A stretch of 64,000 nt of DNA from Persephonella sp. (GTDB lineage Bacteria; Aquificota; Aquificia; Aquificales; Hydrogenothermaceae). The stretch is from positions 10,139 through 74,138 of the forward strand of contig NZ_WFPS01000008.1 of assembly GCF_015487465.1 (NCBI RefSeq), read 5' to 3'. Both the position numbers and the translations under genes were made by a program. Positions 1 to 64,000 of this stretch are shown here, piece by piece. How positions within the stretch are numbered: position 1 is the stretch's first letter; the number at the start of each line of letters is the position of its first letter. The notes under the pieces were generated by a model. That model had not been told where the DNA came from and searched no databases. It was given only the letters and a program-made list of their open reading frames with translations.

Positions 1-62
1 CACTTTATGAAGCAAAAAGAACAGGAAAGAACAAAACAGTGGTGGCAGATTAGGAGAGGACA

Positions 63-671
63 ATGGATATAAATTTCAAGGATTTAGATCCAAAACAGAT
101 ATACAAGATAATGACAAGCGTTATAGTTCCAAGACCCATAGCATGGATCTCCACTGTAAGCACAGATGGGATAAACAATCTTGCCCCTTTTAGCTATTTT
201 GCAGGTATTTCAAGCGATCCTCCTCTAATAGCCGTATCTATCGGTTCAAAGTCACCAGGTGAGAAAAAAGACACATGGAAGAATATTGAGGAAACAGGAG
301 AATTTGTTATAAACATGGTTACAAAAGAGCTTCTACAACAGATGAATATAACATCTCTTCCTTTTGAAAAAGAAGTAGACGAGTTTGAAAAAGCAGGTCT
401 TACTCCTGCTCCGTCTTTATCTGTCAAACCTCCAAGGGTAAAAGAATCTCCTGTTAATATTGAGTGCAGAAGATACCAGATCATTGAAATTGGGAAAATG
501 GGTCTTATCTTAGGGGAGATTTTAACGGTTCACATTAGAGATGATATACTAAATGAAAAAGGCTACGCAGACACCACAAAACTTGAGATAATTGGAAGAT
601 TGGGAGGAGCAAACTACTGTCTTATAACAGCCGAAAACACATTTGAACTTAAAAGGCCGGACAAGGAGTAA
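63..671 (+). CDS. flavin reductase-like FMN-binding domain protein
   Basis: 202-aa ORF. The N-terminal VPRPIAWIST...NLAPFSYF pattern is typical of the flavin reductase-like domain. Confidence 0.8.
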   Translation: MDINFKDLDPKQIYKIMTSVIVPRPIAWISTVSTDGINNLAPFSYFAGISSDPPLIAVSIGSKSPGEKKDTWKNIEETGEFVINMVTKELLQQMNITSLPFEKEVDEFEKAGLTPAPSLSVKPPRVKESPVNIECRRYQIIEIGKMGLILGEILTVHIRDDILNEKGYADTTKLEIIGRLGGANYCLITAENTFELKRPDKE

Positions 672-674
672 ATA

Positions 675-1106
675 ATGAACAAAAGAAGGGCTTTAAAAGA
701 ATTTAAACAGGTAATAAAAAGTTCAGGGTTAAAATACACCCCCCAGAGAGAAAAAATTTTCAGGGTCATACTCTCAACAAAAGGTCATTTTGAGATAGAA
801 CAGTTAGTCCACAAAATAAGATCAAAAAATATAGATGTTTCAAGGGCAACCGTTTACAGAACACTTGATATACTAAAAAAATTAGGATATGTAAATGAGG
901 TAATAAAATTCAAAAATAAAACAATTTATGAAGTTGCCCTTAAAGAACACCACGACCACCTGATATGTAGAAAATGCGGAAAGATAATAGAGTTCCACTC
1001 AGAAGAGATAGAAAAAATCCAAAATAAGATCTGCAAAACCTACCAGTTTAAACCTGAGTTCCACAGGCTTGAGATATTTGGACTGTGCAAAACCTGTCAG
1101 AAATGA
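675..1106 (+). CDS. Fur family metalloregulator
   Basis: 143 aa with a winged-helix N-terminus, HHDHLICRKCGK and a C-terminal CKTC pair (Fur-family metal sites). Its stop overlaps the next start as ATGA. Confidence 0.8.
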   Translation: MNKRRALKEFKQVIKSSGLKYTPQREKIFRVILSTKGHFEIEQLVHKIRSKNIDVSRATVYRTLDILKKLGYVNEVIKFKNKTIYEVALKEHHDHLICRKCGKIIEFHSEEIEKIQNKICKTYQFKPEFHRLEIFGLCKTCQK

Positions 1107-1720
1107 AAATATCTGCTGTTCTTCTTGCAGGTGGTCAAAGCAAAAGAATGGGGAGAGATAAAGCCTTTCTCCAGCTTAACGGAAAAACCTTTCTCAGGAT
1201 AATAGCCGAAAAACTTTCCAGATATTGTGATCAGATAATAGTATCCGGCAACAAAGAAAAAGAATTATATCTGTCTCAGCTTAGAGGTATAAAATCCCAG
1301 ATAGATTTTGTAAAAGATAAAAATCCTTTTACAGGTCCCCTGAACGGCATTGTAAGCTGTAGAAAAAAGATAAAAAACGAGATAGTTTTTATCAGCACAT
1401 GCGACACACCATTACTGAATGAAGAAATTATCCCTTATTTATCCGGTAAAATTGATGTATACGATGCTGTTATTCCAATTGTAAACAACAAAGAGCAGTT
1501 TTTAAACACAGTTTATAAAAAATCTGCCCTTGATCGGGGAGAGAGATTATACACTGAAGGAGTAAGATCCCTTTACAAATGGGTAAATCATTTAAAAATC
1601 TTAAAAATTTCCGAAAAAGAAATTAAATATATAGATAAACATATTTATTCTTATTGGAGCATAAACAGACCGGAGGACTATGAGAGGATCAAAAATTTAT
1701 GGAAAGAAAAAAATGTATAA
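1103..1720 (+). CDS. mobA: molybdenum cofactor guanylyltransferase
   Basis: MKISAVLLAGGQSKRMGRDKA is the MobA N-terminal signature. I chose the ATG at 1103 (ATGA overlap with the Fur stop) over the ORF-track start at 1085. Confidence 0.75.
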   Translation: MKISAVLLAGGQSKRMGRDKAFLQLNGKTFLRIIAEKLSRYCDQIIVSGNKEKELYLSQLRGIKSQIDFVKDKNPFTGPLNGIVSCRKKIKNEIVFISTCDTPLLNEEIIPYLSGKIDVYDAVIPIVNNKEQFLNTVYKKSALDRGERLYTEGVRSLYKWVNHLKILKISEKEIKYIDKHIYSYWSINRPEDYERIKNLWKEKNV

Positions 1721-3564
1721 TCATACTTAATCTCCTGCTTTTCTGCTTATCTTTCGGTCAGCAGTTGGACACACTTTTAAAAGAATACACAGATCTGTCT
1801 CAGCTTTACAGACAAACCCGACAAGAATCTGAAGGACATCTGATAATAATAACAAGGGAAGATATAAAAAAGTTCCAGTATCACACCTTATCAGATGTTC
1901 TAAAATCCTTGAGATACTTTTCTCTCCAGAGAAACCAATACGGAGAAAAAATACTTTCCTACGCAACAATATACCCCCTTGAAAACTCAACTGTAAGGAT
2001 ATTTATAAACGACCATGAAATATCTGCAGTTTTTAGAAAAACAGCCCTTCCTCTCTGGGCTGATTTACCCCTTGATTTTGTTGAACATATAGAGATATAT
2101 CAGGGGGAATCTGCAATAAAATTCAACAATGAAGCAGCAGGAACGATAATAAAAATCTACACAAAAAAACCAGAAAGGGAAAACGGCGGCAGGATTAGAG
2201 CCATGCTGTCATCAAAGTATGGAAATCTTTTCAGCTTTTACTCAGGTTGGGAACTTCCGGGAAGTTCTGCATTCTCATTTTTTATAGGAAAATCAAGACA
2301 GATCAGCCAAAAGTATTACAATCAGGGAAGCGATACAAGGCTTGATGAAAAAAATTACTACGGTTATGTAAGTTTTTTTATCAAAGGTTGGTTTTTAGAA
2401 TCTGCAGTTGCAAATAAAAACTCATCACGGTTCAGAGGAGACACCTTAAAAAAATTTCCCTTATCGTCAGATTTTGAAAACTCACACGGTTATATATCTA
2501 TAGAAAAAATAGTATCAAAGGAGCTGGGTTTGAAAATAAGGATATATGCTGACAGAATATCTTCCGATACTATTGAGAATGGAGAAAAAACCGACCCTAT
2601 AATTGCCGTTAACCCTATTGAACCTGTCCTTTTCTGGAACAGGAATGTTGAAAGCTACAAAGCAGGAATAGACTTTTACGGTCAGATAAAAAAAGGTTCC
2701 AATGTTCTGTCCTACGGAGGAAAAATACAGAAAACAGGATACAGACTGACAGACATGAGAGACAAAAAAGTAATCAAGGACAGAAACAGCGAACACTACA
2801 GGTCTGTATTTGTTGAAGATGTTTACAACATCACCCCTTACTTAGGAATAGTAGGTGGAGTAAAGTATGAAAGTATGGAGAGGAAATACGGAAAAGATAT
2901 TGACACAACTCTGTGGAGAATGGGACTGATCTCTCTTTTCTCAGAGAAAAATTATTTTAAGCTCTTTGTTTCTAAGTATTATACTCCACCTTATTTTGTA
3001 GAAATATACACAAACCCTGACCTGAAAAAACAGAAAAACAGATCATTAACAGGGGAATTCTCATACAAAACACAGTTAGGAAGGTTTATTTTCACAGCAG
3101 GATTTATAAAAGTCCACAACTCAATAATGATAGATCCTGTAAGCTATGTTTACTACAACACAGATGAAACACTAAAGTACAGGTTTTACTCTGTTGATTA
3201 CATAAAGAAAATAGGAAATTTTATTTTAAAAACCGACTTTTTCACCGTTAAGGTCAATAAAAAATCATACAAAACAGCACCCTCAAAAGGGGGTTTTTTC
3301 AAACTGGGATATCTTAAAGATACTGTTTCGTTTTTTGTTGAATTGATATACAGGGAAGGTTACAGATTTGGCAATAGATATATAAAAAGCGGATACGACC
3401 TCACAGGAGGGATAAAAGTCCAGATTATTGAAAACGGTTACATTGAGTTTAAAGGATACAACCTTCTAAACAAAGGATTAAGAACCCCTGCTTTTAAAGA
3501 TCCTGATTTCACCTACTACCTTGATGATAGAAAACTGACAATAAGTTTTGTAAAGGAATTTTAA
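1699..3564 (+). CDS. TonB-dependent receptor-like outer membrane protein
   Basis: Signal peptide, a plug-like N-terminal region (IIITREDI...IEIYQGESAIKFNNEAAGTIIKIYTK), a long beta-rich body and a C-terminal Phe. Confidence 0.7.
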   Translation: MERKKCIIILNLLLFCLSFGQQLDTLLKEYTDLSQLYRQTRQESEGHLIIITREDIKKFQYHTLSDVLKSLRYFSLQRNQYGEKILSYATIYPLENSTVRIFINDHEISAVFRKTALPLWADLPLDFVEHIEIYQGESAIKFNNEAAGTIIKIYTKKPERENGGRIRAMLSSKYGNLFSFYSGWELPGSSAFSFFIGKSRQISQKYYNQGSDTRLDEKNYYGYVSFFIKGWFLESAVANKNSSRFRGDTLKKFPLSSDFENSHGYISIEKIVSKELGLKIRIYADRISSDTIENGEKTDPIIAVNPIEPVLFWNRNVESYKAGIDFYGQIKKGSNVLSYGGKIQKTGYRLTDMRDKKVIKDRNSEHYRSVFVEDVYNITPYLGIVGGVKYESMERKYGKDIDTTLWRMGLISLFSEKNYFKLFVSKYYTPPYFVEIYTNPDLKKQKNRSLTGEFSYKTQLGRFIFTAGFIKVHNSIMIDPVSYVYYNTDETLKYRFYSVDYIKKIGNFILKTDFFTVKVNKKSYKTAPSKGGFFKLGYLKDTVSFFVELIYREGYRFGNRYIKSGYDLTGGIKVQIIENGYIEFKGYNLLNKGLRTPAFKDPDFTYYLDDRKLTISFVKEF

Positions 3565-3565
3565 G

Positions 3566-4003
3566 ATGTTCAGGCAGATTACAATATTTTTGCTTATCTG
3601 TTTTTCAATGGCTTTTTCAGAAGAAGTAGTAAAAAAAATTGAGTCAATGATAATCTCCCGTATTTCTTCTGTGGTTACCGGAAAACAATACAGAATAAAA
3701 ACATATGTAACAGATAACATGAAATATATTTTTAAATACTCTAAAATATTAATACCCAGTTATGAATGTGGTAAAGCAGATATAGTAATAGCTGGAGAAC
3801 AACTAAAAAACAAAGATTGCGAAAAAAAGGTTATGATAGTGACAAAATATTATTTATTAAGAAATTATAAAAATGCTGTGGCAGCATTTTACTGGTACAA
3901 GGGGAGGCCAAACATCTTATTTATAAAAGAAAGATTGGAAAGGTTTGGTATAAACCTACCTGAGAAATACAAAAAATACACCGATTCGGAAAAGGATCTG
4001 TGA
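3566..4003 (+). CDS. small secreted protein, possibly YfiR/DUF4154-like
   Basis: Signal peptide. It lies 1 nt after the receptor stop and has a GTGA overlap with the downstream GGDEF-EAL gene. The family assignment is a weak by-eye guess. Confidence 0.45.
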   Translation: MFRQITIFLLICFSMAFSEEVVKKIESMIISRISSVVTGKQYRIKTYVTDNMKYIFKYSKILIPSYECGKADIVIAGEQLKNKDCEKKVMIVTKYYLLRNYKNAVAAFYWYKGRPNILFIKERLERFGINLPEKYKKYTDSEKDL

Positions 4004-5901
4004 GAAGAAAAGAAAGAAAGCTACTTTTTGATTATCTGCCTGTTTTCCTGATACTTTTGAGCATTCTTCTATCTATATATTTTATGGTTCCAAAGGTTCA
4101 GGAAATTATAGAAAACAGCATAATAAAAAATGCGATAGTTCCATCTGTATCAAAAGGTTTAGACAAAATTATTCTACAGATAGAAAAGGACGCTTCACGG
4201 GTTGGACTAAAAGAGCTTTTCAAAAACAAAAAATTCACCTCTTGGCTTGAAGATAAGATATACATATTTATTAATGATGATGTTAAATATGCGTACATTC
4301 TTTATTTTGATAAAGACGGCAAAATAAGATATCTTGCGGACTTTTCAAAAGAGGACAGGGCAAGATACTGGCAAACCTTTAATGCTTTTGACAGTGCGAT
4401 AGAGAAAGTATTAAAAGAAAAGAAAGCTGTTGTAATAAAACAGTCAGATTATACAGGAATCTGGCTAACCCTTATAAAACCAATAAAAATAAATAATCAG
4501 GTAAAAGGGGCATTTGTAATTGATTTTTCTATAAACAAACTTCAGGAAATACAGAGTATACTCAACAGAATAAAAGAGTTTATCCTTGCCGTTTCTGTAT
4601 TTATACTCCTTTCTATATTTGTTTCAGTTTATCAGTTTATCAGATACAAGAAGAACCTCAAAAAAATGTATATTGATCCGCTAACAGGTGTGTATAACAG
4701 ACTTTTTATGTATGACAATATAGATCTGTTAAAAAAGGGTTATTATACAACACTTATAATTGATATTGATTTTTTTAAAAGAATAAATGACACATACGGG
4801 CATGATGTCGGAGATTATGTTCTCAAAGAAGTAGCAGAAAGATTAAAAAGATGTATAAGAGAAGATGAAGACATTCTTGTAAGGTATGGTGGGGAGGAAT
4901 TTCTGCTTTTTATAAAATCCAATCCACATTCTGAAGAATACAGATACAACATTATCCAGCTTGCAAACAGGCTCAGGACAGAAGTTTCAAAAAATGTTAT
5001 CACTTACAACAACATAAAGATGAAAGTAACCATATCAATAGGGGTCGCTTTATGCAGAGAAAATACGGATATTGATCAGATGATTAAACTTGCAGATATG
5101 GCTCTCTACAGGGCAAAACAGAACGGAAGAAACAGGGTTGAGGTTTATGATAAAGGGCTTGAAGCAAACGATAAAGGAATAGCAATCATAAAGGAAGCGA
5201 TTGATAAAAACGGGGTAGTATGCTGGTTTCAGCCTATCTACAATTTGAAAACAGGAAAAGCTGTAAGATACGAATCACTTGTAAGAATTGTGGCAGAAGA
5301 CGGCAAACTTATTTATCCCCATCAATTTTTAAATGCCATAAGAAGAACATATGTTCATGTTGATCTAACAAAAAAAGTGATTGAGTTCAACGTTAGAACA
5401 CTGCTTGACAATCCTAAAATGAGGATAAGCATGAACCTTTCTGCCCTTGATATATACAACGACGACATAATTGATTACCTTGACTTTTTGATAATAAATA
5501 AAAAGCTTGCAAGTAGGCTCACAATAGAGATACTTGAGTCTGAGGATATTGAGGATTATGAATTTTTCAAGGAAAAAATAATGAGAATAAAAGAGATAGG
5601 GTGCAGTATCGGTATTGATGACTTTGGTGCAGGATACTCCAATTTTGCACACATAGTAGAACTAAACCCTGAATTTTTAAAAATAGATGGATCATTAATA
5701 AAAGATATTGATATAAACAAAAGATCAATAGCTATAGTAAAAGCTATAAAACATTTTGCTGATGAGCTTGGTATAAATGTTATAGCAGAGTATATACATT
5801 CTGAATACATACTGAGAAAAGTTCTTGAAGTTGGAATTATATATGGTCAGGGCTACTATCTGAAAGAGCCTCTCCCATTAAGAAAAAGAAAATCTGCATG
5901 A
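4000..5901 (+). CDS. membrane-anchored GGDEF-EAL (c-di-GMP turnover) protein
   Basis: Two TM segments flank a periplasmic region. Motifs: GGDEF (RYGGEEFLLF) and EAL-domain (YESLVR, DDFGAGYSN, QGYYL). GTG start. Confidence 0.9.
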   Translation: MRRKERKLLFDYLPVFLILLSILLSIYFMVPKVQEIIENSIIKNAIVPSVSKGLDKIILQIEKDASRVGLKELFKNKKFTSWLEDKIYIFINDDVKYAYILYFDKDGKIRYLADFSKEDRARYWQTFNAFDSAIEKVLKEKKAVVIKQSDYTGIWLTLIKPIKINNQVKGAFVIDFSINKLQEIQSILNRIKEFILAVSVFILLSIFVSVYQFIRYKKNLKKMYIDPLTGVYNRLFMYDNIDLLKKGYYTTLIIDIDFFKRINDTYGHDVGDYVLKEVAERLKRCIREDEDILVRYGGEEFLLFIKSNPHSEEYRYNIIQLANRLRTEVSKNVITYNNIKMKVTISIGVALCRENTDIDQMIKLADMALYRAKQNGRNRVEVYDKGLEANDKGIAIIKEAIDKNGVVCWFQPIYNLKTGKAVRYESLVRIVAEDGKLIYPHQFLNAIRRTYVHVDLTKKVIEFNVRTLLDNPKMRISMNLSALDIYNDDIIDYLDFLIINKKLASRLTIEILESEDIEDYEFFKEKIMRIKEIGCSIGIDDFGAGYSNFAHIVELNPEFLKIDGSLIKDIDINKRSIAIVKAIKHFADELGINVIAEYIHSEYILRKVLEVGIIYGQGYYLKEPLPLRKRKSA

Positions 5902-5914
5902 TCTTAGACAGAAT

Positions 5915-5942
5915 TCCCCGGGCGGATTCGAACCGCCGACCT
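5915..5942 (-). repeat. 28-nt duplicate of the tRNA-Arg 3' end (att-like direct repeat)
   Basis: tccccgggcggattcgaaccgccgacct is identical to 6653..6680 inside the intact tRNA. No anticodon or D arm is present here. Confidence 0.85.
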
Positions 5943-6010
5943 GATATAGATAATTTATCAGCTGTCCAATAGATTTAAAGCATAGGAAACAATATGCAAG
6001 TATAATTTCT

Positions 6011-6208
6011 TCAAACTGTTTGTAGCAATTGTTCTATATTTTCTCTCTTCAGTTCTCTACTTGCGTTTAATATTTCTATCCCTACAGGTTTACCATCTTC
6101 TGAATAATCTACAATTATATTTGGTGTTATTTCTTCTGTATAAGCGATCGGTTTATCCGTTAATTTTATATAAAGTGCATTTGCTTCTTTATCAAATTTT
6201 ATCTCCAT
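6011..6208 (-). CDS. DUF2283-family small protein (antitoxin-like)
   Basis: 65 aa. The pattern MEIKFDKEANALYIKL...IVDYSEDGKPVGIEILNAS is characteristic of DUF2283. It overlaps the upstream gene by 10 nt. Confidence 0.7.
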   Translation of the reverse strand: MEIKFDKEANALYIKLTDKPIAYTEEITPNIIVDYSEDGKPVGIEILNASRELKRENIEQLLQTV

Positions 6209-6438
6209 GGTTTTTTGCCTCTGTCAAAATATACAGTTATTATAATACTGCTTTCTGGGTTTAAAACAACCTTTAAGGTTCTATTTCCAAAATCTTTAAT
6301 AACTTTGTAATACCTGTGCTCTGTATATGATTCTTCAATTATTTCATCAGGATTTTTTAAGGTCTCAAGGACCCACTCCTTTTTGATTTTTCTTTCTTTG
6401 ATCCTTTCTAAAGCATGTTTTGAAAATCTGTAGTTCAC
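6199..6438 (-). CDS. DUF4258-family small protein (toxin-like)
   Basis: 79 aa. The N-terminal FSKHALERIKERKI pattern is typical of DUF4258, which is commonly paired with DUF2283. Confidence 0.6.
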   Translation of the reverse strand: MNYRFSKHALERIKERKIKKEWVLETLKNPDEIIEESYTEHRYYKVIKDFGNRTLKVVLNPESSIIITVYFDRGKKPWR

Positions 6439-6558
6439 TTTCCCTTTTATACCTCTCCAAAAGCAAATTTATCCTTGTTACTATATTATAAGAAAACAAA
6501 TAGATACTGATAATGAACCTTTCTATGTGAAAAATGGGTGCAAAAGTAAGATCAAAAA

Positions 6559-6598
6559 TTTAGAGAAATTTAGAATAATTTAGAAAGATTTAGAATAG
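6559..6598. repeat. four tandem 10-bp repeats TTTAGARWRA
   Basis: tttagagaaa tttagaataa tttagaaaga tttagaatag is read directly, with an exact 10-bp period. It lies between the TA-like pair and the tRNA. Confidence 0.85.
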
Positions 6599-6650
6599 AA
6601 ATTTTCTATAAAATCTTTTAGTTTCAATGTTTAGCGTTGATATTAAAGAA

Positions 6651-6724
6651 TGTCCCCGGGCGGATTCGAACCGCCGACCTCGAGATTAGGAATCTCGCGC
6701 TCTATCCTTCTGAGCTACGGGGAC
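6651..6724 (-). tRNA. tRNA-Arg (anticodon CCT)
   Basis: The reverse complement folds as a cloverleaf. Acceptor GTCCCCG/CGGGGAC, D arm GCTC/GAGC, anticodon stem CGAGA/TCTCG with loop TTCCTAA, T arm GGCGG-TTCGAAT-CCGCC. No CCA is encoded. Confidence 0.9.
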
Positions 6725-8022
6725 TGAGGAAGAAGCTGAACTTCTGTATAATTATTATCACCAAAATATTTTCTTAAATACTGATCTATATCCCTCTTTG
6801 TAACTTTTTCAATATTTTGTGTATATTTTATGTCGTAATAAATATCCTCTGCAACAGATGCCGCATACCCCAGAGCTTCTGCGTCGTGTGTTACCTCCTC
6901 CCTTGCAAATACTTCGCTGTTTATTATCTTTCTTTTTGCATTTTCAATAATCTCTTCAGGGATACCTTTCTCTTTAAACTCTTTTATTATCTTAAAAAGC
7001 TCCTTTTTCACCCTGTCCACCTTATCAACATCTGTAACAAAATAAAAAAGAAACTGGCTTGTTCCCCTGTGGGATAAATAACCCCCATAAACAGCCTGAA
7101 CAAGACCTGTTTCTCTCAGTTTCTGGTAAAGAACAGATGTTCTTCCTCCTGTAAATATCTCCTCAAGCACATTGGCTGTAAAGCTCTCTCTATCGCTTAT
7201 AGGTGGAGCCTGCCAACCTATCGCAACATAAGCCCTTGTTATCTGGGGTTTTCTGATGATCTTTTTTCTTATCTCTTTTTGTGGAGGTTCAAGAGGAACC
7301 TTTGGAGGTTTGTAATGTTTTCCCTTTACCTTACCGAATGTTTCCTTTATCTCTTTCAAAACTTTGTCTTTATTTACATTTCCAACAACAACAACATAGG
7401 TGTTGGAAGGAACATAATGGGAGTAAAAGTATTCCTTAACAAGTTTTTGATCAAACTTTTCTATTGTTTCCCTGTATCCTATAACAGGGTGTTTGTAGTT
7501 GCTAACCTTATACGCAAGTTTGTTATATGTATCCCACAGAACGCTTTTTGGATTATCCAGATGTCTGTTCAGCTCTTCAAGAACTATAGGTTTTTCTTTT
7601 TCTATCATTTTTTCAGAAAGGGTTGGTGCTGTCGTCATGTAATAAAGGTATCTGAGGGATTCTTTCCAGAAAGGTGATGCTATCTCAACATGATAAAATG
7701 TAAAATCTGTGCTTGTTCCTGCATTTATACTTCCTCCTTTTTTCTCTATCTCAAACTCTATCTCACCGGGTTTTGTGTATTTTGTTCCGTTGAAAAGCAT
7801 ATGCTCAAGGAAATGGGAAAGCCCTCTTTCCCTGTCATTTTCAAAAACAGAACCAACCCCAAACCATACCTGAATAGCGACAGCCTGAGTATCTTTTCTC
7901 TCTTTTATTATTGCTGTGACGCCATTTTCAAGTTTTTCAATATAAATATTTTTTATCCTCTGTCCTGCATAACTTAATGTTGTCATAGCTACCACCATCA
8001 AAATTATTATTTTTTTCATCAT
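6715..8022 (-). CDS. M16 family zinc peptidase (pitrilysin-like), secreted
   Basis: Signal peptide and the inverted zincin motif HFLEHMLFNGT. The last codons overlap the tRNA-Arg 5' end. Confidence 0.85.
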   Translation of the reverse strand: MMKKIIILMVVAMTTLSYAGQRIKNIYIEKLENGVTAIIKERKDTQAVAIQVWFGVGSVFENDRERGLSHFLEHMLFNGTKYTKPGEIEFEIEKKGGSINAGTSTDFTFYHVEIASPFWKESLRYLYYMTTAPTLSEKMIEKEKPIVLEELNRHLDNPKSVLWDTYNKLAYKVSNYKHPVIGYRETIEKFDQKLVKEYFYSHYVPSNTYVVVVGNVNKDKVLKEIKETFGKVKGKHYKPPKVPLEPPQKEIRKKIIRKPQITRAYVAIGWQAPPISDRESFTANVLEEIFTGGRTSVLYQKLRETGLVQAVYGGYLSHRGTSQFLFYFVTDVDKVDRVKKELFKIIKEFKEKGIPEEIIENAKRKIINSEVFAREEVTHDAEALGYAASVAEDIYYDIKYTQNIEKVTKRDIDQYLRKYFGDNNYTEVQLLPQSP

Positions 8023-8840
8023 TCTGCCACCATACTTTTTTTCCTGTATGCTTCTTTTAGTTTCTCCTCAACCTCCTTTATCCATGTATCTCTTCTTATT
8101 ATCTCATCTGTTGTTTCCTTATGCAGAAGTTCGTAATTGTGAAACTTTGTTTGTGTTTCGTAGTAGTCCTCAACTATTCTGATAGATGGAAAAAATTCCA
8201 GTATATCTCTGTAATCAAAAAAAACAATTTCTTTATCCAGGCTGTTTTTATTCTCCCAATTTCCGTTGGAAATTACCCAGATCCCTGAACATCTGTACTT
8301 TTCTTTTCCTGAAATAAGCTGTCTTAAATAGTTTTCATTTAACTTTTTCAGCTGTTGATAATCAACAAAATCAACACATATCTTATATCCGCCTATCTCC
8401 ACTATAAAATCTATGTTGTGATCCTTATAAATAGAGGGCTCATACACCTTAAACCCCAATATCTTCAACAAAAAAGACATTGTCCACTCAAAATCTGTCC
8501 CTTTAAGAGTTCTTAAATATTTTTTCTCATCTTTATCCCATTTATATCTGTAAATCTCCCTTTCTATCTGCTGGAGTTTGTTTCTGAAATGTTCTATTTT
8601 GTCTTTAAATTTTTTTGCCTTTTCTGTAAACTCCTTTTTTTCCCTGCTAAATTTTTCAAGGTAGTATTTTAGGGTAGGAATAAGCTGTTTTTCTTTTTTT
8701 CTTTTTTCTTCCCTATACCTTAAATAGGCGTAATAACCTACTATGCTGAAAATAATAATCAGAAGGGCTAAATCTATAAAATCAAATCTCATTAAACGCC
8801 TCTTTATATCTTTCGTAAACATCTTGGGTAAAGAGGACAA
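8019..8840 (-). CDS. membrane-anchored coiled-coil protein with a possible restriction-endonuclease-like (Mrr_cat-like) C-terminal domain
   Basis: N-terminal TM helix and a K/E-rich coiled coil. The segment FEWTMSFLLKILGFKVY...DHNIDFIVEIGGYKICVDF resembles PD-(D/E)xK Mrr-type cores. The true start may be Met at 8822 or 8792. Confidence 0.45.
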   Translation of the reverse strand: MSSLPKMFTKDIKRRLMRFDFIDLALLIIIFSIVGYYAYLRYREEKRKKEKQLIPTLKYYLEKFSREKKEFTEKAKKFKDKIEHFRNKLQQIEREIYRYKWDKDEKKYLRTLKGTDFEWTMSFLLKILGFKVYEPSIYKDHNIDFIVEIGGYKICVDFVDYQQLKKLNENYLRQLISGKEKYRCSGIWVISNGNWENKNSLDKEIVFFDYRDILEFFPSIRIVEDYYETQTKFHNYELLHKETTDEIIRRDTWIKEVEEKLKEAYRKKSMVAE

Positions 8841-9330
8841 ACCTTATCTCTTCAATATAGTTCTCATTTTTTATAAAGTCTATAACGGCTTTAAAAGCTG
8901 TTTTTGCCGCTTTGTCAACAGGACACCTGTATGCTCCTGTGCTGATAGAAGGAAAAGAGATGCTTTTTATTCCCTTTTCTTTGGCAAGTCTTAAACTGTT
9001 GTAGTAAGCGTTGTAAAGAAGTTTTTCTTCCCTTTCTTTAAAACTCCCACTGCATATAGGACCCACAGTATGTATCACATAATTAGCCTTAAGGTTTCCT
9101 CCCGTTGTTATAACAGCTTCGCCAGTGGGAAGACCATCAGTATATTTCTCTTTTCTTATTTTTTTGCATTCTTCCAATATGGCTGATCCCCCCTTCCTGT
9201 GGATAGCCCCATCTACTCCTCCACCTCCCATAAGTGTGGAGTTTGCCGCATTCACAATAGCCTGCGTATCTTCCTCGGTAATGTCTCCTATCTTAAGGAT
9301 AATTTTTGTGTTGTTTATTTTTATTTCCAT
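8782..9330 (-). CDS. macro domain protein (ADP-ribose/O-acetyl-ADP-ribose hydrolase type)
   Basis: AIVNAANSTLMGGGGVDGAIH and SISFPSISTGAY are macro-domain signatures. Confidence 0.9.
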   Translation of the reverse strand: MEIKINNTKIILKIGDITEEDTQAIVNAANSTLMGGGGVDGAIHRKGGSAILEECKKIRKEKYTDGLPTGEAVITTGGNLKANYVIHTVGPICSGSFKEREEKLLYNAYYNSLRLAKEKGIKSISFPSISTGAYRCPVDKAAKTAFKAVIDFIKNENYIEEIRFVLFTQDVYERYKEAFNEI

Positions 9331-9389
9331 CTTTCCAACAGGTTCCAGTGTAATATATTTAATTATAGCAACAAAGATAAGGTGGGGAT

Positions 9390-10634
9390 ATGGAAGAATC
9401 TTTTATTTATCTGGGGCGTCAGCCTATTCTCAATAGAGAAAAGAAAATAGTAGCATATGAGATCCTTTACAGAAAAAAGCTTGAATCTTTTGCAAGAATA
9501 GAAGATGAAGATCAGGCAACCTCCAGAGTAATAGTAAACATATTCAACAATATAGGAATAAAAAATCTGGTTGGGGAAAAAAAAGCATTTATAAATGTTA
9601 ATTCTGAGGTTCTTTTTTACGACATTTTTGATTTTATCCCTTCAAACAACATTGTTATTGAGATTTTAGAAAACACATCTGTTGATCAAAAACTGATAGA
9701 AAGAATAAAAAGGATCAAAAAGCTTGGTTTTGAGTTTGCACTTGATGATTATGTTGAGACTGAAGATACAAAAAAGCTCATTCCTTATATAGATTATATA
9801 AAAGTAGATCTTATCCAGACCCCTTATAAAAAACTTCCAGACCTTGTAAAATCCCTAAAAGAAAAGAAAAAGATACTTCTTGCAGAAAAAGTTGAAAACT
9901 ACGACATGTTTAAAGATGCCTATACACTGGGTTTTGATCTTTTTCAGGGATATTTTTTTGCAAGACCTTCCATAATAACCCACAGAAGGTTTGATCCTTA
10001 CGAGATAACCCTTATAACTCTTCTTAAGCTTTTAAATAATGAAGGTACTCCTGTTGACCAGATAGAAAATACGATAAAAAGCGATGTTCACCTGACATAC
10101 AACCTTCTTAAATTTGTTAATTCAGCTTACTTCAGTTTCAAAACAAAAATAAAAACAATAAGACATGCCGTTATGATGCTGGGCTACAGGAGGCTCAGAA
10201 TATGGGTTCTTCTGATGCTTTATGCAGATGCAAAGGTGGGAGGTATTGACAACCCACTTCTTGAGCTTGCTCTTATGAGGGGAAAGATGCTTGAGAATAT
10301 GGCTTTAAGAAAAACAAAAGACAGAAACTTTGCTGATATGGCATTTCTGACAGGTATTTTATCACTTCTTGATGTTCTTCTGGGGATACCAAAAGATGAG
10401 ATACTATCAGACCTTAACATAGATGAAGAGATAAAAAATGCCCTGATAAAAGGAGAGGGGATGTTAGGTAAAATGTTAAAATTGTGTGAGTATCTTGAGG
10501 CAGGTGATTTACTACATCTGAAAACAGAACTTGTAGATATAGGCTGTAAAATAGAAGACTTTTTTAAAGCAGAAGAAGATGCTGTTTTTTATGTAGAGGA
10601 CATAAAGCAGAAACTACTTAAAGGAGCGGTTTGA
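9390..10634 (+). CDS. EAL-like domain + HDOD domain signalling protein
   Basis: N-terminal YLGRQPI...YEILYR EAL-type fold with a degenerate DDFG (LDDYVET). C-terminal HDOD pattern LLKFVNSAYFSF..IKTIRHAVMMLG. Confidence 0.8.
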   Translation: MEESFIYLGRQPILNREKKIVAYEILYRKKLESFARIEDEDQATSRVIVNIFNNIGIKNLVGEKKAFINVNSEVLFYDIFDFIPSNNIVIEILENTSVDQKLIERIKRIKKLGFEFALDDYVETEDTKKLIPYIDYIKVDLIQTPYKKLPDLVKSLKEKKKILLAEKVENYDMFKDAYTLGFDLFQGYFFARPSIITHRRFDPYEITLITLLKLLNNEGTPVDQIENTIKSDVHLTYNLLKFVNSAYFSFKTKIKTIRHAVMMLGYRRLRIWVLLMLYADAKVGGIDNPLLELALMRGKMLENMALRKTKDRNFADMAFLTGILSLLDVLLGIPKDEILSDLNIDEEIKNALIKGEGMLGKMLKLCEYLEAGDLLHLKTELVDIGCKIEDFFKAEEDAVFYVEDIKQKLLKGAV

Positions 10635-11725
10635 TGTTAATAACAAAAATCTTCAAGCTGGAAGACTTCAGGGAAAGCATTCCCTTTACAGCTATAGGTG
10701 CAAGAACATGTTATTCCTCTGGAAATCTTGAATATCTCTTAAATGATCCAAGGGTTGTAAGCAGGGAAGAAAGGGCAAAATTTCTGTCAAAGCTGGGTAA
10801 CTACAAACATTTCAGCGTTTTTGCCCATTCATTTGCTTACAAAGACCTTTCAGATGTTGATGAAAAAATTATTGACAGCTACCTACCTGAAGAAATAAAA
10901 AATCTACCAAAAAAAGAAAAGGCAAAAATTACTGCTATGAAGATAGCCTCAACAAAGTTTAAGTCCCACTACAACCCAGAATACCCAACAGTAATAGGTA
11001 TCTCCCTCCGCCACTACCTTGAGGATCTTCTTGCCGAAGATGAGGAAAAATATTACAAAACATTTGAAAAGATGGCAGACTTTGATATTCCCATAAAGCC
11101 CCTTGGCTCAAGAGGAAACACAACTCTTATAGGTCTTTTAAAAGATTACGACGGATATGCCGTATTCTTCATACAGGACATATCAAGAACAATGACCCAT
11201 CAGCTTGTAAGACATACTGCCCTTAATTACAGTCAGAGAAGCCAGAGATATGTAAGAGAAGATGAAAACCTTCTCATTATACCTCCATCTGTAAAAAAAT
11301 CTGAGTTTGAGCTACAGGACAAAACCCTTGTTGAAAACTATCTGAACCTGATTAACAGCTACAAAGCATTTATTGAGAGAGCTGATATAAAGGAAAATTT
11401 AAAAGGGGAAGTTATATCAAGGATCAATGATTTTACTGAAGAATATAAAAAGACAGAAAGACTAAAGCTTGAGGATATTTTTAGACTTACAGACCAGCTT
11501 GCCCAGACTGTTTATGACCTTTCAGTTTACAACGGAAAGGTAAAAAGAGAAGATGCAAGATTTATACTTCCACACGGTAGAAAAACAACAATTGTTGTAT
11601 CGGGAACTATCAGCTGGATAAAGGATTTTATTGTAAAAAGAACAGATCCCCACGCCCAGTGGGAGATACAGAATGTTGCAAACCAGATGAAACAGCTACT
11701 ATTAGAGCAGGGTATAGATGTTTAA
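10634..11725 (+). CDS. thyX: flavin-dependent thymidylate synthase, long form
   Basis: ThyX signature RHTALNYSQRSQRY and REDARFILP. ATG at 10634 (TGATG overlap, AAGGAG 7 nt upstream). About 360 aa, so it carries large insertions relative to typical ThyX. Confidence 0.85.
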   Translation: MLITKIFKLEDFRESIPFTAIGARTCYSSGNLEYLLNDPRVVSREERAKFLSKLGNYKHFSVFAHSFAYKDLSDVDEKIIDSYLPEEIKNLPKKEKAKITAMKIASTKFKSHYNPEYPTVIGISLRHYLEDLLAEDEEKYYKTFEKMADFDIPIKPLGSRGNTTLIGLLKDYDGYAVFFIQDISRTMTHQLVRHTALNYSQRSQRYVREDENLLIIPPSVKKSEFELQDKTLVENYLNLINSYKAFIERADIKENLKGEVISRINDFTEEYKKTERLKLEDIFRLTDQLAQTVYDLSVYNGKVKREDARFILPHGRKTTIVVSGTISWIKDFIVKRTDPHAQWEIQNVANQMKQLLLEQGIDV

Positions 11726-13304
11726 AAGAAAAATAAAGCTTCTAAAAAGATTTAAAGATATATCAGCAACTTTATCAAAGCTGGGCTTTTACAATATATA
11801 CGACTACTTTAAAATTCTTTTCGGAATTGAGGTTGAACCGGGGGCAAAACCAAGAAGAATTAGAGAAGCCCTTGAAAAACTGGGTCCATCTTTCATAAAA
11901 CTCGGTCAGATACTCAGCACAAGGCCGGACATTGTTCCTGTTTACATCATAGATGAGCTTATAAAACTTCAAGATAGGGTTGCTCCTGTAGATTTTGGGA
12001 TCATTCAAAAGACCTTAAACAGAAATTATGGAGACAGGCTATATGAAATATTCTCATATATAGATCCAACTCCCCTTGCATCAGCTTCTATATCACAGGT
12101 TCATGTGGGCTACTTAAAAACAGGAGAAAAAGTTGCTATAAAAGTAAAAAGACCTAATCTTGAGCAGATCATTCAGCTTGATTCAGAGCTTATGTTAATG
12201 GTTGTTGATTTTCTTGAAAGACATTTTAAGAATGTAAAAGAGTTTAATCTCAAAGGTGTGATCCATCAGTTTAGAAGAACAACGCTTCAGGAAGCTGATT
12301 TTTCCATAGAAGCACAGAACATAAAGATATTTCAGGAAAACTTCAGAGATTATCCCGGTTTCAAAGTGCCTAAATGTTTTTATGATATATCAACACCCGA
12401 AGTTCTCATAACAGAGTTTATAGAAGGAACAAAAATATCTGAGGTTGAAACACTGAAAAAAAAAGGTCTTGATCCTGAGGATATCGCTGTCAGGCTGACA
12501 GATGCATACTTTAAGATGGTTTTTATAGATGGGGTTTACCACGCAGACCCTCACCCAGGAAATCTATTTGTATTAGATGACGGAACAATTGTAGCTATTG
12601 ATTTTGGAATGATAGCATTCCTGTCAAAAACCAAGAAAAAATACTTTTTTGATTATATTATAGCCGTTACAACCCTTGATCTGAACCTTGCGATACAGTT
12701 TTATGAAGGCTTTAATATGTTCACACCAAGAACAGATTTTGGGAACTTTGAGGCTGATCTGCAGTTTTTCCTTGAAAAATACCACAACAAAAGGTTAGAC
12801 GAGATAAACTTAAGGGAGATGATTGAGGACATAATAAGTTTTATAAGAGAAAATCATCTAAAACTTCCAACAGATATAGCATATCTTGGAAAAGCTGCCC
12901 TTAACCTTGAAGGAACGGTAAGAAAGCTGAATCCGACTTTTAACCCTACAGAAAGACTGAAAAATTTTGTTGGTGTTTCAACAAAAGATTACATAAAAGA
13001 AAAGTTATCTGAGATAAGAGATGTTACAGAACTTTCTTTTTATTTAATATTCAAGATAGAACATATATACAGGCTTCTAATCAGAGAAAGGGTTACATTC
13101 CAGATTATATTCAAGGATCTGGAAGAACTTCAAAAATTTTATAAAATGCAGACAGGAAAGATAGCATTTGCGATATTATTTGTTGGCTTGCTCATATCAT
13201 CTGCACTTTTTTATATGTCTGGAAAAGATACAACAGGTCTGATATTACTTGTAATATCATTTTTTGCAGGTTTAATATCTTTCTACAAAGTATTTAGATT
13301 TTAG
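11718..13304 (+). CDS. ABC1/UbiB family atypical kinase
   Basis: LGPSFIKLGQILSTRPDIVP, ASASISQVH, HADPHPGN and two C-terminal TM helices. Confidence 0.85.
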   Translation: MFKRKIKLLKRFKDISATLSKLGFYNIYDYFKILFGIEVEPGAKPRRIREALEKLGPSFIKLGQILSTRPDIVPVYIIDELIKLQDRVAPVDFGIIQKTLNRNYGDRLYEIFSYIDPTPLASASISQVHVGYLKTGEKVAIKVKRPNLEQIIQLDSELMLMVVDFLERHFKNVKEFNLKGVIHQFRRTTLQEADFSIEAQNIKIFQENFRDYPGFKVPKCFYDISTPEVLITEFIEGTKISEVETLKKKGLDPEDIAVRLTDAYFKMVFIDGVYHADPHPGNLFVLDDGTIVAIDFGMIAFLSKTKKKYFFDYIIAVTTLDLNLAIQFYEGFNMFTPRTDFGNFEADLQFFLEKYHNKRLDEINLREMIEDIISFIRENHLKLPTDIAYLGKAALNLEGTVRKLNPTFNPTERLKNFVGVSTKDYIKEKLSEIRDVTELSFYLIFKIEHIYRLLIRERVTFQIIFKDLEELQKFYKMQTGKIAFAILFVGLLISSALFYMSGKDTTGLILLVISFFAGLISFYKVFRF

Positions 13305-13314
13305 GGAGGTTTTG

Positions 13315-14040
13315 ATGGGACTGAGATCTTTTATCATACCGGCTGTTGACATAAAAGAAGGAAAAGCTGTAAGGCTTTTTAAAGGTGATCCTAATGCTGT
13401 TACAGTTTATGGAGATGATCCTGTCAGTATTGCAAAATTGTGGGAGGAAAAAGGGGCAAAACATCTGCATGTTGTTGATCTTGATGGAGCTTTTGAAGGA
13501 AAGCCAAAAAACTACCGAATAGTTGAAAAGATTGTAAAATCTGTGAGCATCCCTGTTGAGTTTGGGGGGGGATTAAGGAGTTTTGATGCTGTTAAAACAA
13601 TGTTTGATATAGGCGTTGAAAGGGTCGTTATCGGAAGTCTGGCTTATCAGGACAGGGAGCTTTTTCTCAAAATAATTGATGCCTTTCCTGAAAAAGTTGT
13701 TGTCGGGATAGATGCAAAAGATGGAAAGGTTGCAATAAAAGGCTGGCTTGAGAAAACAGATTACACACCTTTAGAGTTTGCCTCACAGTTTGATGATCTG
13801 AATATATGGGGATTTTTATACACAGATGTTAACAGGGACGGGGCGATGGTAGGACCAAACATAGAGGGGACAAAAGAACTTGCAGAAAAACTGAAACACC
13901 CGGTCATAGCTTCCGGAGGTGTAGGAAGTCTGGAAGATGTTAAAAAACTGTATGAAATAAGAAAGTTTGGCGTATACGGTGTTGTTGTAGGTAAAGCCCT
14001 TTATGAAGGAAAAATAAAACTTGAACAGCTGGAGGATTAA
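13315..14040 (+). CDS. hisA: ProFAR isomerase
   Basis: [15 protein letters not shown]...VVDLDGA...GGGLRS...ASGGVGS is the HisA TIM-barrel pattern. ATG at 13315 follows GGGAGG. Confidence 0.9.
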
Positions 14041-14041
14041 G

Positions 14042-14416
14042 ATGCAGATGATAGAAACAGATAAAGCACCAAAGGCTATAGGACCCTACTCACAGGCTGT
14101 AAAGTATGAGAACCTTCTGTTTATATCAGGTCAGATAGCGATAGACCCTAAAACGCAGGAGTTTATCGGAGGAGATGTTGAAAAACAGACAGAAAGGGTA
14201 ATGGAGAACATTAAGGCTATTCTTAATGAAGCAGGTCTTGATTTTAATCATGTTATAAAAACAACGATATACCTTAAAAACATACAGGACTTTGAAAAGG
14301 TGAACAGGATTTACGGAAAATATTTCACAGAGCACAAACCTGCAAGGGCAACAGTTGAGGTTTCTAACCTTCCTAAGAATGCCCTTGTTGAGATAGAGGT
14401 TATTGCAGGGATTTAA
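14042..14416 (+). CDS. ridA: RidA/YjgF family enamine/imine deaminase
   Basis: [12 protein letters not shown]...[17 protein letters not shown]. Internal Met at 14042 chosen as the start. Confidence 0.85.
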
Positions 14417-14955
14417 TCTTTGTCCATGTAAATGCGGGAAGCTGTTGTTCCTCTCTGTCCCTGATATTTTCCTCTGTAGGGCTTTTCTGCAGGCTCTTCC
14501 ATTTTTGCAAAAACAAGCTGACAGATCCTCATTCCCGGATATATCTTCAGGGGTCTTGAGTTTGCGTTGTAAAACTCAAGTGTGATCTGACCTTCAAAAC
14601 CTGCATCAACCCAGCCTGCATTTTCTATAAAAAGTCCAAGTCTGCCAAGTGATGATCTTCCCTCAACAAAAGCGGTAAGGTAATCAGGAAGCTTTATGTA
14701 TTCTCTTGTTGTTGCAAGTATAAAATGCTTTGGCTGTATAACAAAACCCTCATCATCTGCAACAACCTTTTTAAGCTGATTTCCAAGATCAGGATTTTTA
14801 ACATCAAGGATTTCTATCTCCTCAGGGTAGATAAGAAAATCATTTCCAAGTCTTAGATCAACAGATGAAGGCTGTATCTGTTTCTCATCTATAGGGTCTA
14901 TAACAAGTTCATTTTCTTTTAAAAGCTGTTTAATCTTCCTGTCGTTCAAAATCAT
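14413..14955 (-). CDS. dcd: dCTP deaminase
   Basis: MILNDRKI...[11 protein letters not shown]...GRSSLGRLG...DAGFEG are conserved Dcd motifs. Confidence 0.9.
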
Positions 14956-14967
14956 AAAATTATAATA

Positions 14968-15447
14968 TCACATTTCCATAAGCTTCTTGGAGATCTCTTT
15001 AAGGGGAAAGTTCCCAATAAGATCAAGGGCTTTTTTGTATCCCATTCCTGAGTATTTTACAGAAAATACCCCATCTGGAGCAAGAAAGATAATAATCTCT
15101 CCTGAGTTTTCCTGTTTATTATGTGAAAGACCGGTTTTAAAACCTTTAAAGTTAAAAACCTTTACATATTCTGTTGGGGTATCAACCTCTGTGATCATCG
15201 TAAACGGTGCGAACATAGCTGTAGCCATAGATCCCTTAAAGATTGTTATCTCAAGGCTTTTATTGTCTTTTATATAATTTCTCTGCGCTGTTACTGCCGT
15301 TCCGAAAGGTCCAGACATTTTGCTTCCTGTAGGTTTATCCCCTTTCCAACCCTTTATATCCACAAGATACGGATACAGATCTGTATAACTTCCAGCGTAA
15401 GAAAATGTAAACAGAATAAGAACAATAAGATATTTTAATCTTTTCAT
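14968..15447 (-). CDS. hypothetical secreted protein
   Basis: 159-aa ORF with a signal peptide. No recognised motif. Confidence 0.55.
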   Translation of the reverse strand: MKRLKYLIVLILFTFSYAGSYTDLYPYLVDIKGWKGDKPTGSKMSGPFGTAVTAQRNYIKDNKSLEITIFKGSMATAMFAPFTMITEVDTPTEYVKVFNFKGFKTGLSHNKQENSGEIIIFLAPDGVFSVKYSGMGYKKALDLIGNFPLKEISKKLMEM

Positions 15448-15578
15448 AGCTTTCCACCTCCCTTACATTATTAATTTGCACCTCAAATAAAAATCTTTCA
15501 ACAGTTTTCACAGGTTTTTCTTATAAGGTTGAATTAAAATTATTAATGCATAAATTAAAGCCGAAAATTTTATAAGGG

Positions 15579-16121
15579 GTGATAAAATTGACAGTATTTA
15601 TAAATCTGAAAAATGAGCTTAAAAATGAGAATTTTATAGAAAGAAACTTTTCTGTTCCTTTTGAAAGCTTAGACCTTCCTTCAGAATACAGCTCAAAAAG
15701 TAAAGATGTTGATGTCCATCTTTTTATTTTTAAAGAAAAAGATGGTTATCTTATATCACTATCAATAAAAAGTGATGTTCAGCTGTCATGTGATAGGTGT
15801 TTAGAGCCTTTCAATATGAACCTTGAAGGGAAAAGTAATATTTTTCTCTCCAAGAAAAAACTTGCAGGTGGAGAACTGCATGAAGATGATCTGATAGCAA
15901 GGTATCTTGAAGATGAGGAAAAATTTAATCTGTCTGAACTTTTAAGGGAGGAAATACTCGTTCAGACACCTATGAAAGCGTTATGCGACGAAAACTGCAA
16001 GGGTATCTGTCCTGTGTGCGGTTCAAACAAAAATGAAAATCCATGCAGTTGTGAAGAAAAACAGAAAAAATCAGACTCCCCATTTGCTAAACTCCAGATT
16101 CTTCTTGAAAGAAAAAAATAA
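15579..16121 (+). CDS. YceD/DUF177 family protein
   Basis: C-terminal Cys cluster CDENCKGICPVCGSNKNENPCSC, and the conserved position upstream of rpmF-plsX. Confidence 0.8.
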   Translation: MIKLTVFINLKNELKNENFIERNFSVPFESLDLPSEYSSKSKDVDVHLFIFKEKDGYLISLSIKSDVQLSCDRCLEPFNMNLEGKSNIFLSKKKLAGGELHEDDLIARYLEDEEKFNLSELLREEILVQTPMKALCDENCKGICPVCGSNKNENPCSCEEKQKKSDSPFAKLQILLERKK

Positions 16122-16205
16122 GTGATACCTGCCTTTAATAAAAAAACATTATCTGATATAATATCTGTTTCGTATTTCTATTTTTGGTATTAAGGAGGTT
16201 AAAAT

Positions 16206-16388
16206 ATGGCAGCACCAAAAAGGAAAAAATCAAAAGCAAAAACAGCGATGAGAAAAGCCCACTGGCTAAAAAAAGTTAATATCCCCGGACTGTCCCTATG
16301 TCCAGAATGTGGGCAGCCAAAGGCACCTCATAGAGTATGTCCCCACTGCGGATACTACAAAGACAAAGAGGTGATAGAGGTAGTTTAA
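16206..16388 (+). CDS. rpmF: 50S ribosomal protein L32
   Basis: MAAPKRKKSKAK...CPECG...CPHCG. Confidence 0.95.
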   Translation: MAAPKRKKSKAKTAMRKAHWLKKVNIPGLSLCPECGQPKAPHRVCPHCGYYKDKEVIEVV

Positions 16389-17405
16389 TTGTATATAGCT
16401 TTAGATGCTATGGGGGGAGATAAAGCTCCCCAGAGCAACGTTGAAGGTGCGGTATTATTTGCAAAAGAATATAAAGTAGGTGTTTATTTAGTAGGTGATA
16501 AGGATATTCTACAAAAGGAGCTTGATAAATATAGAGCAAAGGATCTTCCTATTGAGATAATACACGCTGAAGATGTTATAGAGATGGACGAACCTCCATC
16601 TATAGCTGTTAGAAGAAAAAGAAAGTCTTCCATGTATCTTGCCGGAAAACTAGTCAGGGAAGGAAAAGCTCAGGCTTTTGTCTCAGCAGGAAATACAGGC
16701 GCAGCAATGGCAATATCAAAGTTTGTTGTTGGAGCAGCTGAAGGTATAGAAAGACCGGGTATTGCCGTTGCATTTCCAACGAAAAAAGGAAAACCAACCG
16801 TTCTTATTGATGTTGGTGCAAATGTTGACTGCCGTCCAATGCATCTGGTCTATTTTGCTGTAATGGGACACACATATGTTAAGGAAATCCTGAAAACATC
16901 AGAAAACCCGAAAGTGGGCATTCTGAGTATCGGCGAAGAGGAAGGCAAAGGGAACGATCTTGTAAAAGATACATATCCTCTCCTCAAAATGACAGGGCTG
17001 AACTTTGTAGGCAACGCTGAAGGAAGGGACATATTTACAGGTGATTTTGATGTTATTGTTTGCGATGGATTTGTTGGAAATATCGTCCTGAAAACAAGCG
17101 AAAGTCTTGGTTCTATAATCGTTGAGATGATCAAACAGGAAGTTCAGAAAAGCATAGTATCAAAAATAGGAGCTGCCCTTATGCTCCCAGCCCTAAAAAG
17201 ATTTAAGAAAAAGGCTGATTACGCAGAATACGGAGGGGCTCCCCTTCTTGGAACGACAGGAACATGCATAATAACCCACGGAAGTGCAGATGCGAAGGCT
17301 ATAAAAAACGCCCTCAAAGTAGCCTCACAGTTTGAAGAAACCCATTTTAATGATAAACTAAAGGAAAATCTTGAAAATCTACTACCTAAAGAACTAAGGG
17401 TATAA
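16389..17405 (+). CDS. plsX: phosphate acyltransferase
   Basis: [10 protein letters not shown]...SAGNTGA...DGFVGN. TTG start immediately after the rpmF stop. Confidence 0.95.
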
Positions 17406-17406
17406 A

Positions 17407-18342
17407 ATGGCTAAAGCTGAGATTTCCGGACTGGGAATGTATGTCCCCCCAAGAACAATAACAAATCAGGATCTTGAAAAAATACTTGATACCTCCGATG
17501 AATGGATAACAACCAGAACAGGAATTAAGCAGAGAAGAATAGCCGAAGAATGGGAAAAAGCAAGTGATCTTGCCCTTCCTGCAGCAAAGGAAGCGATAGA
17601 AAACTCAGGTATCTCACCAAAAGATATAGATGCTGTCATAGTTGCAACTTCAACTCCAGATATGACATTTCCATCTACCGCCTGCTTTTTGTCTGACAAA
17701 TTAGGATGTAGTAAGCCTATGGCTTTTGATATATCTGCAGCCTGCAGCGGTTTTATTTACGGACTTACTGTAGGAAACTCTTTTATAACTTCAGGTCAGT
17801 TCAACAATGTTCTTGTTGTTGGAGCTGAAGTTTTTTCCCAGATAATAGACTGGGGCGACAGATCAACAGCTGTTATTTTTGGAGATGGTGCAGGAGCTGT
17901 TGTTTTATCAAAAACAGAGGAAGAAAAGGGAATACTCTCTGCAGTTATGAAGTCAGATGGATCTCACTGGGGTTCACTATACTGTCCTGTAGGCGAAAAA
18001 CTTAGAATGAGAGGAAGGGAAACATTTAAACTTGCCATAAAATCTATGGAAACAGCAAGTAAAAAAGCCCTTTCAAAAGCAGGAATATCTCTTGATGATA
18101 TAAAACTTGTGATACCCCATCAGGCAAATATAAGAATAATAAATGCCCTTGCTGAAAGACTTGAGATACCTGAAGAAAAGGTTTTCAGCAATATACATAA
18201 ATACGGAAACACAAGTGCCGCATCAATCCCTATAGCCATGTATGAAGCCTATAAAGAAAAAAAATTTCAAAAAGGGGACTACCTACTGCTTACAGCATTC
18301 GGAGGAGGCCTTACTTGGGGTGCTGTTGTTTTAAAATTTTAG
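17407..18342 (+). CDS. fabH: 3-oxoacyl-ACP synthase III
   Basis: Active-site context AACSGF, HQANIRI and GNTSAASIP. Confidence 0.95.
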
Positions 18343-18821
18343 ATAGATGACTGTTTTCCAAAATCCTCAGGTCTTATAGATTCAAGCCACTCTTTTAGAT
18401 CTTCCTCTTTTGCATCTGTTTCAGAATCTTCAATCTGGGATTTTTGAAGAACCTCTTCAGACACAAATATTGGAGCTCCACTTCTCAGGGCTATATTAAT
18501 AGCATCGCTTGGTCTTGAATCAATCTTCACCTGACCTGTCTGGGTTTTTATCGTTATTTCTGCATAGTATGTGTTATCCCTAAGGTCATGAATATGAATG
18601 TACTCAACAATGCCGTTAAGGGTGTCTATTATACTGTTCACAAGATCGTGGGTCATAGGTCTCGGTCTTGTTATACCTTCAAGCTGCATAGCTATTGCAT
18701 TTGCCTCAAAAACACCAATCCATATAGGAAGAACATGTTCTGTATCTTTTCCTTTAAGAACAACTATCGGCATATTTGTCATCGGATCAAGGGTTATCCC
18801 CTGCACGTTCATCTCAATCAT
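18339..18821 (-). CDS. bifunctional nuclease (DUF151/BFN) family protein
   Basis: PIVVLK...LPIWIG..EA.AI...RPMTHDL...[13 protein letters not shown] pattern. Confidence 0.8.
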
Positions 18822-18839
18822 AATTAAAGCCTCCTCGCT

Positions 18840-20165
18840 TTATACTAATTGCTGTAGCAACTCTCCTTCAAGACTAAATCTGTTTATCTTACTTATTTTT
18901 ACTTTAACTAACTCTCCTAACAAATTATGTCCGCCTTTCAGATGGACAAGTTTATTTGTTCTTGTTCTCCCCACTAATTCATCTTCTTTTTGTTCCTCAA
19001 CAAGGACTTCAACTACTTTGTTTTCATACTCCCTGTTTTTCTTAAATGTAATCTCTTTCTGCATATTTATCAAGTCAGAAAGCCGTTTGCTTACATCTTC
19101 AGGATTTTCCGTCAACTCCATATTTGCTGCAGGTGTTCCTGGTCTTGGTGAGTATTTGAATGCAAAAACCTGATCGTACTCAACCTCTTTTAAAACTTTA
19201 ACAGTCTCAAGGTAGTCCTGATATGTCTCTCCCGGAAAACCAACGATTATGTCTGTTGATAGGGCTATGTCTGGGATGTATTTCTTTAGAAGCTCTATTT
19301 TTTCAAGGTATTCCTTTTGTGTGTATCCCCTGTCCATAGCTTTAAGGATCCTGTCTGATCCTGCCTGAATAGGAAGGTGAAGGTATTCACATACCTGCGG
19401 AATGTCAGCCATCGCTTTTATTGTTTCCTCATCAAGATCCCTTGGGTGTCCTGTTGTAAATCTTATTCTTTCAACACCATCAACATCAGCAACAGCATAA
19501 AGAAGCTCATAAAACCTGACATCACCAAGGTCTTTACCGTAAGCTGTGACATTCTGACCTATAAGGTGTATCTCTTTTACACCGTCATCAACAAGCCATT
19601 TAACTTCCTGTATAACCTCCCCTATTCTTCTGCTTCTTTCTTTTCCCCTTGTGTATGGAACTATACAATAAGTGCATTTTTTGTCACAGCCTCTTATTAC
19701 AGTCACATATGCAGTGTATCTGTTGTCTCTAACAGTAGGGTACCTGTCAAGCTCTGTCTCATTCTGATCAATATCCTCAATTATCTCCACAGCCTTATTA
19801 CCTGCTTCTGCTTCTTTTAATAGCTGTGGAAGGTGATGTATGTTTGTTGTCCCAAAAACCATATCAACAAATGGAGCTTTCTGGAGGATCTCATATCCTG
19901 CCCGCTGGGCAAGGCAACCACACACACCTATTACAGCATCAGGGTTTTTATTTTTTACTTTTTTGAACTCCCCTAATGCAGAAAGAACCTTCTGATCAGG
20001 TTTTTCCCTCACAGAGCATGTATTTACAAGTATAAGATCAGCTTCTTTCCAGTCTGTAGCAGGCTCATATCCCAGACTTTTCAGTATCCCGGCCATTTTC
20101 TGGGAATCATTAACATTCATCTGACAGCCAAACGTTCTTATATAGTATTTTTTCAATCCTTTCAC
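18840..20165 (-). CDS. miaB: tRNA-i6A37 methylthiotransferase
   Basis: TFGCQMN N-terminus, radical-SAM CDKKCTYCIVP and a C-terminal TRAM-like domain. Confidence 0.9.
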   Translation of the reverse strand: MKGLKKYYIRTFGCQMNVNDSQKMAGILKSLGYEPATDWKEADLILVNTCSVREKPDQKVLSALGEFKKVKNKNPDAVIGVCGCLAQRAGYEILQKAPFVDMVFGTTNIHHLPQLLKEAEAGNKAVEIIEDIDQNETELDRYPTVRDNRYTAYVTVIRGCDKKCTYCIVPYTRGKERSRRIGEVIQEVKWLVDDGVKEIHLIGQNVTAYGKDLGDVRFYELLYAVADVDGVERIRFTTGHPRDLDEETIKAMADIPQVCEYLHLPIQAGSDRILKAMDRGYTQKEYLEKIELLKKYIPDIALSTDIIVGFPGETYQDYLETVKVLKEVEYDQVFAFKYSPRPGTPAANMELTENPEDVSKRLSDLINMQKEITFKKNREYENKVVEVLVEEQKEDELVGRTRTNKLVHLKGGHNLLGELVKVKISKINRFSLEGELLQQLV

Positions 20166-20230
20166 CTCATTTTATTTTTTACAAAATATACAATTTATAT
20201 TATTTTCTTCTTTTGTTCAATTTCAAACGG

Positions 20231-21589
20231 TTATTTTTCAGTGATTATGTATCCAAAACTGAAAATTTTTTCCTGTGATGGACTGAGGAAAAATTCCCAT
20301 ACAATAGTCCCGTCAGGCTTTATCTTTTTCCATTTTATAGATGAAAAAGGTTTTATCTGTGTCTTTTCAGATGTTGAGACAGGGATTTTGTCAACAACCG
20401 TTATCTTTATTCCTTTTTTATGGTTGTTTTTTATCTGGTATCTCCATTCTTTTGTTGTTTTTTTTGTCCCAAATATACTTTTTTCTGTAAAATCTTTTAT
20501 CTTTTCTTTTGACACATTAATAAAAATATCTTCACCAAAAAACAGGCTGTTTTCCACATCCTGTAAAAGTGGCTTAAACCTGTCTGATCCTATATATACA
20601 CCGTCTATATAAAAATCTGCCCTGTAAGATGATGGATAAAATCTGTCAGTTTTGAATGTGGCCTTCAAAAATGGCGTTACAGTTCTGTCCCCATCTATAA
20701 AAACAGAGAACTCTGCAGGATAAGAAACTGAAGAAAGGGTTATGAGATTTTCTTTCCCATCTTGAAGATCAACATTTTTGACAGAAAAGTAGGCTTTTGA
20801 AGTTGTCTCAACATACTCCCTTTCTATCTTTTTTAAACCTTTTTTTTCAACAAAAGGAATAAACCCTGTCTTTGGAGGAGATATTGAAGGGGTTTTTCTG
20901 TAGCTGTAATAAACAAGTTCTATACCTTTTAGATCAAAACCTGTATCCTGACGGACAAAAATTCTGTTTGTTATTTTTATGACATTATTTTCTGTATCTC
21001 CGTATATTGTGTACTTTTGGAGTGCTTTAACAGGAGGCTGAATGGTTATGTTTATAACTGGTCTTGTGATGTCTTTGCAGGATAGATCAATAACAAAATG
21101 TCTACCAGCTCTTTTTCTAAGTTTTTCTATCTGGTCTTTTAACTGGGCTATAAACTGCTGTGCTGTTCTTTTCTCCTGCAGTTTCTTAAAGTATCTTTCT
21201 GAAAATAGATCAAGGGATTTTATGCCTGTTTTATTTATATCTAACTTTTCAAGGAGTGAGATCTCTTTTTCAACAGTTTTTATCTGATCTTTGAAAAACC
21301 TGATCTGATCCTCAAGTTTTTTTATTTTGTCCTTTATCTGGCTGTCTATATCCCCTTCTTTTATCTGTCCTATCTGACAGTTTTTATCTACAGACATCTT
21401 AAGATTTCTTAGGTCTGTATAAAGGGGGAGGTTTATATCCACAGACTTTTCTTCTGTTAAGTCAGGGCTGAATTTACAGACTAAAAGAGCTGTATCTCTG
21501 TATATTATCAACTTTTCAGGAGCAGGAAATTCTGCGTAAGACAGTCCCACAAACACCGTAAAAAGCAGGACTGCCTTAATGATTTTCAT
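20231..21589 (-). CDS. secreted coiled-coil protein, possibly DUF4139 family
   Basis: Signal peptide, a central coiled coil and a beta-rich C-terminus. The family guess is weak. Confidence 0.45.
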   Translation of the reverse strand: MKIIKAVLLFTVFVGLSYAEFPAPEKLIIYRDTALLVCKFSPDLTEEKSVDINLPLYTDLRNLKMSVDKNCQIGQIKEGDIDSQIKDKIKKLEDQIRFFKDQIKTVEKEISLLEKLDINKTGIKSLDLFSERYFKKLQEKRTAQQFIAQLKDQIEKLRKRAGRHFVIDLSCKDITRPVINITIQPPVKALQKYTIYGDTENNVIKITNRIFVRQDTGFDLKGIELVYYSYRKTPSISPPKTGFIPFVEKKGLKKIEREYVETTSKAYFSVKNVDLQDGKENLITLSSVSYPAEFSVFIDGDRTVTPFLKATFKTDRFYPSSYRADFYIDGVYIGSDRFKPLLQDVENSLFFGEDIFINVSKEKIKDFTEKSIFGTKKTTKEWRYQIKNNHKKGIKITVVDKIPVSTSEKTQIKPFSSIKWKKIKPDGTIVWEFFLSPSQEKIFSFGYIITEK

Positions 21590-21598
21590 TTTTATCCC

Positions 21599-22909
21599 CT
21601 AATATTTACCGAATACCCTTTCATAAATATAAGGCACATTTTTCAAAAATGCATTAACATCAAATATCTTTTCAATCTCAGCAGGGGAAAGTCTTGATCT
21701 AACTTCAGGGTCCTGAAGAAGAGCATCTTTGAACATAAGCCCCGGTGTGTCCCATGCTTTCATCGCATTTCTCTGGACTATATCATAAGCCTCGTCCCTT
21801 GATAGACCTTTTTCCACTAGGGCAACAAGAACTTTTGATGAAAAGTAAAGTCCCTTTGAAAGATCCATATTCCTTTTCATATTCTCTGGATAAACAACAA
21901 GACCTTCAAGAACCTTTTTTGTGAGATGTAGTATGTAATCAAGAGCTATGGCAGAATCAGGCATAATAACCCTCTCTACAGATGAATGGGATATGTCCCT
22001 TTCATGCCACAGGGCTATATCCTCCATTGCAGGAATTGAGTTTGCCCTTATAACCCTTGCAAGACCTGTTATTCTCTCGCAGGTTATCGGGTTTTTCTTG
22101 TGGGGCATAGCTGAAGATCCTCTCTGTCCTTTTTTGAAAGGTTCCTGAGCCTCAAGAACCTCCGTTCTCTGGAGATGCCTTATCTCAACAGCTATCTTTT
22201 CAAGAGATGAGGCTGTTATAGCCATAGCTGTCATAAACTCTGCATGTCTGTCCCTCTGTACAACCTGATTTGATACAGGTTCTGGCTTCAGCCCAAGCTC
22301 CTCAAGGGCATATTTTTCAACCTCAGGTGGAATGTTTGAGTATGTGCCGACAGCCCCGGATATGGCACCTACTGAAACAACCTCCCTTGCCTTCTCAAGC
22401 CTTTCTCTATTCCTTTTCATCTCCTCATACCACAGGGCAAACTTAAGACCAAAAACCATAGGCTCAGCATGAACACCGTGTGTTCTACCCATCATAACAG
22501 TTTTTTTATATTTAAAAGCATTTTCCATCAAAACAGGAAGAAGACCGTCTATATCCTGAATGAGAATATCAATAGCTTCTCTCATAAGAAGCCCAAGAGC
22601 TGTATCTATAACATCTGAAGATGTAACACCAAGATGTATATACCTTCCATTTTCCCCTACCTGTTCTGCTACAGCGGTTACAAAAGCAAGAACATCATGG
22701 TTGTATATCCTGTCAAGCTGGTGTATCCTTCCAACAACAGACTCATCTATGTATGTTTTTTCCTCTATCTCCCTTAGGGCATCATCAGGGATCTTACCCA
22801 ACTTATTCCATGCTCTGCAGATAGCTATCTCAACATCAAGCCATTTCTGGAATTTATTAACCTCGCTCCAGACATTTCCCATTCTTTCAAGTGTGTACCT
22901 TTTTATCAT
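21599..22909 (-). CDS. purB: adenylosuccinate lyase
   Basis: Fumarate-lyase signature GSSAMPHKKNP. Length and N-terminus are typical of PurB. Confidence 0.95.
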   Translation of the reverse strand: MIKRYTLERMGNVWSEVNKFQKWLDVEIAICRAWNKLGKIPDDALREIEEKTYIDESVVGRIHQLDRIYNHDVLAFVTAVAEQVGENGRYIHLGVTSSDVIDTALGLLMREAIDILIQDIDGLLPVLMENAFKYKKTVMMGRTHGVHAEPMVFGLKFALWYEEMKRNRERLEKAREVVSVGAISGAVGTYSNIPPEVEKYALEELGLKPEPVSNQVVQRDRHAEFMTAMAITASSLEKIAVEIRHLQRTEVLEAQEPFKKGQRGSSAMPHKKNPITCERITGLARVIRANSIPAMEDIALWHERDISHSSVERVIMPDSAIALDYILHLTKKVLEGLVVYPENMKRNMDLSKGLYFSSKVLVALVEKGLSRDEAYDIVQRNAMKAWDTPGLMFKDALLQDPEVRSRLSPAEIEKIFDVNAFLKNVPYIYERVFGKY

Positions 22910-22966
22910 CTACCTTCTCCTAACTTTTTTGAAAACTATTATATCAGCTTGAGTTATAATCATTTT

Positions 22967-23320
22967 ATGAAAAGTTCACAGATCGGAAGGCTTGCAGAAG
23001 ATAAGGCTGTTGATCTACTGAAGAAAAAAGGTTACAGGATTATTGAAAGAAATTTCAGGACAAAATCTGGAGAGATAGACATTATCGCTCAAGATGGAAA
23101 CACAGTAGTTTTTGTTGAGGTGAGGTTTAGAAAAAATAAATCCTTCGGTGCACCTGAAGAAACTGTTAATCCCAGAAAAATAAAAAAGATCGTTCTGACA
23201 GCAAATAGATACATATCAATGAAAAATCTAACAGGGAAAGATATAAGATTTGATGTTATAGCTGTGGACACAGAAGGAATAAGACATATTGTAGGTGCAT
23301 TTGATCTTGATTTTATTTGA
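22967..23320 (+). CDS. yraN: YraN family (UPF0102) endonuclease-like protein
   Basis: GRLAEDKAV..L...GY.IIERNFR...GEIDIIA.....VVFVEVR pattern. Internal Met at 22967 preferred over the TTG at 22949. Confidence 0.8.
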   Translation: MKSSQIGRLAEDKAVDLLKKKGYRIIERNFRTKSGEIDIIAQDGNTVVFVEVRFRKNKSFGAPEETVNPRKIKKIVLTANRYISMKNLTGKDIRFDVIAVDTEGIRHIVGAFDLDFI

Positions 23321-23373
23321 AAAATTTTTTCAAAAGCTGTATATTCTATCGTGTTTTACAAAAAAGGAGAAAG

Positions 23374-24246
23374 ATGGAGATAAAGGAATACCTCAAAAAA
23401 CAGGCTGAATATATAAACAAAAAGATAAACGAGTTTATACCTTCAGGCAGACCTGAAAAGCTGTTTGATGCGATGGCATACTCTCTGACAGCAGGGGGAA
23501 AAAGGATAAGACCTGTCCTTATACTTGAAGCCGCAAAGGCTGTAGGGAAGGAAAACATTGATGAGATAGTTGATATAGCTGTTGCTTCAGAGTTTATCCA
23601 CACATACTCCCTTATACATGATGATCTTCCTGCTATGGACGATGATGATCTAAGGAGAGGAAAACCTACATGCCACAGGGTTTACGGTGAGGCTATTGCC
23701 ATACTTGCAGGAGACGGTCTGCAATCCTACGCATTTGAGATAATATCAAAAAACAGGACTGTTTCCCCTGATAAACTCCTTAAGGTAATAAACCTTCTTG
23801 CCCACGGAACAGGTATATACGGAATGGTAGGTGGACAGGCGGCTGACATTCTTCATGAAAAGGAAAACTCATTTAATGACATACAGTTCATACACACACA
23901 TAAAACAGCCAAGTTTATACAGTCATGCTGTCAGATCGGGGCTGTTCTTGCTGATGCAGATGAAAAAGAGGAAGAAGCATTAAAAAATTACGGGTTTTAC
24001 ATAGGGCTTGCCTTCCAGATATGGGATGATATTCTTGATGAGATAGGAGATGAGGAGAAGTTAGGGAAAAAAACAAAAAAAGACCGTGAGAAAAACAAGC
24101 TAACATACCCATCAATTTACGGTCTTGAAAAATCAAAAAAGATAGCAAAAGATTATGTTGAAAAGGCTATAAATGAGATTAATATATTAAAAAATCCTGA
24201 AATCCTTCAGGAGATAGCAAAATACATAATAAGCAGAGAGGTGTAA
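23374..24246 (+). CDS. ispA: short-chain (E)-polyprenyl diphosphate synthase (FPP/GGPP synthase)
   Basis: First Asp-rich motif LIHDDLPAMDDDDLRRGKP and second motif QIWDDILD. ATG at 23374 is preceded by AAGGAGA. Chain-length specificity cannot be determined. Confidence 0.85.
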   Translation: MEIKEYLKKQAEYINKKINEFIPSGRPEKLFDAMAYSLTAGGKRIRPVLILEAAKAVGKENIDEIVDIAVASEFIHTYSLIHDDLPAMDDDDLRRGKPTCHRVYGEAIAILAGDGLQSYAFEIISKNRTVSPDKLLKVINLLAHGTGIYGMVGGQAADILHEKENSFNDIQFIHTHKTAKFIQSCCQIGAVLADADEKEEEALKNYGFYIGLAFQIWDDILDEIGDEEKLGKKTKKDREKNKLTYPSIYGLEKSKKIAKDYVEKAINEINILKNPEILQEIAKYIISREV

Positions 24247-24639
24247 ATGGAGCTTAAATACGGTGAAAAGGAGATAAAAGAGGCAAAACTTGAAAAATGG
24301 CCTAACCCTAATCCTGAAAAAATTTACACAATCAACATAACATTTCCTGAGTTTACATGTCTTTGTCCAAGATCAGGATACCCTGATTTTGCTACAATAA
24401 AAATCACATACATACCAGACCAGTATATTGTTGAGCTTAAGTCATTAAAGCTTTACCTGAATAAATACAGGAATATGTATATTTCACACGAAGAGGCAAC
24501 AAACAGAATATACGACGACCTTTACTCACTGCTTCAGCCTAAATTCCTTGAGGTAATTGGAGACTGGAACCCAAGGGGAAATGTGAAAACTGTGATAAGG
24601 GTCTCATCTGAAGACCAGAAGGAAAAAACTATAACCTGA
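24247..24639 (+). CDS. queF: NADPH-dependent 7-cyano-7-deazaguanine reductase (type I)
   Basis: [13 protein letters not shown] catalytic Cys context and the ELKSLKLYL QueF motif. Confidence 0.9.
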
Positions 24640-25453
24640 ATATCCAGTATAAAGATTTTATAAAAACCCAGAGAACAAAAACAGGTATTAAAACCGACTG
24701 AAAAACAAATGCTGTTGCAAGGGTGATTATGCTCTCAATAAGTTTTGATGAGTAATCTTTTATTATTTTTATCTTTTTTTCTATCTGGAAGCTTTTTTGT
24801 ATACCTTTTAGCTTTTCTACTATACCTTCTTCCTGATTTTCGCTAACCTCTTCTGTTTTTAATAGCTCTACAACATAGGATATATTTTTCTTTGACTGGA
24901 GAACACCTTCCTTAAAAAATGAGTTGTATGTAAAATCTGAAAAAACAGCTGTTACAGGAAGTAAAAATCTAAAAATAAAACCAAAAAGAACAATTTTTAA
25001 CCCAACATTCAAAAGAAGATTTTTTCCGGTTAAAAAATACAGCCCTACCGCCAAAAGACCTGATCCTAATATCTTAAAAAACAGCTTTACTCCCATAAAC
25101 ATAACTGTTTTCTGAATTCCAAGTGATATTAAGCTGAAAAGGAGAATAGATGAAAACCTTTCTATCAGATCATCTACAGGATCAAGTATCTCCCCTGCTG
25201 CTATTGTTGCTCCCACACCTCCGGGAGCTATATCTATTTCACTGTCCTTTACAACAGATACCCCTGCGTTTAGTGCCCTAACAACACCGTAAGTGATGGT
25301 TAATGTTTTTAGGCTTTCTTTGAAATACTCTGATCCTGTCCTGTCTAAAAAAGGAAAACTCACAGAAGGTAATACCCAGAATACAAACGACAGAATAATA
25401 AAGGCTGCTCCCAGAACAGCCCTTTTTCTATCCACATCAGCCTCCACCCACAA
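24629..25453 (-). CDS. hypothetical multi-pass membrane protein
   Basis: 274-aa ORF with several hydrophobic helices. It overlaps the thiS stop region by 17 nt. Confidence 0.55.
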
Positions 25454-25637
25454 AAGTTACTATCTCTACCTTGTCTCCTTCCTTCAGTTTATACTTATCA
25501 TATTCGCTTTTTGGAACCACTTCCATTCCTACAGCAACAGCATAGTTTGGTGCTTTTATCCCCAGCTGTTTAACAAGCTCATTTATGGTTATCCCTTCTT
25601 TTACCTCTCTTTCTTCACCGTTTACAGTAATCTTCAT
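25437..25637 (-). CDS. thiS: sulfur carrier protein ThiS
   Basis: 66 aa, ubiquitin-like, MKITVNGEE...[10 protein letters not shown] with a C-terminal GG. Confidence 0.8.
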   Translation of the reverse strand: MKITVNGEEREVKEGITINELVKQLGIKAPNYAVAVGMEVVPKSEYDKYKLKEGDKVEIVTFVGGG

Positions 25638-25713
25638 TGCTTACACCTCTTAAAATAGGCTTGTATAATTTAGAAAATATTTTAAAAAATCCTCAAAAAA
25701 TATGAGATTGATC

Positions 25714-26484
25714 TTACATTCCTATAATGTTGTAGCCTGCATCAACATAGAGGATTTCTCCTGTTATTCCTGAAGAAAGATCACTGCAGAGGAAAAGGGC
25801 TGCATTTCCAACCTCATCAATTGTAACGGTTCTTTTTAGGGGAGATCTCTCTGCTGCCATTTTCTGTATCTCTGAAAACTGGGATATACCTGAAGCTGCA
25901 AGAGTTTTTATGGGACCTGCAGATATGGCGTTTACCCTGATGTTCTTTAGCTGTCCCAAATCCCTTGCAAGATATTTTACAGATGCCTCCAGTGCCGCCT
26001 TCGCAACCCCCATAACATTGTAGTTATAAATAACCTTTTCTGCCCCGTAGTATGAAAGTGTAAGAAGATTTCCTCCTTCATTAAACATATCCATAAACTC
26101 CCTTGCTATGGCTGTAAAGGAATAGACGCTTATATCCATAGCCTCAAGAAAAGATTTTCTGTCAACCTTGTAGTAGTAATCCCTGAGGAACTCTTTGTTT
26201 GCATAAGCTATAGAGTGGACGATTATGTCTATTTTTCCCCACTTTTCCCTTACGGTTTCTGCAAGATTTTTTATGTCCTGATCTGAGGACACATCACACT
26301 TTGTTATAATCTCGGCTCCAAACTCCTCTGCTATTGGTCTTACCCTTTTTTCTATCTTCTCATTCAGGTAATTAAAACCAAGAACAGCACCTTCTCTATG
26401 AAAGGCTTTTGCTATTCCGTAAGCTATGCTCTTGTTGTTTGCAACCCCTAAGATAAGAGCCTTTTTCCCCTGTAATAAACCCAT
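25714..26484 (-). CDS. fabI: enoyl-ACP reductase (NADH)
   Basis: GKKALILGVANNKSIAYGIA, Y..Y...K catalytic spacing and NAISAGPIKTLA. Confidence 0.95.
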   Translation of the reverse strand: MGLLQGKKALILGVANNKSIAYGIAKAFHREGAVLGFNYLNEKIEKRVRPIAEEFGAEIITKCDVSSDQDIKNLAETVREKWGKIDIIVHSIAYANKEFLRDYYYKVDRKSFLEAMDISVYSFTAIAREFMDMFNEGGNLLTLSYYGAEKVIYNYNVMGVAKAALEASVKYLARDLGQLKNIRVNAISAGPIKTLAASGISQFSEIQKMAAERSPLKRTVTIDEVGNAALFLCSDLSSGITGEILYVDAGYNIIGM

Positions 26485-26493
26485 TTATCCCTC

Positions 26494-27042
26494 CTAATCA
26501 TTCATAGTTGCTTTTTCATTTTCGTTGTATATAGCTTCCCAGCCTGCAGGTGTTTTGAACACCCTGATACATTTTATCTTTTTATTCTCATCAAGCTCAA
26601 ACCAGTGTCTTGCACCTGCCGGAACAACTATGAGATCACCTGCTCCTACATGTATCTCAACAATCTGACCCTCTATTTTTACAGGAAACACCCCGCTTCC
26701 ATCAACAACAAACCTTACCTCATCATCTGTGTGATGATGTTCCCTTTTGAACTTTGCCATAAGATCATCAAGGTTTGGTGTTTTTTCTGAAAGAACAACA
26801 ATGTCTTCTGTTATGTATCCTTTTTCTTTTTTTAATCTGTCAAGCTCTTCCTTGTAAGCCTGTATTATAGCTTCCTGTTCTTCTTTAGATAGATCGTAAT
26901 TTTTTCTGAGATTTTCTGGAAGTCTTTCAACTCCCCACCTTTCATAAGTTATCCCGTATTTTTCTAAAAACTCCTTAACAGCCTCAACACCTTCTATTAT
27001 CTTGCCTGTATCTCTAAAAACTATCTTTGGCATCTTAATCAC
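26494..27042 (-). CDS. mtnD: acireductone dioxygenase (cupin)
   Basis: REHHHTDDEVRFVVDG...VPAGARHWF...RVF..PAGW is the ARD pattern. Confidence 0.8.
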   Translation of the reverse strand: MIKMPKIVFRDTGKIIEGVEAVKEFLEKYGITYERWGVERLPENLRKNYDLSKEEQEAIIQAYKEELDRLKKEKGYITEDIVVLSEKTPNLDDLMAKFKREHHHTDDEVRFVVDGSGVFPVKIEGQIVEIHVGAGDLIVVPAGARHWFELDENKKIKCIRVFKTPAGWEAIYNENEKATMND

Positions 27043-27045
27043 CTC

Positions 27046-27687
27046 CTAAAGAATTTTCCCTGTAAATAAGATCATACTTTTCATATACTCAAACATAAAC
27101 TCAAAAGCCTCAATATGCCTTTTTGCCTCAAACTCATCTCTTCCCCATGCATATATACCGTGATTTCTTATCAAAAGTCCCGGAACTTCAGGATTTATGG
27201 CTTTTCCTGCTTCTTCAGCAAGTTTATCAAGATCAAACCAGTTTTGTATGATAGGGATCTTCACAAACGCATCTTCTTTCCATATATCAAGGGCTTTTAT
27301 CATCTCCATATCTTTCAGTGGAACATAACCTTTTTCAAAATAAATCTGTGAAACAAAGTTGTTGTTTACTGTATGAATATGTATAACGCATCCTGCATCT
27401 GTTTTCTGGTAAATTTGGGAATGGATCTTTGTTTCTGCTGAAGGTTTCAGTTTTGTTTTTTCAATAGGTTTTGCATCTTTATCAACAAATATAACATCTT
27501 CATGTGTTACTGTTCCTTTGTCTTTTCCGCTGCTTGTTATCGCAAAGTAAAGGGGATCATCATGCAGTTTGTAAGAAAGGTTTCCGCTTGTTGCAGGAAA
27601 CCAGCCTCTGTTGTAGAGCTTCACCTTTATATCATTTAAAACATTAACAGCTTTTTGCTTTTCTTCCTGATAAAGTCTGTAAGGCAT
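27046..27687 (-). CDS. mtnB: methylthioribulose-1-phosphate dehydratase (class II aldolase fold)
   Basis: RGWFPATSGNLS, HIHT and NHGIYAWG. Met at 27687 chosen as the start. Confidence 0.75.
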   Translation of the reverse strand: MPYRLYQEEKQKAVNVLNDIKVKLYNRGWFPATSGNLSYKLHDDPLYFAITSSGKDKGTVTHEDVIFVDKDAKPIEKTKLKPSAETKIHSQIYQKTDAGCVIHIHTVNNNFVSQIYFEKGYVPLKDMEMIKALDIWKEDAFVKIPIIQNWFDLDKLAEEAGKAINPEVPGLLIRNHGIYAWGRDEFEAKRHIEAFEFMFEYMKSMILFTGKIL

Positions 27688-27779
27688 ACAACCTCCAGAA
27701 ATTGTGATAATCAATTAATTTTATCAAATTTTGGTGTTAAAATTTTTTCCTGAATAAAAATTTTTCTAAGGAGTATATT

Positions 27780-28064
27780 TTGGGAAAGGAGCTTTATGGA
27801 ACACTTACAATGTATGGCGATCCTGAAAAAGAGGTTGTTGATGAGCTAAGGCTTGCCATTCATGATGGGGAGGGAAATCTAATATTTGCAACATACTGGG
27901 AAACATCTGTTATGGAAAAAGATGAGATCATAAAATCAATAAATGTTCTGTGTAGTCAGTACAACATTAAACAGCTTCACACAATAGAAGACATACTGCC
28001 TCCTGAGTTTGAGGAGGTTGATGGTCAAAAGTTAAGGGTTTTCAGAACAAAAAAATTTACCTAA
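27780..28064 (+). CDS. hypothetical small protein
   Basis: 94-aa ORF with a TTG start and no recognised motif. It converges on bioC with a 4-nt overlap. Confidence 0.35.
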   Translation: MGKELYGTLTMYGDPEKEVVDELRLAIHDGEGNLIFATYWETSVMEKDEIIKSINVLCSQYNIKQLHTIEDILPPEFEEVDGQKLRVFRTKKFT

Positions 28065-28762
28065 ATGGATGCATAGACAAACAGCAATTTGTAGTTTAGA
28101 ACAGCAGGCTTTTTGTGGGATTTAAACAGGTTTACTATTCTTCTTTTTTCTGATAAAGAGCTTGATTTTGTATTTATTGCAACACCTGTTTTGTGAAGAT
28201 GAACAAGGAGCGAGTATCCGTCTTCAAACTCTTTCTGAAGGTTTTCAACAAAGAAATCATTTATTAAAAAACCTTTTTCCTTTAATGTCTGGAGAACTTC
28301 TGGAACGCAAACAAAATCAAACTGTATCTCACCCAGAATTTTCTCAACAGCCTCAAGACTTCCCCCAACAGGGATATTAAAAACAAACCTGCCTTCAGGC
28401 TTTAAAACCCTTTTTATTTCTGATACAGTTTTACCAAAATCAGCCCAGTGGAGTGAAAAATTTGAGACAGCATAATCAAATGAGTTTTCCCTGAAGGGAA
28501 GATCCTCCATGTCAGCAATAACAACATTTTTGTTAAATCTTCTGTAAAACCTTACCATATCTTCAGCTATATCAACCCCTACCATATCTTTCCATTCTGA
28601 CAGCCTGAGCAGAAAACCTGTTCCACAGCCAAGATCAACGCCTTTTCCCTTTAGATCTCCTGCAAAGTCTATAAGTATTCTGGCGGCTTCTTTTTGTAGA
28701 ACAGCCTCTTTATCGTAACTTTCAGAAAATCTTGAAAATGAGAATTTTATAAGAGTTTTCAA
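28061..28762 (-). CDS. bioC: malonyl-ACP O-methyltransferase-like SAM methyltransferase
   Basis: FSRFSESYDKEAVLQKEAA (BioC-like N-terminus), SAM motif VDLGCGTG and biotin-gene context. Confidence 0.7.
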   Translation of the reverse strand: MKTLIKFSFSRFSESYDKEAVLQKEAARILIDFAGDLKGKGVDLGCGTGFLLRLSEWKDMVGVDIAEDMVRFYRRFNKNVVIADMEDLPFRENSFDYAVSNFSLHWADFGKTVSEIKRVLKPEGRFVFNIPVGGSLEAVEKILGEIQFDFVCVPEVLQTLKEKGFLINDFFVENLQKEFEDGYSLLVHLHKTGVAINTKSSSLSEKRRIVNLFKSHKKPAVLNYKLLFVYASI

Positions 28763-28795
28763 ATCTTCTCCTTCTTTTGATTTTCAGGAAAACTA

Positions 28796-29473
28796 TTATA
28801 ACAGGTTGGTTATCAATGTTTTATCTTCAAGAAAAGGTGCATGATGAGACTGTGTCAGTATAAGATGGGAATTTTTTATTTTTTCGTTTGCATAGATACT
28901 TGCCTGATAGTTTATTATCCTGTCTTTTTTTCCATGTATCATAAAAACGGGTATCTCTATATCTTCAAGCCTTTCTGTTAAATCAAGGTTTATAAACTCT
29001 CTCAGCAGTTTTATACTCCCTTCCTTTTCAGGAAGTGGAATGTTTTTATAGGGGTTGCCGACTGCTGTTTTCCTGAAGTTATAAACTGTATCTTGAAAAT
29101 CTATCTTTAGAGCCATCATGAAGGCCTTAACAAAAACAGGGTTATGCCCTAATTTTTTGTCCATGAATTTTGGTGAAAAGCCTATAAGAATGAGTTTTTT
29201 TAGTTTTTCTGGCTTTTTTAACGCTGTAAGCATGCTGACTGATGCTCCCAGAGACCAGCCTATCAAAGCTGTTTCTTTGTTTGATGAGTTTATCTTTTCA
29301 CACAGCTGATCTGAAAATTTCTCAATTATGTTGTTATCTGCATATTCCCTATTATCTCCGTGGAATGGGAGCTCCAGAAAATAGCTGTCAGGCACATTCT
29401 TAAAGCCTTCCCATATTTTTGAAGAAAAACTCCAGCCATGGATAAATATTTTATTAATCTTTAAACTCCTCAA
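28796..29473 (-). CDS. bioH: pimeloyl-ACP methyl ester esterase-like alpha/beta hydrolase
   Basis: IHGWSFSS..W, nucleophile elbow GWSLGA, C-terminal HHAPFLE, and context next to bioC. Confidence 0.65.
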   Translation of the reverse strand: MRSLKINKIFIHGWSFSSKIWEGFKNVPDSYFLELPFHGDNREYADNNIIEKFSDQLCEKINSSNKETALIGWSLGASVSMLTALKKPEKLKKLILIGFSPKFMDKKLGHNPVFVKAFMMALKIDFQDTVYNFRKTAVGNPYKNIPLPEKEGSIKLLREFINLDLTERLEDIEIPVFMIHGKKDRIINYQASIYANEKIKNSHLILTQSHHAPFLEDKTLITNLL

Positions 29474-29810
29474 AAACTTTTTTCAACTCATTTTGCCAGA
29501 AAATTCTTTTATGATCATCATTTTTCAGGTCTATACTATACAATTTTTCTGCAAATTTGAAAAAACCTTCTGAAGGCATTCCTGTTTTTTTGCTAACTAC
29601 AAGGCTTCCTATCATAGGTTTTCCATTTTTGACATATTTTTCACAGATAACATGAAGATGCTTTGATAAAACAGTTCCCAGTGCTTTTCCCTTTTCAGGT
29701 AGTTTTTCTAGAGATTTTTTGTTGATATACGAGGCTAACTGGCTGTATGTTATCGTTTTTTTCTCTTTTGCAAGTCTGATAAGAAGCTTTTCTATCTCAA
29801 ATGTCAACAT
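29454..29810 (-). CDS. hypothetical protein (possible winged-helix) embedded in the biotin cluster
   Basis: 118-aa ORF. It overlaps the bioW stop by 14 nt and the bioH start by 20 nt. The ITYSQLASYI segment looks HTH-like. Confidence 0.5.
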   Translation of the reverse strand: MLTFEIEKLLIRLAKEKKTITYSQLASYINKKSLEKLPEKGKALGTVLSKHLHVICEKYVKNGKPMIGSLVVSKKTGMPSEGFFKFAEKLYSIDLKNDDHKRIFWQNELKKVFEEFKD

Positions 29811-30540
29811 CTTTTATCAAAACAGGTTTTTCCTCTAAAAATCTGTAGATTTTATCAATATCTGCCCCATTTTTTACAAAGTAAATTCTCCCCCCTTTTT
29901 CATTTCCTTTTTCTTTTAAGGGGGTTAACCTGTAGTAAGCCTCTTTTGTGGATACATAGCCTGTCAGATAATCAGGCTCATCTGATATACAATACTCTGC
30001 TATTATGTCTGGATAGAGCATATTTTTTGTTGTCAGTGCAAGGGCATCTGCTGTTCTTTCTGTGAAACATTTTTCTTTCAGTTTCCTGATAATCTTTTCC
30101 CTGTCTAAATAATCCACATCTGTCGTTCTAACCCCTCTGGAACGGTTTTTTTCTAATCTATTTCCCCTCAGATCAACAATCATAGCTCCTCTCATGTTTT
30201 CTCTATCTGGTGAGGCTCCAAAGTGGATAAGATCAATAAGCTGTTTTATTTTTTCTTCAGATAGCCCTGTCTGTTTTTGGATTATCTGGATAGCCCATTT
30301 GTTTGCTTCTCTGTGGTTTTTAAAGTTCATATTTACAACAGGAAGAGTTTTTTCTACCAATAAAGGCTGTTCTTTAAGAATGTCTATTTTTATGTTTATA
30401 CTGTCAAATTCTTTACGGGAAAGTCTGTCATAAAGCTGGTCTATAACAGTCTTTATCTTTTCGTATGGGGTTATTCTTTCTGCCCCTGAAATGTGTTTCC
30501 CATCTTTTGAAGCCCTTAGTTTTACGCTGAAAAGTTTCAT
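29797..30540 (-). CDS. bioW: 6-carboxyhexanoate (pimelate)-CoA ligase
   Basis: MKLFSVKLRASK.GKHISGAERI N-terminus and about 247 aa, as in characterised BioW. Confidence 0.8.
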   Translation of the reverse strand: MKLFSVKLRASKDGKHISGAERITPYEKIKTVIDQLYDRLSRKEFDSINIKIDILKEQPLLVEKTLPVVNMNFKNHREANKWAIQIIQKQTGLSEEKIKQLIDLIHFGASPDRENMRGAMIVDLRGNRLEKNRSRGVRTTDVDYLDREKIIRKLKEKCFTERTADALALTTKNMLYPDIIAEYCISDEPDYLTGYVSTKEAYYRLTPLKEKGNEKGGRIYFVKNGADIDKIYRFLEEKPVLIKDVDI

Positions 30541-31133
30541 AACTCAAGCTCATACTGAATATCAAGATTAAAAGATCTTCTGTGGATAGGGGTAAGACCG
30601 TGCTTTTTTATCTCCTGTTTGTGGAGTTTTGTAGGGTATCCTTTGTGTTTTTCAAATGAGTGTGGGTAAACTTTCCCGAACTCAACCATTATGCGATCTC
30701 TTATAACCTTAGCTATAATTGATGCTGCTGCCACAGAAAGACTCTTTTCATCTGCCTTTTTTAATGAGGTATGTGGATAAGGATCAAACTTTACATAATC
30801 AGTTATCAGATAATCATAATCTGTTTTTAAGTCTTCAAGGGCTCTTTTCATTGCTAATTTTGTTGCGTTGTATATGTTTATCCTGTCAATAACAGAGCTG
30901 TCAACAATTCCAATACCAACGGCTATGGCTTTTTGTTTGATCTGGGAGAAAAGCTGTTCTCTTTGTTTTGGGGTGAGTTTTTTTGAGTCTTTGAATATAA
31001 ATGGTTTTATCTCTTTTGGAAATATAACGGCAGCAGCAACGACAGGACCCGCAAGGGGTCCCCTTCCTGCTTCATCTATTCCTGCAATTTTGCTGTAGCC
31101 TTTTTCCCACAAGCTTTTTTCAATTTCAAGCAT
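30537..31133 (-). CDS. rnhB: ribonuclease HII
   Basis: GIDEAGRGPLAGPVV and DSK motifs. Met at 31133 chosen, because the longer ORF-track start would overlap rplS by 149 nt. Confidence 0.9.
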   Translation of the reverse strand: MLEIEKSLWEKGYSKIAGIDEAGRGPLAGPVVAAAVIFPKEIKPFIFKDSKKLTPKQREQLFSQIKQKAIAVGIGIVDSSVIDRINIYNATKLAMKRALEDLKTDYDYLITDYVKFDPYPHTSLKKADEKSLSVAAASIIAKVIRDRIMVEFGKVYPHSFEKHKGYPTKLHKQEIKKHGLTPIHRRSFNLDIQYELEL

Positions 31134-31137
31134 AAAC

Positions 31138-31536
31138 CTACTTGTTTTCTTTAGCGGCAGCAGATTCGGCAGCCCTTTTTCTGAGCTCCCACTCTTTGAT
31201 CTCTCTGATTTTAGCAGCTTTACCTCTTCTTTCTCTGAGGTAGTAGAGTTTAGCTCTTCTGACCTTACCTCTCTTGGAAAGCTCAATTTTAGCTATTGAA
31301 GGACAGGCAAATGGAAATGTTCTCTCAATACCAACTCCGTAAGACTCTTTTCTAACAGTAAAAGATCTTCCTGTTCCGCTTCCTTTCATTCTTATAACAA
31401 CACCTTCAAAAACCTGTATTCTTTCTTTGTTTCTCTCTTTTACCTTAACATGAACCTTAACTGTGTCTCCAACTCTAAACTCTGGAAGATCCTGAGGCAT
31501 ATATTTTTGCTCTATTTCTCTGATTAACTGGTGCAT
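31138..31536 (-). CDS. rplS: 50S ribosomal protein L19
   Basis: [28 protein letters not shown]. Confidence 0.95.
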
Positions 31537-31614
31537 TTCTTCCTCCTAAACGAATTTAGCAAAATAATAGTTTACTATAACTTTTTTAAATGAGCAATAC
31601 TGATGGGTAGTTGG

Positions 31615-32120
31615 TAGTTAGTTCACTGGAACATGAGTTAAATAAATAATTATGAGGTTTAAATATTACAATTCAGAAAGGGTGGTCAAAAAAGGATTTA
31701 ATCTAAACAGCTGTAATAGAAGCTTTGTAGAAAACGCAGAAAGAAACTACTATTCCCATCTATAGATGAAATGCATAGTTATATAATAAGCAAAACAATG
31801 ATTTTTGGTTATGGACGGTAGTTGCAGATAATAAGCAAACGAACAGGAGAAATATTTTATGTCTTAAAGCAAAAGATATCTAAATATAAACAGGTTCATA
31901 CAGATGGGTATCACATCTATGAGAATTTGAGAAATAGGGAGAAGAAAAAGTTTAGTCTAACCAACTGGAATGAAGGGTTACATTCAATAATAAGAGACAA
32001 ATTGGTAATGTTTAGGAGAAAAACAAAGGCTTATGTAAAAAGTGTTAATTCAATGAAAAAAGCTTTGGCTTTACTTTTTATTTACTGGAATTTTTTACCT
32101 ATGGACTTATGAACTAACTA
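31615..32120 (+). mobile_element. decayed IS1-family-like insertion sequence remnant
   Basis: 11-bp perfect terminal inverted repeats (tagttagttca at 31615..31625, tgaactaacta at 32110..32120) enclose a disrupted transposase reading frame. Confidence 0.55.
31720..32112 (+). pseudogene. IS1-like transposase (InsB-like C-terminal part), N-terminally truncated with an in-frame TAG
   Basis: The frame reads ..PSIDEMHSYIISK..GYGR*LQIISKRTGE...HTDGYHIYENL...NEGLHSIIRDKL..FRRKTKAYVKS. These resemble IS1 InsB motifs DE(M/Q)W, TDGW.LYE and ERHNLNLRQ..R....FSKS. The stop is at 31819..31821. Confidence 0.5.
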
Positions 32121-32361
32121 TTTTGAATTCTTTTGTTGACTTAACAATAAAAAAGATTTCAAATACATTTCCGGTTTGAAGTTTGCGTGATATTTTATTC
32201 TATATAGGTACAAAACATCATTAAAAATATTATTGAAAAGTTAGAAACAATAAGTTTAGGTGTATATAAAAAGCTGGTTAATTTGAAATCTTTTTGTCTA
32301 AAATATATTTATAATGATATTATTGATGTAAAATATAATTAAACTTAAGAGGGGAGTTGTA

Positions 32362-32793
32362 ATGAGATTTTTTGTTGTCTTTTTTGTAGCTCCTTTTGTA
32401 TTCTTTTTTTCGTGTGCTGAAAAGGAAATATCCGATGATAAATCTTTGAAAAAAGTGATTGATGAGCGGGAATGGGGAAGAATAAACAGGGCAAAAAAGG
32501 CTGTAAAGCTTTACACCCAGACTGCTGATGAGTATTTTAAAGAAGGAAATTATACAGGGGCACTGGAGTTTTATAACAAAGCTCTCGTTAAGCTGAAATA
32601 TCTAAAGAAACTGAAACACCCAAGAGCCGCTTACATTTATGAAAAGATGGGAGACTGTTATTTAAGACTTGGTCATAAAGATACAGCAACAGAGGCATAC
32701 CAGAAAGCATACAACATATACCTTAAATTTTATGGAGAAAATAATAAGAAAGTTAAGCAGGTCTTAGAAAAAATAAGAAAAACAGGTTCTTAA
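32362..32793 (+). CDS. TPR-repeat lipoprotein
   Basis: Signal peptide with a lipobox-like FFSC, and TPR-like repeats (YFKEGNYTGALEFYNKAL, GDCYLRLGHKDTATEAYQKAY). Confidence 0.65.
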   Translation: MRFFVVFFVAPFVFFFSCAEKEISDDKSLKKVIDEREWGRINRAKKAVKLYTQTADEYFKEGNYTGALEFYNKALVKLKYLKKLKHPRAAYIYEKMGDCYLRLGHKDTATEAYQKAYNIYLKFYGENNKKVKQVLEKIRKTGS

Positions 32794-34700
32794 CTGAGTT
32801 TTTCATTAAGGTTCTGGACTGTCCAGCAGAAAGCCGCATGTGACCATGTTAATGGGACAACCGATAAAGGCTTTCCTGTTTCAGGATCGTACTGCTCTGC
32901 AAGAAGACCAGCCTGTGATTGCCTTTCAACAGCCCAATTTATAAGCTTCAGAGCTTCATCAATCCGATCTGTTGCAATGTACCAGTCTGCAAGCCACATA
33001 GTTGTTATTATCCAGGGATTACCGGGGTAATACTTATCTATTCTGTGGTAAAGATCCCCCTCAAACCTCGCAAGCCCTTTGATCCCAAAATTTACCCATA
33101 ATCTCTCTTTTATTGCATGGACTGTGTTCAGAACTCTGTAGTCGTTCGGCGGAAGCATTCCTGTGAAGAAAACAGATATGAGGCTTGCATCAACAGTGAG
33201 ATCCTCCATAAGATTTCCATTTTTATCTCTGACCAGCATCTTTACAAATCTTTCGGCTTTTTTGTTGTAAAGATGTTTCAAAATTGCCTGCCTTACTTCC
33301 CTCGCAGCTTTTTCATATCTTTTTGATTCTTCTATATTTCCTGTAAGATGTGCCATCTTTGATGCAGACATAAGCCCTGCAAACACTGTAGAGCAGGTGT
33401 ATGTTAGAACACCCCTTCTTTCTTCCCATGGATCGTAGCTTTCAAGGGGAAGTCCATTTTCGTCCCTATATCTGACCATAAACTCCGCCGCAGGTCTCAC
33501 AAGGGAACCATACATTCTGTCTATAAACTCTATATCTTTGGTGATTTTGTAGTGGTGGTATAAAGCCCATATAACAAGGGCTGTTTCATCTTCCTGAATA
33601 GGAAGCTGGGGTTTTCCCTCCTGATCTATCCATGGATGCCATGATGATCCAAATGATCCGTCTGGAAGGTATTTTTGTAAAAAATAACCTTTTTTTGTCA
33701 AAGTTTTTGATGCAAACTCAAAGAACTTTTTTGTTGTATTTCCGTAGCCTGCCCTGTCAAGTGCCATAACGATAAATGCATTATCCCTTGGCCATGAGTA
33801 GCTGTAATGATCCTTATTAAATCTGTGGAATATACTTGAGTCTGCAGATGCTATTATAGCTCCTCTATTATCTATGTGGGCTTTTATGATAAGCAGGCTT
33901 TTGTTGTAAAGCTCTCTTATTTTTCTGCTTATTGAGCTTTTTATCTCTTTTTTCTCTTTCAGCCAGCTGTTGTGGAATATTTCTGTCTCCTCAATAAAGT
34001 GTTGTATCCCTTCTTCAAGCATTCTTTTCTGTTTTTCCTCAAGATCATCAAAACTTTCTCCTGCTATTATGTAGTAATAAAACTCCTTCTCTTCTTCAGG
34101 CTGAAGGTCTGTATAATATGCAACGACACTGTCTATATCTCCCCTTGCTATAGGGTTTTTTTCAAGCTTCTGGTTTTTTATCTGGTTCATACATGATTCT
34201 CTTTTGACGCTTATTGTGTAGTCTGATATCTCTGGGAATATAGAGATCAGAAGATATGTTGATTCCCGGTAATGAACCAGACCTTTCATCTCTGGGTGGT
34301 AAAGGGCTGTATTTCCTGCCTCTGTTTCATAGAGACAAAAATCGTGGTAAAAAAAGATCTTTATATTCTTTTTCTCTTTTGTCAAATTTTTTACAGTTAT
34401 TTTACGGATATAAACAGGAAGGTATTTGTGTATAAGATCATTTATCCTGAGGGATACCCCAAGATCTTTATTGACCGCTTTCATATCTGTAATAAGACTG
34501 TTTTTTTTGTATGAAAATTTCCTTTCCCACCCTTCGTCCATGTATCTAAGATCGCCGTCAACAGAAACTATCAGATGGTTTTTGTTTCCCCGAAGGTGGT
34601 TATACTGGCCAACATAAGGAAAGTAAAGATCCCTGAGAGATAGATATTTGTCAAAATTTATAAAAAACTGACCGTTTGATATTACAGCTTCTCTATACAT
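32790..34700 (-). CDS. glycoside hydrolase family 15 (glucoamylase/glucodextranase-like)
   Basis: 636 aa with an (alpha/alpha)6-type C-terminal region. Motifs: YSWPRDNA, LPIQEDETALVIWAL and NPWIITTMWLA. Confidence 0.8.
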   Translation of the reverse strand: MYREAVISNGQFFINFDKYLSLRDLYFPYVGQYNHLRGNKNHLIVSVDGDLRYMDEGWERKFSYKKNSLITDMKAVNKDLGVSLRINDLIHKYLPVYIRKITVKNLTKEKKNIKIFFYHDFCLYETEAGNTALYHPEMKGLVHYRESTYLLISIFPEISDYTISVKRESCMNQIKNQKLEKNPIARGDIDSVVAYYTDLQPEEEKEFYYYIIAGESFDDLEEKQKRMLEEGIQHFIEETEIFHNSWLKEKKEIKSSISRKIRELYNKSLLIIKAHIDNRGAIIASADSSIFHRFNKDHYSYSWPRDNAFIVMALDRAGYGNTTKKFFEFASKTLTKKGYFLQKYLPDGSFGSSWHPWIDQEGKPQLPIQEDETALVIWALYHHYKITKDIEFIDRMYGSLVRPAAEFMVRYRDENGLPLESYDPWEERRGVLTYTCSTVFAGLMSASKMAHLTGNIEESKRYEKAAREVRQAILKHLYNKKAERFVKMLVRDKNGNLMEDLTVDASLISVFFTGMLPPNDYRVLNTVHAIKERLWVNFGIKGLARFEGDLYHRIDKYYPGNPWIITTMWLADWYIATDRIDEALKLINWAVERQSQAGLLAEQYDPETGKPLSVVPLTWSHAAFCWTVQNLNEKLS

Positions 34701-34701
34701 C

Positions 34702-34947
34702 TTAGCCGCCGCTTACAGGTGGTATTAGGGCAACAGTGTCTCCATTTTTTAGTTTTTTCTGTATATCAGCATATTCTTCATTTACGGCAATCATTATGTT
34801 TTTTAGGTTTTCAGATAAATCAGGATACTTTTTTTGTATCTCTTTTATAAGGTCTGACACAGTTGAATTTTCTTCAATCTCAAAAAATTCATTATTTTTT
34901 TTAAGCCTGTCTTTTATAGAAGAAAAGTAAAGAACCTTAACCTTCAA
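34702..34947 (-). CDS. moaD: molybdopterin synthase sulfur carrier subunit
   Basis: 81 aa, ubiquitin-like, ending GDTVALIPPVSGG. Confidence 0.8.
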   Translation of the reverse strand: MKVKVLYFSSIKDRLKKNNEFFEIEENSTVSDLIKEIQKKYPDLSENLKNIMIAVNEEYADIQKKLKNGDTVALIPPVSGG

Positions 34948-35605
34948 ACTTTATCTCCCATTCTGTAATAAGATGGGATCCTCTCATAAAGTGTGCTCTG
35001 AGCTTCAGCTTCACAACCTCATCAAAGGAGTAAAAACCTTCTCCTCCCACTAATGTTGGTGTGTCTGTTCCACCAACAATAAACGGTATGTGTATCAACC
35101 TTATCTCGTCAACAAGCCCCAGCCTGAGAAGATTCCAGTTTAGTGTGGCACCTCCTTCAACCATAAGTTTTTTTATTCCTTTTTTGTAAAGCCTGTCCAT
35201 CATCTCTATAAGATCAACAGATTCCTCCCCACACCTGATAACCTCAACCTTTTCTTCAAGGGCTTTTACCTTTTCCTCAGGTGCTGAATGTGACGTTACT
35301 ATTATGGTTGGTGCGTGTTTTTCTAATATATTGGCATCTATAGGTATGTCTGCTTTTGATGTTGGAACTATTCTTGTTGGGTTTTTGCCCTCAACATACC
35401 TTACTGTCAAAAATGGGTTGTCTGTTCTTATAGTTTCTGCCCCTACCATTATCCCATCAACTTTTGCCCTTAGCTCGTGGAGATACCTGTTTGCTTCGTC
35501 GTCCATAAACTGCATTATTTCTTTTGATGATCTACCCTTTCTGAGGGTAAGTTTACCGTCAACTGTAACCTCTGAGACTATTATTGTGTAAGGTCTGTGC
35601 ATCAT
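34937..35605 (-). CDS. RibD C-terminal domain reductase (diaminohydroxyphosphoribosylaminopyrimidine reductase type)
   Basis: VTVDGKL......S...........LR...DGIMVGA.T...DNP.LTVR and MVEGGATLN are RibD_C/DHFR-like patterns. No deaminase domain. Confidence 0.75.
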   Translation of the reverse strand: MMHRPYTIIVSEVTVDGKLTLRKGRSSKEIMQFMDDEANRYLHELRAKVDGIMVGAETIRTDNPFLTVRYVEGKNPTRIVPTSKADIPIDANILEKHAPTIIVTSHSAPEEKVKALEEKVEVIRCGEESVDLIEMMDRLYKKGIKKLMVEGGATLNWNLLRLGLVDEIRLIHIPFIVGGTDTPTLVGGEGFYSFDEVVKLKLRAHFMRGSHLITEWEIKFEG

Positions 35606-35613
35606 TTACCCCT

Positions 35614-36237
35614 TTAGTCATAATCTTTGTTGTATTTTATGTATAGGTAGATAACTCTCTGGAATAGGGATAATGTCATAAGGGCTGTTATTATAATAAA
35701 GCCTGTCTGAAGTCCTCCAAGAATGTGAAAGTGTTCAAAAATAGAAAAAATGATAATCGCCAACATAGTTTCAGGTCTTCCAAAAAATCCTATCCCTTCA
35801 AGGGGATCATTTATCTTTCCTTTTTCCCTGTTAGCAAACCCTATCTCTGCATAAGCAACAGGTTTTATAAATGTGTGAAGCATATTGACAACAACAGCCA
35901 GAGCTGTAAGCACAGGTGTTGAGTATGTTATACCTATGAAAAAAAGAACAAAACCATCAACAAACTTATCTGCAAGCCAGTCAAAAACAGCACCGAACTT
36001 TGATGATTTTTCTGTTTCCCTTGCTACAATGCCGTCCATAAGATCAAAAAAACCGCTTAAAAGCAGGAAAAAAGCTGCTGTAAGGGGTTTTCCCTTATAA
36101 AAGGAAAAGGCAGCGAAAAGCCCCATCGCTACAGATATAAGAGTAATAACATTCGGAGTTATGTGAGCCTTAACAAAAATAAGCCCGAACGGTTCGTATA
36201 TCTTTTTTAAAGATTTTCTTTTTGATGTTAAGTTCAT
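35614..36237 (-). CDS. CDP-alcohol phosphatidyltransferase family protein
   Basis: DLMDGIVARETEKSSKFGAVFDWLADKFVD matches D-G-x2-A-R-x8-G-x3-D-x3-D. Multi-pass membrane protein. Confidence 0.85.
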   Translation of the reverse strand: MNLTSKRKSLKKIYEPFGLIFVKAHITPNVITLISVAMGLFAAFSFYKGKPLTAAFFLLLSGFFDLMDGIVARETEKSSKFGAVFDWLADKFVDGFVLFFIGITYSTPVLTALAVVVNMLHTFIKPVAYAEIGFANREKGKINDPLEGIGFFGRPETMLAIIIFSIFEHFHILGGLQTGFIIITALMTLSLFQRVIYLYIKYNKDYD

Positions 36238-36248
36238 TTACAACCCTT

Positions 36249-37271
<1,023 letters not shown>

Positions 37272-37284
37272 TTAAAATATTACA

Positions 37285-37905
37285 CTAATATGTTTTTATA
37301 ATCAAAATCCCTCTGAAACGGTATCCTCTGAGTATGTAATCAAAAACCTTTGATGCTTCTGCACTGTTTAATATAACTGTGTCTACATTTATAAGGGCGT
37401 TTCCTACTGTTATATGTTCCACATTTTCACCTTTAAACTCTTTTGCCTTTGTGTAATTAATGAGTATGTCCCCATTTTGTGATGTTACTTTAAGTTTACT
37501 GCTGAAACTTTTTGAGAGAGTTAATACCTTAAGATACACATATTTTTCTGTTTTTTTTCTAAGGCTGAGTAATTTTATTTTTTCTGGTAAAGCATCTATT
37601 TTTCGGGAAAGATCCTGAGCATCTTTTGAGGAAAAACATAGTATTCTGTAAATATTATTTTCTTTGTAAACATCAAAACAGAGGTTGTAGCTTCCAGCTA
37701 TTGATGAAAGATAAGGTTTTATAGTGTAGGAATATCTCTTTTTTGGTGAAAATCTTTCTGTATTTTCAAAATTATCAATCAAAAATGCGTGGAAGATAGA
37801 GGTGTATCCTGAAGGAAGGTTTCTCAAAACAGGCTTTTTTATACCTACCTCTCCGGCAGAAGCCTGTATTATCCATAAAAATAAAATCACAAAGATATAG
37901 ATCAT
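37285..37905 (-). CDS. hypothetical secreted protein inside the ilv operon
   Basis: 206-aa ORF with a signal peptide. Its start overlaps the ilvN stop by 4 nt. No recognised motif. Confidence 0.5.
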   Translation of the reverse strand: MIYIFVILFLWIIQASAGEVGIKKPVLRNLPSGYTSIFHAFLIDNFENTERFSPKKRYSYTIKPYLSSIAGSYNLCFDVYKENNIYRILCFSSKDAQDLSRKIDALPEKIKLLSLRKKTEKYVYLKVLTLSKSFSSKLKVTSQNGDILINYTKAKEFKGENVEHITVGNALINVDTVILNSAEASKVFDYILRGYRFRGILIIKTY

Positions 37906-38468
37906 TCTAATCTGTGTTCCTGAAGCCCTTCTTTAGCGGATTCTCTTGTTAATGCCAGCATACCTGTTCTTGCTATATCCTTGAGACCAAATGGTCTGAG
38001 AAGATTTATAAAGGCGTCTATCTTTTCAGAATCTCCTGTTATCTCTATTGTGTATGTATCTGTTGAAACATCAACCACTTTAGCTCTAAATATGTTTACA
38101 AGCCTCATTATCTCGTCTCTTGCTTTGTCTTCACCTGCATGAACTTTTATCAGAACAAGCTCCCTTTCAATATGGGGAACATCTGTTATGTCCCTGACCC
38201 TCAATGTCTCAACAAGTTTTCTAAGCTGTTTTATTATCTGTTCAACGACCCTCTCGTTACCTTCAACAACTATTGTTATTCTTGCAACGTTAGGCTCATG
38301 GGTTTTACCTACTGTAAGGCTCTCTATGTTGTATCCCCTTCCTGCAAACAAAGATGTTATCCTTGTCAGAACACCAAAGTTGTGCATCACTCTGACTATT
38401 ATCACATGCTTCCTTGTTTCTGTTTTTGGAAGTGGTCTTACTTTTACAGCTTTTATATCTTCTGTCAT
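37902..38468 (-). CDS. ilvN: acetolactate synthase small (regulatory) subunit
   Basis: ACT-domain pattern H.I.V.V.N..GVL.RI..LF..RGYNIESLTVG.T. Confidence 0.9.
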   Translation of the reverse strand: MTEDIKAVKVRPLPKTETRKHVIIVRVMHNFGVLTRITSLFAGRGYNIESLTVGKTHEPNVARITIVVEGNERVVEQIIKQLRKLVETLRVRDITDVPHIERELVLIKVHAGEDKARDEIMRLVNIFRAKVVDVSTDTYTIEITGDSEKIDAFINLLRPFGLKDIARTGMLALTRESAKEGLQEHRLE

Positions 38469-38480
38469 TTTTGAACTCCT

Positions 38481-40226
38481 TTATCCTACAAGATACATGG
38501 TTTCGGCTTCGCCCTTTTGTTTAGGGCTAACTATCATCTCTCTGTAACTTTTTCCTGCAGGAACCATAGGTAAAACATTTTCTTCCCTGTCAACCACAAA
38601 ATCCATAATCACAGGTCTGTCGTTTATCTCCATAGCTTTCTGGAGAACCTGTCTGACCTCTTTTGGTTTTGTTGCTCTGAGCCCTACAGCTCCCATTGCC
38701 TCTGCAAGTTTTACAAAGTCTGGGTGCACAGCAAGACATACAGATGAGTATCTGCTGTCGTAGAAAAGTTGCTGCCACTGACGGACCATTCCTAAAAACT
38801 CATTGTTTATTATGGCTATTTTTACAGGAACCCTATATTGAACAGCAGTAATAACATCTTGCATGTTCATAACAAATGAGCCGTCACCTTCTATTGCAAA
38901 TACCGTTTTATCAGGTTTTCCAAGTTTTGCTCCAACTGCTGCAGGAAAGCCATATCCCATTGTTCCAAGACCACCAGAGTTTAAAAACTGTCTTGGGAAT
39001 TTGTATTTGTAAAACATTGCAGCCCACATCTGGTGCTGTCCAACACCTGCAGATATTATCGCTTCTCCTTTTGTAATGTTGTAAATCTCCTCTATCACAT
39101 ACTGGGGCTTTATTATCTTGTCAGATTGTTGGTATGTAAGAGGGTGTTTTTCCCTCCATTTTTCTATCTGTTTCAGCCAGCTTTCCCTTGCTTTTACCCA
39201 CTCAACAGGTTTTTTCTTTAGTTCTTTCAGAAGTTTCTGGAGAACATTTTTAACATCTCCAACGATAGGCACATCAACATGTATGTTTTTGCTTATAGAT
39301 GCAGGATCAATATCTATATGTATTATCTTTGCTTCCGGTGCAAACTCGTCTATCTTCCCTGTTACCCTGTCGTCAAATCTTGCACCTACAGCAATCAACA
39401 AATCACTATTGTAAACAGCCATGTTCGCGTAGTAAGTCCCGTGCATTCCAAGCATGTGAAGGGCAAGGGGGTGGTTTTCATCAAAAGCCCCTTTTCCCAT
39501 ATTTGTTGTTGCAACAGGTATTCTTGTAAGTTCTGCAAGTTCTCTCAGCTCTTGTGAGGCATTTCCTATTATTACTCCTCCTCCAACATAAAGAACCGGT
39601 CTTTTTGCTTTTCTTATAAGCTCTGCAGCTCTTTTTATCTGAACAGGATTTCCCTCATAATGGGGTCTGTATCCTGGAAGGGCATCTTCAACATCTTTTA
39701 TAGTAGGCATTTTGTAGTCGTATACCTGCTGTGTTATGTCTTTTGGTATGTCAACCAGAACAGGTCCTGGTCTTCCTGTTCTTGCAAGATAAAAAGCCTC
39801 TCTCAGTATGAGGGCAAGATCTTTAATGTCTGTAACAAGAAAGTTATGTTTCGTTATTGGTCTTGTTATCCCGACAACGTCAGCCTCCTGAAATGCATCT
39901 GTCCCTATGTAGTTTCTTGGAACCTGACCTGTTATCGCCACAACAGGAACAGAGTCCATGTGGGCTGTTGCCAGACCTGTCACAAGGTTTGTTGCCCCTG
40001 GTCCTGATGTTGCAAGAACGACACCAACCTTCCCTGTAGCCCTTGCATATCCGTCTGCCATGTGGGCAGCAGCCTGCTCATGTCTTGCAAGGATATTCCT
40101 CAGGGGGGCGTCAAACAATGCATCATACACTTCCATTATGGCTCCGCCGGGAAGTCCAAAAACCGTATCAACCCCCTCCTCTATTAAAACATCTATAACA
40201 ATATCTGCACCTCTTTTTTCAGGCAT
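38481..40226 (-). CDS. ilvB: acetolactate synthase large subunit
   Basis: ThDP-enzyme motifs [14 protein letters not shown] and [19 protein letters not shown]. Confidence 0.95.
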
Positions 40227-40301
40227 TTGCTTTTCACCTCTAAAAAAATATGTCTGGAGATTGTATATTATTATAAGCCTTAAAACTACTTTTGTATAAT
40301 C

Positions 40302-41855
40302 CTAATCATAATAAAACCTGTCTTTTATAAACTCAAAAACAAAACAGCTTTCTTTTAAAAGTTTTTCATACCTTTTTATATCAACAGGTTTTGGACTTTT
40401 GATATATATCTCATAGGGAACAGCCTTTATAAAACTGTCTTTTATATAGATTATGTTCACTTTTTCTCCGGGATTTACCGTTATACCCTCTTTTATCAGT
40501 GTGCCTGCTGTTTCTGAAATGTCATTTTTAACCCTGTATTCCTCTACTAACTTTGACAGTCTTTTTCTGACAATAAGATCCTGAACACAGAATTTTCCCT
40601 CCCTTAGCATTACAGCGTATTTTTCAAAAAATGTGTCAATATCTGACAGTTTTTTTAAAAGCTCTTTTTTGTTTTTTGCTTTTGACAGGTGGTTCAGGAA
40701 ATCTTCCTGAAACTTTTTAATAAAACGGGGAGTGTCTGATCTTCTCAGCTCAATGCCCCTCACTTTTATCCTGCCGTCTTTAAACTTTCCGTAAAATCTA
40801 TTTGGAACGCCTACACCGTCTTCTTTTGATGGAACAAATACTATCCAGTCATACACACCTTCAAGTTTAACCTCAAAAGGAACTGTCTCCTCCAGCACCC
40901 CTTTATATTTTCTGGAAAGCTTTTTGTTTATATTGTCCTTTAGCTTGTTATAAGCTTCCTCAGTAGCTCCTTTTTTGTATATCCATATACAGTCTGTCAG
41001 TCCGTGTAATAAACTAAAACCTTCTTTTTCTGCTATATCTTTAACAAAAAGAAGAAGATCCCTTCCTATAGCTGTTGTTGTTTCGTGGGACTCTATTCTT
41101 CCAAAAACAGCATTTTTGTAGCCTAAATAACCAAAGCTGACAACCAGAAGCCATTTTATACCTATCTGCCTTCTGTCGTATTTATCTCCTTCTTTTTTCT
41201 TTAGCTTTTTATATTGTTTTCTTCTTTCTATTAAAAACTTCAGAGTTTTTGGGAGTATCCCCTCTTTTTGTGTGCATATACGGTAGCCGGCGGTAGGCAG
41301 TCTGTGAATGCATTTTTTGTGCTTGCAGTTTATTGTTTCGTAAGAAAGATTGTAGTTTGCGATAATTGATGGATACATTGAGAAAAAATCAAGCTCTGCA
41401 ACATTTTCATAAATTCCTGCCTCCGGTCTGAATGTCAGTCCTCCCCTGTCTATTTTCAACAGGTCAACTGCTGTTTTTGGATCTTCAGGATTGCTTTTCC
41501 TGTAGGGGATCAGATAACCCTGTTCAAAGGCTATCTTCATCTCAAGTGATGTTATTGGCGTTCCTATGGTTGTCCTTGATAGCTGTTGCAGGGGCAATGA
41601 GGATATCCTTGACAGCTCAATCATACCGTCAAGACCTATCTCTCTGTAGAAAAATGAGTTTGAGGGATCTATATGTATCCTTCCTAAGAAAAATGACGAG
41701 TCCGGCATAAAAACAGTTTTTCCGTATGAAAAGAATGATCTTCCTTTCTTTAAAACAGGAACTCCCCCTTCCCTGCTGAGTGATGAAACCCCTGATCTTA
41801 AAAGATTTGGAACAATAAGCTGATCTCCGTGTTCTATGATAAGTATGTCAGGGTC
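40302..41855 (-). CDS. family B DNA polymerase, C-terminal segment (-1 frame relative to the N-terminal segment)
   Basis: The frame is open from 41855 (DPDILIIEHGDQ...) through the ORF-track Met at 41708. Motif A LDFFSMYPSIIANYN, motif B-like KWLLVVSFGYLGY, motif C HGLTDC, thumb-like NRFYGKF..KVRGIELRRSD. Confidence 0.85.
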   Translation of the reverse strand, partial: DPDILIIEHGDQLIVPNLLRSGVSSLSREGGVPVLKKGRSFFSYGKTVFMPDSSFFLGRIHIDPSNSFFYREIGLDGMIELSRISSLPLQQLSRTTIGTPITSLEMKIAFEQGYLIPYRKSNPEDPKTAVDLLKIDRGGLTFRPEAGIYENVAELDFFSMYPSIIANYNLSYETINCKHKKCIHRLPTAGYRICTQKEGILPKTLKFLIERRKQYKKLKKKEGDKYDRRQIGIKWLLVVSFGYLGYKNAVFGRIESHETTTAIGRDLLLFVKDIAEKEGFSLLHGLTDCIWIYKKGATEEAYNKLKDNINKKLSRKYKGVLEETVPFEVKLEGVYDWIVFVPSKEDGVGVPNRFYGKFKDGRIKVRGIELRRSDTPRFIKKFQEDFLNHLSKAKNKKELLKKLSDIDTFFEKYAVMLREGKFCVQDLIVRKRLSKLVEEYRVKNDISETAGTLIKEGITVNPGEKVNIIYIKDSFIKAVPYEIYIKSPKPVDIKRYEKLLKESCFVFEFIKDRFYYD

Positions 41856-42460
41856 TTTTTTTTTATAAAGTCTGAAAGCTCATCTGTCTGGCTGTCAAAT
41901 ATCAGTGATCTTCCTTCAAAATTGACTATAAGAGGTGGAAGATTTTTTGTGTGATTTGGGTTTTCCCCTTCTGTTTCAGGTTTTATCTCCATAATTTTCA
42001 GGGGAAATACCATGTAGTCTGTACTTGAGTAATCATCAATCTTTTTGTAAAGGGTTTTTCCATTTTTACAGATCTCCTCAAGCTGGCAGAAAGGAAATAT
42101 CTTTTTTTCAAACATAAAAAGCTGTGAAGGGGTCAGCTGGAGGTTGTAAAGGTCTGTTTCCTGAAACTCTTTTCTACTTTTTACAAAGTTTACCGCCTTA
42201 TGGTAAACGGCAGGACTGTCTGACACGATTTTAAAAAGCTGTATCTCCCCATCAATAAGATCTTTTTTTCTTGTTTTTTTTATCTTTATACTGTTTCCAA
42301 ATCTCTTTTTTAGCAGTTTTAAAGCTTTTGTATCCTCTGCTTTGATAAAAAAGTAGGGTCTGAACCTTCTGAAAACAGACTTTCTATCTCCTTTTTCTCC
42401 TATGAGCCACAGGACTATACCGTAAGAGTTTGAGTAAACATCAAGGATCTGGTATCTCAT
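41834..42460 (-). CDS. family B DNA polymerase, N-terminal segment (ends at TAG 12 nt past the A9 tract)
   Basis: MRYQILDVYS...FRPYFFIK is a PolB N-terminal-domain pattern. The frame ends ..DFIKKKTLTYLS*. Confidence 0.8.
   Translation of the reverse strand: MRYQILDVYSNSYGIVLWLIGEKGDRKSVFRRFRPYFFIKAEDTKALKLLKKRFGNSIKIKKTRKKDLIDGEIQLFKIVSDSPAVYHKAVNFVKSRKEFQETDLYNLQLTPSQLFMFEKKIFPFCQLEEICKNGKTLYKKIDDYSSTDYMVFPLKIMEIKPETEGENPNHTKNLPPLIVNFEGRSLIFDSQTDELSDFIKKKTLTYLS
41855..41864 (-). other. A9 tract + G containing an in-phase A AAA AAG heptamer at the polB frame break
   Basis: The coding strand reads ATA AAA AAA AAG ACC. A -1 slip (or an A10 tract) reads GAC CCT GAC... and fuses both polB segments without a stop. 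Confidence 0.7.
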
Positions 42461-42689
42461 CTTTTATCCTCTGGATCTGTTTTTCTATCTCAATCAAAAT
42501 TCCAAAGAGGATGATTTCCATAGGATATACAGATGGGGCGTTTCCTATAGCCTGTGAATGCTTTTTTGCGTAAGAAAAAAGCCTGTCAAGTATCTGTCTG
42601 TCTTCTTTCCTCAAGGCTTTTCTAAACTCTGACAGCTCTTTTTGTTTCAGTTTCACAAGCTGTGTTGCAGAAGGCACAGTTTTTCCCAT
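42441..42689 (-). CDS. hypothetical 82-aa helical protein (lexA-polB cassette member)
   Basis: Its start lies 1 nt after the upstream stop codon, and its 3' end overlaps the polB start by 20 nt. No recognised motif. Confidence 0.5.
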   Translation of the reverse strand: MGKTVPSATQLVKLKQKELSEFRKALRKEDRQILDRLFSYAKKHSQAIGNAPSVYPMEIILFGILIEIEKQIQRIKDEIPDP

Positions 42690-42690
42690 C

Positions 42691-43137
42691 TCAGTTGTCC
42701 ATTGATATGTTTGTTATCATGAAGTTTTCTCCAACAACAAAAACCGGAATATCAATCCTGTTTATAAATGCCAGAGCAGATGTGAAAGAGTTTTCCCTCT
42801 CTTTATCAGGAATGCTCTGATCCTTTAAAAGAGTTTCTATGTCTGATATAACAAGAACATCAGGGTTCTCTTTTATAGCTTTTTCCACAGCTTTTTTAAG
42901 CTGAAATATATTAAATACTCTTATTATTTTTATTTTCTCCAGAAGCTTTTCAGCATTAATCTTTTCAAATTTTGCAGCGTTAGATATCAAAAAAGGATTA
43001 AACCTATTCCCACAGTCTATAAGAGATACTTTCTGTGATCTTCTTGTAAATTTGTAAATAAGGTAGTGGTAGTGATATTTTCCGTTTTTTATCTCTATTT
43101 TGTTTTTTAGCCGATGAAGAAGATGTCCTTTTTTCAT
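42691..43137 (-). CDS. RecA/RadB-fold-like protein lacking a Walker A motif (ImuA/SulA-like)
   Basis: KVSLIDCGNRFNPFLI...IKIIRVFNIFQL...NPDVLVISDIETLL matches the strand/helix pattern after the P-loop in RecA/Rad51/KaiC-type cores. No GxxxxGK[ST] is present. The ATG lies 1 nt after the lexA stop. Confidence 0.4.
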   Translation of the reverse strand: MKKGHLLHRLKNKIEIKNGKYHYHYLIYKFTRRSQKVSLIDCGNRFNPFLISNAAKFEKINAEKLLEKIKIIRVFNIFQLKKAVEKAIKENPDVLVISDIETLLKDQSIPDKERENSFTSALAFINRIDIPVFVVGENFMITNISMDN

Positions 43138-43138
43138 C

Positions 43139-43756
43139 TTAAAACCTCCTTTTCAGTCCTTTAAATGATCTTATGATCCCTTTTACTACCCCCTGAACCT
43201 GAACCCTCTCAGCCTCAAAATACATAGGCTCCATATTAGAGTTTGCCGGAACGAGCTTCACAAAACCTTTTTCCCGGTAAAATCTTTTCAGAGTTGCCTC
43301 CTCCCCATCAATAAGAACAACGGCAACCTCTCCGTTCAGAACATCTTTTCTGTTTTCAACGATTATTATGTCACCGTCTAATATGTGATCTTCAATCATT
43401 GAGTATCCTTTAACCCTCAGAGCGTAGCAGTTTTCACAATCTATCAGGTCTGTAATATCCACATGCTCAAAAATATCTTCCTGAATCTGTATAGGTTCCC
43501 CTGCAGCTATCTCCCCATAAAAAGGAAATCTTAATGGGTCTTCATCAAACAACCTATCCCTGTTTATTCTGAATTTTCCCCTTCCTGTTTTCTGCAGGTA
43601 TCCTTCCTTCACAAGCTTTTGCAAATGCTCATGTATCGTTGAAACAGCAGAAAGACCAAAATGATTGGCGATCTCTTTCAGTGTCGGGTTGTAACCTTTC
43701 TGGTAGGTAAAACGGGCTATAAACTGCAAAATCTCTTTCTGTCTTTTTGTGAGCAA
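43139..43756 (-). CDS. lexA: LexA repressor (S24 peptidase)
   Basis: N-terminal winged helix (LTKRQKEILQFI...GYNPTLKEIA), cleavage-site region YGEIAAGEPI, Ser in GYSM and Lys in ATLKRF. TTG start with AGGAGG 8 nt upstream. Confidence 0.9.
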   Translation of the reverse strand: MLTKRQKEILQFIARFTYQKGYNPTLKEIANHFGLSAVSTIHEHLQKLVKEGYLQKTGRGKFRINRDRLFDEDPLRFPFYGEIAAGEPIQIQEDIFEHVDITDLIDCENCYALRVKGYSMIEDHILDGDIIIVENRKDVLNGEVAVVLIDGEEATLKRFYREKGFVKLVPANSNMEPMYFEAERVQVQGVVKGIIRSFKGLKRRF

Positions 43757-43852
43757 TTTCCTAACCTCCTGATTTTTAATATAACCGAAAAAAAACCGAA
43801 AATCAAGATGATAAAAATCAATAAAGGTTTATATTTTTAGTGGAGGGTAAAT

Positions 43853-45298
43853 ATGGAGATTTTCCTGAAACTTCCAAATGAGATTGAGGTTATACAGCCT
43901 GCTGTTGATTTTGTTTACAGATGGGCTGTTGAAAACGGTCTTGGCGAGAAAGAGGCTGAGGAGTTTGCCACAGCTTTTGATGAGCTTATAACAGATGTTG
44001 TTCTGTTTGCTTTTGAAGAAAAGGGTGAGTTTTCTGTATTTTTAAAAAGTAGTCTTTCACAGCTTGAGATAACAGTTCAGGAGCTTGGAGAACCATTTGA
44101 TCCTGAAAGGCATAAGTATTCTGTTGAAAGATTTATCAGGGAAGGAAATTTTGATGGTGCTGGATTTGAGATAATAAGAAATCTTGCTGATGATTTCATT
44201 TATATATACAAGGGAAGGGCAGGGAAAGAGTTCAGGATCATAAAGTATATAAAACACAGACATATCACACATATACTCCCTGAAGAAAAATTAAAGGCAG
44301 AGGCTGAAAAGGCTGTAGGCTATCAGATATCCCCTGTTTCTGAAGAAGATGCTGAGGATATAGCAAGGCTGATATACAGGTCTTACGGTTATACTTATCC
44401 TAAAGAAGACATGTATTACCCTGACAGGATAGTAAAAGCCATAAAGGAAGGGAGAAAGTTTGGTGTTATAGTGAGAACAGATAAAGGGGAAGCTGTTGGG
44501 TATTTTGCTGTCATAAAGATGCCAGATTCTAACATCGGCGAGGTTGGGGAGGTTGTTGTATCACCAAAACACAGGGGAAAAGGAATAATGAAAATGATGA
44601 TGAAGGCTCTTATAGATATGGCAAGATCAAAAGGTCTTTACGGTCTGTTTGGGGAGGCTGTAACAGTTCATACCATAAGCCAGAAGGTAAACGCAAAATA
44701 CGGCTTTAAATCAACAGCTCTTGTTCTTGGATTTTTTCCCTATGCAAAATACAAAGGTTTTGAACACAAACAGCAGAGAATATCTGTGGTTATTGATTTT
44801 CTTCCCCTTGTTGAAAGAAAAGAAGTTAAGGTTTTTCTGCCTGATCCCTACAAAAATATACTGAAAAAAATATACAAAAATCTGGGAATAACAGTTATAA
44901 ATATGCCTGTGAGAAAACAGCCCTCTCTAAAAGAAAGATCAAAGATTGATCTGCAGATAAATTACAGATTTTCTGTGGCGGTTATTGTTGTTGATAGATA
45001 CGGAAAGGACTTTTTTAGCCGTCTGGATAAAAAGATAGACTCCCTCAAGAAAAAAGGGATAAAAGGGATATATATTGATCTTCCCCTTGATGATCCTTAC
45101 ACCAAAGAAGCTGCAAAACAGCTTATGGAAAGAGGTTTTATCTTCAGCGGGCTTATGCCCCTTTTCCATAAAAATAAGGATCACCTGAGAATGCAGATGC
45201 TGACAGAAAATATAGATCTTAGATGGATCAATACCTTTTCAAATATGGCTAAGAAGATAAAGAGGTTCATAAACAGACAGATAAAAAAGAGGGATTAA
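43853..45298 (+). CDS. RsbW/SpoIIAB-like HATPase domain fused to a GNAT acetyltransferase domain and an uncharacterised C-terminal region
   Basis: The N-terminal ~130 aa resembles anti-sigma kinases (FDELITDVVLFAF, VQELGEPFDP). The GNAT motif A is VVVSPKHRGKGIMKMMM. GGAGGG RBS. Confidence 0.65.
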   Translation: MEIFLKLPNEIEVIQPAVDFVYRWAVENGLGEKEAEEFATAFDELITDVVLFAFEEKGEFSVFLKSSLSQLEITVQELGEPFDPERHKYSVERFIREGNFDGAGFEIIRNLADDFIYIYKGRAGKEFRIIKYIKHRHITHILPEEKLKAEAEKAVGYQISPVSEEDAEDIARLIYRSYGYTYPKEDMYYPDRIVKAIKEGRKFGVIVRTDKGEAVGYFAVIKMPDSNIGEVGEVVVSPKHRGKGIMKMMMKALIDMARSKGLYGLFGEAVTVHTISQKVNAKYGFKSTALVLGFFPYAKYKGFEHKQQRISVVIDFLPLVERKEVKVFLPDPYKNILKKIYKNLGITVINMPVRKQPSLKERSKIDLQINYRFSVAVIVVDRYGKDFFSRLDKKIDSLKKKGIKGIYIDLPLDDPYTKEAAKQLMERGFIFSGLMPLFHKNKDHLRMQMLTENIDLRWINTFSNMAKKIKRFINRQIKKRD

Positions 45299-45598
45299 AT
45301 GGAGTATCACAAAACTGATCAAACGCTTTTTGTGAAGCTAAAGTCAGATCTAACATACCCTTCTGTAAAAAGGCTGGAAACCCTTGTGAATGTTGAGGAT
45401 GTTGAAAATCTTGTGATTGATCTGACAGAGGCAAAAATAGTGGACAGTGAGGGTGTAAGGTTTATTTATACTGTTATGAAGGAAGGGCTTCAGATAACCC
45501 TTGTAAACCCTCCATACATATTTGATAAAATCATTGATATATTAAAACTAAAGAGCTACATGAAAGATCTGAAAATAGTCAGGGAGGAAAGGAGATGA
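45299..45598 (+). CDS. STAS domain protein (anti-sigma-factor antagonist-like)
   Basis: 99 aa. LVIDLTEAKIVDSEGVRFIY has Ser at the SpoIIAA/RsbV phospho-site position. Confidence 0.8.
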   Translation: MEYHKTDQTLFVKLKSDLTYPSVKRLETLVNVEDVENLVIDLTEAKIVDSEGVRFIYTVMKEGLQITLVNPPYIFDKIIDILKLKSYMKDLKIVREERR

Positions 45599-45816
45599 GG
45601 GTGATAATAGCTGTTTTGTCTGTTTTTATGTTTGCACAGGGACAGGATATGGTAAATCTCAGCTCAATAAAAGATAAAGAGATGATAAGATGCCTTTCCG
45701 GTTATATAAAAGAAAACAAAACCCATGTCAGAATGATAATAGATCAGGACGGGAAGAAGGAACTCCAGATACCAAAAGAGTATGTTGACCACTGCAAAGA
45801 TGCCTTAAGCCGTTAA
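45595..45816 (+). CDS. small secreted protein
   Basis: 73 aa with a signal peptide and two Cys. 4-nt overlap with the STAS gene stop. Confidence 0.45.
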   Translation: MRVIIAVLSVFMFAQGQDMVNLSSIKDKEMIRCLSGYIKENKTHVRMIIDQDGKKELQIPKEYVDHCKDALSR

Positions 45817-47027
45817 CTGTGTTCCTCAACCCATTTGTAAGCAAGGTAAGATAGAACAGAGGCTCCAACAGGGAGAACATCCTCATCTATATCAAAAACA
45901 GGGCTGTGGAGGGGTGCTGTTATACCTTTTTCCTCATTCCTTATCCCTAACCTTATAAATGTTCCGGGAACTTTCATCAGATACTCTGAAAAATCCTCAC
46001 CCCCCATCGTTGGGTTTTCAAGTTCTATCACATTCTGATCACCTAAAAGATCCCTCATCATTCCAAGTGCAAACTTTGTTGTCTTTTCATCATTTATAAC
46101 AGGGGGTGTTCCCTGTCTGTAATCAAACTTGTAAGCTGCCCCGTAAGAAAGTGTTATTCCCCATACGGCGTTTTCTATCCATTTTGGTATCTGATCCCTC
46201 AGCTCAAGGCTAAGCGTTCTTACAGTTCCTCCCATCTCAACTTCGTCAGGTATAATGTTTTCAGCATATCCCCCTTTTATCTTCCCTACAGTCAAAACTG
46301 CAGGATGTAAAGGATCAACCTTTCTGCTCACAATATGGTGTAGAGCATTTATTACCTGTGCAGCAACAAGAACAGAATCAACACCCTGATGGGGTCTTGA
46401 TGCGTGGGAGCCTTTTCCTTTTATCTTTATATGGAATATGTCTGATGAAGCCATAAAATGACCTATCTTTGTTCCCACTTTACCTGCAGGTAGTTCAGGA
46501 AATACATGAAGACCAAAAATTGCAGAAACGTCAGGGTTTTCAAGAACACCTTCCTCAACTAATTTTTTTGCACCTCCACAGTCGTGTCTCTCCTCACAGG
46601 GCTGGAATATCAGTTTCACATTTCCCTGAAGGTGTTCTTTCAGACTGCACAGGATTTTTGCAGCCCCAAGGAGCATGGTGGTGTGGGCGTCATGTCCACA
46701 GGAATGCATCACATGGGGAACTTTTGATGCGTAAGGTTTACCGGATTTTTCTTCCATAGGAAGAGCGTCCATATCTGCCCTCAGGGCAACGGTCACATCA
46801 TGCTTTCCGTTTATTATTCCGACAACAGCTGTAGTTCCCCCAAAATTCTCAATAACCTGATCAACACCAAACTCCCTTAGTTTTTCAGAAACAAATTTTC
46901 CTGTTTTTCTTTCTTCCCCTGAAAGCTCAGGATACATATGTATATGCCTTCTCCACTGGATAAGTTCATCTTTTATCTGTTCAGCGATCCTTTTTATCTC
47001 TTCTTTTGCGTTTATATGCACACCCAT
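45813..47027 (-). CDS. M20D family amidohydrolase (N-acyl-amino-acid/hippurate hydrolase-like)
   Basis: LRADMDALP, HSCGHDAHT and QPCEE patterns. Confidence 0.85.
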   Translation of the reverse strand: MGVHINAKEEIKRIAEQIKDELIQWRRHIHMYPELSGEERKTGKFVSEKLREFGVDQVIENFGGTTAVVGIINGKHDVTVALRADMDALPMEEKSGKPYASKVPHVMHSCGHDAHTTMLLGAAKILCSLKEHLQGNVKLIFQPCEERHDCGGAKKLVEEGVLENPDVSAIFGLHVFPELPAGKVGTKIGHFMASSDIFHIKIKGKGSHASRPHQGVDSVLVAAQVINALHHIVSRKVDPLHPAVLTVGKIKGGYAENIIPDEVEMGGTVRTLSLELRDQIPKWIENAVWGITLSYGAAYKFDYRQGTPPVINDEKTTKFALGMMRDLLGDQNVIELENPTMGGEDFSEYLMKVPGTFIRLGIRNEEKGITAPLHSPVFDIDEDVLPVGASVLSYLAYKWVEEHS

Positions 47028-47090
47028 TTGATTACCCCATCTTTTTGGTAGGATAAATTTTACCAGAGATAAGCAGGGAGAGATTATGAT

Positions 47091-48080
47091 TTATATAAGA
47101 CTATAAAGGGCATTTATTACCATTTCAGCTGAAATTTTCTCCATACATTCAAAAGTGCCTGTGGGACATCTGTTGTGTCCGTGAAGACCGCATGGACGAC
47201 ATTTTAGACCTTTTACCTCAACTACTTTGCCATTTCTGAAAGGATAAAAACCGAAATCTGTAACTGTTGGACCATAAATATCAACAACAGGGGTATTGAA
47301 AGAGACAGCCATGTGAACAGGGGCAGAATCATTGGAGATCAGAGCCTTTGCATGTTTTACCAGACTGAAACTCTCCCTTAATGATGTTTTCCCTACGATG
47401 TTTATAATCCCTGACTTTTCTTTGGTAATCTCCTGTGTAAAATCGGTATCTTCCTTGCTACCGAAAACAACAACCTTCTCACCTTTTTTTAAAAGAGCAT
47501 CAATCAGGTCTGAAAAACCTTTGGCTGTCCATCTTTTTGTTTTCCATTTAGAGCCGGGTGCAATAAGTATGTAGTTTTTACTTTTTAAACCTAACTTTGT
47601 GTAATAACTGTCCTCCTCATTATCAAGAAATATCTGGGGAAATCTGTGTAATTTTGACTCATCATACCCTTTAAAAACTTTCAACAAAGAAAGATTTCTA
47701 TCTATCTCATGTGTTCCGTCAAATCTGTGGGGAACTGTTTTTGTGTAAAGAAATGAAAATCCTGCCCTGTCAAAACCTACCCTGAAAGGAATTCCTGACA
47801 GAAAAAGGGTGTATGACGCCCTGTGGGATCTATGGGGGGATACAGCTATATCAAACTTCTCTAATCTTAATGTTTTTATCAGCTGGAGGTTTGAACTCTT
47901 TTTTTTGTCGTAAATGATCAGTTTATCTATGTTAGGGTTGTTTTTCAAAACATCTTTTCCAAAAGGTTTTGTTATGACTGTAAGTTTGCTTTCAGGAAAA
48001 AGATTTTTTATTGATCTTAAAAGGGGCGTCGTAAGAATAAGGTCTCCTAAGAATGCTGTTTGCCATACAACGATTTTCAT
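47091..48080 (-). CDS. glycosyltransferase family 9 (LPS heptosyltransferase-like)
   Basis: KIVVWQTAFLGDLILTTPLLRSIK N-terminus and C-terminal ISNDSAPVHMA. Confidence 0.8.
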   Translation of the reverse strand: MKIVVWQTAFLGDLILTTPLLRSIKNLFPESKLTVITKPFGKDVLKNNPNIDKLIIYDKKKSSNLQLIKTLRLEKFDIAVSPHRSHRASYTLFLSGIPFRVGFDRAGFSFLYTKTVPHRFDGTHEIDRNLSLLKVFKGYDESKLHRFPQIFLDNEEDSYYTKLGLKSKNYILIAPGSKWKTKRWTAKGFSDLIDALLKKGEKVVVFGSKEDTDFTQEITKEKSGIINIVGKTSLRESFSLVKHAKALISNDSAPVHMAVSFNTPVVDIYGPTVTDFGFYPFRNGKVVEVKGLKCRPCGLHGHNRCPTGTFECMEKISAEMVINALYSLI

Positions 48081-49025
48081 TTATTTCTCTGTGAACCTTC
48101 CCATTGAGTAAAATTTTGCCTGTCTTTTTTCCACAAGGGTTTCAGGATCTATGTTGATAATCTCTTTCAAGCTGTTTCTTAAGGCTCTTTTTAAAAGCCT
48201 GAACATTTTTTTAGGCTGGAGGTGTGCCCCTCCAAGCGGTTCAGGAACTATACAGTCTATTATTCCAAGCTCTTTAAGGTCTTTTGCTGTTATTTTCAGG
48301 CTTTCAGCAGCTTCAGGTGCTTTTTCCTGTGATTTAAAAAGTATGGCAGCACAACCTTCAGGAGAAATAACAGAGTATATTGAGTTTTCAAGCATAAGTA
48401 TTCTGTCTCCCACCCCAAGGGCAAGGGCTCCACCGCTTCCCCCTTCACCAATAACTGTGCAAACGATAGGTGTTTTCAGACCTCCCATCGTCATAATGCT
48501 TTCGGCGATAGCCTGAGACTGACCTCTTTCTTCTGCTCCAATTCCCGGGTAAGCCCCCGGTGTGTCAATAAATGTGATGACCGGTCTTCCGAACTTTTCA
48601 GCAAGCTTCATAATTCTGATAGCTTTTCTATAGCCTTCAGGGTGGGGCATACCAAAATTCCTCTCTATCTTTTCCTTGGTGTCTTTTCCCTTTTCATGTC
48701 CTATCACGGCAACAGGAATTCCTTCAAAAAAAGCAAATCCGGCTATTATGGCTTTGTCATCTCCAAATCTTCTATCTCCGTGGAGTTCAATAAAATCTGT
48801 AAATAGGTTCTGTATGTAGTCGCTTGTATGGGGTCTTTTAGGGTGTCTTGCAAGCTGAACCCTTTCCCATGCTGAAAGCTGCTGCATCTTTGTTCTTGCC
48901 AGTTTTCTAAATTCTTTCCTTGCTTGAATAAGCTCATCTATTTTTTCCTTTTTTCCATGCTTTATCTCTTTTCTCAGAATTTCTATTTTTTCCGATAACG
49001 ACTGAATTTCTTTGCTCAGATCCAT
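48081..49025 (-). CDS. accA: acetyl-CoA carboxylase carboxyltransferase alpha subunit
   Basis: ARHPKRP...[17 protein letters not shown]...[10 protein letters not shown]. Confidence 0.95.
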
Positions 49026-49034
49026 ACCAACCCC

Positions 49035-50036
49035 TTAAACAAATTCTTTAACTGCAAGGTATAAATAAACTATATAAAATATGCCTCCAATTGTAAGACC
49101 AAACGGTATTAATCTTTTTTCAACATAAGACAGTGTTAAAGCTAAAAAACCAGCCATTATGGCAAATATACCTGACACAAGGGCAAGCCCTGTTATATTC
49201 CATTCGGTAAATACTATACCAAAACTTACAGGAAGTGTGCTCTGAAAAACCATCGCACCGCTTACATTACCTATCGCGAGGGAGTCTTTCTTCCTGAAAA
49301 TCCAGTATATACTGTTTGCTTTTTCAGGTAGTTCTGTGGCTATAGGAGCAACAATAAGGGAAAACAGGAGAGCAGGAAATCCAAAATGAAGGCTTATTTT
49401 CTCTATGCCGCTTACGAACATGTGTGCTCCTGAGATCATTACTATGAGGGCAACTACAACTTGAGTTATGATGATTATAATGTGTGGGTGGGGATTGTTT
49501 GGAGAAAAGTAGAGCTTTTCAACAGCCTCCATCTCGTTACTTTTTCCTTTAAGTGTTAACATCACATAAAGAACATATAAGCCGACCAAAAATAAAGCTG
49601 TAAAAATTCTAAGTGTGTGGTTTTCAAAAGGAACGATAAAAAGTGCTATTGAGTAAGCAAAAAGAAAAAATACCATATCTCTTCTAAAACCGATGGTTTC
49701 GATATGAAGCTCAAGATCCCTTTTTCTCAAAAGAAAATAGCCTAACAAAACGGTAATACCTATAAGGGGAAAAGCCAGTGTTGCCAGCATAAAAGGAGCA
49801 CCCAAAATAGCCCCTACTCCTATCTCGTGTCCCTTTCCTTCTGCGAAAAACAGCACGGCTATTATAGGCAGAATTGTCTCAGGTAGGGCTGTTCCAACAG
49901 CTGCGAGGACACTTCCTGTAAAGTTTGTTGAAAGTTTTAACCTGTGTCCTAAAGCCTCAATGCCGTTTGTGAAAACTTCGGCTGATATGAGTATAAAGAT
50001 CAGCCCCAGAACAAAAAGAAGTATGTCAAACAGCAT
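49035..50036 (-). CDS. Ca2+/cation antiporter (CaCA/YrbG-like) family membrane protein
   Basis: Two alpha-repeat signatures, GTALPE and ATELPEK, in a ~10-TM protein. Confidence 0.8.
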   Translation of the reverse strand: MLFDILLFVLGLIFILISAEVFTNGIEALGHRLKLSTNFTGSVLAAVGTALPETILPIIAVLFFAEGKGHEIGVGAILGAPFMLATLAFPLIGITVLLGYFLLRKRDLELHIETIGFRRDMVFFLFAYSIALFIVPFENHTLRIFTALFLVGLYVLYVMLTLKGKSNEMEAVEKLYFSPNNPHPHIIIIITQVVVALIVMISGAHMFVSGIEKISLHFGFPALLFSLIVAPIATELPEKANSIYWIFRKKDSLAIGNVSGAMVFQSTLPVSFGIVFTEWNITGLALVSGIFAIMAGFLALTLSYVEKRLIPFGLTIGGIFYIVYLYLAVKEFV

Positions 50037-51689
50037 TTATTTTTCTAACCCCTTGAGTTTTTCCTTGAGAATATCCCCCAGGGTTCCTAAGGAGTCTCCC
50101 TTAGGTTTGACTTTTTCAAGATTTTTCTTTATCTCATTTTTTTCTTTTTCTTTTTCAACAGCTTTTATGCTCAGTATTATGTCGTTGCCTTTTATCTTTA
50201 TTATTTTTGCCTCAATTTCCTGATTGAGAGAAAGTTTATCGCTGGGAATTTCTATCTTTTCTTTTGAAATCTGATTTACCGGTATAAACCCTTCAACATC
50301 TTCATCAAGCTCAACAAAGGCTCCCCTATCAATCAGTTTGATAACTTTTCCTTTTACTGTATCCCCTTCTTTGTGGGTTGACAGGTAGCTTTCCCATGGG
50401 TTTTGTCTGAACTGTTTTAAGCCCAGCCTGATTCTATTTCCTTCTCTTCCTAATACTTTAAACTGTCTGACCGATTTTCCTTTTAAGATGTTTGATATAT
50501 TTTTTATTTTTGGGTTCCATGTTGCATCTTCAATATGAAGAACCCCTTCTATCTCCCCAAGATCAACAACAGCCATCTTTGTTTTTATCTCTTTTATCCT
50601 TCCCTCAACAACCGATCCTTCTGGATTTTCTTTCAGGAATTTCTCTACAGGGTGTGGAACTGTTGCCTTAATGCTCAGCTTTAATCTTCTTCTATCCCTG
50701 TCTAACTCTATGATTTTTGCTTTTACAGTCTGACCTGTTTTAAACCTGTTTTTGTATTCAAGAGGTCTTAGATGATCTGTCTCCATTTTGTAAACAAAAC
50801 CTTCTATGTCTCCCACTTTAACGACTATTCCGTAATTATTTATCTCTTTAATTTTTCCTTCAATGAGATCTCCCTCTTTTTTGTCAAACTCTTTCCACGG
50901 ATCAGGTTCAAGATCCCTTTTGGAGAAAACGATCTTTTTGTTTTCCATATCAATGTTTTTGACTGCAACCTCTATCTCGTCGCCCACAGATAGCTCCTGA
51001 CTGATTTTTCTTGATCTATCCCATGAGTACAGACCCTGTGGAAGAAATCCAAATACCGTGTTTTCAAGGGAGAGGACTGCTCCGTTTTCAAGGATTTTTA
51101 CAACTTTTCCTTTTACAACCTTTCCTTCCTCAAGGAGACTGAATATCTGCTCCTTTTTCTTTTCTTCCTCTTCTTTTATAACATCTTTTCTTGAGACAAC
51201 GATGTTTGGACCCTTTTCCCTTTCTTCAAACTTTATTACATAAACCTCAAATTCTGCAGGAGGATACTCTTCTCCCTTTTTTAGACCTGATTCTGAGTAT
51301 GGAAGGTAGGCTTTAACTCCGTCTATGTCAACTAAAAAACCTTTATTAACCTTTTTTATCAGTTTTACTTTTACTTTTTGTCTGTTTTCAAAGGCATTCT
51401 TAACATTTTCAAGACTTTTTCTGTAGATTATAGGTTTTCTTGATATCAGATCATATCCTTCTTTGTTTTTCTTTCCAAGATAAACAGCTTCTATCTCGTC
51501 TCCTTCTTTTAATCCTTCTATCTCCTTTGAATCTATGGCGACTTCTGTTTTCTGTCCTACATCAACAAATGCTGTGTTCTCCTGTATTTTAACTATTCTT
51601 CCTTTTATAATCTGACCTTTGTGGTAAAAATGTATGTTTGCAGATTCTTCTTCTAACAGCTTTTCAAACTCATCATGAAAGTTTTCCAT
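50037..51689 (-). CDS. rpsA: 30S ribosomal protein S1
   Basis: 550 aa of repeated S1 OB-fold units (G.i..G.V....g..V..g...GF.P). Confidence 0.9.
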   Translation of the reverse strand: MENFHDEFEKLLEEESANIHFYHKGQIIKGRIVKIQENTAFVDVGQKTEVAIDSKEIEGLKEGDEIEAVYLGKKNKEGYDLISRKPIIYRKSLENVKNAFENRQKVKVKLIKKVNKGFLVDIDGVKAYLPYSESGLKKGEEYPPAEFEVYVIKFEEREKGPNIVVSRKDVIKEEEEKKKEQIFSLLEEGKVVKGKVVKILENGAVLSLENTVFGFLPQGLYSWDRSRKISQELSVGDEIEVAVKNIDMENKKIVFSKRDLEPDPWKEFDKKEGDLIEGKIKEINNYGIVVKVGDIEGFVYKMETDHLRPLEYKNRFKTGQTVKAKIIELDRDRRRLKLSIKATVPHPVEKFLKENPEGSVVEGRIKEIKTKMAVVDLGEIEGVLHIEDATWNPKIKNISNILKGKSVRQFKVLGREGNRIRLGLKQFRQNPWESYLSTHKEGDTVKGKVIKLIDRGAFVELDEDVEGFIPVNQISKEKIEIPSDKLSLNQEIEAKIIKIKGNDIILSIKAVEKEKEKNEIKKNLEKVKPKGDSLGTLGDILKEKLKGLEK

Positions 51690-51769
51690 AATAAACCCCG
51701 TTGTGTTGGTTGCTTAAACAGAAATTTTAGCATTTTTTCCTGTATTTTTCCTTCAGTTTGGACTTTGTT

Positions 51770-52810
51770 TTACGGTTTTATCTGGGCTGTAAACTCCCCT
51801 TTTTCGTATCTTATGCTGACCTCCCACCCTATTTCCAGACACAATTTTTTTACTATACTCAGACCTATTCCCACTCCTCTATCTGTTTCTTTGTAGTATC
51901 TGTCAAAAAGTTTATCAGGATTTTTAATATACGGCGAAGAGTTTTTTATCACAAGTTCTTTATCAAGTTTTATTTTAACATAACCATCTTTTATATTGTG
52001 CTTAAAGGCGTTTGATAGAAGATTTGTTATTATTCTTTCTGCAACTGTTTTGTCAACACGAACGGTAAGATCATTCAGCTCTGTTTCCACTTTTATCTCA
52101 GGATATATTTTCCTGAAAAAGTTGATCTCAGATTTAACAATATCTTTAAGATTTACTTCCTGTATATTTTTTTCTGTTTCTTTGATAAGACTTTTTAGAT
52201 TGTTGTATATGTTAGAAAGTTGCTTTGTTGCCAGTATTGTGTTTTCAACATCTTCATCATTTTTATACTTTGATTTGAGGATTTTCATATTTATCAGTAT
52301 GCTGGATACAGGTGTGTTTATGTCGTGAATTATATCTTTTACAGATTCGTCAAGCATTAGGTAAGCCCTTCTCAAAGGGGATAAGGAATAGATAGAAAAT
52401 AAAAATGATAGGACAAGGATAATAATAACAGATAGGACATAGATGTATATAATCTGGTTCATAGCTGTAAAAAGCTCTTTTTTGAACTTATCCTTACTAT
52501 ATTTTATCCTTAATACTTCCTTTTCTAAAAAAGGGATTGGAACATCAATGTGGTAACTGTTTCCATTTTCTAAAAGCTCATAAAACTTTGTATTTTTTGG
52601 GGAAACAATTTCTGTTTCAAACTTGTCTCCTTTCAGGGTAAGGGAATAGTTCTTCATCTCAAGATATAGAGAGTAGAGTTTTTCCTGTTTTAGGTTTTTG
52701 TAGTAGAAAATGAATAGAAGAGAAATAAAGATAAACATAGAAATGAAAAATAGTAAAAAACTTTTCAGGAAAGACTCTTTTTCATATCTGTTTTTTAAGA
52801 ATTTCATCAT
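51770..52810 (-). CDS. sensor histidine kinase
   Basis: Two TM segments, H-box IHDINTPVS, N-box LLSNAFKHN and G-box GVGIGLSIV. 4-nt overlap with the response regulator. Confidence 0.85.
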   Translation of the reverse strand: MMKFLKNRYEKESFLKSFLLFFISMFIFISLLFIFYYKNLKQEKLYSLYLEMKNYSLTLKGDKFETEIVSPKNTKFYELLENGNSYHIDVPIPFLEKEVLRIKYSKDKFKKELFTAMNQIIYIYVLSVIIILVLSFLFSIYSLSPLRRAYLMLDESVKDIIHDINTPVSSILINMKILKSKYKNDEDVENTILATKQLSNIYNNLKSLIKETEKNIQEVNLKDIVKSEINFFRKIYPEIKVETELNDLTVRVDKTVAERIITNLLSNAFKHNIKDGYVKIKLDKELVIKNSSPYIKNPDKLFDRYYKETDRGVGIGLSIVKKLCLEIGWEVSIRYEKGEFTAQIKP

Positions 52811-53442
52811 TGCAAAATGTATCCTAAACCTCTAACAGCTTTTATTTCCAGTCCTGTTTTTTTCTTGATTTTGGACATGGTTACCCTTAAACCAAGATCG
52901 GAAGGGTGTTCCATAAGTTCAAAAAATCTTTCTTTAGGAACAACTCTTCCCTGATTTTTTATCAGCTTTTTTAAAAAATTAAGCTGGAGGGGGGTAAGGT
53001 CAAGGGGGGTTCCGTTTTTGTATGCTGTGTTTTCTTTTACAACAATATCTTTGTAAGATAGCTTTTCCTCCTCTATTTCCCTTTTGCTTTCCAGCCTTAC
53101 CTTTATTCTCACAAGAAGCTCATCAGGATCAAAAGGCTTTTTTATGTAATCTTCAGCTCCTGCATTGAACCCTTTAACTACTGTTTTTGAGTCTCTCAAA
53201 GCACTTATGAAGATTGTTGGAGTTTTATCGTCAGCAAATCTGAGATCTTCAAGTAAATGAATACCATTTCCGTCTTTAAGGTTTATGTCAAAAATGTAAA
53301 GATCATACCTGTTTTCAAAGGTTTTATCTCCAGCTTCAAAGTAGCTCTTGGCAATGTCAACCTGGTATCCATGCATTCTAAGATATCTTGCAAGGCTGTT
53401 TGCCAGAACTGTATCGTCCTCAACCAGAAGGATCCTTTTCAT
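52807..53442 (-). CDS. OmpR-family response regulator
   Basis: Receiver domain (ILLVEDD, FDINLKDGNG, KPF) plus a winged-helix C-terminus ending RGLGYILQ. Confidence 0.9.
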   Translation of the reverse strand: MKRILLVEDDTVLANSLARYLRMHGYQVDIAKSYFEAGDKTFENRYDLYIFDINLKDGNGIHLLEDLRFADDKTPTIFISALRDSKTVVKGFNAGAEDYIKKPFDPDELLVRIKVRLESKREIEEEKLSYKDIVVKENTAYKNGTPLDLTPLQLNFLKKLIKNQGRVVPKERFFELMEHPSDLGLRVTMSKIKKKTGLEIKAVRGLGYILQ

Positions 53443-53444
53443 TT

Positions 53445-54239
53445 TTAGTACCTTACCCCCAATTTTCCAAAAAATGAGTGGTCTGTTGCTGCGTTACTTA
53501 TCCCGTAACTGTAGCTGAATGTTGCGTAATATTTCTTGTTAAATCTATAAAGACAAAAATAACCTAAGTAATATCTCATTTTTCCTGTTATTGCTGATGA
53601 ACCCATATCCAGAGATAAACTGTTGTAAAACTTTTTAGAGATCTGATATCCTGCTCCCATTGATATTGTATTTACATTTTTTTTGTTTGAATCTCCCTTT
53701 ATTGTATATCCGTAATAAATAAAGTAATCGTCTTTTCCTCTAATGTAGTCAAGGGTTATAGAGGGGGTAAAATCAAACTTGTTGTCTGTAAGTTTGCCTT
53801 TCCCTGTCGGCAGCTTAATGTTTAAGCCGAATATAGTGTATGTTTTTCCGAAAAATTTTGCATAACTTCCATAAAGAAAGCTGTTACCCAGTCCAGAATC
53901 ATTTACATAATCATTTTGAAAATAGTAGTAAGATGTCCACGAAATATAAAATCCTTTACGGGCATAAGCTATAGATAGGGAAGAAGAAATAGAACTGGCT
54001 GAACCTTCTTTAGAATAACCTCCTCCTATTTTGAGGTAAAATGTGCCTTTAGGTTTGGATATCCTTTCCTGTCTTGCTTTTCCTAAAGGACATCCGTCAG
54101 GTCCAACAAGCTGATTAAATGGGGTGTTGGGACATTTATCATATTTGTCGTCAACACCATCTAAATCAGAATCTGTAAATGCTGCCGCCGGATAAATGCA
54201 AGAGAGTATAAGCCCCGCTGTGATTATTTTTTTCTCCAT
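53445..54239 (-). CDS. outer-membrane beta-barrel protein with an N-terminal thrombospondin-type-3-like Ca-binding/Cys motif
   Basis: Signal peptide, DSDLDGVDDKYDKCPNTP...GPDGCP, alternating aromatic beta-strand pattern and a C-terminal GVRY. Confidence 0.6.
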   Translation of the reverse strand: MEKKIITAGLILSCIYPAAAFTDSDLDGVDDKYDKCPNTPFNQLVGPDGCPLGKARQERISKPKGTFYLKIGGGYSKEGSASSISSSLSIAYARKGFYISWTSYYYFQNDYVNDSGLGNSFLYGSYAKFFGKTYTIFGLNIKLPTGKGKLTDNKFDFTPSITLDYIRGKDDYFIYYGYTIKGDSNKKNVNTISMGAGYQISKKFYNSLSLDMGSSAITGKMRYYLGYFCLYRFNKKYYATFSYSYGISNAATDHSFFGKLGVRY

Positions 54240-54265
54240 TCCTTACTCCTTATTTATATTTTTTT

Positions 54266-54291
54266 GGTTCCCGGGAACCAGTTAACTGGTT
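54266..54291. promoter_or_regulatory. two overlapping perfect palindromes (GGTTCCCGGGAACC and AACCAGTTAACTGGTT)
   Basis: Read directly. They sit in the 83-nt gap between the repeat-protein gene and the OMP gene. Function unknown. Confidence 0.4.
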
Positions 54292-54322
54292 TGATTTCAA
54301 AAAATATCATACAAAATTCTTG

Positions 54323-55171
54323 TTAATCCCTGTCATAATCTACCTCATGTTCATATTCATATTCCTCATTCAAATTATATCTTTCCTGACTTTCGGAACT
54401 TTTTTCCTCAATTTCATTTGATTTTTCCATCATGTACTCCTGCAATTCGCTTGTGTGTTCTTCTACCTCATGGGATTTTTCTGTCATGTACTCCTGCATT
54501 TCGCTTGTGTGTTCTTCTGTTTCGTGAGATTTTTCCATCATATCATCATAGTGCTCATTATTTTCGTACTCGTATTCATGCTCATGCTCGTGTTCATATT
54601 CGTGTTCATGCTCATGTTCTTTAGAGTATTCTTTTTCGTGGTGGTTTTCTCTTAGTTCTTCAACTATCTCATGCATGTATTTTTCTCTTTCTTTTTTGCT
54701 CATCTCCATCATCTTTTCTTTTAACTGGTTCATATAGATGTATCTTTTGTCAGAGGGAGCTGTTTTCACCTTTTCAACAAGGTTTTTAATCTGCATTTTA
54801 GGGTCAGTTGCTGCAGCCGGTGTTCCACCGTTAGCTGGTGTAGCAGCAGGGTCAGTTGCTGCAGCCGGTGTTCCACCGTTAGCTGGTGTAGCAGCAGGAT
54901 CAGTTGCTGTAGCCGGTGTTCCACCGTTAGCTGGTGTAGCAGCAGGGTCAGTTGCTGTAGCCGGTGTTCCACCGTTAGCTGGTGTAGCAGCAGGATCAGT
55001 TGCTGTAGCCGGTGTTCCACCGTTAGCTGGTGTAGCAGCAGGATCAGTTGCTGTAGCCGGTGTTCCACCGTTAGCTGGTGTAGCAGCAGGATCAGTTGCT
55101 GTTCCTACCTGGGCATAAGCCCCAATACTTGATGCTAAAATAGCAGCCATTAAAAGTTTTGCCTTTTTCAT
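54323..55171 (-). CDS. secreted tandem-repeat protein with a His/Glu/Met/Tyr-rich C-terminal region (putative periplasmic metal-binding protein)
   Basis: Signal peptide, 6.3 copies of TATDPAATPANGGTPA, HEHEHEYEHEHEHEYEYE, and three copies of EKSHExEEHTSExQEYM. Confidence 0.75.
   Translation of the reverse strand: MKKAKLLMAAILASSIGAYAQVGTATDPAATPANGGTPATATDPAATPANGGTPATATDPAATPANGGTPATATDPAATPANGGTPATATDPAATPANGGTPAAATDPAATPANGGTPAAATDPKMQIKNLVEKVKTAPSDKRYIYMNQLKEKMMEMSKKEREKYMHEIVEELRENHHEKEYSKEHEHEHEYEHEHEHEYEYENNEHYDDMMEKSHETEEHTSEMQEYMTEKSHEVEEHTSELQEYMMEKSNEIEEKSSESQERYNLNEEYEYEHEVDYDRD
54801..55102. repeat. 48-bp tandem repeat, about 6.3 copies, in-frame within the CDS
   Basis: Near-identical units (ggtgttccaccgttagctggtgtagcagcaggRtcagttgctgYagcc) are visible directly. 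Confidence 0.9.
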
Positions 55172-55231
55172 GGCTAAATACCTCCTGAGTTTAATTTGAT
55201 TAAATACTACAGGAGGAAGGTTACCGAAATG

Positions 55232-55930
55232 TTACCGGGATTGTTTTTCTTCTTTTAGGAGGTCTTTTCGTGTCATCTTTACTTTTATTATTATTTCTAC
55301 CCTGTCATTCCTTCTTCTCAGAAGAGGGTGGTTCCATGTGTAAATAGGTTTTGTGTTTCCAAATCCTGCTGCTGATATTTTTTTGGGATCAACGCCGTTT
55401 TTTATAAGAAATTCAGCAACTGCAACAGCCCTTTTGACAGATAATTCCCATGGATCAACTCCTTTTGGGGGATTAATGTCTGTATGCCCTTCTATTCTGA
55501 TGTCTATTTCATTTTTCGAAAGGGCTTGCAGTGCTTTTGCTACGCTTTTTAGAGCTTTTTTTGCATTTTCCGAAAGCTGGGCGCTGTCTTTTTGAAAAAC
55601 AACATCATTGAACAGCCTTAATATGACATAATCCTCAATAACCTCAATCTGATACGCATGGATAGGCAGTATTCTTTTAATTCTTTCTTTTAATGATAAT
55701 GCCATATCCTTCGGCAGCATACTTATAGGTGGGAGGAGAGAGAGGGTCTTTGTATATTGAAGAACCCTTTCCCCCTGAAAATACCACAAAAATTTCATCA
55801 GCTTTTTTATGTCCAGAACACTCATTGAGTATAGAAGGATAAAGAATGTAAGGAGAAGGGACATCAGATCGCTGAAACTTATAAGCCAAGCTGGAACACT
55901 GGGGCATTCTTCCTTTTTTTTCCTTGCCAT
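55232..55930 (-). CDS. motB: flagellar stator protein MotB paralog (distal copy)
   Basis: N-terminal plug/TM with conserved Asp (WLISFSDLMSLLLTFF) and an OmpA-like C-terminus (IEGHTD, RRRNDRVEI). Confidence 0.85.
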   Translation of the reverse strand: MARKKKEECPSVPAWLISFSDLMSLLLTFFILLYSMSVLDIKKLMKFLWYFQGERVLQYTKTLSLLPPISMLPKDMALSLKERIKRILPIHAYQIEVIEDYVILRLFNDVVFQKDSAQLSENAKKALKSVAKALQALSKNEIDIRIEGHTDINPPKGVDPWELSVKRAVAVAEFLIKNGVDPKKISAAGFGNTKPIYTWNHPLLRRRNDRVEIIIKVKMTRKDLLKEEKQSR

Positions 55931-55938
55931 CTTTTCAC

Positions 55939-56637
55939 CTATGAAGCGTCAATGACAAACTCAACCCTTCTGTTTTTTGCTCTGTTCTTTGGAGTGTCGT
56001 TAGGTGCTATAGGTCTGTAAGGACCGTATCCCCTTGCAGATAGATATTTTTCAGGATAACCACACTGGAGAAACATTTTTAAAATGTTAAGAGCTCTGTA
56101 TGCAGAAAGCTCAAGATTTGAACTGTATCTTTTAGTTCTTATTGGAGTGTTGTCTGTATGCCCTTCTATAACCACGGTGAAGCCTGCCTGTTTTAACCTT
56201 CTGCACAAATCAAATATGTATGGAACTGCCTCTGGATACGGGTTTGCCCTTCCTGGTGGAAAAAATTTATCAGTGTTTATCCTAAATCTGATTATACTGC
56301 CGTGCTGGATAATGTCTGCCTGAATTCCGGCTTTTTGTAATTTTGCCTGTATGTCGTAAAGGGCTTTTGTAAGCATTTTTTTTCTTTTTATCTTTGGATA
56401 CATATCTGGAAACTCAAGGGGAACGTTTGACTGGTTCAAAAGTTTTTGCTCAAGATATATCTTTCTTCCACCTAAAGATTCTGTAACCCCTTTGATAACC
56501 ATGTGGAACTTTTCAAGGGATATGGTGCCCATTGAAAACAGAAGGATAAAGAATGTAAGGAGAAGGGACATCAGGTCCCCAAAACTTATAAGCCAGCCGG
56601 GTATTTTTTTGCATTCTTCTTTTTTTTTGCGTGCCAT
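55939..56637 (-). CDS. motB: flagellar stator protein MotB paralog (proximal copy)
   Basis: WLISFGDLMSLLLTFF TM with Asp, and an OmpA-like C-terminus (IEGHTDN.P, NLELSAYRA, NRRVEF). ATGTAATGG overlap region with motA. Confidence 0.85.
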   Translation of the reverse strand: MARKKKEECKKIPGWLISFGDLMSLLLTFFILLFSMGTISLEKFHMVIKGVTESLGGRKIYLEQKLLNQSNVPLEFPDMYPKIKRKKMLTKALYDIQAKLQKAGIQADIIQHGSIIRFRINTDKFFPPGRANPYPEAVPYIFDLCRRLKQAGFTVVIEGHTDNTPIRTKRYSSNLELSAYRALNILKMFLQCGYPEKYLSARGYGPYRPIAPNDTPKNRAKNRRVEFVIDAS

Positions 56638-57401
56638 TACATCTCTTCTCCGGCTTTAACACCTAAAAGGGACATTAACTTTCCTCTAAGAACATTCGGG
56701 TTTGTTCCGCTGTTTATCGCTTCAACAGTCAGAATATAGCTCTCTTTAAGAAGCAGAGACAGATCTTTGTAATACTTGAGCTTTTTTGAAACAGGAACAC
56801 ACAGAGCATTGGCAAGAACGGCACCGTAAAGTGTTGTTATCATGGCAACAGCCATACCTGGACCTAAGGCAGAAGGATCATTCAGGTTCTGAAGCATCTG
56901 GATAAGCCCTATCAGAGTTCCTATCATACCGAAAGCTGGAAACAGCTCTCCAAGGGCTTCCCAGACTGCCACTTCAGTTGACAAATCCTGATCTATTTTC
57001 ATCAGTGCTGTTTCTGCGTTGCTTTTTATCTCTTCAATGTCCTGACCATCTATCAGCATTCTCATTATGTCCCCAAACAGCTGATCCTTTTCGTAAAAGC
57101 TATCTATGTCTGATTCAAGTGCCAATATCCCGTTTTTTCTTGCTTTATTCACAACATCTACCAGAAAATCAATGTGTTCCAATGGATCAGGAAGACCCGG
57201 TTTGAATGCTTTTCCTATCGCTTTTACACCGTTTAGGAGTTCTTTGAGTGGGTATGAGGAGAGTGAAGCTGCAAAACCTCCTCCTATAACTATAAGCAGA
57301 GAGGGTATGTTTATAAAGGCAAGAGGGCTTCCCCCTAAAGCTATAGAGATTACAAGAAGTAAAAATGCCCCTAAAATACCAATTAGCGTTGCTATATCCA
57401 A
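56637..57401 (-). CDS. motA: flagellar stator channel protein MotA/PomA
   Basis: Four-TM MotA/TolQ/ExbB topology with PAFGMIGTLIGLI and TTLYG. Confidence 0.9.
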   Translation of the reverse strand: MDIATLIGILGAFLLLVISIALGGSPLAFINIPSLLIVIGGGFAASLSSYPLKELLNGVKAIGKAFKPGLPDPLEHIDFLVDVVNKARKNGILALESDIDSFYEKDQLFGDIMRMLIDGQDIEEIKSNAETALMKIDQDLSTEVAVWEALGELFPAFGMIGTLIGLIQMLQNLNDPSALGPGMAVAMITTLYGAVLANALCVPVSKKLKYYKDLSLLLKESYILTVEAINSGTNPNVLRGKLMSLLGVKAGEEM

Positions 57402-57412
57402 CTTTATCCTCT

Positions 57413-58468
57413 CTATTCAAAGAGTTTTAATCTTTTGTATTCTTTAAGCAGTTTTTGCTGCTGGTTCTGGACAAACTTGATCAGGTAGTTTTTGTCTTCA
57501 TTATTCAGTTTAGAAAACTCTGTCCCGTAACATACATTTTTTCCTATCTCTCTAATATTCTTTACCACCGCTTCTCCTTCTATCTGCCTGTCTTCAAATT
57601 TTATTTTCAGTTTTATCTTGGTTCCCACATTCATTTTCAGATTTTTTGTGTCAATAACATTTATACAGAAACCAACCCCGTCTATACTAATATCGGTAGT
57701 TTGGATATCCAGTTTTACCTGATTTCCTTCTTTGTCTGTTGTTAACACTTCAAGAGGGAGGTTTACTTTTATCCTGAAATCTCTCCTCCTTTGTATCTGC
57801 AGGAACTTGAATGTGTGGGGGATTTTTATTATGTATTTTCCGTCTTCCTCAAATATCTCCTCAACTTGTCCTTCAATGATATAAACAGCATCATCTTCTC
57901 TTGTAAATCTGATTTTTACAGTATCACCTTTTTTAAACGGAAAGGGCGGTTTTTTGTCAATAATGTACCAGTACATAAACTTTTCATCTTTGTCGTAAAG
58001 GGCAACAGGAAACACTCTGTTTTCAAACAAAAGGTTTCCTGTCTGAAAAAGATCTATATCTTTTGTTGATATTAGAGGCATAAAAGGAGGAATTCTATCA
58101 AATCCTAACTTTCTTCTCATGTTTTTTATCATATTTTCGTTGTAATCAGGATTTTCTTCTATGTAAGCCTGAATTACCTTTTCAAAAGGGGCTTTGTATT
58201 CTATTACCAGAAAGGGATCTTTGTGGAGCTTCTGGGAATATTTCCACAGAATTTCAAGTTCTGTTTTTGTTAATCCGTAACTTTCTCCATTTCTGAAAAA
58301 AAGCCTTTTAAGATACCGTTTTGAAACAAATTCTTCAAACTTTTCCCAGAAAACAAGAAAAAAACCGATCAGTGCAAAGATAAGGATTACTATGATTACA
58401 GCGAATATATTTACATTTTCAATTGTTGTTTTAAATGCATCAACTACAATATTTACCCTTTCATCCAC
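57413..58468 (-). CDS. membrane-anchored PilZ domain protein (YcgR-like)
   Basis: N-terminal TM. c-di-GMP binding motifs QRRRDFR (RxxxR) and TDISIDGVGF (DxSxxG). Located immediately upstream of motA. Confidence 0.8.
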   Translation of the reverse strand: MDERVNIVVDAFKTTIENVNIFAVIIVILIFALIGFFLVFWEKFEEFVSKRYLKRLFFRNGESYGLTKTELEILWKYSQKLHKDPFLVIEYKAPFEKVIQAYIEENPDYNENMIKNMRRKLGFDRIPPFMPLISTKDIDLFQTGNLLFENRVFPVALYDKDEKFMYWYIIDKKPPFPFKKGDTVKIRFTREDDAVYIIEGQVEEIFEEDGKYIIKIPHTFKFLQIQRRRDFRIKVNLPLEVLTTDKEGNQVKLDIQTTDISIDGVGFCINVIDTKNLKMNVGTKIKLKIKFEDRQIEGEAVVKNIREIGKNVCYGTEFSKLNNEDKNYLIKFVQNQQQKLLKEYKRLKLFE

Positions 58469-58502
58469 AATTTATCTCCGGACTGTAAAAAGGCTTATAA
58501 CT

Positions 58503-59357
58503 CTATTTCGTAATTTCTTTGATTTTCTCAACAACCTCCTTTATTATCCAGTCCGGAGTTGAAGCACCTGCCGATACACCGATATTTTCTACTCCTTCAA
58601 ACCATTCAGCTTGAAGTTCGTCAGCTTTTTCTATATGGTATGTGTTCGGGTTAAGAGCTTTTGATATCTGGGCAAGTCTCCTTGTATTCCCGCTGTGTTT
58701 ACCACCTATTATGATCATTAGATCAACCTCTTTTGCTATCCTTTTAACCTCTTCCTGTCTGACTGATGTGGCATCACATATTGTGTTAAATACTTTAAGC
58801 TCTTCAACATTTGATGCTATGTATCCAACAGCTTCCTCAAAAAATTCCTCATTCTGTGTGGTCTGGGCAACAACACCGACCCTGTTTCTTTTTGGAAATT
58901 TTCTGATAAGATCTTCCATGTTTTCAACAACTATTCCTTTTCCTCCTACCTCCTCAAGATGCCCCAGAATACCTATAACTTCAGGGTGTCCTTCTTCTCC
59001 GATTATTATTACGAAGTATCCTTCCTCAACAAGCTGTCTTACCTTCTCATGAACTTTTTTAACAAAAGGACAGGTTGCGTCTATCAGGTTAACGCCTATA
59101 TCTTTTAGCATTTTTTCTGTTTTTGGTGGAACCCCGTGTGATCTTATAAGTATTGTGTCTCCTTTTTTAAGATCTTCATAGGATCTCAATTCTTTAACAT
59201 TTAGTCCTTCAAGAAACTGAACAACCTGTTTGTTATGAATAATAGGACCATTTGTAAAAGCCTTACCATAGGTTTTTCCTGCTTCTATTGCAGAATCTAC
59301 AGCTATTTTAACGCCAAAACAAAAGCCTGCTGACTCAGCGATCTTTATGTTAGCCAT
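58503..59357 (-). CDS. ispH: 4-hydroxy-3-methylbut-2-enyl diphosphate reductase
   Basis: AGFCFGV, ATCPFV and NTICDAT Cys contexts typical of IspH/LytB. Confidence 0.95.
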   Translation of the reverse strand: MANIKIAESAGFCFGVKIAVDSAIEAGKTYGKAFTNGPIIHNKQVVQFLEGLNVKELRSYEDLKKGDTILIRSHGVPPKTEKMLKDIGVNLIDATCPFVKKVHEKVRQLVEEGYFVIIIGEEGHPEVIGILGHLEEVGGKGIVVENMEDLIRKFPKRNRVGVVAQTTQNEEFFEEAVGYIASNVEELKVFNTICDATSVRQEEVKRIAKEVDLMIIIGGKHSGNTRRLAQISKALNPNTYHIEKADELQAEWFEGVENIGVSAGASTPDWIIKEVVEKIKEITK

Positions 59358-59368
59358 AATTTGCCTCC

Positions 59369-60001
59369 TTAAAGCTTTTTTATACTTTCCATAATATACT
59401 CGGCAATCTCTGAATATTCCATCTGCCTGTCTATAACTATAGGCTTCCCCACCTTTATCAGTATTGGAGACCTGCCGATTTTGGGAAATTTAGACCCTAC
59501 AGGATAAACAATGTCTGTTCCCTCAATTTTTATCGGGATTACAGGAGACTCTGTTTTTGAGACTATCAGTCCTACACCGCTTTGGGGTTTTCTGTATTCT
59601 CCTGGCTTTGCCCTTGACCCTTCAGGGAAAATCCCCACACAGTATCCATCTTTTATAAGGTTTACAGCCTGTTTTAATGCTCCTATATCCCTTTTGTTTC
59701 TTTTGACAGGAATAGCACCGGCTTTTTTTATAAACCAGCCAAGAACAGGCACTTTGAAAAGTTCCTGTTTTGCCATAAAGAAAATTGGTCTTGGAGATAC
59801 TGTGTTCAAAACAAAGGGATCAAGATTGCTTCTGTGGTTTGAGGCAAGAATGCACCCCTTTTCAAGGGGAATGTTTTCAATTCCTTCAACCTTAATTCTG
59901 AGCAAATTTTTAAAAAAAGGTCTTATTCTGAACCAGATTTTGTATCCGGTTTCTGAGTAATAAAAGTTTTCTTCCAAATCCAGCACCTGAATTTTTTTCA
60001 A
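59369..60001 (-). CDS. plsC: 1-acyl-sn-glycerol-3-phosphate acyltransferase
   Basis: NHRSNLDP (HX4D) and FPEGSR motifs. Confidence 0.85.
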   Translation of the reverse strand: MKKIQVLDLEENFYYSETGYKIWFRIRPFFKNLLRIKVEGIENIPLEKGCILASNHRSNLDPFVLNTVSPRPIFFMAKQELFKVPVLGWFIKKAGAIPVKRNKRDIGALKQAVNLIKDGYCVGIFPEGSRAKPGEYRKPQSGVGLIVSKTESPVIPIKIEGTDIVYPVGSKFPKIGRSPILIKVGKPIVIDRQMEYSEIAEYIMESIKKL

Positions 60002-60023
60002 TAAATTATATCCGTAAGAGTTT

Positions 60024-60656
60024 TTATTTCAAATTCTTTTCGCACATATCATTTAATGGACAATTTATGCATACAGGCTTTCTCTTGCAGTAATTTTTCC
60101 CAAGCTCAACCAAAAGGGCGTGGAACTCTTTGTAGATGTTTACATCTTTTGGAATATTTTGCTGAATTATCTTCTGAAGTTTTTTGTAGCTAATGTTTTT
60201 TGTCTTTATAATCCCCAGTCTGTAAAATATCCTTTTTGTGTAAGCATCAACAACAAAATAATGTCTGTCAAGACCATAAAGCAGAATACTGTCGGCTGTC
60301 TCCTCACCTATTCCTTTTATAGACAGTAGGAGATCCCTTGTTATCTTTTCTTTGGGAAGTCCTTTGACTGCTTTTACAAAATTTTTTATATAAATAGCCT
60401 TCTGGTTATAAAAACCTGCAGGTTTTATAAGCTTTTTTAGTTTTTCCAGATCAATTCTTTCAAATTGATCCCAGCTTAAAACATTTTCTCTAATGAGATT
60501 TTCAATCGCCTTTTCAACATTTTTCCAGTTTGTGTTTTGTGTCAGTATAGCCCCTATGGAAACCTCAAGAAATCTGTCTGTTTCCTTATGAACAGGCCAC
60601 CAATTTTGAAAGCCAAAATGATCAAGCAGTTTTTTGTATATCTCTTTTATCTGCAT
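60024..60656 (-). CDS. HhH-GPD superfamily DNA glycosylase (endonuclease III-related) with a 4Fe-4S cluster loop
   Basis: LLSIKGIGEETADSILLY hairpin-helix-hairpin, VVDAYTKRI and C-terminal CKRKPVCINCPLNDMC. Confidence 0.8.
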   Translation of the reverse strand: MQIKEIYKKLLDHFGFQNWWPVHKETDRFLEVSIGAILTQNTNWKNVEKAIENLIRENVLSWDQFERIDLEKLKKLIKPAGFYNQKAIYIKNFVKAVKGLPKEKITRDLLLSIKGIGEETADSILLYGLDRHYFVVDAYTKRIFYRLGIIKTKNISYKKLQKIIQQNIPKDVNIYKEFHALLVELGKNYCKRKPVCINCPLNDMCEKNLK

Positions 60657-60733
60657 AATATCATATAATATATTGAATTTTCTTTTAGCAGGTATATTTT
60701 TCGGTTGTCAGACGAAAAAAGGAGGTTTTTAAG

Positions 60734-61486
60734 ATGGCAGGACACAGTAAATGGCACAACATAAGGCATAAAAAAGCAAGACAGGACGCAAAAAGGGGAC
60801 AGCTTTTTACAAAACTGCTCAGGGAGATTACTGTTGCAGCGAGGCAGGGAGGACCTGATCCTGAGTTTAACCCAAGGCTGAGAATAGCCATAGAAAAAGC
60901 AAAAAAAGCTAACATGCCTATAGAAAATATTGAGAGAGCTATAAAAAGAGGAACAGGTGAACTTGAAGGTGTTAATTATGAAGAGGTTGTTTATGAAGGT
61001 TATGGACCTGACGGTGTTGCTGTAATCGTTGAGTGTCTGACAGACAATAGAAACAGAACAACATCAGAGGTTAGACATCTATTCACAAAACACGGGGGTA
61101 ATCTTGGATCTTCTGGTTGTGTTTCATTTCTGTTTGAAGAAAAAGGAGTTATAACCGTTCCTAAAGACTCAATATCTGAGGAAGAGCTTTTTGAAAAGGC
61201 TATTGAAGCAGGTGCTGAGGACATAGTTTCTGACGATGAAAGCTACTTTGAGATCAGAACAGAACCTAAAGATCTTTATTCTGTTAAAGAAGCCCTTGAA
61301 AAATCAGGTGTTAATGTTGAAAAAGCAGAGCTTACAAGAATTCCAACAACAACAGTTGAGATTAAAAATCCAGAAACAGCCCAGAAACTTATAAAGCTTC
61401 TTGATGCACTTGAGGACAGTGATGACGTCCAGAAGGTTTACTCTAATTTTGAGATGTCTGAAGATATGATGAAACAACTAGCATGA
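60734..61486 (+). CDS. yebC: YebC/PmpR family DNA-binding regulator
   Basis: [22 protein letters not shown]. Confidence 0.95.
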
Positions 61487-61953
61487 TGAAGGTTCTTGGT
61501 ATTGATCCGGGAAATTACAGCACAGGTTTTTGTGTTCTGTCTTCACAAAACAGCAAGTTTAACATAGAGAAGTCTGGAACCATAAAATCCAGAAGAAGAC
61601 CTGACAACCTAAAGAAGATATTTGTTTCCCTTCAGGAGGTAATTGATAGCTTTTCTCCTGACGAGATAGCCCTTGAATCTGCATTTTATGGGAAAAATCC
61701 CCAGTCTCTTATAAGGTTAGGAGAGGTAAGGGGGATAATACTTCTCCTTTCAACACTTAACGGGATACCTGTTTATGAATATACACCCCAAAAAGTGAAA
61801 AATTCCATCACAGGATACGGCTGGTCTAAAAAAGAAGACGTCAGTTTTATGGTTGAAAAGATACTTGGTATAAAAACGGAAAGTTACGATGAGGCAGATG
61901 CGGTAGCTGTTGCCTTCTGCCATCTACAATCAAGGAGGCTGAATATTGGATAA
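61483..61953 (+). CDS. ruvC: crossover junction endodeoxyribonuclease
   Basis: VLGIDPG...[11 protein letters not shown] and [12 protein letters not shown]. The start overlaps the yebC stop. Confidence 0.9.
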
Positions 61954-62560
61954 ACTGCTTGTTGCGACAACAAATAAAGGAAAACTGAAGGAGTTTAGGG
62001 AGATATTTAAAAATTTTGGGATAAAGGTTTTATCCCTTGAAGATATGGAAGAAAAAATCAGTGTTGAGGAAGACAGGGAAACATTTCTGGAAAATGCTGT
62101 TAAAAAGGCAAAAGTTTACGGAGATTTTTATAAAATGCCTGTTGTTGCTGAAGATGCCGGTCTTCAGGTTGAAACTTTAGGAGGATATCCGGGAGTTTAC
62201 TCTGCAAGGTTTTATGATATTGAGTTTGGAGGCAGGGAAACGGCAGAAAAAGATAAAGACAAAGCAAACATAAAGAAACTGCTGAGGCTTCTTGAGGGAG
62301 AGGAAAACAGAAAGGCAAGATTTGTAAGCGTTGTTGTTTTTTATAAACCTGAAGATTTTGGTCTATGGGCTGAAGGCTACTGTGAAGGGCAGATAACACA
62401 AAAGCCAATAGGAGAAAAAGGCTTTGGGTATGATCCTGTTTTTATCCCTGAAGGTTACACAAAGACGATGGCAGAGCTTGAACCTGAGGAGAAAAACAGG
62501 ATATCCCACAGGGGAAAAGCTGTAAGAAAGCTTGTAGAGAAGCTGAAGAAGGTCTTTTAA
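61946..62560 (+). CDS. rdgB: non-canonical purine NTP pyrophosphatase (Ham1/RdgB)
   Basis: [26 protein letters not shown] and SHRGKA. TTG start. Confidence 0.9.
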
Positions 62561-62569
62561 CCTCCTAAT

Positions 62570-62598
62570 TTGATTATTTTTCCAAAAATTTTTATACT
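62570..62598 (+). promoter_or_regulatory. candidate sigma-70-type promoter for rpmI-rplT-pheS
   Basis: TTGATT-N17-TATACT, about 55 nt upstream of the rpmI ATG. Pattern match only. Confidence 0.3.
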
Positions 62599-62654
62599 AT
62601 TAAGTCTATTTCCTGTTAATTTCCATATTTTATTAAAAGGAGGTCTGATTTATT

Positions 62655-62861
62655 ATGGCTAAAGTTAAAATGAAAACTAACAAAACAGCGGCAAAAAGGT
62701 TCAAAGTAACAGCTAAAGGAAAGATAAAGTATTGGAAAGGTGGAATTTCCCACTACAACACAAAAAAAACAAGGAAAAGAAAAAGACAGGGAAGAAAGGC
62801 AAAATATGTCCCAGAAAATCTGAAACACAAAGTTGCTGCCTTAATCCCTAACGATGTATAA
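62655..62861 (+). CDS. rpmI: 50S ribosomal protein L35
   Basis: MAKVKMKTNKTAAKRFKVT..GKI. Confidence 0.95.
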   Translation: MAKVKMKTNKTAAKRFKVTAKGKIKYWKGGISHYNTKKTRKRKRQGRKAKYVPENLKHKVAALIPNDV

Positions 62862-62876
62862 AGGAGGTAAAGATAA

Positions 62877-63233
62877 ATGAGAGTAAAAGGACCATCTTCA
62901 AAGAAACATAAGAAGAAGATCTTAAAGCTTGCCAAAGGATATTACGGGGCAAAACACAGATCTTACAGAAGGGCTAAAGAGCAGGTATTAAGATCTCTCC
63001 AGTATGAGTACAGAGATAGAAGGCTCAGAAAGAGAGATTTTAGAAAGCTGTGGATAACAAGGATCAATGCTGCTGCAAGGCTTAACGGTCTGTCTTACAG
63101 CCAGTTCATACACGGGCTGAAGCTTGCAGGTATTGATCTTAACAGAAAAGTTCTTGCTGACATAGCTGTTACAGACCCTGAAGGATTTACAAAGCTTGCA
63201 GAAACGGCAAAATCAGCTCTTTCTCAGGGGTAA
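62877..63233 (+). CDS. rplT: 50S ribosomal protein L20
   Basis: MRVK......[12 protein letters not shown]....YR.AKEQV. Confidence 0.95.
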
Positions 63234-63236
63234 GGA

Positions 63237-64000
63237 TTGAGCCTTAAAGATCAGATAGAAAGCTTAGGAAAAGAGGCTATTGAGCTTATTAAAAAAGTGG
63301 AAAGCCTGGAGAAGCTGAATGCCTTAAGGGTGGAATATCTGGGAAAAAAAGGAAAGCTTAAGAGTATTCTTAAAACTCTTGGAAAGCTTTCCCCTGAAGA
63401 GAGAAAAGAGATAGGACAGCTTGCAAACAGAATAAAGGAGCAGCTTGAAGATCTTATAAAGAAAAAAGAGTCCCAGCTAAAAGAAAAGGCACTTGAGGAA
63501 GAGTTAAAAAAAGAAAGGATTGATATAACCCTTCCATCTGCCTGGATTGAAACGGGAAGTTCACACCCTGTTATATCAACACTTGTGGAGATCTCACAGA
63601 TATTCATCTCAATGGGCTTTTCTGTTGCAGAAGGTCCTGAGGTTGAGAAAGAAGAGTACAACTTTGATATGCTTAATATCCCAAAAGACCACCCTGCAAG
63701 AGACATGCAGGACACCTTTTTCTTGAACAACGGAGACCTGCTGAGAACCCATACGTCGCCTGTTCAGATAAGAACGATGCTGACACGAAAACCGCCTGTA
63801 GCTGTTATAGCTCCCGGAAGGGTTTACAGAAAAGATGCAGACCCAACCCATTCACCTATGTTTCACCAGATTGAGGGTCTTTTTGTTGATACTGATGTAA
63901 CATTCACAGATCTAAAAGGTATTCTGAAAATATTCCTTGAGTCTGTTTTTGGGAAAAATGTTGATATCAGGTTTAGACCAAGCTACTTTCCATTTACAGA
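63237..64000 (+). CDS. pheS: phenylalanine-tRNA ligase alpha subunit (5' partial, runs off the window)
   Basis: This ORF is not in the ORF track. My own translation from TTG 63237 gives SLKDQIESL...LRVEYLGKKG...HPARDMQDTFF...LRTHTSPVQIR...GRVYR.D.D.THSPMFHQIEG. Confidence 0.9.
   Translation, partial: MSLKDQIESLGKEAIELIKKVESLEKLNALRVEYLGKKGKLKSILKTLGKLSPEERKEIGQLANRIKEQLEDLIKKKESQLKEKALEEELKKERIDITLPSAWIETGSSHPVISTLVEISQIFISMGFSVAEGPEVEKEEYNFDMLNIPKDHPARDMQDTFFLNNGDLLRTHTSPVQIRTMLTRKPPVAVIAPGRVYRKDADPTHSPMFHQIEGLFVDTDVTFTDLKGILKIFLESVFGKNVDIRFRPSYFPFT

Follow-up and report, generated by a model that had tools for sequence, protein, structure and literature searches.

In bacteria, an operon composed of lexA, an inactivated radA, arCOG07300 and the gene for the B-family polymerase PolB2 was described by Makarova, Krupovic & Koonin in 2014 (PMC4104785). 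Timinskas, Timinskas & Venclovas (2025) named the partners of the polymerase iRadA and PPB2 and modelled a 'mutasome' with the composition PolB2:iRadA:PPB2(3) (PMC11791011), and the supplement of their paper contains the operon of a sister Hydrogenothermaceae, Sulfurihydrogenibium YO3AOP1. The Dpo2 polymerase of Sulfolobus islandicus and S. solfataricus belongs to the same clade as the polymerase studied here and is accompanied by the same two partners in its operon (PMC7390963, PMC8764526). Sulfolobus Dpo2, an archaeal PolB2, is an experimentally characterized, damage-induced extender in translesion synthesis (TLS; PMC8764526). Unlike the present case, regulation in archaea goes via Orc1/Cdc6-type factors and not via LexA, and no recoding has been reported for Dpo2. 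A further parallel is ImuA-ImuB-DnaE2, which is often linked to lexA and which, as appears to be the case here, is a LexA-controlled operon that joins an ATPase-dead protein of the RecA superfamily to an error-prone polymerase of a replicative family. The components are, however, unrelated: the present cassette has neither a Y-family ImuB nor a C-family DnaE2, its RecA-fold protein is derived from RadA and not from RecA, and the small helical PPB2 is added.

The cassette occupies 40302..43806 on the minus strand of the window, by which is meant the whole stretch of 64,000 nucleotides of Persephonella DNA that was analysed, and it is a bacterial lexA-iRadA-PPB2-polB2 operon, or 'PolB2 mutasome' (Table 1). 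Genes, order and strand are those of the published operons, this being the sole order reported in bacteria; since the arrangement has already been described (PMC4104785; PMC11791011), the novelty suspected for it in an earlier reading, made from the letters of the DNA (the sequence-only reading), is gone. The tight packing noted in that reading is found as described: one nucleotide separates the lexA stop from the next ATG, a second 1-nt spacer at 42690 separates the 148-aa ORF from the 82-aa ORF, and the latter overlaps the polymerase, which starts at 42460, by 20 nt (42460..42441). The description of the locus as four reading units does not hold, since the polymerase is broken, with ORF-a ending at a TAG and the remainder in the -1 frame. 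The split of the polymerase over two frames means that there are five ORFs for four genes, one of which needs a frame change. The conserved frameshift in polB2 had been overlooked.

Table 1. Coordinates of the features of the lexA-iRadA-PPB2-polB2 cassette in the window
Feature	Coordinates	Strand	Remarks
sigma-70-type promoter and candidate LexA operator	43778..43806	-	promoter scan
-35 TTGATT	43806..43801	-	promoter scan
-10 TATATT	43783..43778	-	promoter scan
TTCGGT direct repeats (two)	43800..43795 and 43789..43784	-	inside spacer, 11 bp apart (TTCGGT-N5-TTCGGT)
AGGAGG Shine-Dalgarno of lexA	43770..43765	-	
lexA	43139..43756	-	205 aa, TTG start, TAA stop 43141..43139
iRadA	42691..43137	-	148 aa, ATG at 43137; inactivated RadA/Rad51-family protein
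PPB2 (arCOG07300 / Pfam DUF8156)	42441..42689	-	82 aa
polB2 ORF-a (0 frame)	41834..42460	-	208 aa, ends at TAG (41834); codons 1-202 are the PolB2 N-terminal part
recoding site A9G	41855..41864	-	A9 41864..41856, G 41855; junction ATA AAA AAA AAG ACC
in-frame heptamer A_AAA_AAG	41861..41855	-	within A9G
polB2 -1-frame part	40302..41855	-	517 aa: degenerate exonuclease remnant, palm, fingers, thumb

The assignment of the last gene to the B-family polymerases is confirmed by Pfam (DNA_pol_B, E=1.8e-36), and the enzyme is a PolB2 of archaeal type whose exonuclease site is dead and whose motif C has a single Asp. Motif A reads ELDFFSMYPS, motif B KWLLVVSFGYLGYKN, motif C HGLTDC and the D(K/R) motif IDRGG; the ExoII Asp is replaced, and two Asp residues are invariant, the catalytic one in motif A and the second one in motif C. 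When checked against ordinary Pol II, the PolB2 profile scores archaeal PolB (6e-81) far above E. coli Pol II (8e-19). Identity is about 55% to the Sulfurihydrogenibium-type protein, listed in PMC11791011 as a 'LexA iRadA PPB2 PolB2, type 1a' operon in which motif C is LTD, and ORF-a aligns with the N-terminal stretch of ~200 residues in full-length PolB2 relatives. The FxxA-like FKTA segment ahead of D(K/R)GG is PKTA in Persephonella, and therefore the modelled contact between PolB2 and iRadA may differ.

The 148-aa protein had been read as a RecA-superfamily fold without P-loop, in the manner of ImuA/SulA. Fold and missing P-loop stand, but the protein is not ImuA/SulA and derives instead from archaeal RadA. 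It has neither the helical domain at the N-terminus nor the Walker A motif; a profile built from 21 synteny-derived homologs matches P. furiosus RadA at E=5e-14, with the match beginning past Walker A; and its AlphaFold2 model (pLDDT 88, pTM 0.84) is RecA-like, the best Foldseek matches being the RadA ATPase domain (probability 1.0, TMq 0.59-0.67). The haloarchaeal operon partner is matched in hhalign with a probability of 96.9%. The 82-aa protein, which had seemed to match nothing, is now recognized as PPB2 by its N-terminal MGKT arm, its three helices (residues 8-25, 28-48 and 57-78 in the AlphaFold2 model) and its position upstream of PolB2. It is clearly similar to haloarchaeal plasmid PPB2, its N-terminus agrees with the published MGRT motif in the form MG(R/K)T, and PF26485 is precomputed on Persephonella PPB2 orthologs. 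LexA has the Pfam domains LexA_DNA_bind and Peptidase_S24 and is a TIGR00498 equivalog (NCBIfam; 168 bits, cut-off 111), and the cleavage site and Ser/Lys dyad seen earlier are present as Ala85-Gly86, Ser119 and Lys157. The single-Asp motif C, the dead exonuclease, D(K/R)GG, the iRadA without ATPase motifs and the MG(R/K)T arm are all shared with the published mutasome. Persephonella differs from it by MGKT for MGRT, PKTA for FKTA, a shorter iRadA (~150 aa, as compared with a median of 185 for iRadA ORFs recovered at related loci), no clamp-binding motif evident in iRadA or PolB2, and the need for a -1 change at a conserved A9G in polB2.

The gene-neighbourhood check proposed with the sequence-only reading covered 63 PolB2 loci, drawn from many phyla, whose upstream sequence was long enough. 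In 58 of them PPB2 is the gene immediately upstream of PolB2, iRadA is present in 57, lexA is adjacent on the same strand in 37, and all four genes occur in 35; a haloarchaeal plasmid has the same three-gene order. The whole module is an import from archaea. All computational tests run, together with the published reading, agree with the SOS-type TLS/mutagenesis module, combining a PolB with a P-loop-less RecA-fold partner, that had been proposed earlier, and with a probability of roughly three in four the operon is an SOS-controlled, archaeal-derived TLS 'mutasome' with PolB2 recoded at A9G in Persephonella. The experimental basis for the TLS/mutagenesis role, given to the PolB2 operon by homology, is Dpo2. 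It is improbable that the module works in the restart of replication, the regulation of origins or some other DNA transaction in which PolB2 is mainly a scaffold. Such a role was raised in PMC4104785 from the archaeal arORC2 linkage and the apparent inactivation of PolB2, and the first Asp of motif C is indeed absent here. Against it stand the two invariant Asp residues of motifs A and C, the position of lexA at the head of the bacterial operons in 37 of the 63 loci and the PolB2 of S. islandicus, which, as cited in PMC11791011 and PMC12926913, is catalytically active, damage-induced and needed for targeted mutagenesis.

The promoter of the operon has a spacer of 17 nt, TTCGGTTTTTTTTCGGT, between its -35 and -10 elements. 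From TTGATT to the AGGAGG Shine-Dalgarno sequence, a block of 45 nt is identical in seven Persephonella lineages, with upstream flanks and genomic context varying; two different chromosomal sites host the cassette in Persephonella, and the promoter block is unchanged. At the same position related Aquificota have GTTCGGTTTTTGTTCGGT or TTTCGGAATAATTTCGG, and other phyla have palindromes and operator-like repeats. The window contains one other CGGT-N7-CGGT, at 55223..55237, which adjoins no repair gene. Conservation and position make the TTCGGT direct repeat a candidate LexA operator. The LexA box of Alphaproteobacteria is the direct repeat GTTC-N7-GTTC. The putative Persephonella site also repeats in direct orientation, every 11 bp, but differs in the repeat unit, TTCGGT, while in the Aquificaceae relative L001 GTTCGGTTTTTGTTCGGT is literally GTTC-N7-GTTC.

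In polB2, the family-conserved sequence resumes in the -1 frame at A9G. When the frame shifts by -1, or when the mRNA carries one extra A at this site, the product reads ...FIKKK-DPDILIIEHGD..., and full-length sister taxa read AAG AAA AAA GAT or AGA GAA GAC in frame. Exactly A9G occurs in seven diverged Persephonella lineages, which differ in the flanks and have only 50-85% amino-acid identity among them. In a 2.2-kb codon alignment of six lineages, only 9% of third positions are unchanged, and no invariant run of nucleotides in polB2 is longer than the one at this site, with 12 nt against 8 for the runner-up. Synonymous sites are saturated (pS 0.6-0.85), and dN/dS between lineages is 0.11-0.31 for ORF-a and 0.09-0.15 for the -1-frame part, as expected for purifying selection on both halves. 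In no lineage does the -1 frame have a start codon (ATG, GTG or TTG) upstream of DPD..GD..YG: the family-invariant D203, P204, D205, G212, D213, Y246 and G247 precede its first ATG. Six lineages have no possible start until 49-107 codons downstream, at a different position in each, and an extra GTG at codon 14 in lineage L084 still comes after DPD..GD. The invariance of A9G, the purifying selection on both halves and the lack of a usable start together indicate programmed recoding of polB2, presumably through slippage in transcription or a -1 frameshift of the ribosome. An in-frame Persephonella polB2 allele was found neither among 5.8 billion proteins nor in a metagenome scan. This one-base slip at a conserved nine-A run appears to be unreported; truncated sequences were dropped in PMC11791011, where no frameshift is mentioned.

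The same observations bear on two other explanations. If polB2 were truly split, a 208-aa N-terminal protein would assemble non-covalently with a separately initiated C-terminal polymerase, in line with the split B-family polymerases of archaea (PMC4104785) and with the two ORFs called by annotators. This is scarcely credible when the first usable starts lie inside conserved sequence, at varying sites, with no ribosome-binding site evident at them. If polB2 were a pseudogene, or the break a homopolymer sequencing error, a lone A-run frameshift would be no surprise, as no artefact is commoner and such a change often inactivates genes, and gene callers give a truncated C-terminal protein only. 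This explanation, strongly disfavoured already, is highly unlikely: independent assemblies of isolates, MAGs and metagenomes from different projects all have the same A9G, no nucleotide block of the gene is more conserved than the slip site, dN/dS is 0.09-0.31 on both halves while synonymous change is saturated, and polB2 has no further stops or frameshifts, the extra breaks in lineage L083 being runs of N at scaffold gaps.

As for how the frame changes, we think that RNA-polymerase slippage, with the addition of a single A (A9 to A10), is likelier than the ribosomal route, the two being inseparable by sequence alone. Slippage is favoured because all nine A's are conserved and not the heptamer alone, because neither an upstream Shine-Dalgarno sequence nor a 3' hairpin is conserved at A9G (RNAalifold consensus energy -2.9 kcal/mol), and because T. 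thermophilus dnaX, where transcription slips on a homopolymer run of 9 bases, offers precedent (PMC5009743). Somewhat doubtful, though possible, is a programmed -1 shift of the ribosome on A_AAA_AAG, of the kind known from E. coli dnaX, without slippage of the RNA polymerase. This heptamer, the most shift-prone in bacteria (PMC4066793, PMC5009743), has the right 0-frame phasing (AAA AAG) in every lineage, and the unshifted stop follows after 6 codons in the window and 4-6 across lineages. The missing stimulators speak against the ribosomal route, as does the retention of the full A9 run, one A of which falls at the third position of a variable Ile/Leu codon; such retention is needed for slippage only. 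Like dnaX of E. coli and T. thermophilus, Persephonella polB2 is a DNA-polymerase gene with A_AAA_AAG within A9 and a short product that ends a few codons on; unlike those two dnaX genes, where the long product is unshifted, the long, functional PolB2 needs the shift, and dnaX-type stimulators are not conserved. In requiring a shift for the long product, it is similar to IS transposases or to the two-ORF dnaX found in Chlorobi (PMC3711429).

Homopolymer tracts are also classic sites of slipped-strand mispairing (PMC3711429), and a mutator able to switch would be adaptive. A9/A10 could then be a phase-variable contingency locus in the DNA, by which the mutagenic polymerase is heritably ON or OFF in subpopulations. 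This is quite improbable, since A9 is present in all assemblies examined (seven lineages) with no A10 or A8, the P0024 protein alone is found in 42 assembly-collection blocks, and full-length Persephonella PolB2 is absent from the protein database; assemblies give the consensus, and therefore minor A-run alleles would stay hidden.

With recoding at the level of the mRNA or the ribosome, the operon may work as follows. LexA would repress its own promoter, TTGATT-17-TATATT, by binding the TTCGGT-N5-TTCGGT that fills the spacer. Upon DNA damage, RecA would stimulate self-cleavage of LexA at Ala85-Gly86, as its intact motifs suggest, and the operon would be derepressed. One mRNA would be translated for four genes, in keeping with the 1-nt spacers and 20-nt overlap seen in the DNA. 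By homology, PolB2 with its dead exonuclease would join iRadA and a PPB2 trimer in the complex modelled in PMC11791011, which would carry out extension from lesions or mismatches, like Sulfolobus Dpo2. Full-length PolB2 (719 aa, ~83 kDa), with the predicted junction peptide ...FIKKKDPDILIIEHGDQ..., would arise only via the -1 shift at A9G, slippage and the ribosomal route both giving ...KKKDPD.... Unshifted decoding would end in the 208-aa N-terminal fragment, and thus recoding would act as a second, post-transcriptional limiter or stoichiometry setter on the mutagenic polymerase. In-frame A9 runs are found in other genes of the window as well (12456..12464 and 56620..56628), and A9 as such is therefore tolerated. 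The one tRNA gene of the window is for tRNA-Arg.

The open reading frames of lexA, iRadA, PPB2 and polB2 lie on one strand in the order iRadA-PPB2-PolB2, with lexA in front, as read from the sequence of the window. The sequence-only reading had described them as a translationally coupled operon, and all its junction coordinates are correct when checked. It had also taken 42460..40302 to be a single polymerase gene, and this is wrong: the first frame closes after 208 aa and the remainder of the polymerase is found in the -1 frame. The arrangement of the four genes has already been published; what is new is the frame change in the polymerase gene, which extends over the whole genus and which, judged by its conservation across lineages, is programmed.

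Reading frames of the lexA-iRadA-PPB2-polB2 cassette
Feature	Coordinates	Strand	Remarks
lexA	43756..43139	-	TTG start; AGGAGG Shine-Dalgarno at 43770..43765
iRadA ORF, 148 aa	43137..42691	-	one spacer base after lexA
PPB2 ORF, 82 aa	42689..42441	-	one spacer base after the 148-aa ORF
polB2 ORF-a, 208 aa	starts 42460; TAG at 41836..41834	-	20-nt overlap with the 82-aa ORF
polB2 -1 frame (ORF-b), 517 aa	open from 41855 to 40302	-	carries Pfam DNA_pol_B, E=1.8e-36

The first frame meets the -1 frame at ATA AAA AAA AAG ACC, where nine A's (41864..41856) are followed by a G (41855); this site is called A9G in what follows. When codons 1-202 are joined to the -1 frame, the result is a protein of 719 aa that aligns end to end with its full-length relatives. 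Across the junction (/) it reads ...FIKKK/DPDILIIEHGD..., a stretch in which the family never varies at D203, P204, D205, G212 and D213. In the protein search, relatives with more than 60% identity, all of them Persephonella where named, are annotated only as C-terminal fragments of 409-468 aa, while relatives with about 50-55% identity, from Sulfurihydrogenibium and other Aquificales, are full length (702-740 aa).

Seven lineages were compared at the DNA level, i.e., the window and the related PolB2 loci L084, L085, L002, L081/L088, L086 and L087. In all seven, the junction consists of exactly nine A's and then G, the 0-frame stop comes 4-6 codons later, and the -1 frame runs on with DPD(I/L)L(I/L)(I/V)(E/D)(Y/H)GD. 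The flanks of the run vary, with ATA, TTA or CTA ahead of it and GACCCTGAC, GATCCCGAT, GACCCAGAT and others behind. The lineages share only 50-85% amino-acid identity and their synonymous sites are saturated (pS 0.6-0.85), with dN/dS values of 0.11-0.31 for ORF-a and 0.09-0.15 for ORF-b. When six of the lineages are aligned by codon, only 9% of the third positions are invariant, and of all invariant nucleotide stretches in the 2.2-kb gene the one at the slip site, T-A9-G-A, is the longest, the next measuring 8 nt. In none of the seven lineages does an ATG, GTG or TTG occur in the -1 frame ahead of the invariant DPD..GD..YG segment. The first candidate starts in that frame are placed, in six lineages, 49-107 codons into conserved sequence and at a different position in each; L084 has in addition a GTG at codon 14, still past DPD..GD. 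From the conservation of A9G, the purifying selection and the missing start in the -1 frame follows that a sequencing error, a pseudogene or a truly split gene is a very unlikely explanation of the junction. In locus L083, the additional breaks of the reading frame are scaffold gaps filled with N.

Sister taxa encode the same peptide in frame and without a run, as AAG AAA AAA GAT in L003 and AGA GAA GAC in L001. An in-frame allele with ten A's (A10) is also what phase variation of the run at the DNA level would call for, and no such Persephonella allele is present in a collection of 5.8 billion proteins. A scan of metagenomes and viruses for junction alleles from A8 to A11 gave one A9 contig, from a lineage already sampled, and nothing in viruses. 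Phase variation finds no support here, with the reservation that an assembly may hide a minority allele. We assign a probability of about 0.7 to the reading that SOS-controlled PolB2 in Persephonella is made only by an obligatory and evolutionarily fixed recoding at A9G, either through slippage of RNA polymerase or through -1 ribosomal frameshifting.

To compare the two mechanisms, consider first the insertion of one A by RNA polymerase, which would give an A10 mRNA with the sequence ATA AAA AAA AAA GAC. Alternatively, the ribosome would slip by -1 on the in-phase heptamer A_AAA_AAG. Either mechanism gives the same protein, ...I-K-K-K-D-P-D.... We lean towards programmed transcriptional slippage, of the T. 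thermophilus dnaX or IS type, and would put even money on it. Every one of the nine A's is fixed, even the one at the wobble position of an Ile/Leu codon that varies, while the heptamer needs only A6G; the length of the run is invariant, and A10 would read I/L-K-K-K-D-P-D in frame. Runs of nine A's or T's give efficient slippage of bacterial RNA polymerase, which is productive in Thermus thermophilus dnaX (PMC5009743; PMC3711429). A programmed -1 ribosomal frameshift of the dnaX type is a rather doubtful alternative: A_AAA_AAG is in phase in all seven lineages and is followed by the stop after 4-6 codons, but the 60 nt upstream hold no conserved Shine-Dalgarno-like element, and the RNAalifold consensus on the 3' side reaches only -2.9 kcal/mol and has no support from covariation. 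The lack of a conserved upstream element and of a conserved 3' stem-loop speaks at the same time for transcriptional slippage. A tRNA-Lys gene, sought within the 64-kb window in order to weigh the mechanisms, was not found there, the only tRNA gene being one for tRNA-Arg.

With either mechanism, the slip at A9G would, as we see it, limit the amount of full-length PolB2 or set its ratio to the partners encoded upstream, and it would leave a 208-aa N-terminal product, a by-product that might have a function of its own, as does the gamma subunit encoded by dnaX. If the reading is correct, polB2 is apparently the first gene for a translesion or mutagenic polymerase, in the literature searched, that is gated by programmed recoding, and a second, post-transcriptional brake acts beneath the control by LexA, possibly setting subunit stoichiometry. 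If, further, the efficiency of the shift follows temperature, nucleotide pools or stress, mutagenic capacity would be tied to physiology at a level below LexA. We know of few recoding sites in cellular, non-mobile bacterial genes; A9G is a clean one, genus-wide and validated by comparison, in a gene of dangerous dosage. A published report of a frameshift in Persephonella or in PolB2 was not found in the literature searched, which does not prove that none exists. Automatic annotation splits or truncates polB2, and surveys that drop truncated sequences miss Persephonella; the PolB2 survey explicitly discarded such sequences (PMC11791011), so that the genus would have been removed from it.

The polymerase itself is about 55% identical to full-length Hydrogenothermaceae proteins over 98% of its length in the protein search. 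Its profile matches archaeal PolB in the PDB at 6e-81 and E. coli Pol II at 8e-19. The archaeal-type NCBIfam model NF004416 gives 429 bits on the window polymerase, while the NCBIfam models for Pol II give 40-89 bits against cut-offs of 570-1435. These matches assign it to the archaeal-derived PolB2/G2 clade and not to Pol II (G1). In place of the ..YNGDNFDFPY of canonical PolB, the family consensus shows DPDIIITDxGDxxILP; the column of the ExoII catalytic Asp contains I, L or V in the family alignment, and the DxE of ExoI is absent from the polymerase both there and in the profile comparison. The exonuclease active site is, on these motifs, lost, so that the window polymerase differs from E. 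coli-type Pol II (G1) in having no intact DEDDy proofreading domain. The polymerase motifs are ELDFFSMYPS (motif A, with its Asp kept), KWLLVVSFGYLGYKN (motif B) and HGLTDC (motif C), where the second Asp alone is kept; this residue, D490, is invariant in the alignment of bacterial PolB2 proteins. An ordinary Pol II with intact DEDDy proofreading was rejected because the Exo motifs are lost and the Pol II models score far below their cut-offs. The dead exonuclease and the single Asp of motif C led to the rejection of a G3/Pol-epsilon-like PolB as well.

The sequence IDRGG represents the D(K/R) motif (D338-R339), 150 residues before L488. Ahead of D(K/R)GG, a segment F(K/R)(T/S)A or YKTA is found in six of the eight loci from other phyla that were compared, and PKTA in Persephonella and in L001; we take this FxxA-like segment to be the iRadA-binding element of the structural models. 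Just past motif A, at residues 379-396 of the polB2 product (~41327..41274), there is a Cys/His cluster C-x-H-x2-C-x11-C (INCKHKKCIHRLPTAGYRIC), possibly an insert that binds metal. Across the bacterial PolB2 alignment, C384 and C396 do not vary and C379 hardly does. In the Nitrospiraceae locus L023, a single in-frame stop near the 3' end of the PolB2 gene (6410..6412) separates two ORFs of the same frame, 4571..6409 and 6413..6838, and could be a sequencing error, a site of readthrough or a truncation.

Upstream of the polymerase gene, LexA has an N-terminal winged-helix domain and an S24 peptidase domain (Pfam LexA_DNA_bind and Peptidase_S24), and scores 168 bits on the NCBIfam equivalog TIGR00498, for which the cut-off is 111. 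The cleavage site and the Ser/Lys dyad noticed earlier are indeed present, as Ala85-Gly86 and Ser119/Lys157. For iRadA, a word-based search with the single sequence returned only 10 Persephonella proteins, and a profile derived from synteny was therefore needed. It was built from 21 sequences after syntenic homologs had been gathered from 85 related loci, and it matches P. furiosus RadA at E=5e-14, followed by DMC1 and Rad51, in an alignment that begins past Walker A. In Foldseek, an AlphaFold2 model built on an alignment of 121 sequences (pLDDT 88, pTM 0.84) matches the ATPase domain of RadA (probability 1.0, TMq 0.59-0.67). A P-loop (GxxxxGK[ST]) occurs nowhere in the 148 residues, and the position of the Walker B Asp varies within the 21-sequence profile. 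On profile and model, iRadA is a core of the RadA/Rad51 type that has neither the N-terminal helical domain nor ATPase motifs, and in Persephonella it is trimmed to about 150 aa. A RecA-type fold without a P-loop had thus been recognized correctly from sequence, and the suggested likeness to ImuA or SulA was mistaken, the protein being derived from RadA. Since its best matches in sequence and structure are archaeal RadA, DMC1 and Rad51, and not RecA, iRadA is an analogue of ImuA and not its ortholog. The cassette differs further from ImuA-ImuB-DnaE2 in having neither a Y-family (ImuB) nor a C-family (DnaE2) domain, its sole polymerase being of the B family. Among database proteins, longer iRadA homologs are P0212 (339 aa) and P0184/P0224 (292-326 aa); P0212 bears the PPB2 domain PF26485 and is therefore a fusion of iRadA with PPB2, a type described by Timinskas 2025.

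PPB2 begins MGKTVPS, so that its N-terminus is MGKT, while MGR(T/M) is found in most homologs from bacteria and in that from haloarchaea; by this comparison, the change from R to K at position 3 is a conservative deviation. In the single-sequence AlphaFold2 model (pLDDT 83.6), residues 1-7 form a free arm, followed by helices at 8-25, 28-48 and 57-78. In nearly all related loci, a homolog of the protein is encoded immediately ahead of the polymerase. Pfam gave no match to the 148-aa or the 82-aa protein even at E<=10; the copy used evidently does not contain, or fails to report, PF26485 (DUF8156), a domain that precomputed annotation assigns to orthologs of the 82-aa protein.

In gene identity and order, the cassette conforms to the published PolB2 mutasome operon family (iRadA-PPB2-PolB2), of which we count it a member. 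Makarova, Krupovic and Koonin (2014; PMC4104785) linked archaeal PolB2 to an inactivated RadA and a small helical protein (arCOG07300), and found the same three genes in several bacteria, in some of them with lexA in the predicted operon; their example is Leptospirillum ferriphilum LFML04_0990-0993. Timinskas, Timinskas and Venclovas (2025; PMC11791011) introduced the names iRadA and PPB2 for the partners, reported that bacteria have only the order iRadA-PPB2-PolB2 and that lexA is enriched beside it, defined the 'MGRT' arm of PPB2 and the D(K/R) motif of PolB2, and modelled a PolB2:iRadA:PPB2(3) complex for 40 other operons with AlphaFold-Multimer and AlphaFold3. Their supplement lists Sulfurihydrogenibium sp. 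YO3AOP1, whose type of protein is about 55% identical to the window polymerase, as 'LexA iRadA PPB2 PolB2, type 1a', with motif C HILTDSIWV.

The gene neighbourhood was counted in 63 PolB2 loci, which come from Aquificota, Nitrospirota, Thermodesulfobacteriota, Acidobacteriota, Bacteroidota/Ignavibacteria, Chloroflexota and other phyla. PPB2 occurs in 58 of them, iRadA in 57 and an adjacent lexA on the same strand in 37; all four genes are found together in 35. PolBs of haloarchaeal megaplasmids are about 32% identical to the window polymerase over 97% of its length in the protein search. On Halorientalis pHOS100, the two genes upstream of PolB encode homologs of iRadA (hhalign probability 96.9%) and of PPB2 (MGRMNPTF...YRRALRRRDQQYFDALFEYA), by which the archaeal link is verified directly. 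By the fold of iRadA, the co-conservation and the clade of the polymerase, the idea of an SOS-type translesion module built on a B-family polymerase is supported in its functional part, which matches the published reading; the arrangement is not new (PMC4104785, PMC11791011). The original observation is therefore confirmed in part and its interpretation supported, for a system already in print.

By homology and from the literature, LexA would repress the cassette until DNA damage induces it, PolB2, iRadA and a trimer of PPB2 would assemble into the PolB2:iRadA:PPB2(3) heteropentamer in Persephonella as well, and the complex would extend from lesions or mismatches as Sulfolobus Dpo2 does. In so much of the published record as was available, damage induction and translesion or mutagenic activity are known only for archaeal Dpo2. 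By eye, a clamp-binding QLxLF-like motif is not apparent at the C-termini of iRadA and PolB2 (...GENFMITNISMDN and ...FVFEFIKDRFYYD); it occurs at either C-terminus in only a part of the family (PMC11791011). The cassette can be seen as an archaeal translesion polymerase module that was captured once by bacteria and put under LexA. Its bacterial members are in silico predictions, and since Persephonella marina is cultivable, the locus lends itself to tests in a bacterium.

The 45 nt from TTGATT to the Shine-Dalgarno sequence of lexA are identical in all seven lineages, and the sequence further upstream is unrelated. The promoter scan identifies here a -35 element TTGATT, a 17-nt spacer TTCGGTTTTTTTTCGGT and a -10 element TATATT. 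The spacer contains two invariant TTCGGT units 11 bp apart (TTCGGT-N5-TTCGGT). At the same place, L001 (Aquificaceae) has GTTCGGTTTTTGTTCGGT, i.e., GTTC-N7-GTTC, the direct-repeat form of alphaproteobacterial LexA boxes, L003 has TTTCGGAATAATTTCGG, and other phyla have palindromes, e.g., TGAACNNNGTTCA or GTATACANNTGTATAC. The TTCGGT repeat is a candidate LexA operator, to which LexA would bind, and corresponds to the expected signature of LexA autoregulation. With up to three mismatches allowed, TTCGGTTTTTTTTCGGT has no second copy in the 64-kb window. The shorter pattern CGGT-N7-CGGT is observed twice against 0.07 expected by chance; its second occurrence, CGGTAACATTTCGGT at 55223..55237 (-), overlaps the stop codon of a motB-like gene upstream of a repeat-protein gene. 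It has no repair gene beside it, and is probably due to chance or unrelated to LexA.

The cassette is located between the gene for a GNAT fusion and ilvB in the window, L084 and L085, and between dnaN and a Methyltransf_30 gene in L081, L086 and L088, with which L087 is grouped, its cassette being at the dnaN/gyrB site. That two chromosomal sites have the identical promoter block suggests that the whole cassette from lexA to polB2, the 45-nt block included, relocates as a unit within the genus. In the window, a 481-aa fusion of HATPase_c_2 (anti-sigma-factor-kinase-like) and GNAT acetyltransferase, followed immediately by a 99-aa STAS-domain protein, is encoded divergently from lexA (43853..45598, +). 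The two resemble a partner-switching pair whose output is an acetyltransferase, and L085 also has them beside its cassette.

Elsewhere in the 64 kb, nine-A/T runs occur only at 56620..56628 and 12456..12464, both in frame inside genes. The first codes for the N-terminus MARKKKEEC of a MotB/OmpA-like protein (55939..56637, -), and the second for TLKKKGLD in a 528-aa UbiB/ABC1-like protein (11718..13304, +). If RNA polymerase slips at nine A's in this organism, these two genes would also give truncated products. The MotB/OmpA-like protein is one of two tandem paralogs of 232 aa (55232..55930 and 55939..56637, -) that both start with MARKKKEEC. At 54323..55171 (-), a predicted secreted protein of 282 aa contains about seven tandem copies of TATDPAATPANGGTPA, and the abundance of His, Glu and Tyr in its C-terminal half (HEHEHEYEHEHEHEYEYE) suggests that it binds metal.

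Follow-up and report, generated by a model that had tools for sequence, protein, structure and literature searches.

The polB2 gene of the hot-vent bacterium Persephonella, which probably supplies the catalytic subunit to a LexA-linked translesion 'mutasome' of the PolB2 kind (lexA, iRadA, PPB2, and polB2), is interrupted by a frame break on a run of nine A's (A9), and sequence comparisons indicate that this break has a single ancient origin and is fixed throughout the genus. We estimate at roughly 55% the probability that the main route to full-length PolB2 in Persephonella is RNA polymerase slippage, by which the A9 of the gene would become A10 in the mRNA. The window in which this gene was analyzed is a stretch of 64,000 nucleotides from Persephonella sp., and the features at the break are the following:

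41834..42460, minus strand: ORF1, read in the zero frame to give 208 aa, comprising the PolB2 N-terminal domain and the initial portion of the exonuclease-like domain
41856..41864, minus strand: A9 tract, the putative slip site, invariant in nine Persephonella-clade lineages
41855..41861, minus strand: in-phase A_AAA_AAG heptamer (X_XXY_YYZ), in which G41855 is base 1 of the -1-frame Asp codon
41834..41836, minus strand: zero-frame stop TAG, 6 codons past AAG (4-18 codons in relatives)
41709..41855, minus strand: 'orphan' segment of 49 conserved codons without a start, reachable by frame change alone
40302..41855, minus strand: -1 frame continuation (517 codons and stop) with the remainder of the exonuclease-like domain, the IDRGG loop, palm, fingers, and thumb

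The minus strand at the break reads GAC TTT ATA AAA AAA AAG ACC CTG ACA TAC TTA TCA TAG, in which the zero-frame codons AAA (41860..41858) and AAG (41857..41855) directly follow A41861. The gene is one base short, with A9 in the DNA, and A10 would restore the frame. The initial annotation had placed the break on an in-phase A AAA AAG inside the A9 run, with the strand and codon phase found here, and had followed the -1 frame for 49 codons into the Met of a 468-aa ORF (40302..41708, minus strand); our analyses bear this out, as the -1 frame is free of stops from G41855 to Met41708 and then onwards to the stop at 40302, a total of 517 codons. An A9 run by itself is unremarkable, because A/T runs of at least 8 nt are common in this window (n = 20 at 36.5% GC, three of them of length 9), but the retention of the exact A9 in nine diverged lineages is not expected by chance.

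The two halves of polB2 are annotated as separate genes (viz. 'hypothetical protein' and 'DNA polymerase domain-containing protein'). The fused 719-aa product matches the NCBIfam model NF004416 (type B DNA polymerase) as one continuous match over residues 5-705, with a value of 3.9e-128 that is below the model's equivalog cut-off; PF00136 is matched as well (4.7e-36). The frame-change junction in this product (...FIKKK-DPDILIIEHGD...; KKK/DPDILIIEHGDQ) is free of gaps when aligned to intact orthologs. The marks of the PolB2 type are present, viz. HGLTD, in which the first Asp of the DxD motif is missing, and IDRGG, the D(K/R) partner-contact loop, which is encoded in the -1 frame part; residues D490, D338, G340, and G341 are invariant in the ortholog alignment. 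These characteristics indicate that polB2 very probably encodes a PolB2-type family B polymerase. The break lies within the exonuclease-like fold in alignments to both the orthologs and the archaeal PolB structure 5mdn, where it coincides with the Exo II lead-in DPDV(I/V)V; the earlier assignment of DPDI(L/I)I to this lead-in agrees with both alignments, the match of this stretch alone to 5mdn being weak (i-Evalue 2.2).

The polB2 gene is the last of four genes in a predicted operon, whose remaining features are given below:

43778..43806, minus strand: promoter-like element TTGATT-N17-TATATT, near-identical ahead of lexA in 10 loci, some split and some intact
43782..43800, minus strand: direct repeat TTCGGTTTTTTTTCGG with the element TTCGG-N6-TTCGG, a putative LexA operator inside the spacer of the promoter-like element
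43139..43756, minus strand: lexA, which heads the operon (TIGR00498, 1.6e-49; Peptidase_S24 and LexA_DNA_bind)
42691..43137, minus strand: iRadA-like protein of 148 aa, matching RadA weakly (E about 0.009) and keeping a conserved operon position (PMC4104785)
42441..42689, minus strand: PPB2-like protein of 82 aa with an MGKT start, overlapping the polB2 start by 20 nt (PMC11791011)

The 82-aa PPB2-like ORF itself has no Pfam match, and the gene at the same position in relatives carries PF26485/DUF8156. The content and order of these genes (lexA, iRadA-like, PPB2-like, polB2), the D(K/R) loop (IDRGG), a DxD motif that has lost its first Asp (HGLTD), and the MGKT start of the PPB2-like protein are all shared with the described PolB2 mutasome operon (PMC4104785, PMC11791011). 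A frame break is reported in neither of these papers, and truncated sequences were left out of the second (PMC11791011), so that the polB2 of Persephonella would have been dropped from it. More generally, because annotation splits polB2, surveys of PolB2 that drop truncated sequences miss the Persephonella clade. No published account of this polB2 break was found in the literature searched on frameshifting or slippage in Persephonella, PolB2, or family B polymerases.

The A9 run followed by G is found in the same phase in all nine of the Persephonella lineages, at 58-91% amino acid identity and including the isolate genome of P. marina EX-H1, and the same break recurs in over 20 independent assemblies, with NCBI, ENA, JGI, and Logan among their sources. 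The comparison of tract length and heptamer among orthologs that had been proposed thus favors recoding. Among these loci, one (L006) came from a search of genome contigs with the fused protein, and a metagenome scan with the pattern [LIF][LI]KKKDPD, which is unable to match split genes, added a split locus (L018) and distant intact loci. The codon ahead of the run is ATA, TTA, or CTA, ending in A in every split lineage, and hence the full A9 is conserved beyond the A6G heptamer. The chance of this A9 codon configuration, given the peptide [LI]KKK, is 7e-5 over six saturated lineages, and the same tripeptide is variable among intact orthologs. Third positions vary at 49 of 49 codons downstream and at 12 of 12 upstream, and at none within A9. 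The split lineages are monophyletic (197 of 200 bootstraps), and their sister lineages have an intact gene, with the protein reading LKKKDPD or IKKDPD and the DNA of such intact relatives reading TTA AAG AAA AAA GAT or ATA AAA AAA GAC.

These observations bear upon two explanations that place the change in the DNA or in its sequencing. A9 is an error-prone context on some sequencing platforms, and a homopolymer error or a recent inactivating mutation (i.e., a pseudogene) had been one of three explanations offered, without a choice among them, by the initial annotation; however, it is extremely improbable and on the comparative data we reject it, since the break is identical in assemblies from four sources and in the isolate genome, has one ancient origin, and divides two halves that both have a dN/dS well below 1 with saturated dS. 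The additional breaks in one lineage (L004), where the N-terminal ORF is in two pieces, were considered as pseudogene decay and rejected, as they are runs of N. The second explanation is phase variation, in which replication slippage would toggle the tract between A9 (off) and A10 (on), so that a subpopulation carries an intact polB2 as a contingency locus. Homopolymer tracts are classic switches of this kind (PMC3711429) and a switchable mutagenic polymerase would be biologically sensible, but we found no polymorphism of tract length, with A9 in all nine lineages and in the more than 20 assemblies, though consensus assemblies would mask a minority of A10 cells. Additionally, no full-length homolog of more than 55% identity is present among the matches listed from a collection of 5.8 billion proteins, and therefore no A10 allele was seen; the chance that phase variation accounts for the break is slim.

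Both halves of polB2 are under purifying selection, with dN/dS values of 0.11-0.33 for the N-terminal half and 0.06-0.17 for the C-terminal half, at a pS of 0.6-0.85 that is saturated. Over the 49 codons past the break, the -1 frame has a pN/pS of 0.29, as opposed to 1.17 and 1.95 for the remaining frames, and in every complete lineage 517 codons are open after the break. The pseudogene-like decay of the downstream part in relatives, which the initial annotation had named as evidence against recoding, is not seen. No ATG, GTG, or TTG precedes the Asp codon in the -1 frame in any lineage, and the first -1-frame starts lie 14-107 codons downstream, at non-conserved offsets and without a Shine-Dalgarno (SD) sequence. 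As the break is conserved, both halves are under selection, and the -1 segment has no usable start, full-length PolB2 would require recoding, and conservation and selection together strongly support the earlier proposal that the frame is changed by either the ribosome or RNA polymerase.

The same evidence makes it improbable that polB2 is a true split gene, in which the 208-aa N-terminal protein and a separately initiated C-terminal protein would act as two subunits, or only one of them would be functional. Two-subunit family B polymerases occur in some archaea, and annotation pipelines do call two ORFs here; however, 49-107 codons past the break are selected in the -1 frame without a start codon at a conserved position or an SD sequence, and the break interrupts the exonuclease-like fold.

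Of the two forms of recoding, RNA polymerase slippage is favored because the entire A9 is conserved and because an SD or hairpin stimulator is absent. Efficient slippage of RNA polymerase is known on A9 runs, one of which is used by T. thermophilus dnaX (PMC5009743). On A/T runs single-base insertions predominate, rising exponentially with run length (PMC5574713), and an E. coli reporter with a 9-A cassette gave 40% frameshifting (PMC3711429). The A's beyond the heptamer amount to one wobble position and one Lys codon, the chance of the wobble A being about 0.008 over six lineages, and an alternative cause of their conservation might be an effect on the ribosome through its E site or through poly-lysine. 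Two more A9 runs in the window lie in frame in genes that are apparently intact (viz. ABC1 kinase, 12456-12464, and the start of MotB, 56620-56628); highly efficient slippage on A9 would thus be costly elsewhere, which counts against slippage.

The main route could also be a programmed -1 shift of the ribosome on the in-phase A_AAA_AAG (or A_AAA_AAA_AAG), although we consider this unlikely. Such a shift would depend upon a sole tRNA-Lys(UUU), which pairs weakly with AAG and would re-pair on the -1-frame AAA, as in E. coli dnaX. All lineages have the heptamer in phase, the zero-frame stop is close (4-18 codons on), and a sole tRNA-Lys is the stated cause of the high shiftiness of E. coli (PMC5009743). 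Non-Aquificaceae Aquificales, among them the Hydrogenothermaceae with P. marina, are reported to be without tRNA-Lys(CUU) (PMC4227106), and a ribosomal shift stays plausible because the Hydrogenothermaceae reportedly have tRNA-Lys(UUU) only. A tRNA-Lys(CUU) had been presumed in Persephonella as an argument for slippage and was dropped, since the opposite is reported (PMC4227106); no tRNA-Lys gene was found in the window or in 14 loci searched. Against a ribosomal shift, there is no SD-like stimulator within 30 nt upstream in eight of the nine lineages (only L005 has GAGGAG, at -20), the downstream structure is not conserved as a stem-loop or pseudoknot (RNAalifold consensus of -0.85 kcal/mol with 4 pairs; z = +0.28 for the window fold), and an Rfam search around the break gave nothing relevant and no match to frameshift elements. 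Heptamers without stimulators remain far below 1% in E. coli, at no more than about 10 times the background of 0.055% (PMC4066793). Hence, the 'dnaX-type' label of the initial annotation is only partly apt: the in-phase heptamer is present, but its phase follows from ancestral in-frame Lys codons, its G is forced by the nearly invariant -1-frame Asp codon, the conservation extends over all nine A's and so exceeds what a heptamer needs, and neither dnaX-like stimulator is found.

According to the mechanism that we favor, translation in the zero frame would yield the 208-aa fragment, which ends partway through the exonuclease-like domain and would be without the partner-contact loop and the entire catalytic core. 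RNA polymerase would slip on the T9 template and add one A, and the resulting A10 mRNA would be translated normally into the 719-aa PolB2. A smaller share may come from -1 ribosomal slippage on A_AAA_AAG, and the protein would be identical by either route. We infer the occurrence of slippage, the choice of the slipping machine, and a limit that the arrangement would place on the quantity of this mutagenic polymerase after SOS induction; full-length PolB2 is plausibly a minority product.

The arrangement suggests a post-SOS control of dosage on mutagenesis. It is conceivable, if rather doubtful, that selection has kept the A9 break as a 'second lock' on the SOS mutasome, in which LexA cleavage would start transcription and the frequency of slippage would cap or tune the amount of active error-prone PolB2. 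If so, this frequency would be set by conditions that alter the fidelity of RNA polymerase or the ribosome, for example temperature, nucleotide pools, or damage-induced factors; the break would be a functional analogue of the delay that UmuD cleavage imposes on Pol V, and PolB2 would be, among free-living bacteria, the first translesion polymerase gated by recoding. To our knowledge, very few non-mobile bacterial chromosomal genes need a programmed frame change, the usual examples being prfB, dnaX, and a handful more. To these polB2, which would encode the catalytic subunit of a translesion polymerase with mutagenic activity, would add a case that spans a genus and was fixed long ago, in a culturable thermophile (P. 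marina EX-H1). With its A9 and in-phase A_AAA_AAG, its lack of stimulators, and a reportedly sole tRNA-Lys, the site also provides a clean natural test of transcriptional versus ribosomal slippage.

Among known systems, T. thermophilus dnaX resembles Persephonella polB2 in belonging to a thermophilic bacterium, in encoding a replication or repair polymerase component, and in its coding-strand A9, on which it is described as slipping transcriptionally in accounts that cite the original work (Larsen et al. 2000, via PMC5009743, PMC3711429); in both genes RNA stimulators would be unneeded and mRNAs with an extra A would be translated normally. However, dnaX is of the clamp loader family and its zero frame gives the long tau product, slippage leading to the short gamma, whereas in polB2 the frame of the DNA is short and slippage would give the long product. 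Two-ORF dnaX genes with A10 (PMC3711429) are nearer to polB2 in needing slippage for the long product. E. coli dnaX shares with polB2 the in-phase A_AAA_AAG and a host in which tRNA-Lys(UUU) is the sole lysine tRNA (as reported for P. marina, PMC4227106), but its signal is defined by an upstream SD and a downstream stem-loop, both absent at polB2, and its shift gives a truncated product where that of polB2 would give the full-length one.

Certain Buchnera and Blochmannia genes similarly combine a chromosomal one-base defect in a long A tract, purifying selection, and presumed slipped transcripts, and papers citing the original study describe transcriptional slippage as rescuing these frameshifted poly(A)-tract genes (Tamas et al. 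2008, via PMC5009743, PMC5574713). Those genes belong to endosymbionts with decaying genomes and are generally interpreted as damage that is tolerated, whereas polB2 is a presumably damage-inducible mutagenic polymerase gene of a free-living thermophile with the break fixed genus-wide, and a limit on its dose could be adaptive. Shigella mxiE and the transposases of IS elements, which are expressed through transcriptional slippage, are alike in obtaining an extended functional product from slipped transcripts only, on an A/T run of about 9; they are virulence-regulator and mobile-element genes, whereas polB2 would be a core polymerase of DNA-damage tolerance.

The frame break in polB2, the minus-strand gene for the family B polymerase that is the catalytic subunit of the LexA-linked PolB2 mutasome, is most readily explained by recoding, whether transcriptional or ribosomal (probability about 0.8). 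The minus-strand sequence at the break reads GAC TTT ATA AAA AAA AAG ACC CTG ACA TAC TTA TCA TAG, and it comprises the following features:

41864..41856, minus strand: A9 run, with G41855 next
41861..41855, minus strand: A_AAA_AAG heptamer in the X_XXY_YYZ phase (ORF codons ATA AAA AAA AAG)
41834..42460, minus strand: 208-aa ORF (zero frame), ending at TAG
41836..41834, minus strand: zero-frame stop TAG

When G41855 is read twice, translation continues as GAC CCT GAC ATA..., with 49 codons open to the Met of a 468-aa ORF, and the -1 frame is open from G41855 to 40302 (517 codons in total). Upon re-reading, the A9 run, the in-phase heptamer, the stop and the 49 open codons were all as the initial annotation had described them. 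The A9 run alone is unremarkable in the window, because this 36.5% GC sequence has 20 A/T runs of at least 8 nt, 3 of which are nine long. A G8 homopolymer is also present at 13564-13571 (plus strand), inside an intact His_biosynth (HisA/HisF-like) ORF (13312..14040).

The closest homologs identified by a protein search span the C-terminal part only; their identities are 100%, 85% and, for six Persephonella entries, 61-66%. Homologs of full length, Sulfurihydrogenibium included, start at 55% identity, and no intact A10 allele of the Persephonella clade was found among the listed homologs. The DNA of homologous loci (L001-L019) was fetched and nine distinct lineages with a split gene were defined (viz. 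the window, L001, L006, L005, L002/3/4/12, L013, L007/8, L009/L018, and L010/11). The tract and heptamer are shared by these orthologs: in 9/9 lineages a tract of exactly nine A's is followed by G and, in the -1 frame, by GAY CCN GAY, all in the same phase, with the zero-frame stop 4-18 codons after the site. N-terminal ORFs found separately all end in KKKTL... or KKKIP..., which is the A9 signature. The split gene is present in the isolate genome of Persephonella marina EX-H1 (ACO04556.1 / WP_012676793.1), and the clusters contain more than 20 independently assembled copies (NCBI, ENA, JGI, Logan). The break has a single origin, since the split lineages group together (197/200 bootstraps), and Kimura distances within this clade reach 0.58. 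At the same site, intact relatives read TTA AAG AAA AAA GAT (LKKKDPD), ATA AAA AAA GAC (IKKDPD), GAA AAA TTT GAT, or AGA GAA GAC. A distant intact PolB2 (32% identity; L019, metagenome contig Ga0164310_10001350, ~3590-3620) carries an A9 in frame at the corresponding position (CTT AAA AAA AAA GAT CCC GAT, LKKKDPD), indicating that long A runs arise repeatedly at this site. Given these in-frame lysine-codon runs, the Persephonella state looks like an in-frame A10 that has lost one A.

Both halves of the gene are under purifying constraint: between the main lineages, dN/dS is 0.11-0.33 (N half) and 0.06-0.17 (C half), although synonymous sites are saturated (pS 0.6-0.85). A sequencing error or an inactivating mutation, the third option of the initial annotation, is contradicted by this selection and by the recurrence of the same A9 break in nine lineages, an isolate genome and more than 20 independent assemblies, and its likelihood is negligible. 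Additional breaks in lexA and the polB2 N-terminal ORF of the JGI contig L004 (~2206 and 3211 in L002 coordinates) proved to be 10-N scaffold gaps rather than mutations. The -1 frame is the one that encodes protein past the site: over the 49 codons that follow, its pN/pS is 0.29, vs. 1.17 and 1.95 for the alternative frames. Across eight lineages, third positions vary in 49/49 codons after the site, and they vary in 12/12 codons before the A run, whereas no position varies inside it. The codon preceding the run alternates between ATA, TTA and CTA with its final A constant, and conservation thus covers the whole A9. With [LI]KKK and the codon usage of each lineage as given, six saturated lineages would all show this configuration with a probability of 7e-5; in intact orthologs the tripeptide before the junction varies (IKK, EKF, RKE, HRE, and others).

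When fused, the two frames give a 719-aa product that matches Pfam DNA_pol_B and, in a single stretch (residues 5-705, E = 3.9e-128), NCBIfam NF004416. The junction FIKKK|DPDILIIEHGD aligns without gaps with 18 intact homologs (counterparts ILKKKDPDIIIANYGD and LLIKKDPDIIIANYGD), in which P204 and D205 are invariant. In the archaeal PolB structure 5mdn it aligns with FVKEFDPDVIVGYNSNG, a match that is weak alone (i-Evalue 2.2) and agrees with the earlier recognition of DPDI(L/I)I as the Exo II lead-in. On these alignments the break is placed in the middle of an exonuclease-like domain. The polymerase carries HGLTD where DxD has its first Asp, and a D(K/R) loop (IDRGG, residues 337-341); PMC11791011 assigns the contacts with PPB2 and iRadA to this loop and the residues immediately preceding it. 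Both motifs lie 3' of the break and are thus missing from the 208-aa product. Separate subunits, with the C-terminal part independently initiated, are improbable: ATG, GTG and TTG are absent from the -1 frame between the upstream stop and the Asp codon in all lineages, the nearest start candidates downstream, whose offsets are not conserved (14, 49, 72, 86, 91, 107), have no Shine-Dalgarno (SD) sequence, and the codons ahead of them hold invariant residues under purifying selection. DNA-level phase variation is marginally less probable still as the main mechanism, since no tract-length polymorphism was seen, though consensus assemblies could hide rare A10 cells.

Recoding by RNA polymerase or by the ribosome yields the identical protein (...[IL]KKK-DPD...). 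Of the two routes raised by the initial annotation, both of which accommodate the conserved break and the selection, we place transcriptional slippage above ribosomal frameshifting and regard it, by a modest margin over even odds, as the main route. The entire A9 is kept, including an A superfluous to the heptamer; a conserved SD is absent (1/9 lineages has one); there is no conserved downstream structure (consensus -0.85 kcal/mol, window fold z = +0.28); and an Rfam search returned no frameshift element. The change required here, one added A, is what slippage on A/T runs predominantly yields, at a rate that increases exponentially with run length (PMC5574713). A9 slippage is efficient in vivo and is exploited by Thermus thermophilus dnaX (PMC5009743), frameshifting reached 40% on a 9-A cassette in an Escherichia coli reporter (PMC3711429), and unstimulated heptamers did not exceed roughly tenfold a background of 0.055% (PMC4066793). 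Two other A9 runs, however, lie in frame in apparently intact genes of the window:

12456-12464, plus strand: A9 run encoding KKK in the ABC1 atypical kinase ORF 11718..13304
56620-56628, minus strand: A9 run encoding MARKKK at the very start of the MotB/OmpA-family ORF 55939..56637

Slippage on A9 is therefore not ruinously efficient in this organism; if RNA polymerase does slip efficiently there, these two genes would also give shifted transcripts. Ribosomal -1 frameshifting is a less likely main route, with perhaps a quarter of the weight. Its in-phase heptamer is weak evidence, because phase and G follow from ancestry and the Asp codon. In its favor, tRNA-Lys(CUU) is reported missing in P. 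marina and other non-Aquificaceae Aquificales (PMC4227106), a condition like that which promotes shiftiness at AAG in E. coli.

Mechanisms of this kind are known, and the gene represents a new instance. The Persephonella case is not mentioned in a recoding review (PMC5009743), the GeneTack survey (PMC3711429) or PolB2 papers (PMC4104785, PMC11791011, the latter of which discarded truncated sequences), and our search for literature on Persephonella, PolB2 or family B polymerases with frameshifting or slippage found no prior description. In this culturable thermophile, expression of a core damage-tolerance polymerase would depend obligatorily on recoding throughout the genus, a rare situation, and the recoding requirement may serve as a dosage lock on mutagenesis.

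Upstream of polB2, on the same strand, are an 82-aa ORF, a 148-aa ORF that matches RadA weakly, and lexA:

42441-42689, minus strand: PPB2-like 82-aa ORF, beginning MGKT and sharing 20 nt (42441-42460) with the polB2 start region
43806..43778, minus strand: promoter-like TTGATT-N17-TATATT, within a 96-nt region upstream of lexA

This arrangement is like that of the PolB2 mutasome, which consists of PolB2, PPB2/arCOG07300 and an inactivated RadA and in bacteria also includes lexA (PMC4104785, PMC11791011). Archaeal PolB2/Dpo2 is described as a damage-inducible translesion polymerase in two reports (PMC7390963, PMC8764526). The 82-aa ORF itself has no Pfam match, its counterparts in relatives carry PF26485 (DUF8156), and its MGKT start resembles the MGRT arm reported as conserved in PPB2; its 20-nt overlap with polB2 suggests translational coupling. 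The promoter-like element has as its spacer TTCGGTTTTTTTTCGG, a direct repeat of period 11 (CGG-N8-CGG), and is near-identical upstream of lexA in 10 loci (the window, L002, L005, L007, L009, L010, and L014-L017) that are very diverged, split and intact alike; its version in the GC-rich L017 is GTTCGGTTTTTGTTCGG. The element is probably the operon promoter, overlapped by a putative LexA operator. The repeat presumably resembles the alphaproteobacterial LexA box GTTC-N7-GTTC, likewise a direct repeat.

The operon flanks vary by lineage: the downstream neighbor is ilvB in the window, L001 and L005, whereas most P. marina-like loci have a methyltransferase gene there and dnaN/gyrB close by, indicating that the cassette has moved within the genus Persephonella. 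The lexA-polB2 operon of one Persephonella MAG (L009) is immediately preceded by two short Y1 transposase (PF01797) fragments, at 111-582.

Follow-up and report, generated by a model that had tools for sequence, protein, structure and literature searches.

A PolB2 mutasome operon in Persephonella and the likely expression of its polymerase by slippage at a conserved A9 tract

We studied a 64,000-nucleotide stretch of DNA from Persephonella sp. (the window) and found that it contains a DNA polymerase gene with unusual motifs and a split reading frame. This gene very probably encodes the catalytic subunit of the bacterial PolB2 (clade G2) "mutasome": it stands at the end of a lexA - iRadA - PPB2 - polB2 operon, and it would give full-length protein through slippage at a run of nine A's (A9). 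The odd motifs are the published signature of PolB2 (B2/G2), a damage-tolerance polymerase that bacteria acquired from archaea. The motif pattern itself is nothing new, and the operon type has already been catalogued. The aspect that looks new is that polB2 is split at A9.

The polymerase gene and its motifs

The gene and its two reading frames lie as follows:

40302..42460, minus strand: the whole polB2 gene, with the reading frame interrupted at 41855..41864
41834..42460, minus strand: polB2 ORF1, 208 aa in the zero frame; it covers the N-terminal domain and, of the dead exonuclease domain, the first strands, and ends in ..DFIKKKTLTYLS and a stop
40302..41855, minus strand: polB2 ORF2 as counted from the junction, with 517 aa before the stop; it holds the remainder of the exonuclease-like domain, the palm, the fingers, and the thumb

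An earlier note on this DNA dealt with 40989-42010, which is part of the gene, and recognized neither the PolB2 family nor the partners iRadA and PPB2.

Joined across the two frames, PolB2 has about 719 aa, and relatives with an uninterrupted frame have 708-723 aa. ORF2 matches Pfam's DNA_pol_B (PF00136) at 1.9e-36. Structures of archaeal PolB in the PDB match at about 1e-35 with the single sequence (phmmer) and at 2e-87 with a family profile, while DNA polymerase II of E. coli is a distant match (1.5e-6 and 7.7e-22, respectively). An AlphaFold model of a 65%-identical in-frame congener (pLDDT 92.5, pTM 0.90) matches the ternary complexes of the KOD and 9N polymerases over the whole chain (Foldseek TM 0.75), and it has the complete fold of a B-family polymerase, i.e., N-terminal, exonuclease-like, palm, fingers, and thumb domains. 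A complete genome (G019, with a chromosome of 1,838,442 bp), which we take to be Sulfurihydrogenibium YO3AOP1 from the sister genus, encodes a PolB2 that is 59% identical to the window protein. The link to archaea was assessed with bacterial relatives of the window protein: a congener is about 35% similar to archaeal PolB2 members, and archaeal loci with upstream iRadA-PPB2 match L003, a bacterial family member with 65% identity to the window protein, at 1e-124 or below. A metagenome search with the window protein itself returned a single locus, which is a near-duplicate of one of our genomes (G002). For synteny, we used a set of contigs with at least 80 distant relatives, none of which is from the Hydrogenothermaceae among the matches listed.

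The motifs of the exonuclease and polymerase domains are at these positions:

41975..41998, minus strand: Exo I candidate, KIMEIKPE; D-x-E is not conserved by column counts
41799..41834, minus strand: Exo II position, EHGDQLIVPNLL; in alignments, Ile stands where the catalytic Asp would be
41607..41684, minus strand: shortened Exo III region, GRIHIDPSNSFFYREIGLDGMIELSR, without Y-x3-D; its H, D, N, S, F, and E vary little or not at all
41628..41654, minus strand: FFYREIGLD
41439..41453, minus strand: D(K/R) motif, IDRGG, in the loop before motif A; predicted contact of the PPB2 N-terminal arm
41361..41393, minus strand: motif A, LDFFSMYPSII, with the catalytic Asp, the steric-gate Tyr, and an invariant Glu two residues ahead of the Asp
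41130..41156, minus strand: motif B, KWLLVVSFG
40989..41006, minus strand: motif C, HGLTDC, with the second Asp alone retained

The exonuclease motifs had been described by eye as degenerate, and alignments and column counts bear this out. Both phmmer and the family profile place IIEHGDQLIVPNL on ITYNGDNFDFAYL of archaeal PolB, with the catalytic Asp of Exo II replaced by Ile, and this column is hydrophobic across the family (51 L or I among the 53 relatives tallied). At Exo I, the HMMER alignment to KOD and the strand order of the model disagree about the register, and D-x-E is conserved across the family in neither of the two. As for Exo III, no Y-x3-D can be recognized in the shortened segment of the window protein or in the family alignment. 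From GRxHxD to ELxR, the family has about 17 residues; in KOD, this spacing is about 60 residues. In the words of Kazlauskas et al. 2020 (PMC7544198), Exo III of B2/G2 is "missing altogether." It had also been proposed that a proper alignment, including archaeal PolB, might put the carboxylates back in register. It does not restore them at the Exo sites, and at motif C it gives the second Asp only. The exonuclease domain retains its fold, but its metal-binding carboxylates are gone.

In the polymerase domain, the positions and residues that had been read for motifs A, B, and C are all correct (on the minus strand). Motif A is intact, as LDFFSMYPS aligns on archaeal LDFRSLYPS. KWLLVVSFG aligns on KILANSYYG, so that the Lys of motif B is retained while Asn becomes Val and Tyr becomes Phe, and HGLTDC aligns on YSDTDG or YGDTDS, which puts Leu at the first Asp of motif C and leaves the second Asp in place. 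We do not agree that these motifs are "relaxed." Motif C has the form H-[AG]-[IL]-[TVI]-D in 53 of 53 aligned relatives and in 77 of 79 full-length ORFs of the family, three archaeal ones included, and motif B has the same K, V, F, and G in every one of the 53 aligned relatives. Judging from this conservation, the non-canonical residues of motifs B and C are a fixed signature of the clade and not private decay. The D(K/R) motif is similarly constant (D in 53/53 relatives and K or R in 51/53); its role as the contact for the PPB2 arm is a prediction from PMC11791011.

Could the protein be an inactive scaffold, in which polymerase activity disappeared together with the exonuclease and whose only remaining role as a subunit is structural or in DNA binding? 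Leu stands in for the first Asp of motif C, motif B has neither its Asn nor its Tyr, and the exonuclease site is gone. Also, inactivation was proposed for the PolB2 clade by Rogozin et al. 2008 (PMC2527604), so when the earlier note likened the protein to inactivated archaeal PolBs, it was naming PolB2's own family. That view of the family has been overturned by the active Dpo2 (PMC8764526): the Dpo2 of Sulfolobus, whose motif C reads I-I-D, polymerizes robustly. Published precedent, in Dpo2 and in the primer-independent PolBs, suggests that the missing first Asp is tolerated. Furthermore, the Asp of motif A, the second Asp of motif C, and the Lys of motif B are invariant (53/53 relatives), and the steric gate is Tyr in 48/53, with Phe in the other relatives. 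We consider a scaffold very unlikely.

The operon and the lexA promoter

Upstream of polB2, the operon contains:

42441..42689, minus strand: PPB2, the small partner, 82 aa, with the N-terminus MGKT
42691..43137, minus strand: iRadA, a protein of the RadA/Rad51 fold without a P-loop, 148 aa
43139..43756, minus strand: lexA, 205 aa, TTG start; matches Pfam's LexA_DNA_bind (2.7e-16) and Peptidase_S24 (2.5e-28)
43778..43806, minus strand: lexA promoter, with the -35 element TTGATT (43801..43806), a 17-nt spacer, and the -10 element TATATT (43778..43783)
43785..43800, minus strand: direct repeat TTCGG-N6-TTCGG within the promoter spacer, a candidate LexA operator

The two genes directly upstream of polB2 are an inactivated homologue of RadA and the small PPB2 protein. 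A Pfam search with iRadA gave no match. Its family profile matches RadA ATPase domains (1.5e-9) with the GKT of Walker A left unmatched, and a model of the protein (pLDDT 91.5) has RadA ATPase domains as its top Foldseek matches (TM 0.64-0.70). Where GxxxxGK[TS] is expected, the window's iRadA has a three-residue loop (NGK). In 70 of 87 loci among the matches listed, the ORF that immediately precedes polB2 belongs to the PPB2 family, as gathered with jackhmmer. Most N-termini of this family read MG[RK]T, despite crude start calls, and PPB2 is known to carry an N-terminal "MGRT" arm (PMC11791011). PPB2 proteins are described as small, helical, and trimeric.

The order in the window is lexA, iRadA, PPB2, polB2. 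Among the matches listed, homologues of iRadA directly precede PPB2-PolB2 in 55 of 79 scored loci; the order iRadA-PPB2-PolB2 recurs in 54 of the 79, and lexA is directly upstream in 22 of these 54. This is the published order of the bacterial operon, near which lexA is enriched (Timinskas 2025, PMC11791011). More specifically, the operon resembles the type 1a bacterial PolB2 mutasome (PMC11791011; clade G2 of PMC7544198) in its gene order, in having lexA directly upstream, and in encoding a RadA homologue that lacks the P-loop. It also shares the MG(R/K)T N-terminus of PPB2, the dead exonuclease, the "LTD" form of motif C, and the D(K/R) motif. In the portion of the supplement of PMC11791011 that was available, Sulfurihydrogenibium YO3AOP1 is catalogued as LexA/iRadA/PPB2/PolB2 of type 1a, with "LTD," and Persephonella was not found. 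Three features set Persephonella apart from type 1a: polB2 has a conserved split, with a -1 shift at A9; iRadA is short, at 148 aa versus roughly 180-280 elsewhere (from crude start calls); and the candidate operator is a direct repeat, not a palindrome.

The promoter appears to be conserved. A block of the form CTTGATTTTCGG..TTTCGGTTA[TA]A[AT]T precedes lexA in the window, and five of the six related loci that we examined have it too (L094, L108, L109, L111, and L112), with diverged flanks. In the extraction of the sixth locus (L110), which starts at codon 2 of lexA, the block was not seen. TTCGG-N6-TTCGG occurs once in the 1.83-Mb genome, at the lexA promoter, where about 0.3 occurrences would be expected. 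A search for a palindromic SOS box gave no match. We infer from these patterns that LexA binds the direct repeat.

The split reading frame

The frame of polB2 is interrupted at a single site:

41855..41864, minus strand: slip site, A9 followed by G; the zero frame reads ATA AAA AAA AAG and contains the heptamer A AAA AAG

If the reading shifts by -1, or if the mRNA gains one A, then ..DFIKKK runs on into DPDILII.., which gives ..DFIKKKDPDILI.. at the junction. The comparison of sequences points to programmed slippage rather than to a pseudogene. It is probable that Persephonella's PolB2 is expressed in this way at the conserved A9, and that these genomes have at least three conserved sites of recoding at A9 in all, the others being in copA and in a gene of the CCA-adding/poly(A)-polymerase family.

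The split recurs. A9 with split frames is present in the DNA of four Persephonella genomes (G000, G002, G014, and G022), and A AAA AAG is in phase in four genomes from two GTDB genera. G014 is the finished 1,930,284-bp chromosome of P. marina EX-H1, which was reportedly Sanger-sequenced. Copies of polB2 that are in frame have A10 or A6/A7 at this position. In relatives, ORF1 is annotated as a separate protein of 207 aa that ends in KKKTLTC and a stop. Public annotation truncates polB2 in the Persephonella copies that we examined, with the exception of one metagenome-assembled genome (MAG) with A10, and Persephonella is probably missing from the surveys of PolB2 because of this truncation.

That MAG belongs to a cluster of at least 90% identity, and its polB2 is intact, at 718 aa. 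It raises the suspicion that A10 is the true tract everywhere and that A9 is a homopolymer error of sequencing or assembly, as does the fact that two more genes in the same draft genome are broken at A9. Nevertheless, A9 is seen in independent assemblies, including the finished chromosome of P. marina; about 40 Persephonella contigs from several sources have only truncated forms; and at other sites, these assemblies do resolve tracts of A10 and A15. Also, the two other broken genes, which are copA and the gene for the CCA-adding enzyme (cca), have breaks at A9 that are conserved across genomes as well. (The split in copA separates a product with the HMA domain from the full ATPase.) A sequencing or assembly error therefore seems highly improbable.

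It is hardly credible that polB2 is a pseudogene, in which the frameshift at A9 is inactivating and the operon's polymerase is dead in the Persephonella genome. To be sure, the annotated frame is broken, public annotation offers truncated proteins only, and PolB2 is patchy in this bacterial family (matches in 11 of 50 genomes). But the identical break is found in lineages that are 50-65% identical, and neither half has any further stop or indel. Both halves are under purifying selection, with dN/dS of 0.08-0.14 between A9-bearing pairs. In the first 57 codons after the junction, dN/dS is just 0.03 (P. marina versus G022), and P. marina has no start codon there. More broadly, no ATG, GTG, or TTG is present in the 105 codons after the junction in P. 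marina. We also considered a polymerase made in two pieces by internal initiation, and we rejected it because those 105 codons, which are strongly conserved, contain no start in P. marina.

Another possibility is that the tract is a contingency switch, i.e., that replication slippage toggles the DNA between A9 and A10 and that a subpopulation of the cells can express a mutator polymerase. Long homopolymers are hypermutable, and alleles with A9 and with A10 occur within one cluster at 90% identity. On the other hand, all of the other Persephonella copies examined are split, with A9 wherever the DNA was read, and we saw no A8 or A11. ON/OFF switching would also make less sense for copA and the CCA-enzyme gene, which share the A9 design. 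So we think that phase variation is unlikely as the explanation, and it can coexist with slippage at the level of the transcript.

If slippage is programmed, as we favor, then RNA polymerase is most likely what slips, and possibly the ribosome makes a -1 shift on A AAA AAG. The 60 nt downstream of the slip site do not fold better than shuffled sequences (z from -1.0 to +0.7), which gives no sign of a stimulatory hairpin, and no conserved element resembling a Shine-Dalgarno (SD) sequence lies upstream. RNA polymerase slippage on A9 does not need such stimulators. As in E. coli, the only tRNA-Lys that we detected is tRNA-Lys(UUU). The closest precedents are the dnaX gene of Thermus thermophilus (transcriptional slippage at A9) and dnaX and copA of E. 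coli (-1 ribosomal frameshifting), in which, as here, an A9 tract and an in-phase A AAA AAG yield two products from one gene (reviewed in PMC5009743). The direction is reversed, however: reading dnaX in the zero frame yields the long product and slippage the short one, while for Persephonella's polB2, slippage would give the long, functional product. Stimulators like those of E. coli dnaX (SD or hairpin) were not found at the slip site of polB2. Our literature search found no paper on frameshifting in Persephonella.

Likely function and known counterparts

Given published work on this family, PolB2, iRadA, and PPB2 would assemble as PolB2 - iRadA - (PPB2)3. DNA damage would lead LexA to cleave itself, which would induce the complex, and the exonuclease-free polymerase would extend primer ends opposite mismatches and lesions. 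In Persephonella, full-length PolB2 would be made only upon slippage at A9, through one extra A from RNA polymerase or a -1 shift of the ribosome. Slippage would keep the polymerase scarce, and it would also yield the 208-aa N-terminal product.

Polymerase activity and the role as an extender are extrapolated from the Sulfolobus enzymes and so are expectations for the window's PolB2; our literature search found no assay of a bacterial PolB2. Dpo2 from Sulfolobus is an active and robust polymerase without exonuclease activity, and it extends from mismatches and lesions (PMC8764526). The earlier note had suggested a proofreading-deficient enzyme with a role in the SOS response, and the dead exonuclease and the LexA-headed operon make damage tolerance the best reading. 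It had also called the enzyme "error-prone," and here Dpo2 gives a divided answer: it efficiently extends mismatched and lesion-paired termini, but its insertion of nucleotides is accurate (PMC8764526). Like the Persephonella protein, Dpo2 of Sulfolobus islandicus and S. solfataricus (Feng et al. 2022, PMC8764526) lacks the Exo motifs, and the first Asp of its motif C has given way to a hydrophobic residue (I-I-D versus L-T-D). Its damage-inducible operon, which includes iRadA and PPB2, is the counterpart of the Persephonella operon. Dpo2 differs in being archaeal and biochemically characterized, in being under Orc1/Cdc6-type regulation rather than LexA, and in having a more decayed exonuclease domain.

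This complex may be the main translesion activity of the organism because no Y-family polymerase (PF00817) was found in the 99.9%-complete Persephonella genome. In other words, the LexA-PolB2 cassette may be its main translesion system. According to a recent survey, Y-family polymerases are absent or depleted in the Aquificae. If slippage is confirmed, then this would be a case of recoding that limits the expression of a mutagenic polymerase, as a low-efficiency step on top of control by LexA. P. marina is a cultivable thermophile, so it would be convenient for the first biochemistry of a bacterial PolB2 complex.

DNA polymerase II of E. coli (polB) is similar in having the B-family fold, control by LexA, and a role in damage tolerance. 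It differs in that it has an active proofreading exonuclease and the canonical DTD at motif C and acts alone. The intact carboxylates of Exo I-III and the DTD that define a Pol II-type enzyme are missing from the window protein. In architecture, the PolB2 operon parallels the ImuA-ImuB-DnaE2 cassette and the Pol V (UmuD'2C-RecA) mutasome, which are LexA-controlled, multi-subunit translesion polymerases with an accessory protein of the RecA fold; these parallels are discussed in PMC11791011. The catalytic subunits are unrelated, though: DnaE2 belongs to the C family and UmuC to the Y family, and these systems have no homology to PolB2 or PPB2.

PolB2 and its active-site motifs

The window comes from a Persephonella, and its minus strand encodes a B-family DNA polymerase, PolB2, that is spread over two overlapping reading frames. 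On re-reading the sequence, we found all of the motifs that the earlier note had quoted by eye:

41834..42460, minus strand: polB2 ORF1, 208 aa
41879 down to 40302, minus strand: polB2 ORF2, open for 525 codons
41975..41998, minus strand: Exo I candidate, KIMEIKPE
41799..41834, minus strand: Exo II, EHGDQLIVPNLL
41628..41654, minus strand: Exo III region, FFYREIGLD
41361..41393, minus strand: motif A, LDFFSMYPSII
about 41393-41399, minus strand: Glu two residues before the motif A Asp
41130..41156, minus strand: motif B, KWLLVVSFG
40989..41006, minus strand: motif C, HGLTDC

When the window polymerase was compared to all PDB chains with phmmer, the best matches were archaeal family-B polymerases (Pyrobaculum 5mdn and KOD 1wn7, E about 1e-35), and with a 55-sequence family profile the match strengthened to 2e-87. 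These alignments bear out that motif A is intact, that motif B is non-canonical, and that motif C has the second Asp only. Specifically, LDFFSMYPS aligns on LDF(R/S)S(L/M)YPS; KWLLVVSFG aligns on K(I/V)(L/M)AN(S/A)xYG, with the Lys retained, Asn changed to Val, and Tyr changed to Phe; and LLHGLTDCIW aligns on VIY(S/G)DTD(G/S), with Leu at the first Asp. The exonuclease carboxylates are indeed missing. In Exo II, IIEHGDQLIVPNL aligns on ITYNGDNFDFAYL, and the catalytic Asp is Ile. Exo I is the one motif whose register is doubtful: HMMER puts the FDIET strand of KOD a few residues upstream, while the strand order of the structure model favours the by-eye register (M-E-I-K on F-D-I-E). In either register, the family lacks a conserved D-x-E. 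Also, the family alignment has no Y-x3-D between GRxHxD and ELxR, which are about 17 residues apart in PolB2. The corresponding interval in KOD is about 60 residues.

The unusual motifs are signatures of the clade rather than signs of decay. We ran a word-seeded protein search with an intact 718-aa relative (65% identical to the window protein) as the query, and of 8000 candidates scored, 1828 proteins matched at E<=1e-10. Matches from this search occur in Aquificota, Nitrospirota, Acidobacteriota, Bacteroidota, Chloroflexota, and other groups. At least 593 loci are in species-representative genomes, Thermoproteota and Bathyarchaeia among them. Closer to the window, the PolB2 of G019 (a complete genome of genus g8, which we take to be Sulfurihydrogenibium sp. 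YO3AOP1) is 59% identical. Column counts over 53 aligned relatives were as follows:

Residue conservation in 53 aligned relatives of PolB2
Exo II Asp column: hydrophobic, given as Leu/Ile in 51/53 (top four residues L24, I23, T3, V1)
D(K/R)GG loop Asp (before motif A): 53/53
Motif A Asp: 53/53
Steric-gate position: Tyr 48/53, Phe 5/53
Motif B K, V, F, and G positions: 53/53 each
Motif C H-[AG]-[IL]-[TVI]-D: 53/53

Furthermore, among 79 full-length family ORFs, 78 have Glu at the -2 position of the motif A Asp (E-x-D-F-x-S-M-Y-P), and these include three from archaea. In canonical PolBs, the position is occupied by Tyr or a hydrophobic residue. Motif C lacks its first Asp, and we speculate that this Glu might make up for the loss.

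The predicted structure of the 718-aa relative (pLDDT 92.5, pTM 0.90) has a TM score of 0.75 to KOD/9N ternary complexes. Because this model covers the whole PolB fold, the exonuclease domain is still there as a fold.

These motif features are already known as defining features of PolB2/G2; Kazlauskas et al. (PMC7544198) concluded that the bacterial group, G2, came from Archaea by transfer. The clade was once predicted to be inactivated (Rogozin et al. 2008, PMC2527604). More recently, Feng et al. 2022 (PMC8764526) found that the PolB2 of Sulfolobus, Dpo2, is robust as a polymerase and lacks detectable exonuclease. Its insertion of nucleotides is accurate, and it efficiently extends mismatches and lesion-paired termini. 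They noted that bacterial G2 has the substitutions of both Exo II and motif C as well. So the suggestion that the window protein is an inactive scaffold corresponds to the superseded 2008 view. The suggestion of an SOS polymerase is supported, with a refinement: by analogy to Dpo2, whose insertion is accurate, the window PolB2 probably works as an extender and not as a sloppy inserter.

A conserved A9 frame break

The two reading frames of polB2 meet at TTT ATA AAA AAA AAG ACC, where an A9 tract includes an in-phase A AAA AAG heptamer:

41855..41864, minus strand: polB2 slip site, A9+G

Either a -1 shift or one additional A in the mRNA would fuse ..DFIKKK to DPDILII.. and give a protein of about 719 aa. 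The identical A9 and frame change are found in G002, from the same genus (91% identity), and in two genomes from another GTDB genus, G014 (P. marina EX-H1) and G022 (64% and 50-52% identity in the two halves). Other relatives are in frame, with A10 in G008 and A6/A7 in G019 and G063 (genus g8, the Sulfurihydrogenibium group). In P. marina EX-H1 (contig 1, 1,930,284 bp), the annotated protein is a truncated form of 409 aa (ACO04556.1/WP_012676793). In eight clusters built at 90% identity, the forms carried by about 40 Persephonella contigs are all truncated (409-468 aa), and a single MAG has an intact 718-aa gene; ORF1 is annotated separately as 207 aa ending in KKKTLTC*.

A sequencing error is an unlikely cause of the break. 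A pseudogene can be rejected because the break is conserved, because both halves have dN/dS of 0.08-0.14 in pairs of A9-bearing genes, and because dN/dS is low after the junction. An internal start for the downstream half is ruled out by P. marina: the 105 codons 3' of the junction include neither ATG nor GTG nor TTG. The first 57 of these codons have dN/dS of 0.03 versus G022, so the downstream part is translated. From these sequence comparisons, we conclude that the A9 break is likely bypassed in vivo. This conserved recoding is the part of the polB2 finding that is worth testing at the bench.

As to the mechanism, the bypass may be by slippage of RNA polymerase or by a ribosomal -1 shift. 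Runs of nine A/T allow efficient slippage by bacterial RNA polymerase, for example in Thermus dnaX (reviewed in PMC5009743). Transcriptional slippage fits because there is no conserved stimulatory hairpin or SD-like element near the slip site. On the side of the ribosome, having tRNA-Lys(UUU) alone is the condition for shiftiness of A AAA AAG in E. coli, and likewise the complete genomes of P. marina and Sulfurihydrogenibium yielded only UUU genes for tRNA-Lys. Switching of the DNA itself between A9 and A10, as phase variation, may also play a part.

Long A/T runs are rare in the genome of the window:

A/T runs in the genome of the window, by length
Length 7: 2517
Length 8: 626
Length 9: 38
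Length 10: 1
Length 15: 1

The 16-fold drop from length 8 to length 9, along with only two runs longer than 9, suggests that, a few retained sites aside, runs of 9 or more are selected against. At three A9 tracts, a gene is broken into two long ORFs, with a -1 shift needed to join them: the one in polB2 and two outside the window:

Contig C65:9992-10000 (locus L095 2593-2601): copA, GAA AAA AAA AGT, then stop
Contig C67:6475-6483 (locus L096 1076-1084): CCA-adding/poly(A)-polymerase-family gene, CTA AAA AAA AAG

In copA, a 197-aa open frame with the HMA domain is followed by the 646-aa P-type ATPase body in the -1 frame, and the split is kept in all five relatives tested (G002, G008, G014, G022, and G019). 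Frameshifting is known in copA of E. coli too, but copA in this genome needs the shift for its long product. In the CCA-family gene, the head and RNA-binding domains (332 aa) are separated from the HD domain (218 aa). This break is kept in 4/4 other Persephonella tested; G019 has A10, in frame.

The lexA-polB2 operon

Timinskas et al. 2025 (PMC11791011) showed a tight linkage of PolB2 to two partners: iRadA, which is a RadA with a dead ATPase, and PPB2, which is small and helical and has an MGRT arm at its N-terminus. Bacterial loci always keep the order iRadA-PPB2-PolB2, with lexA enriched nearby, and the proteins are predicted to form a PolB2-iRadA-(PPB2)3 complex. The genes of the window and their order match this operon:

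43778-43806, minus strand: lexA promoter, TTGATT-N17-TATATT, with a TTCGG-N6-TTCGG direct repeat in the spacer
43139..43756, minus strand: lexA (Pfam LexA_DNA_bind and Peptidase_S24)
42691..43137, minus strand: iRadA, 148 aa
42441..42689, minus strand: PPB2, 82 aa, N-terminus MGKT

In the accessible part of that study's supplement, Sulfurihydrogenibium sp. YO3AOP1, from the sister genus, is catalogued as "1a (iRadA-PPB2-PolB2)" with LexA and the motif "LTD", and Persephonella was not found there. Of 87 polB2 loci fetched, 70 have a PPB2 family member as the next gene upstream. The full iRadA-PPB2-PolB2 order is present in 54 of 79 scored loci, 22 of which have lexA directly upstream. The iRadA family profile matches RadA ATPase domains (1.5e-9) with the Walker A GKT unmatched, and the window iRadA has a three-residue loop in place of the P-loop. 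Its predicted structure (pLDDT 91.5) superposes on RadA ATPase domains with TM scores of 0.64-0.70.

Of six related loci examined, five share with the window the promoter block 5' of lexA, and conservation does not extend to its flanks; the sixth, L110, did not show the block, but its extraction started at codon 2 of lexA. TTCGG-N6-TTCGG occurs once in the 1.83-Mb genome, versus about 0.3 occurrences expected by chance. We regard this repeat, which is not a palindrome, as a candidate LexA operator. If so, the SOS regulon may comprise little beyond the lexA-polB2 operon. A search of the genome, which is 99.9% complete, for Y-family polymerase domains (PF00817) found none, so its sole dedicated translesion polymerase may be the PolB2 cassette. 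A 2026 survey reported that Y-family members are absent or depleted in Aquificae.

Divergent from lexA, the plus strand (43853-45298) encodes a 481-aa fusion of HATPase_c_2 (anti-sigma kinase-like) and GNAT acetyltransferase domains, as identified by Pfam.
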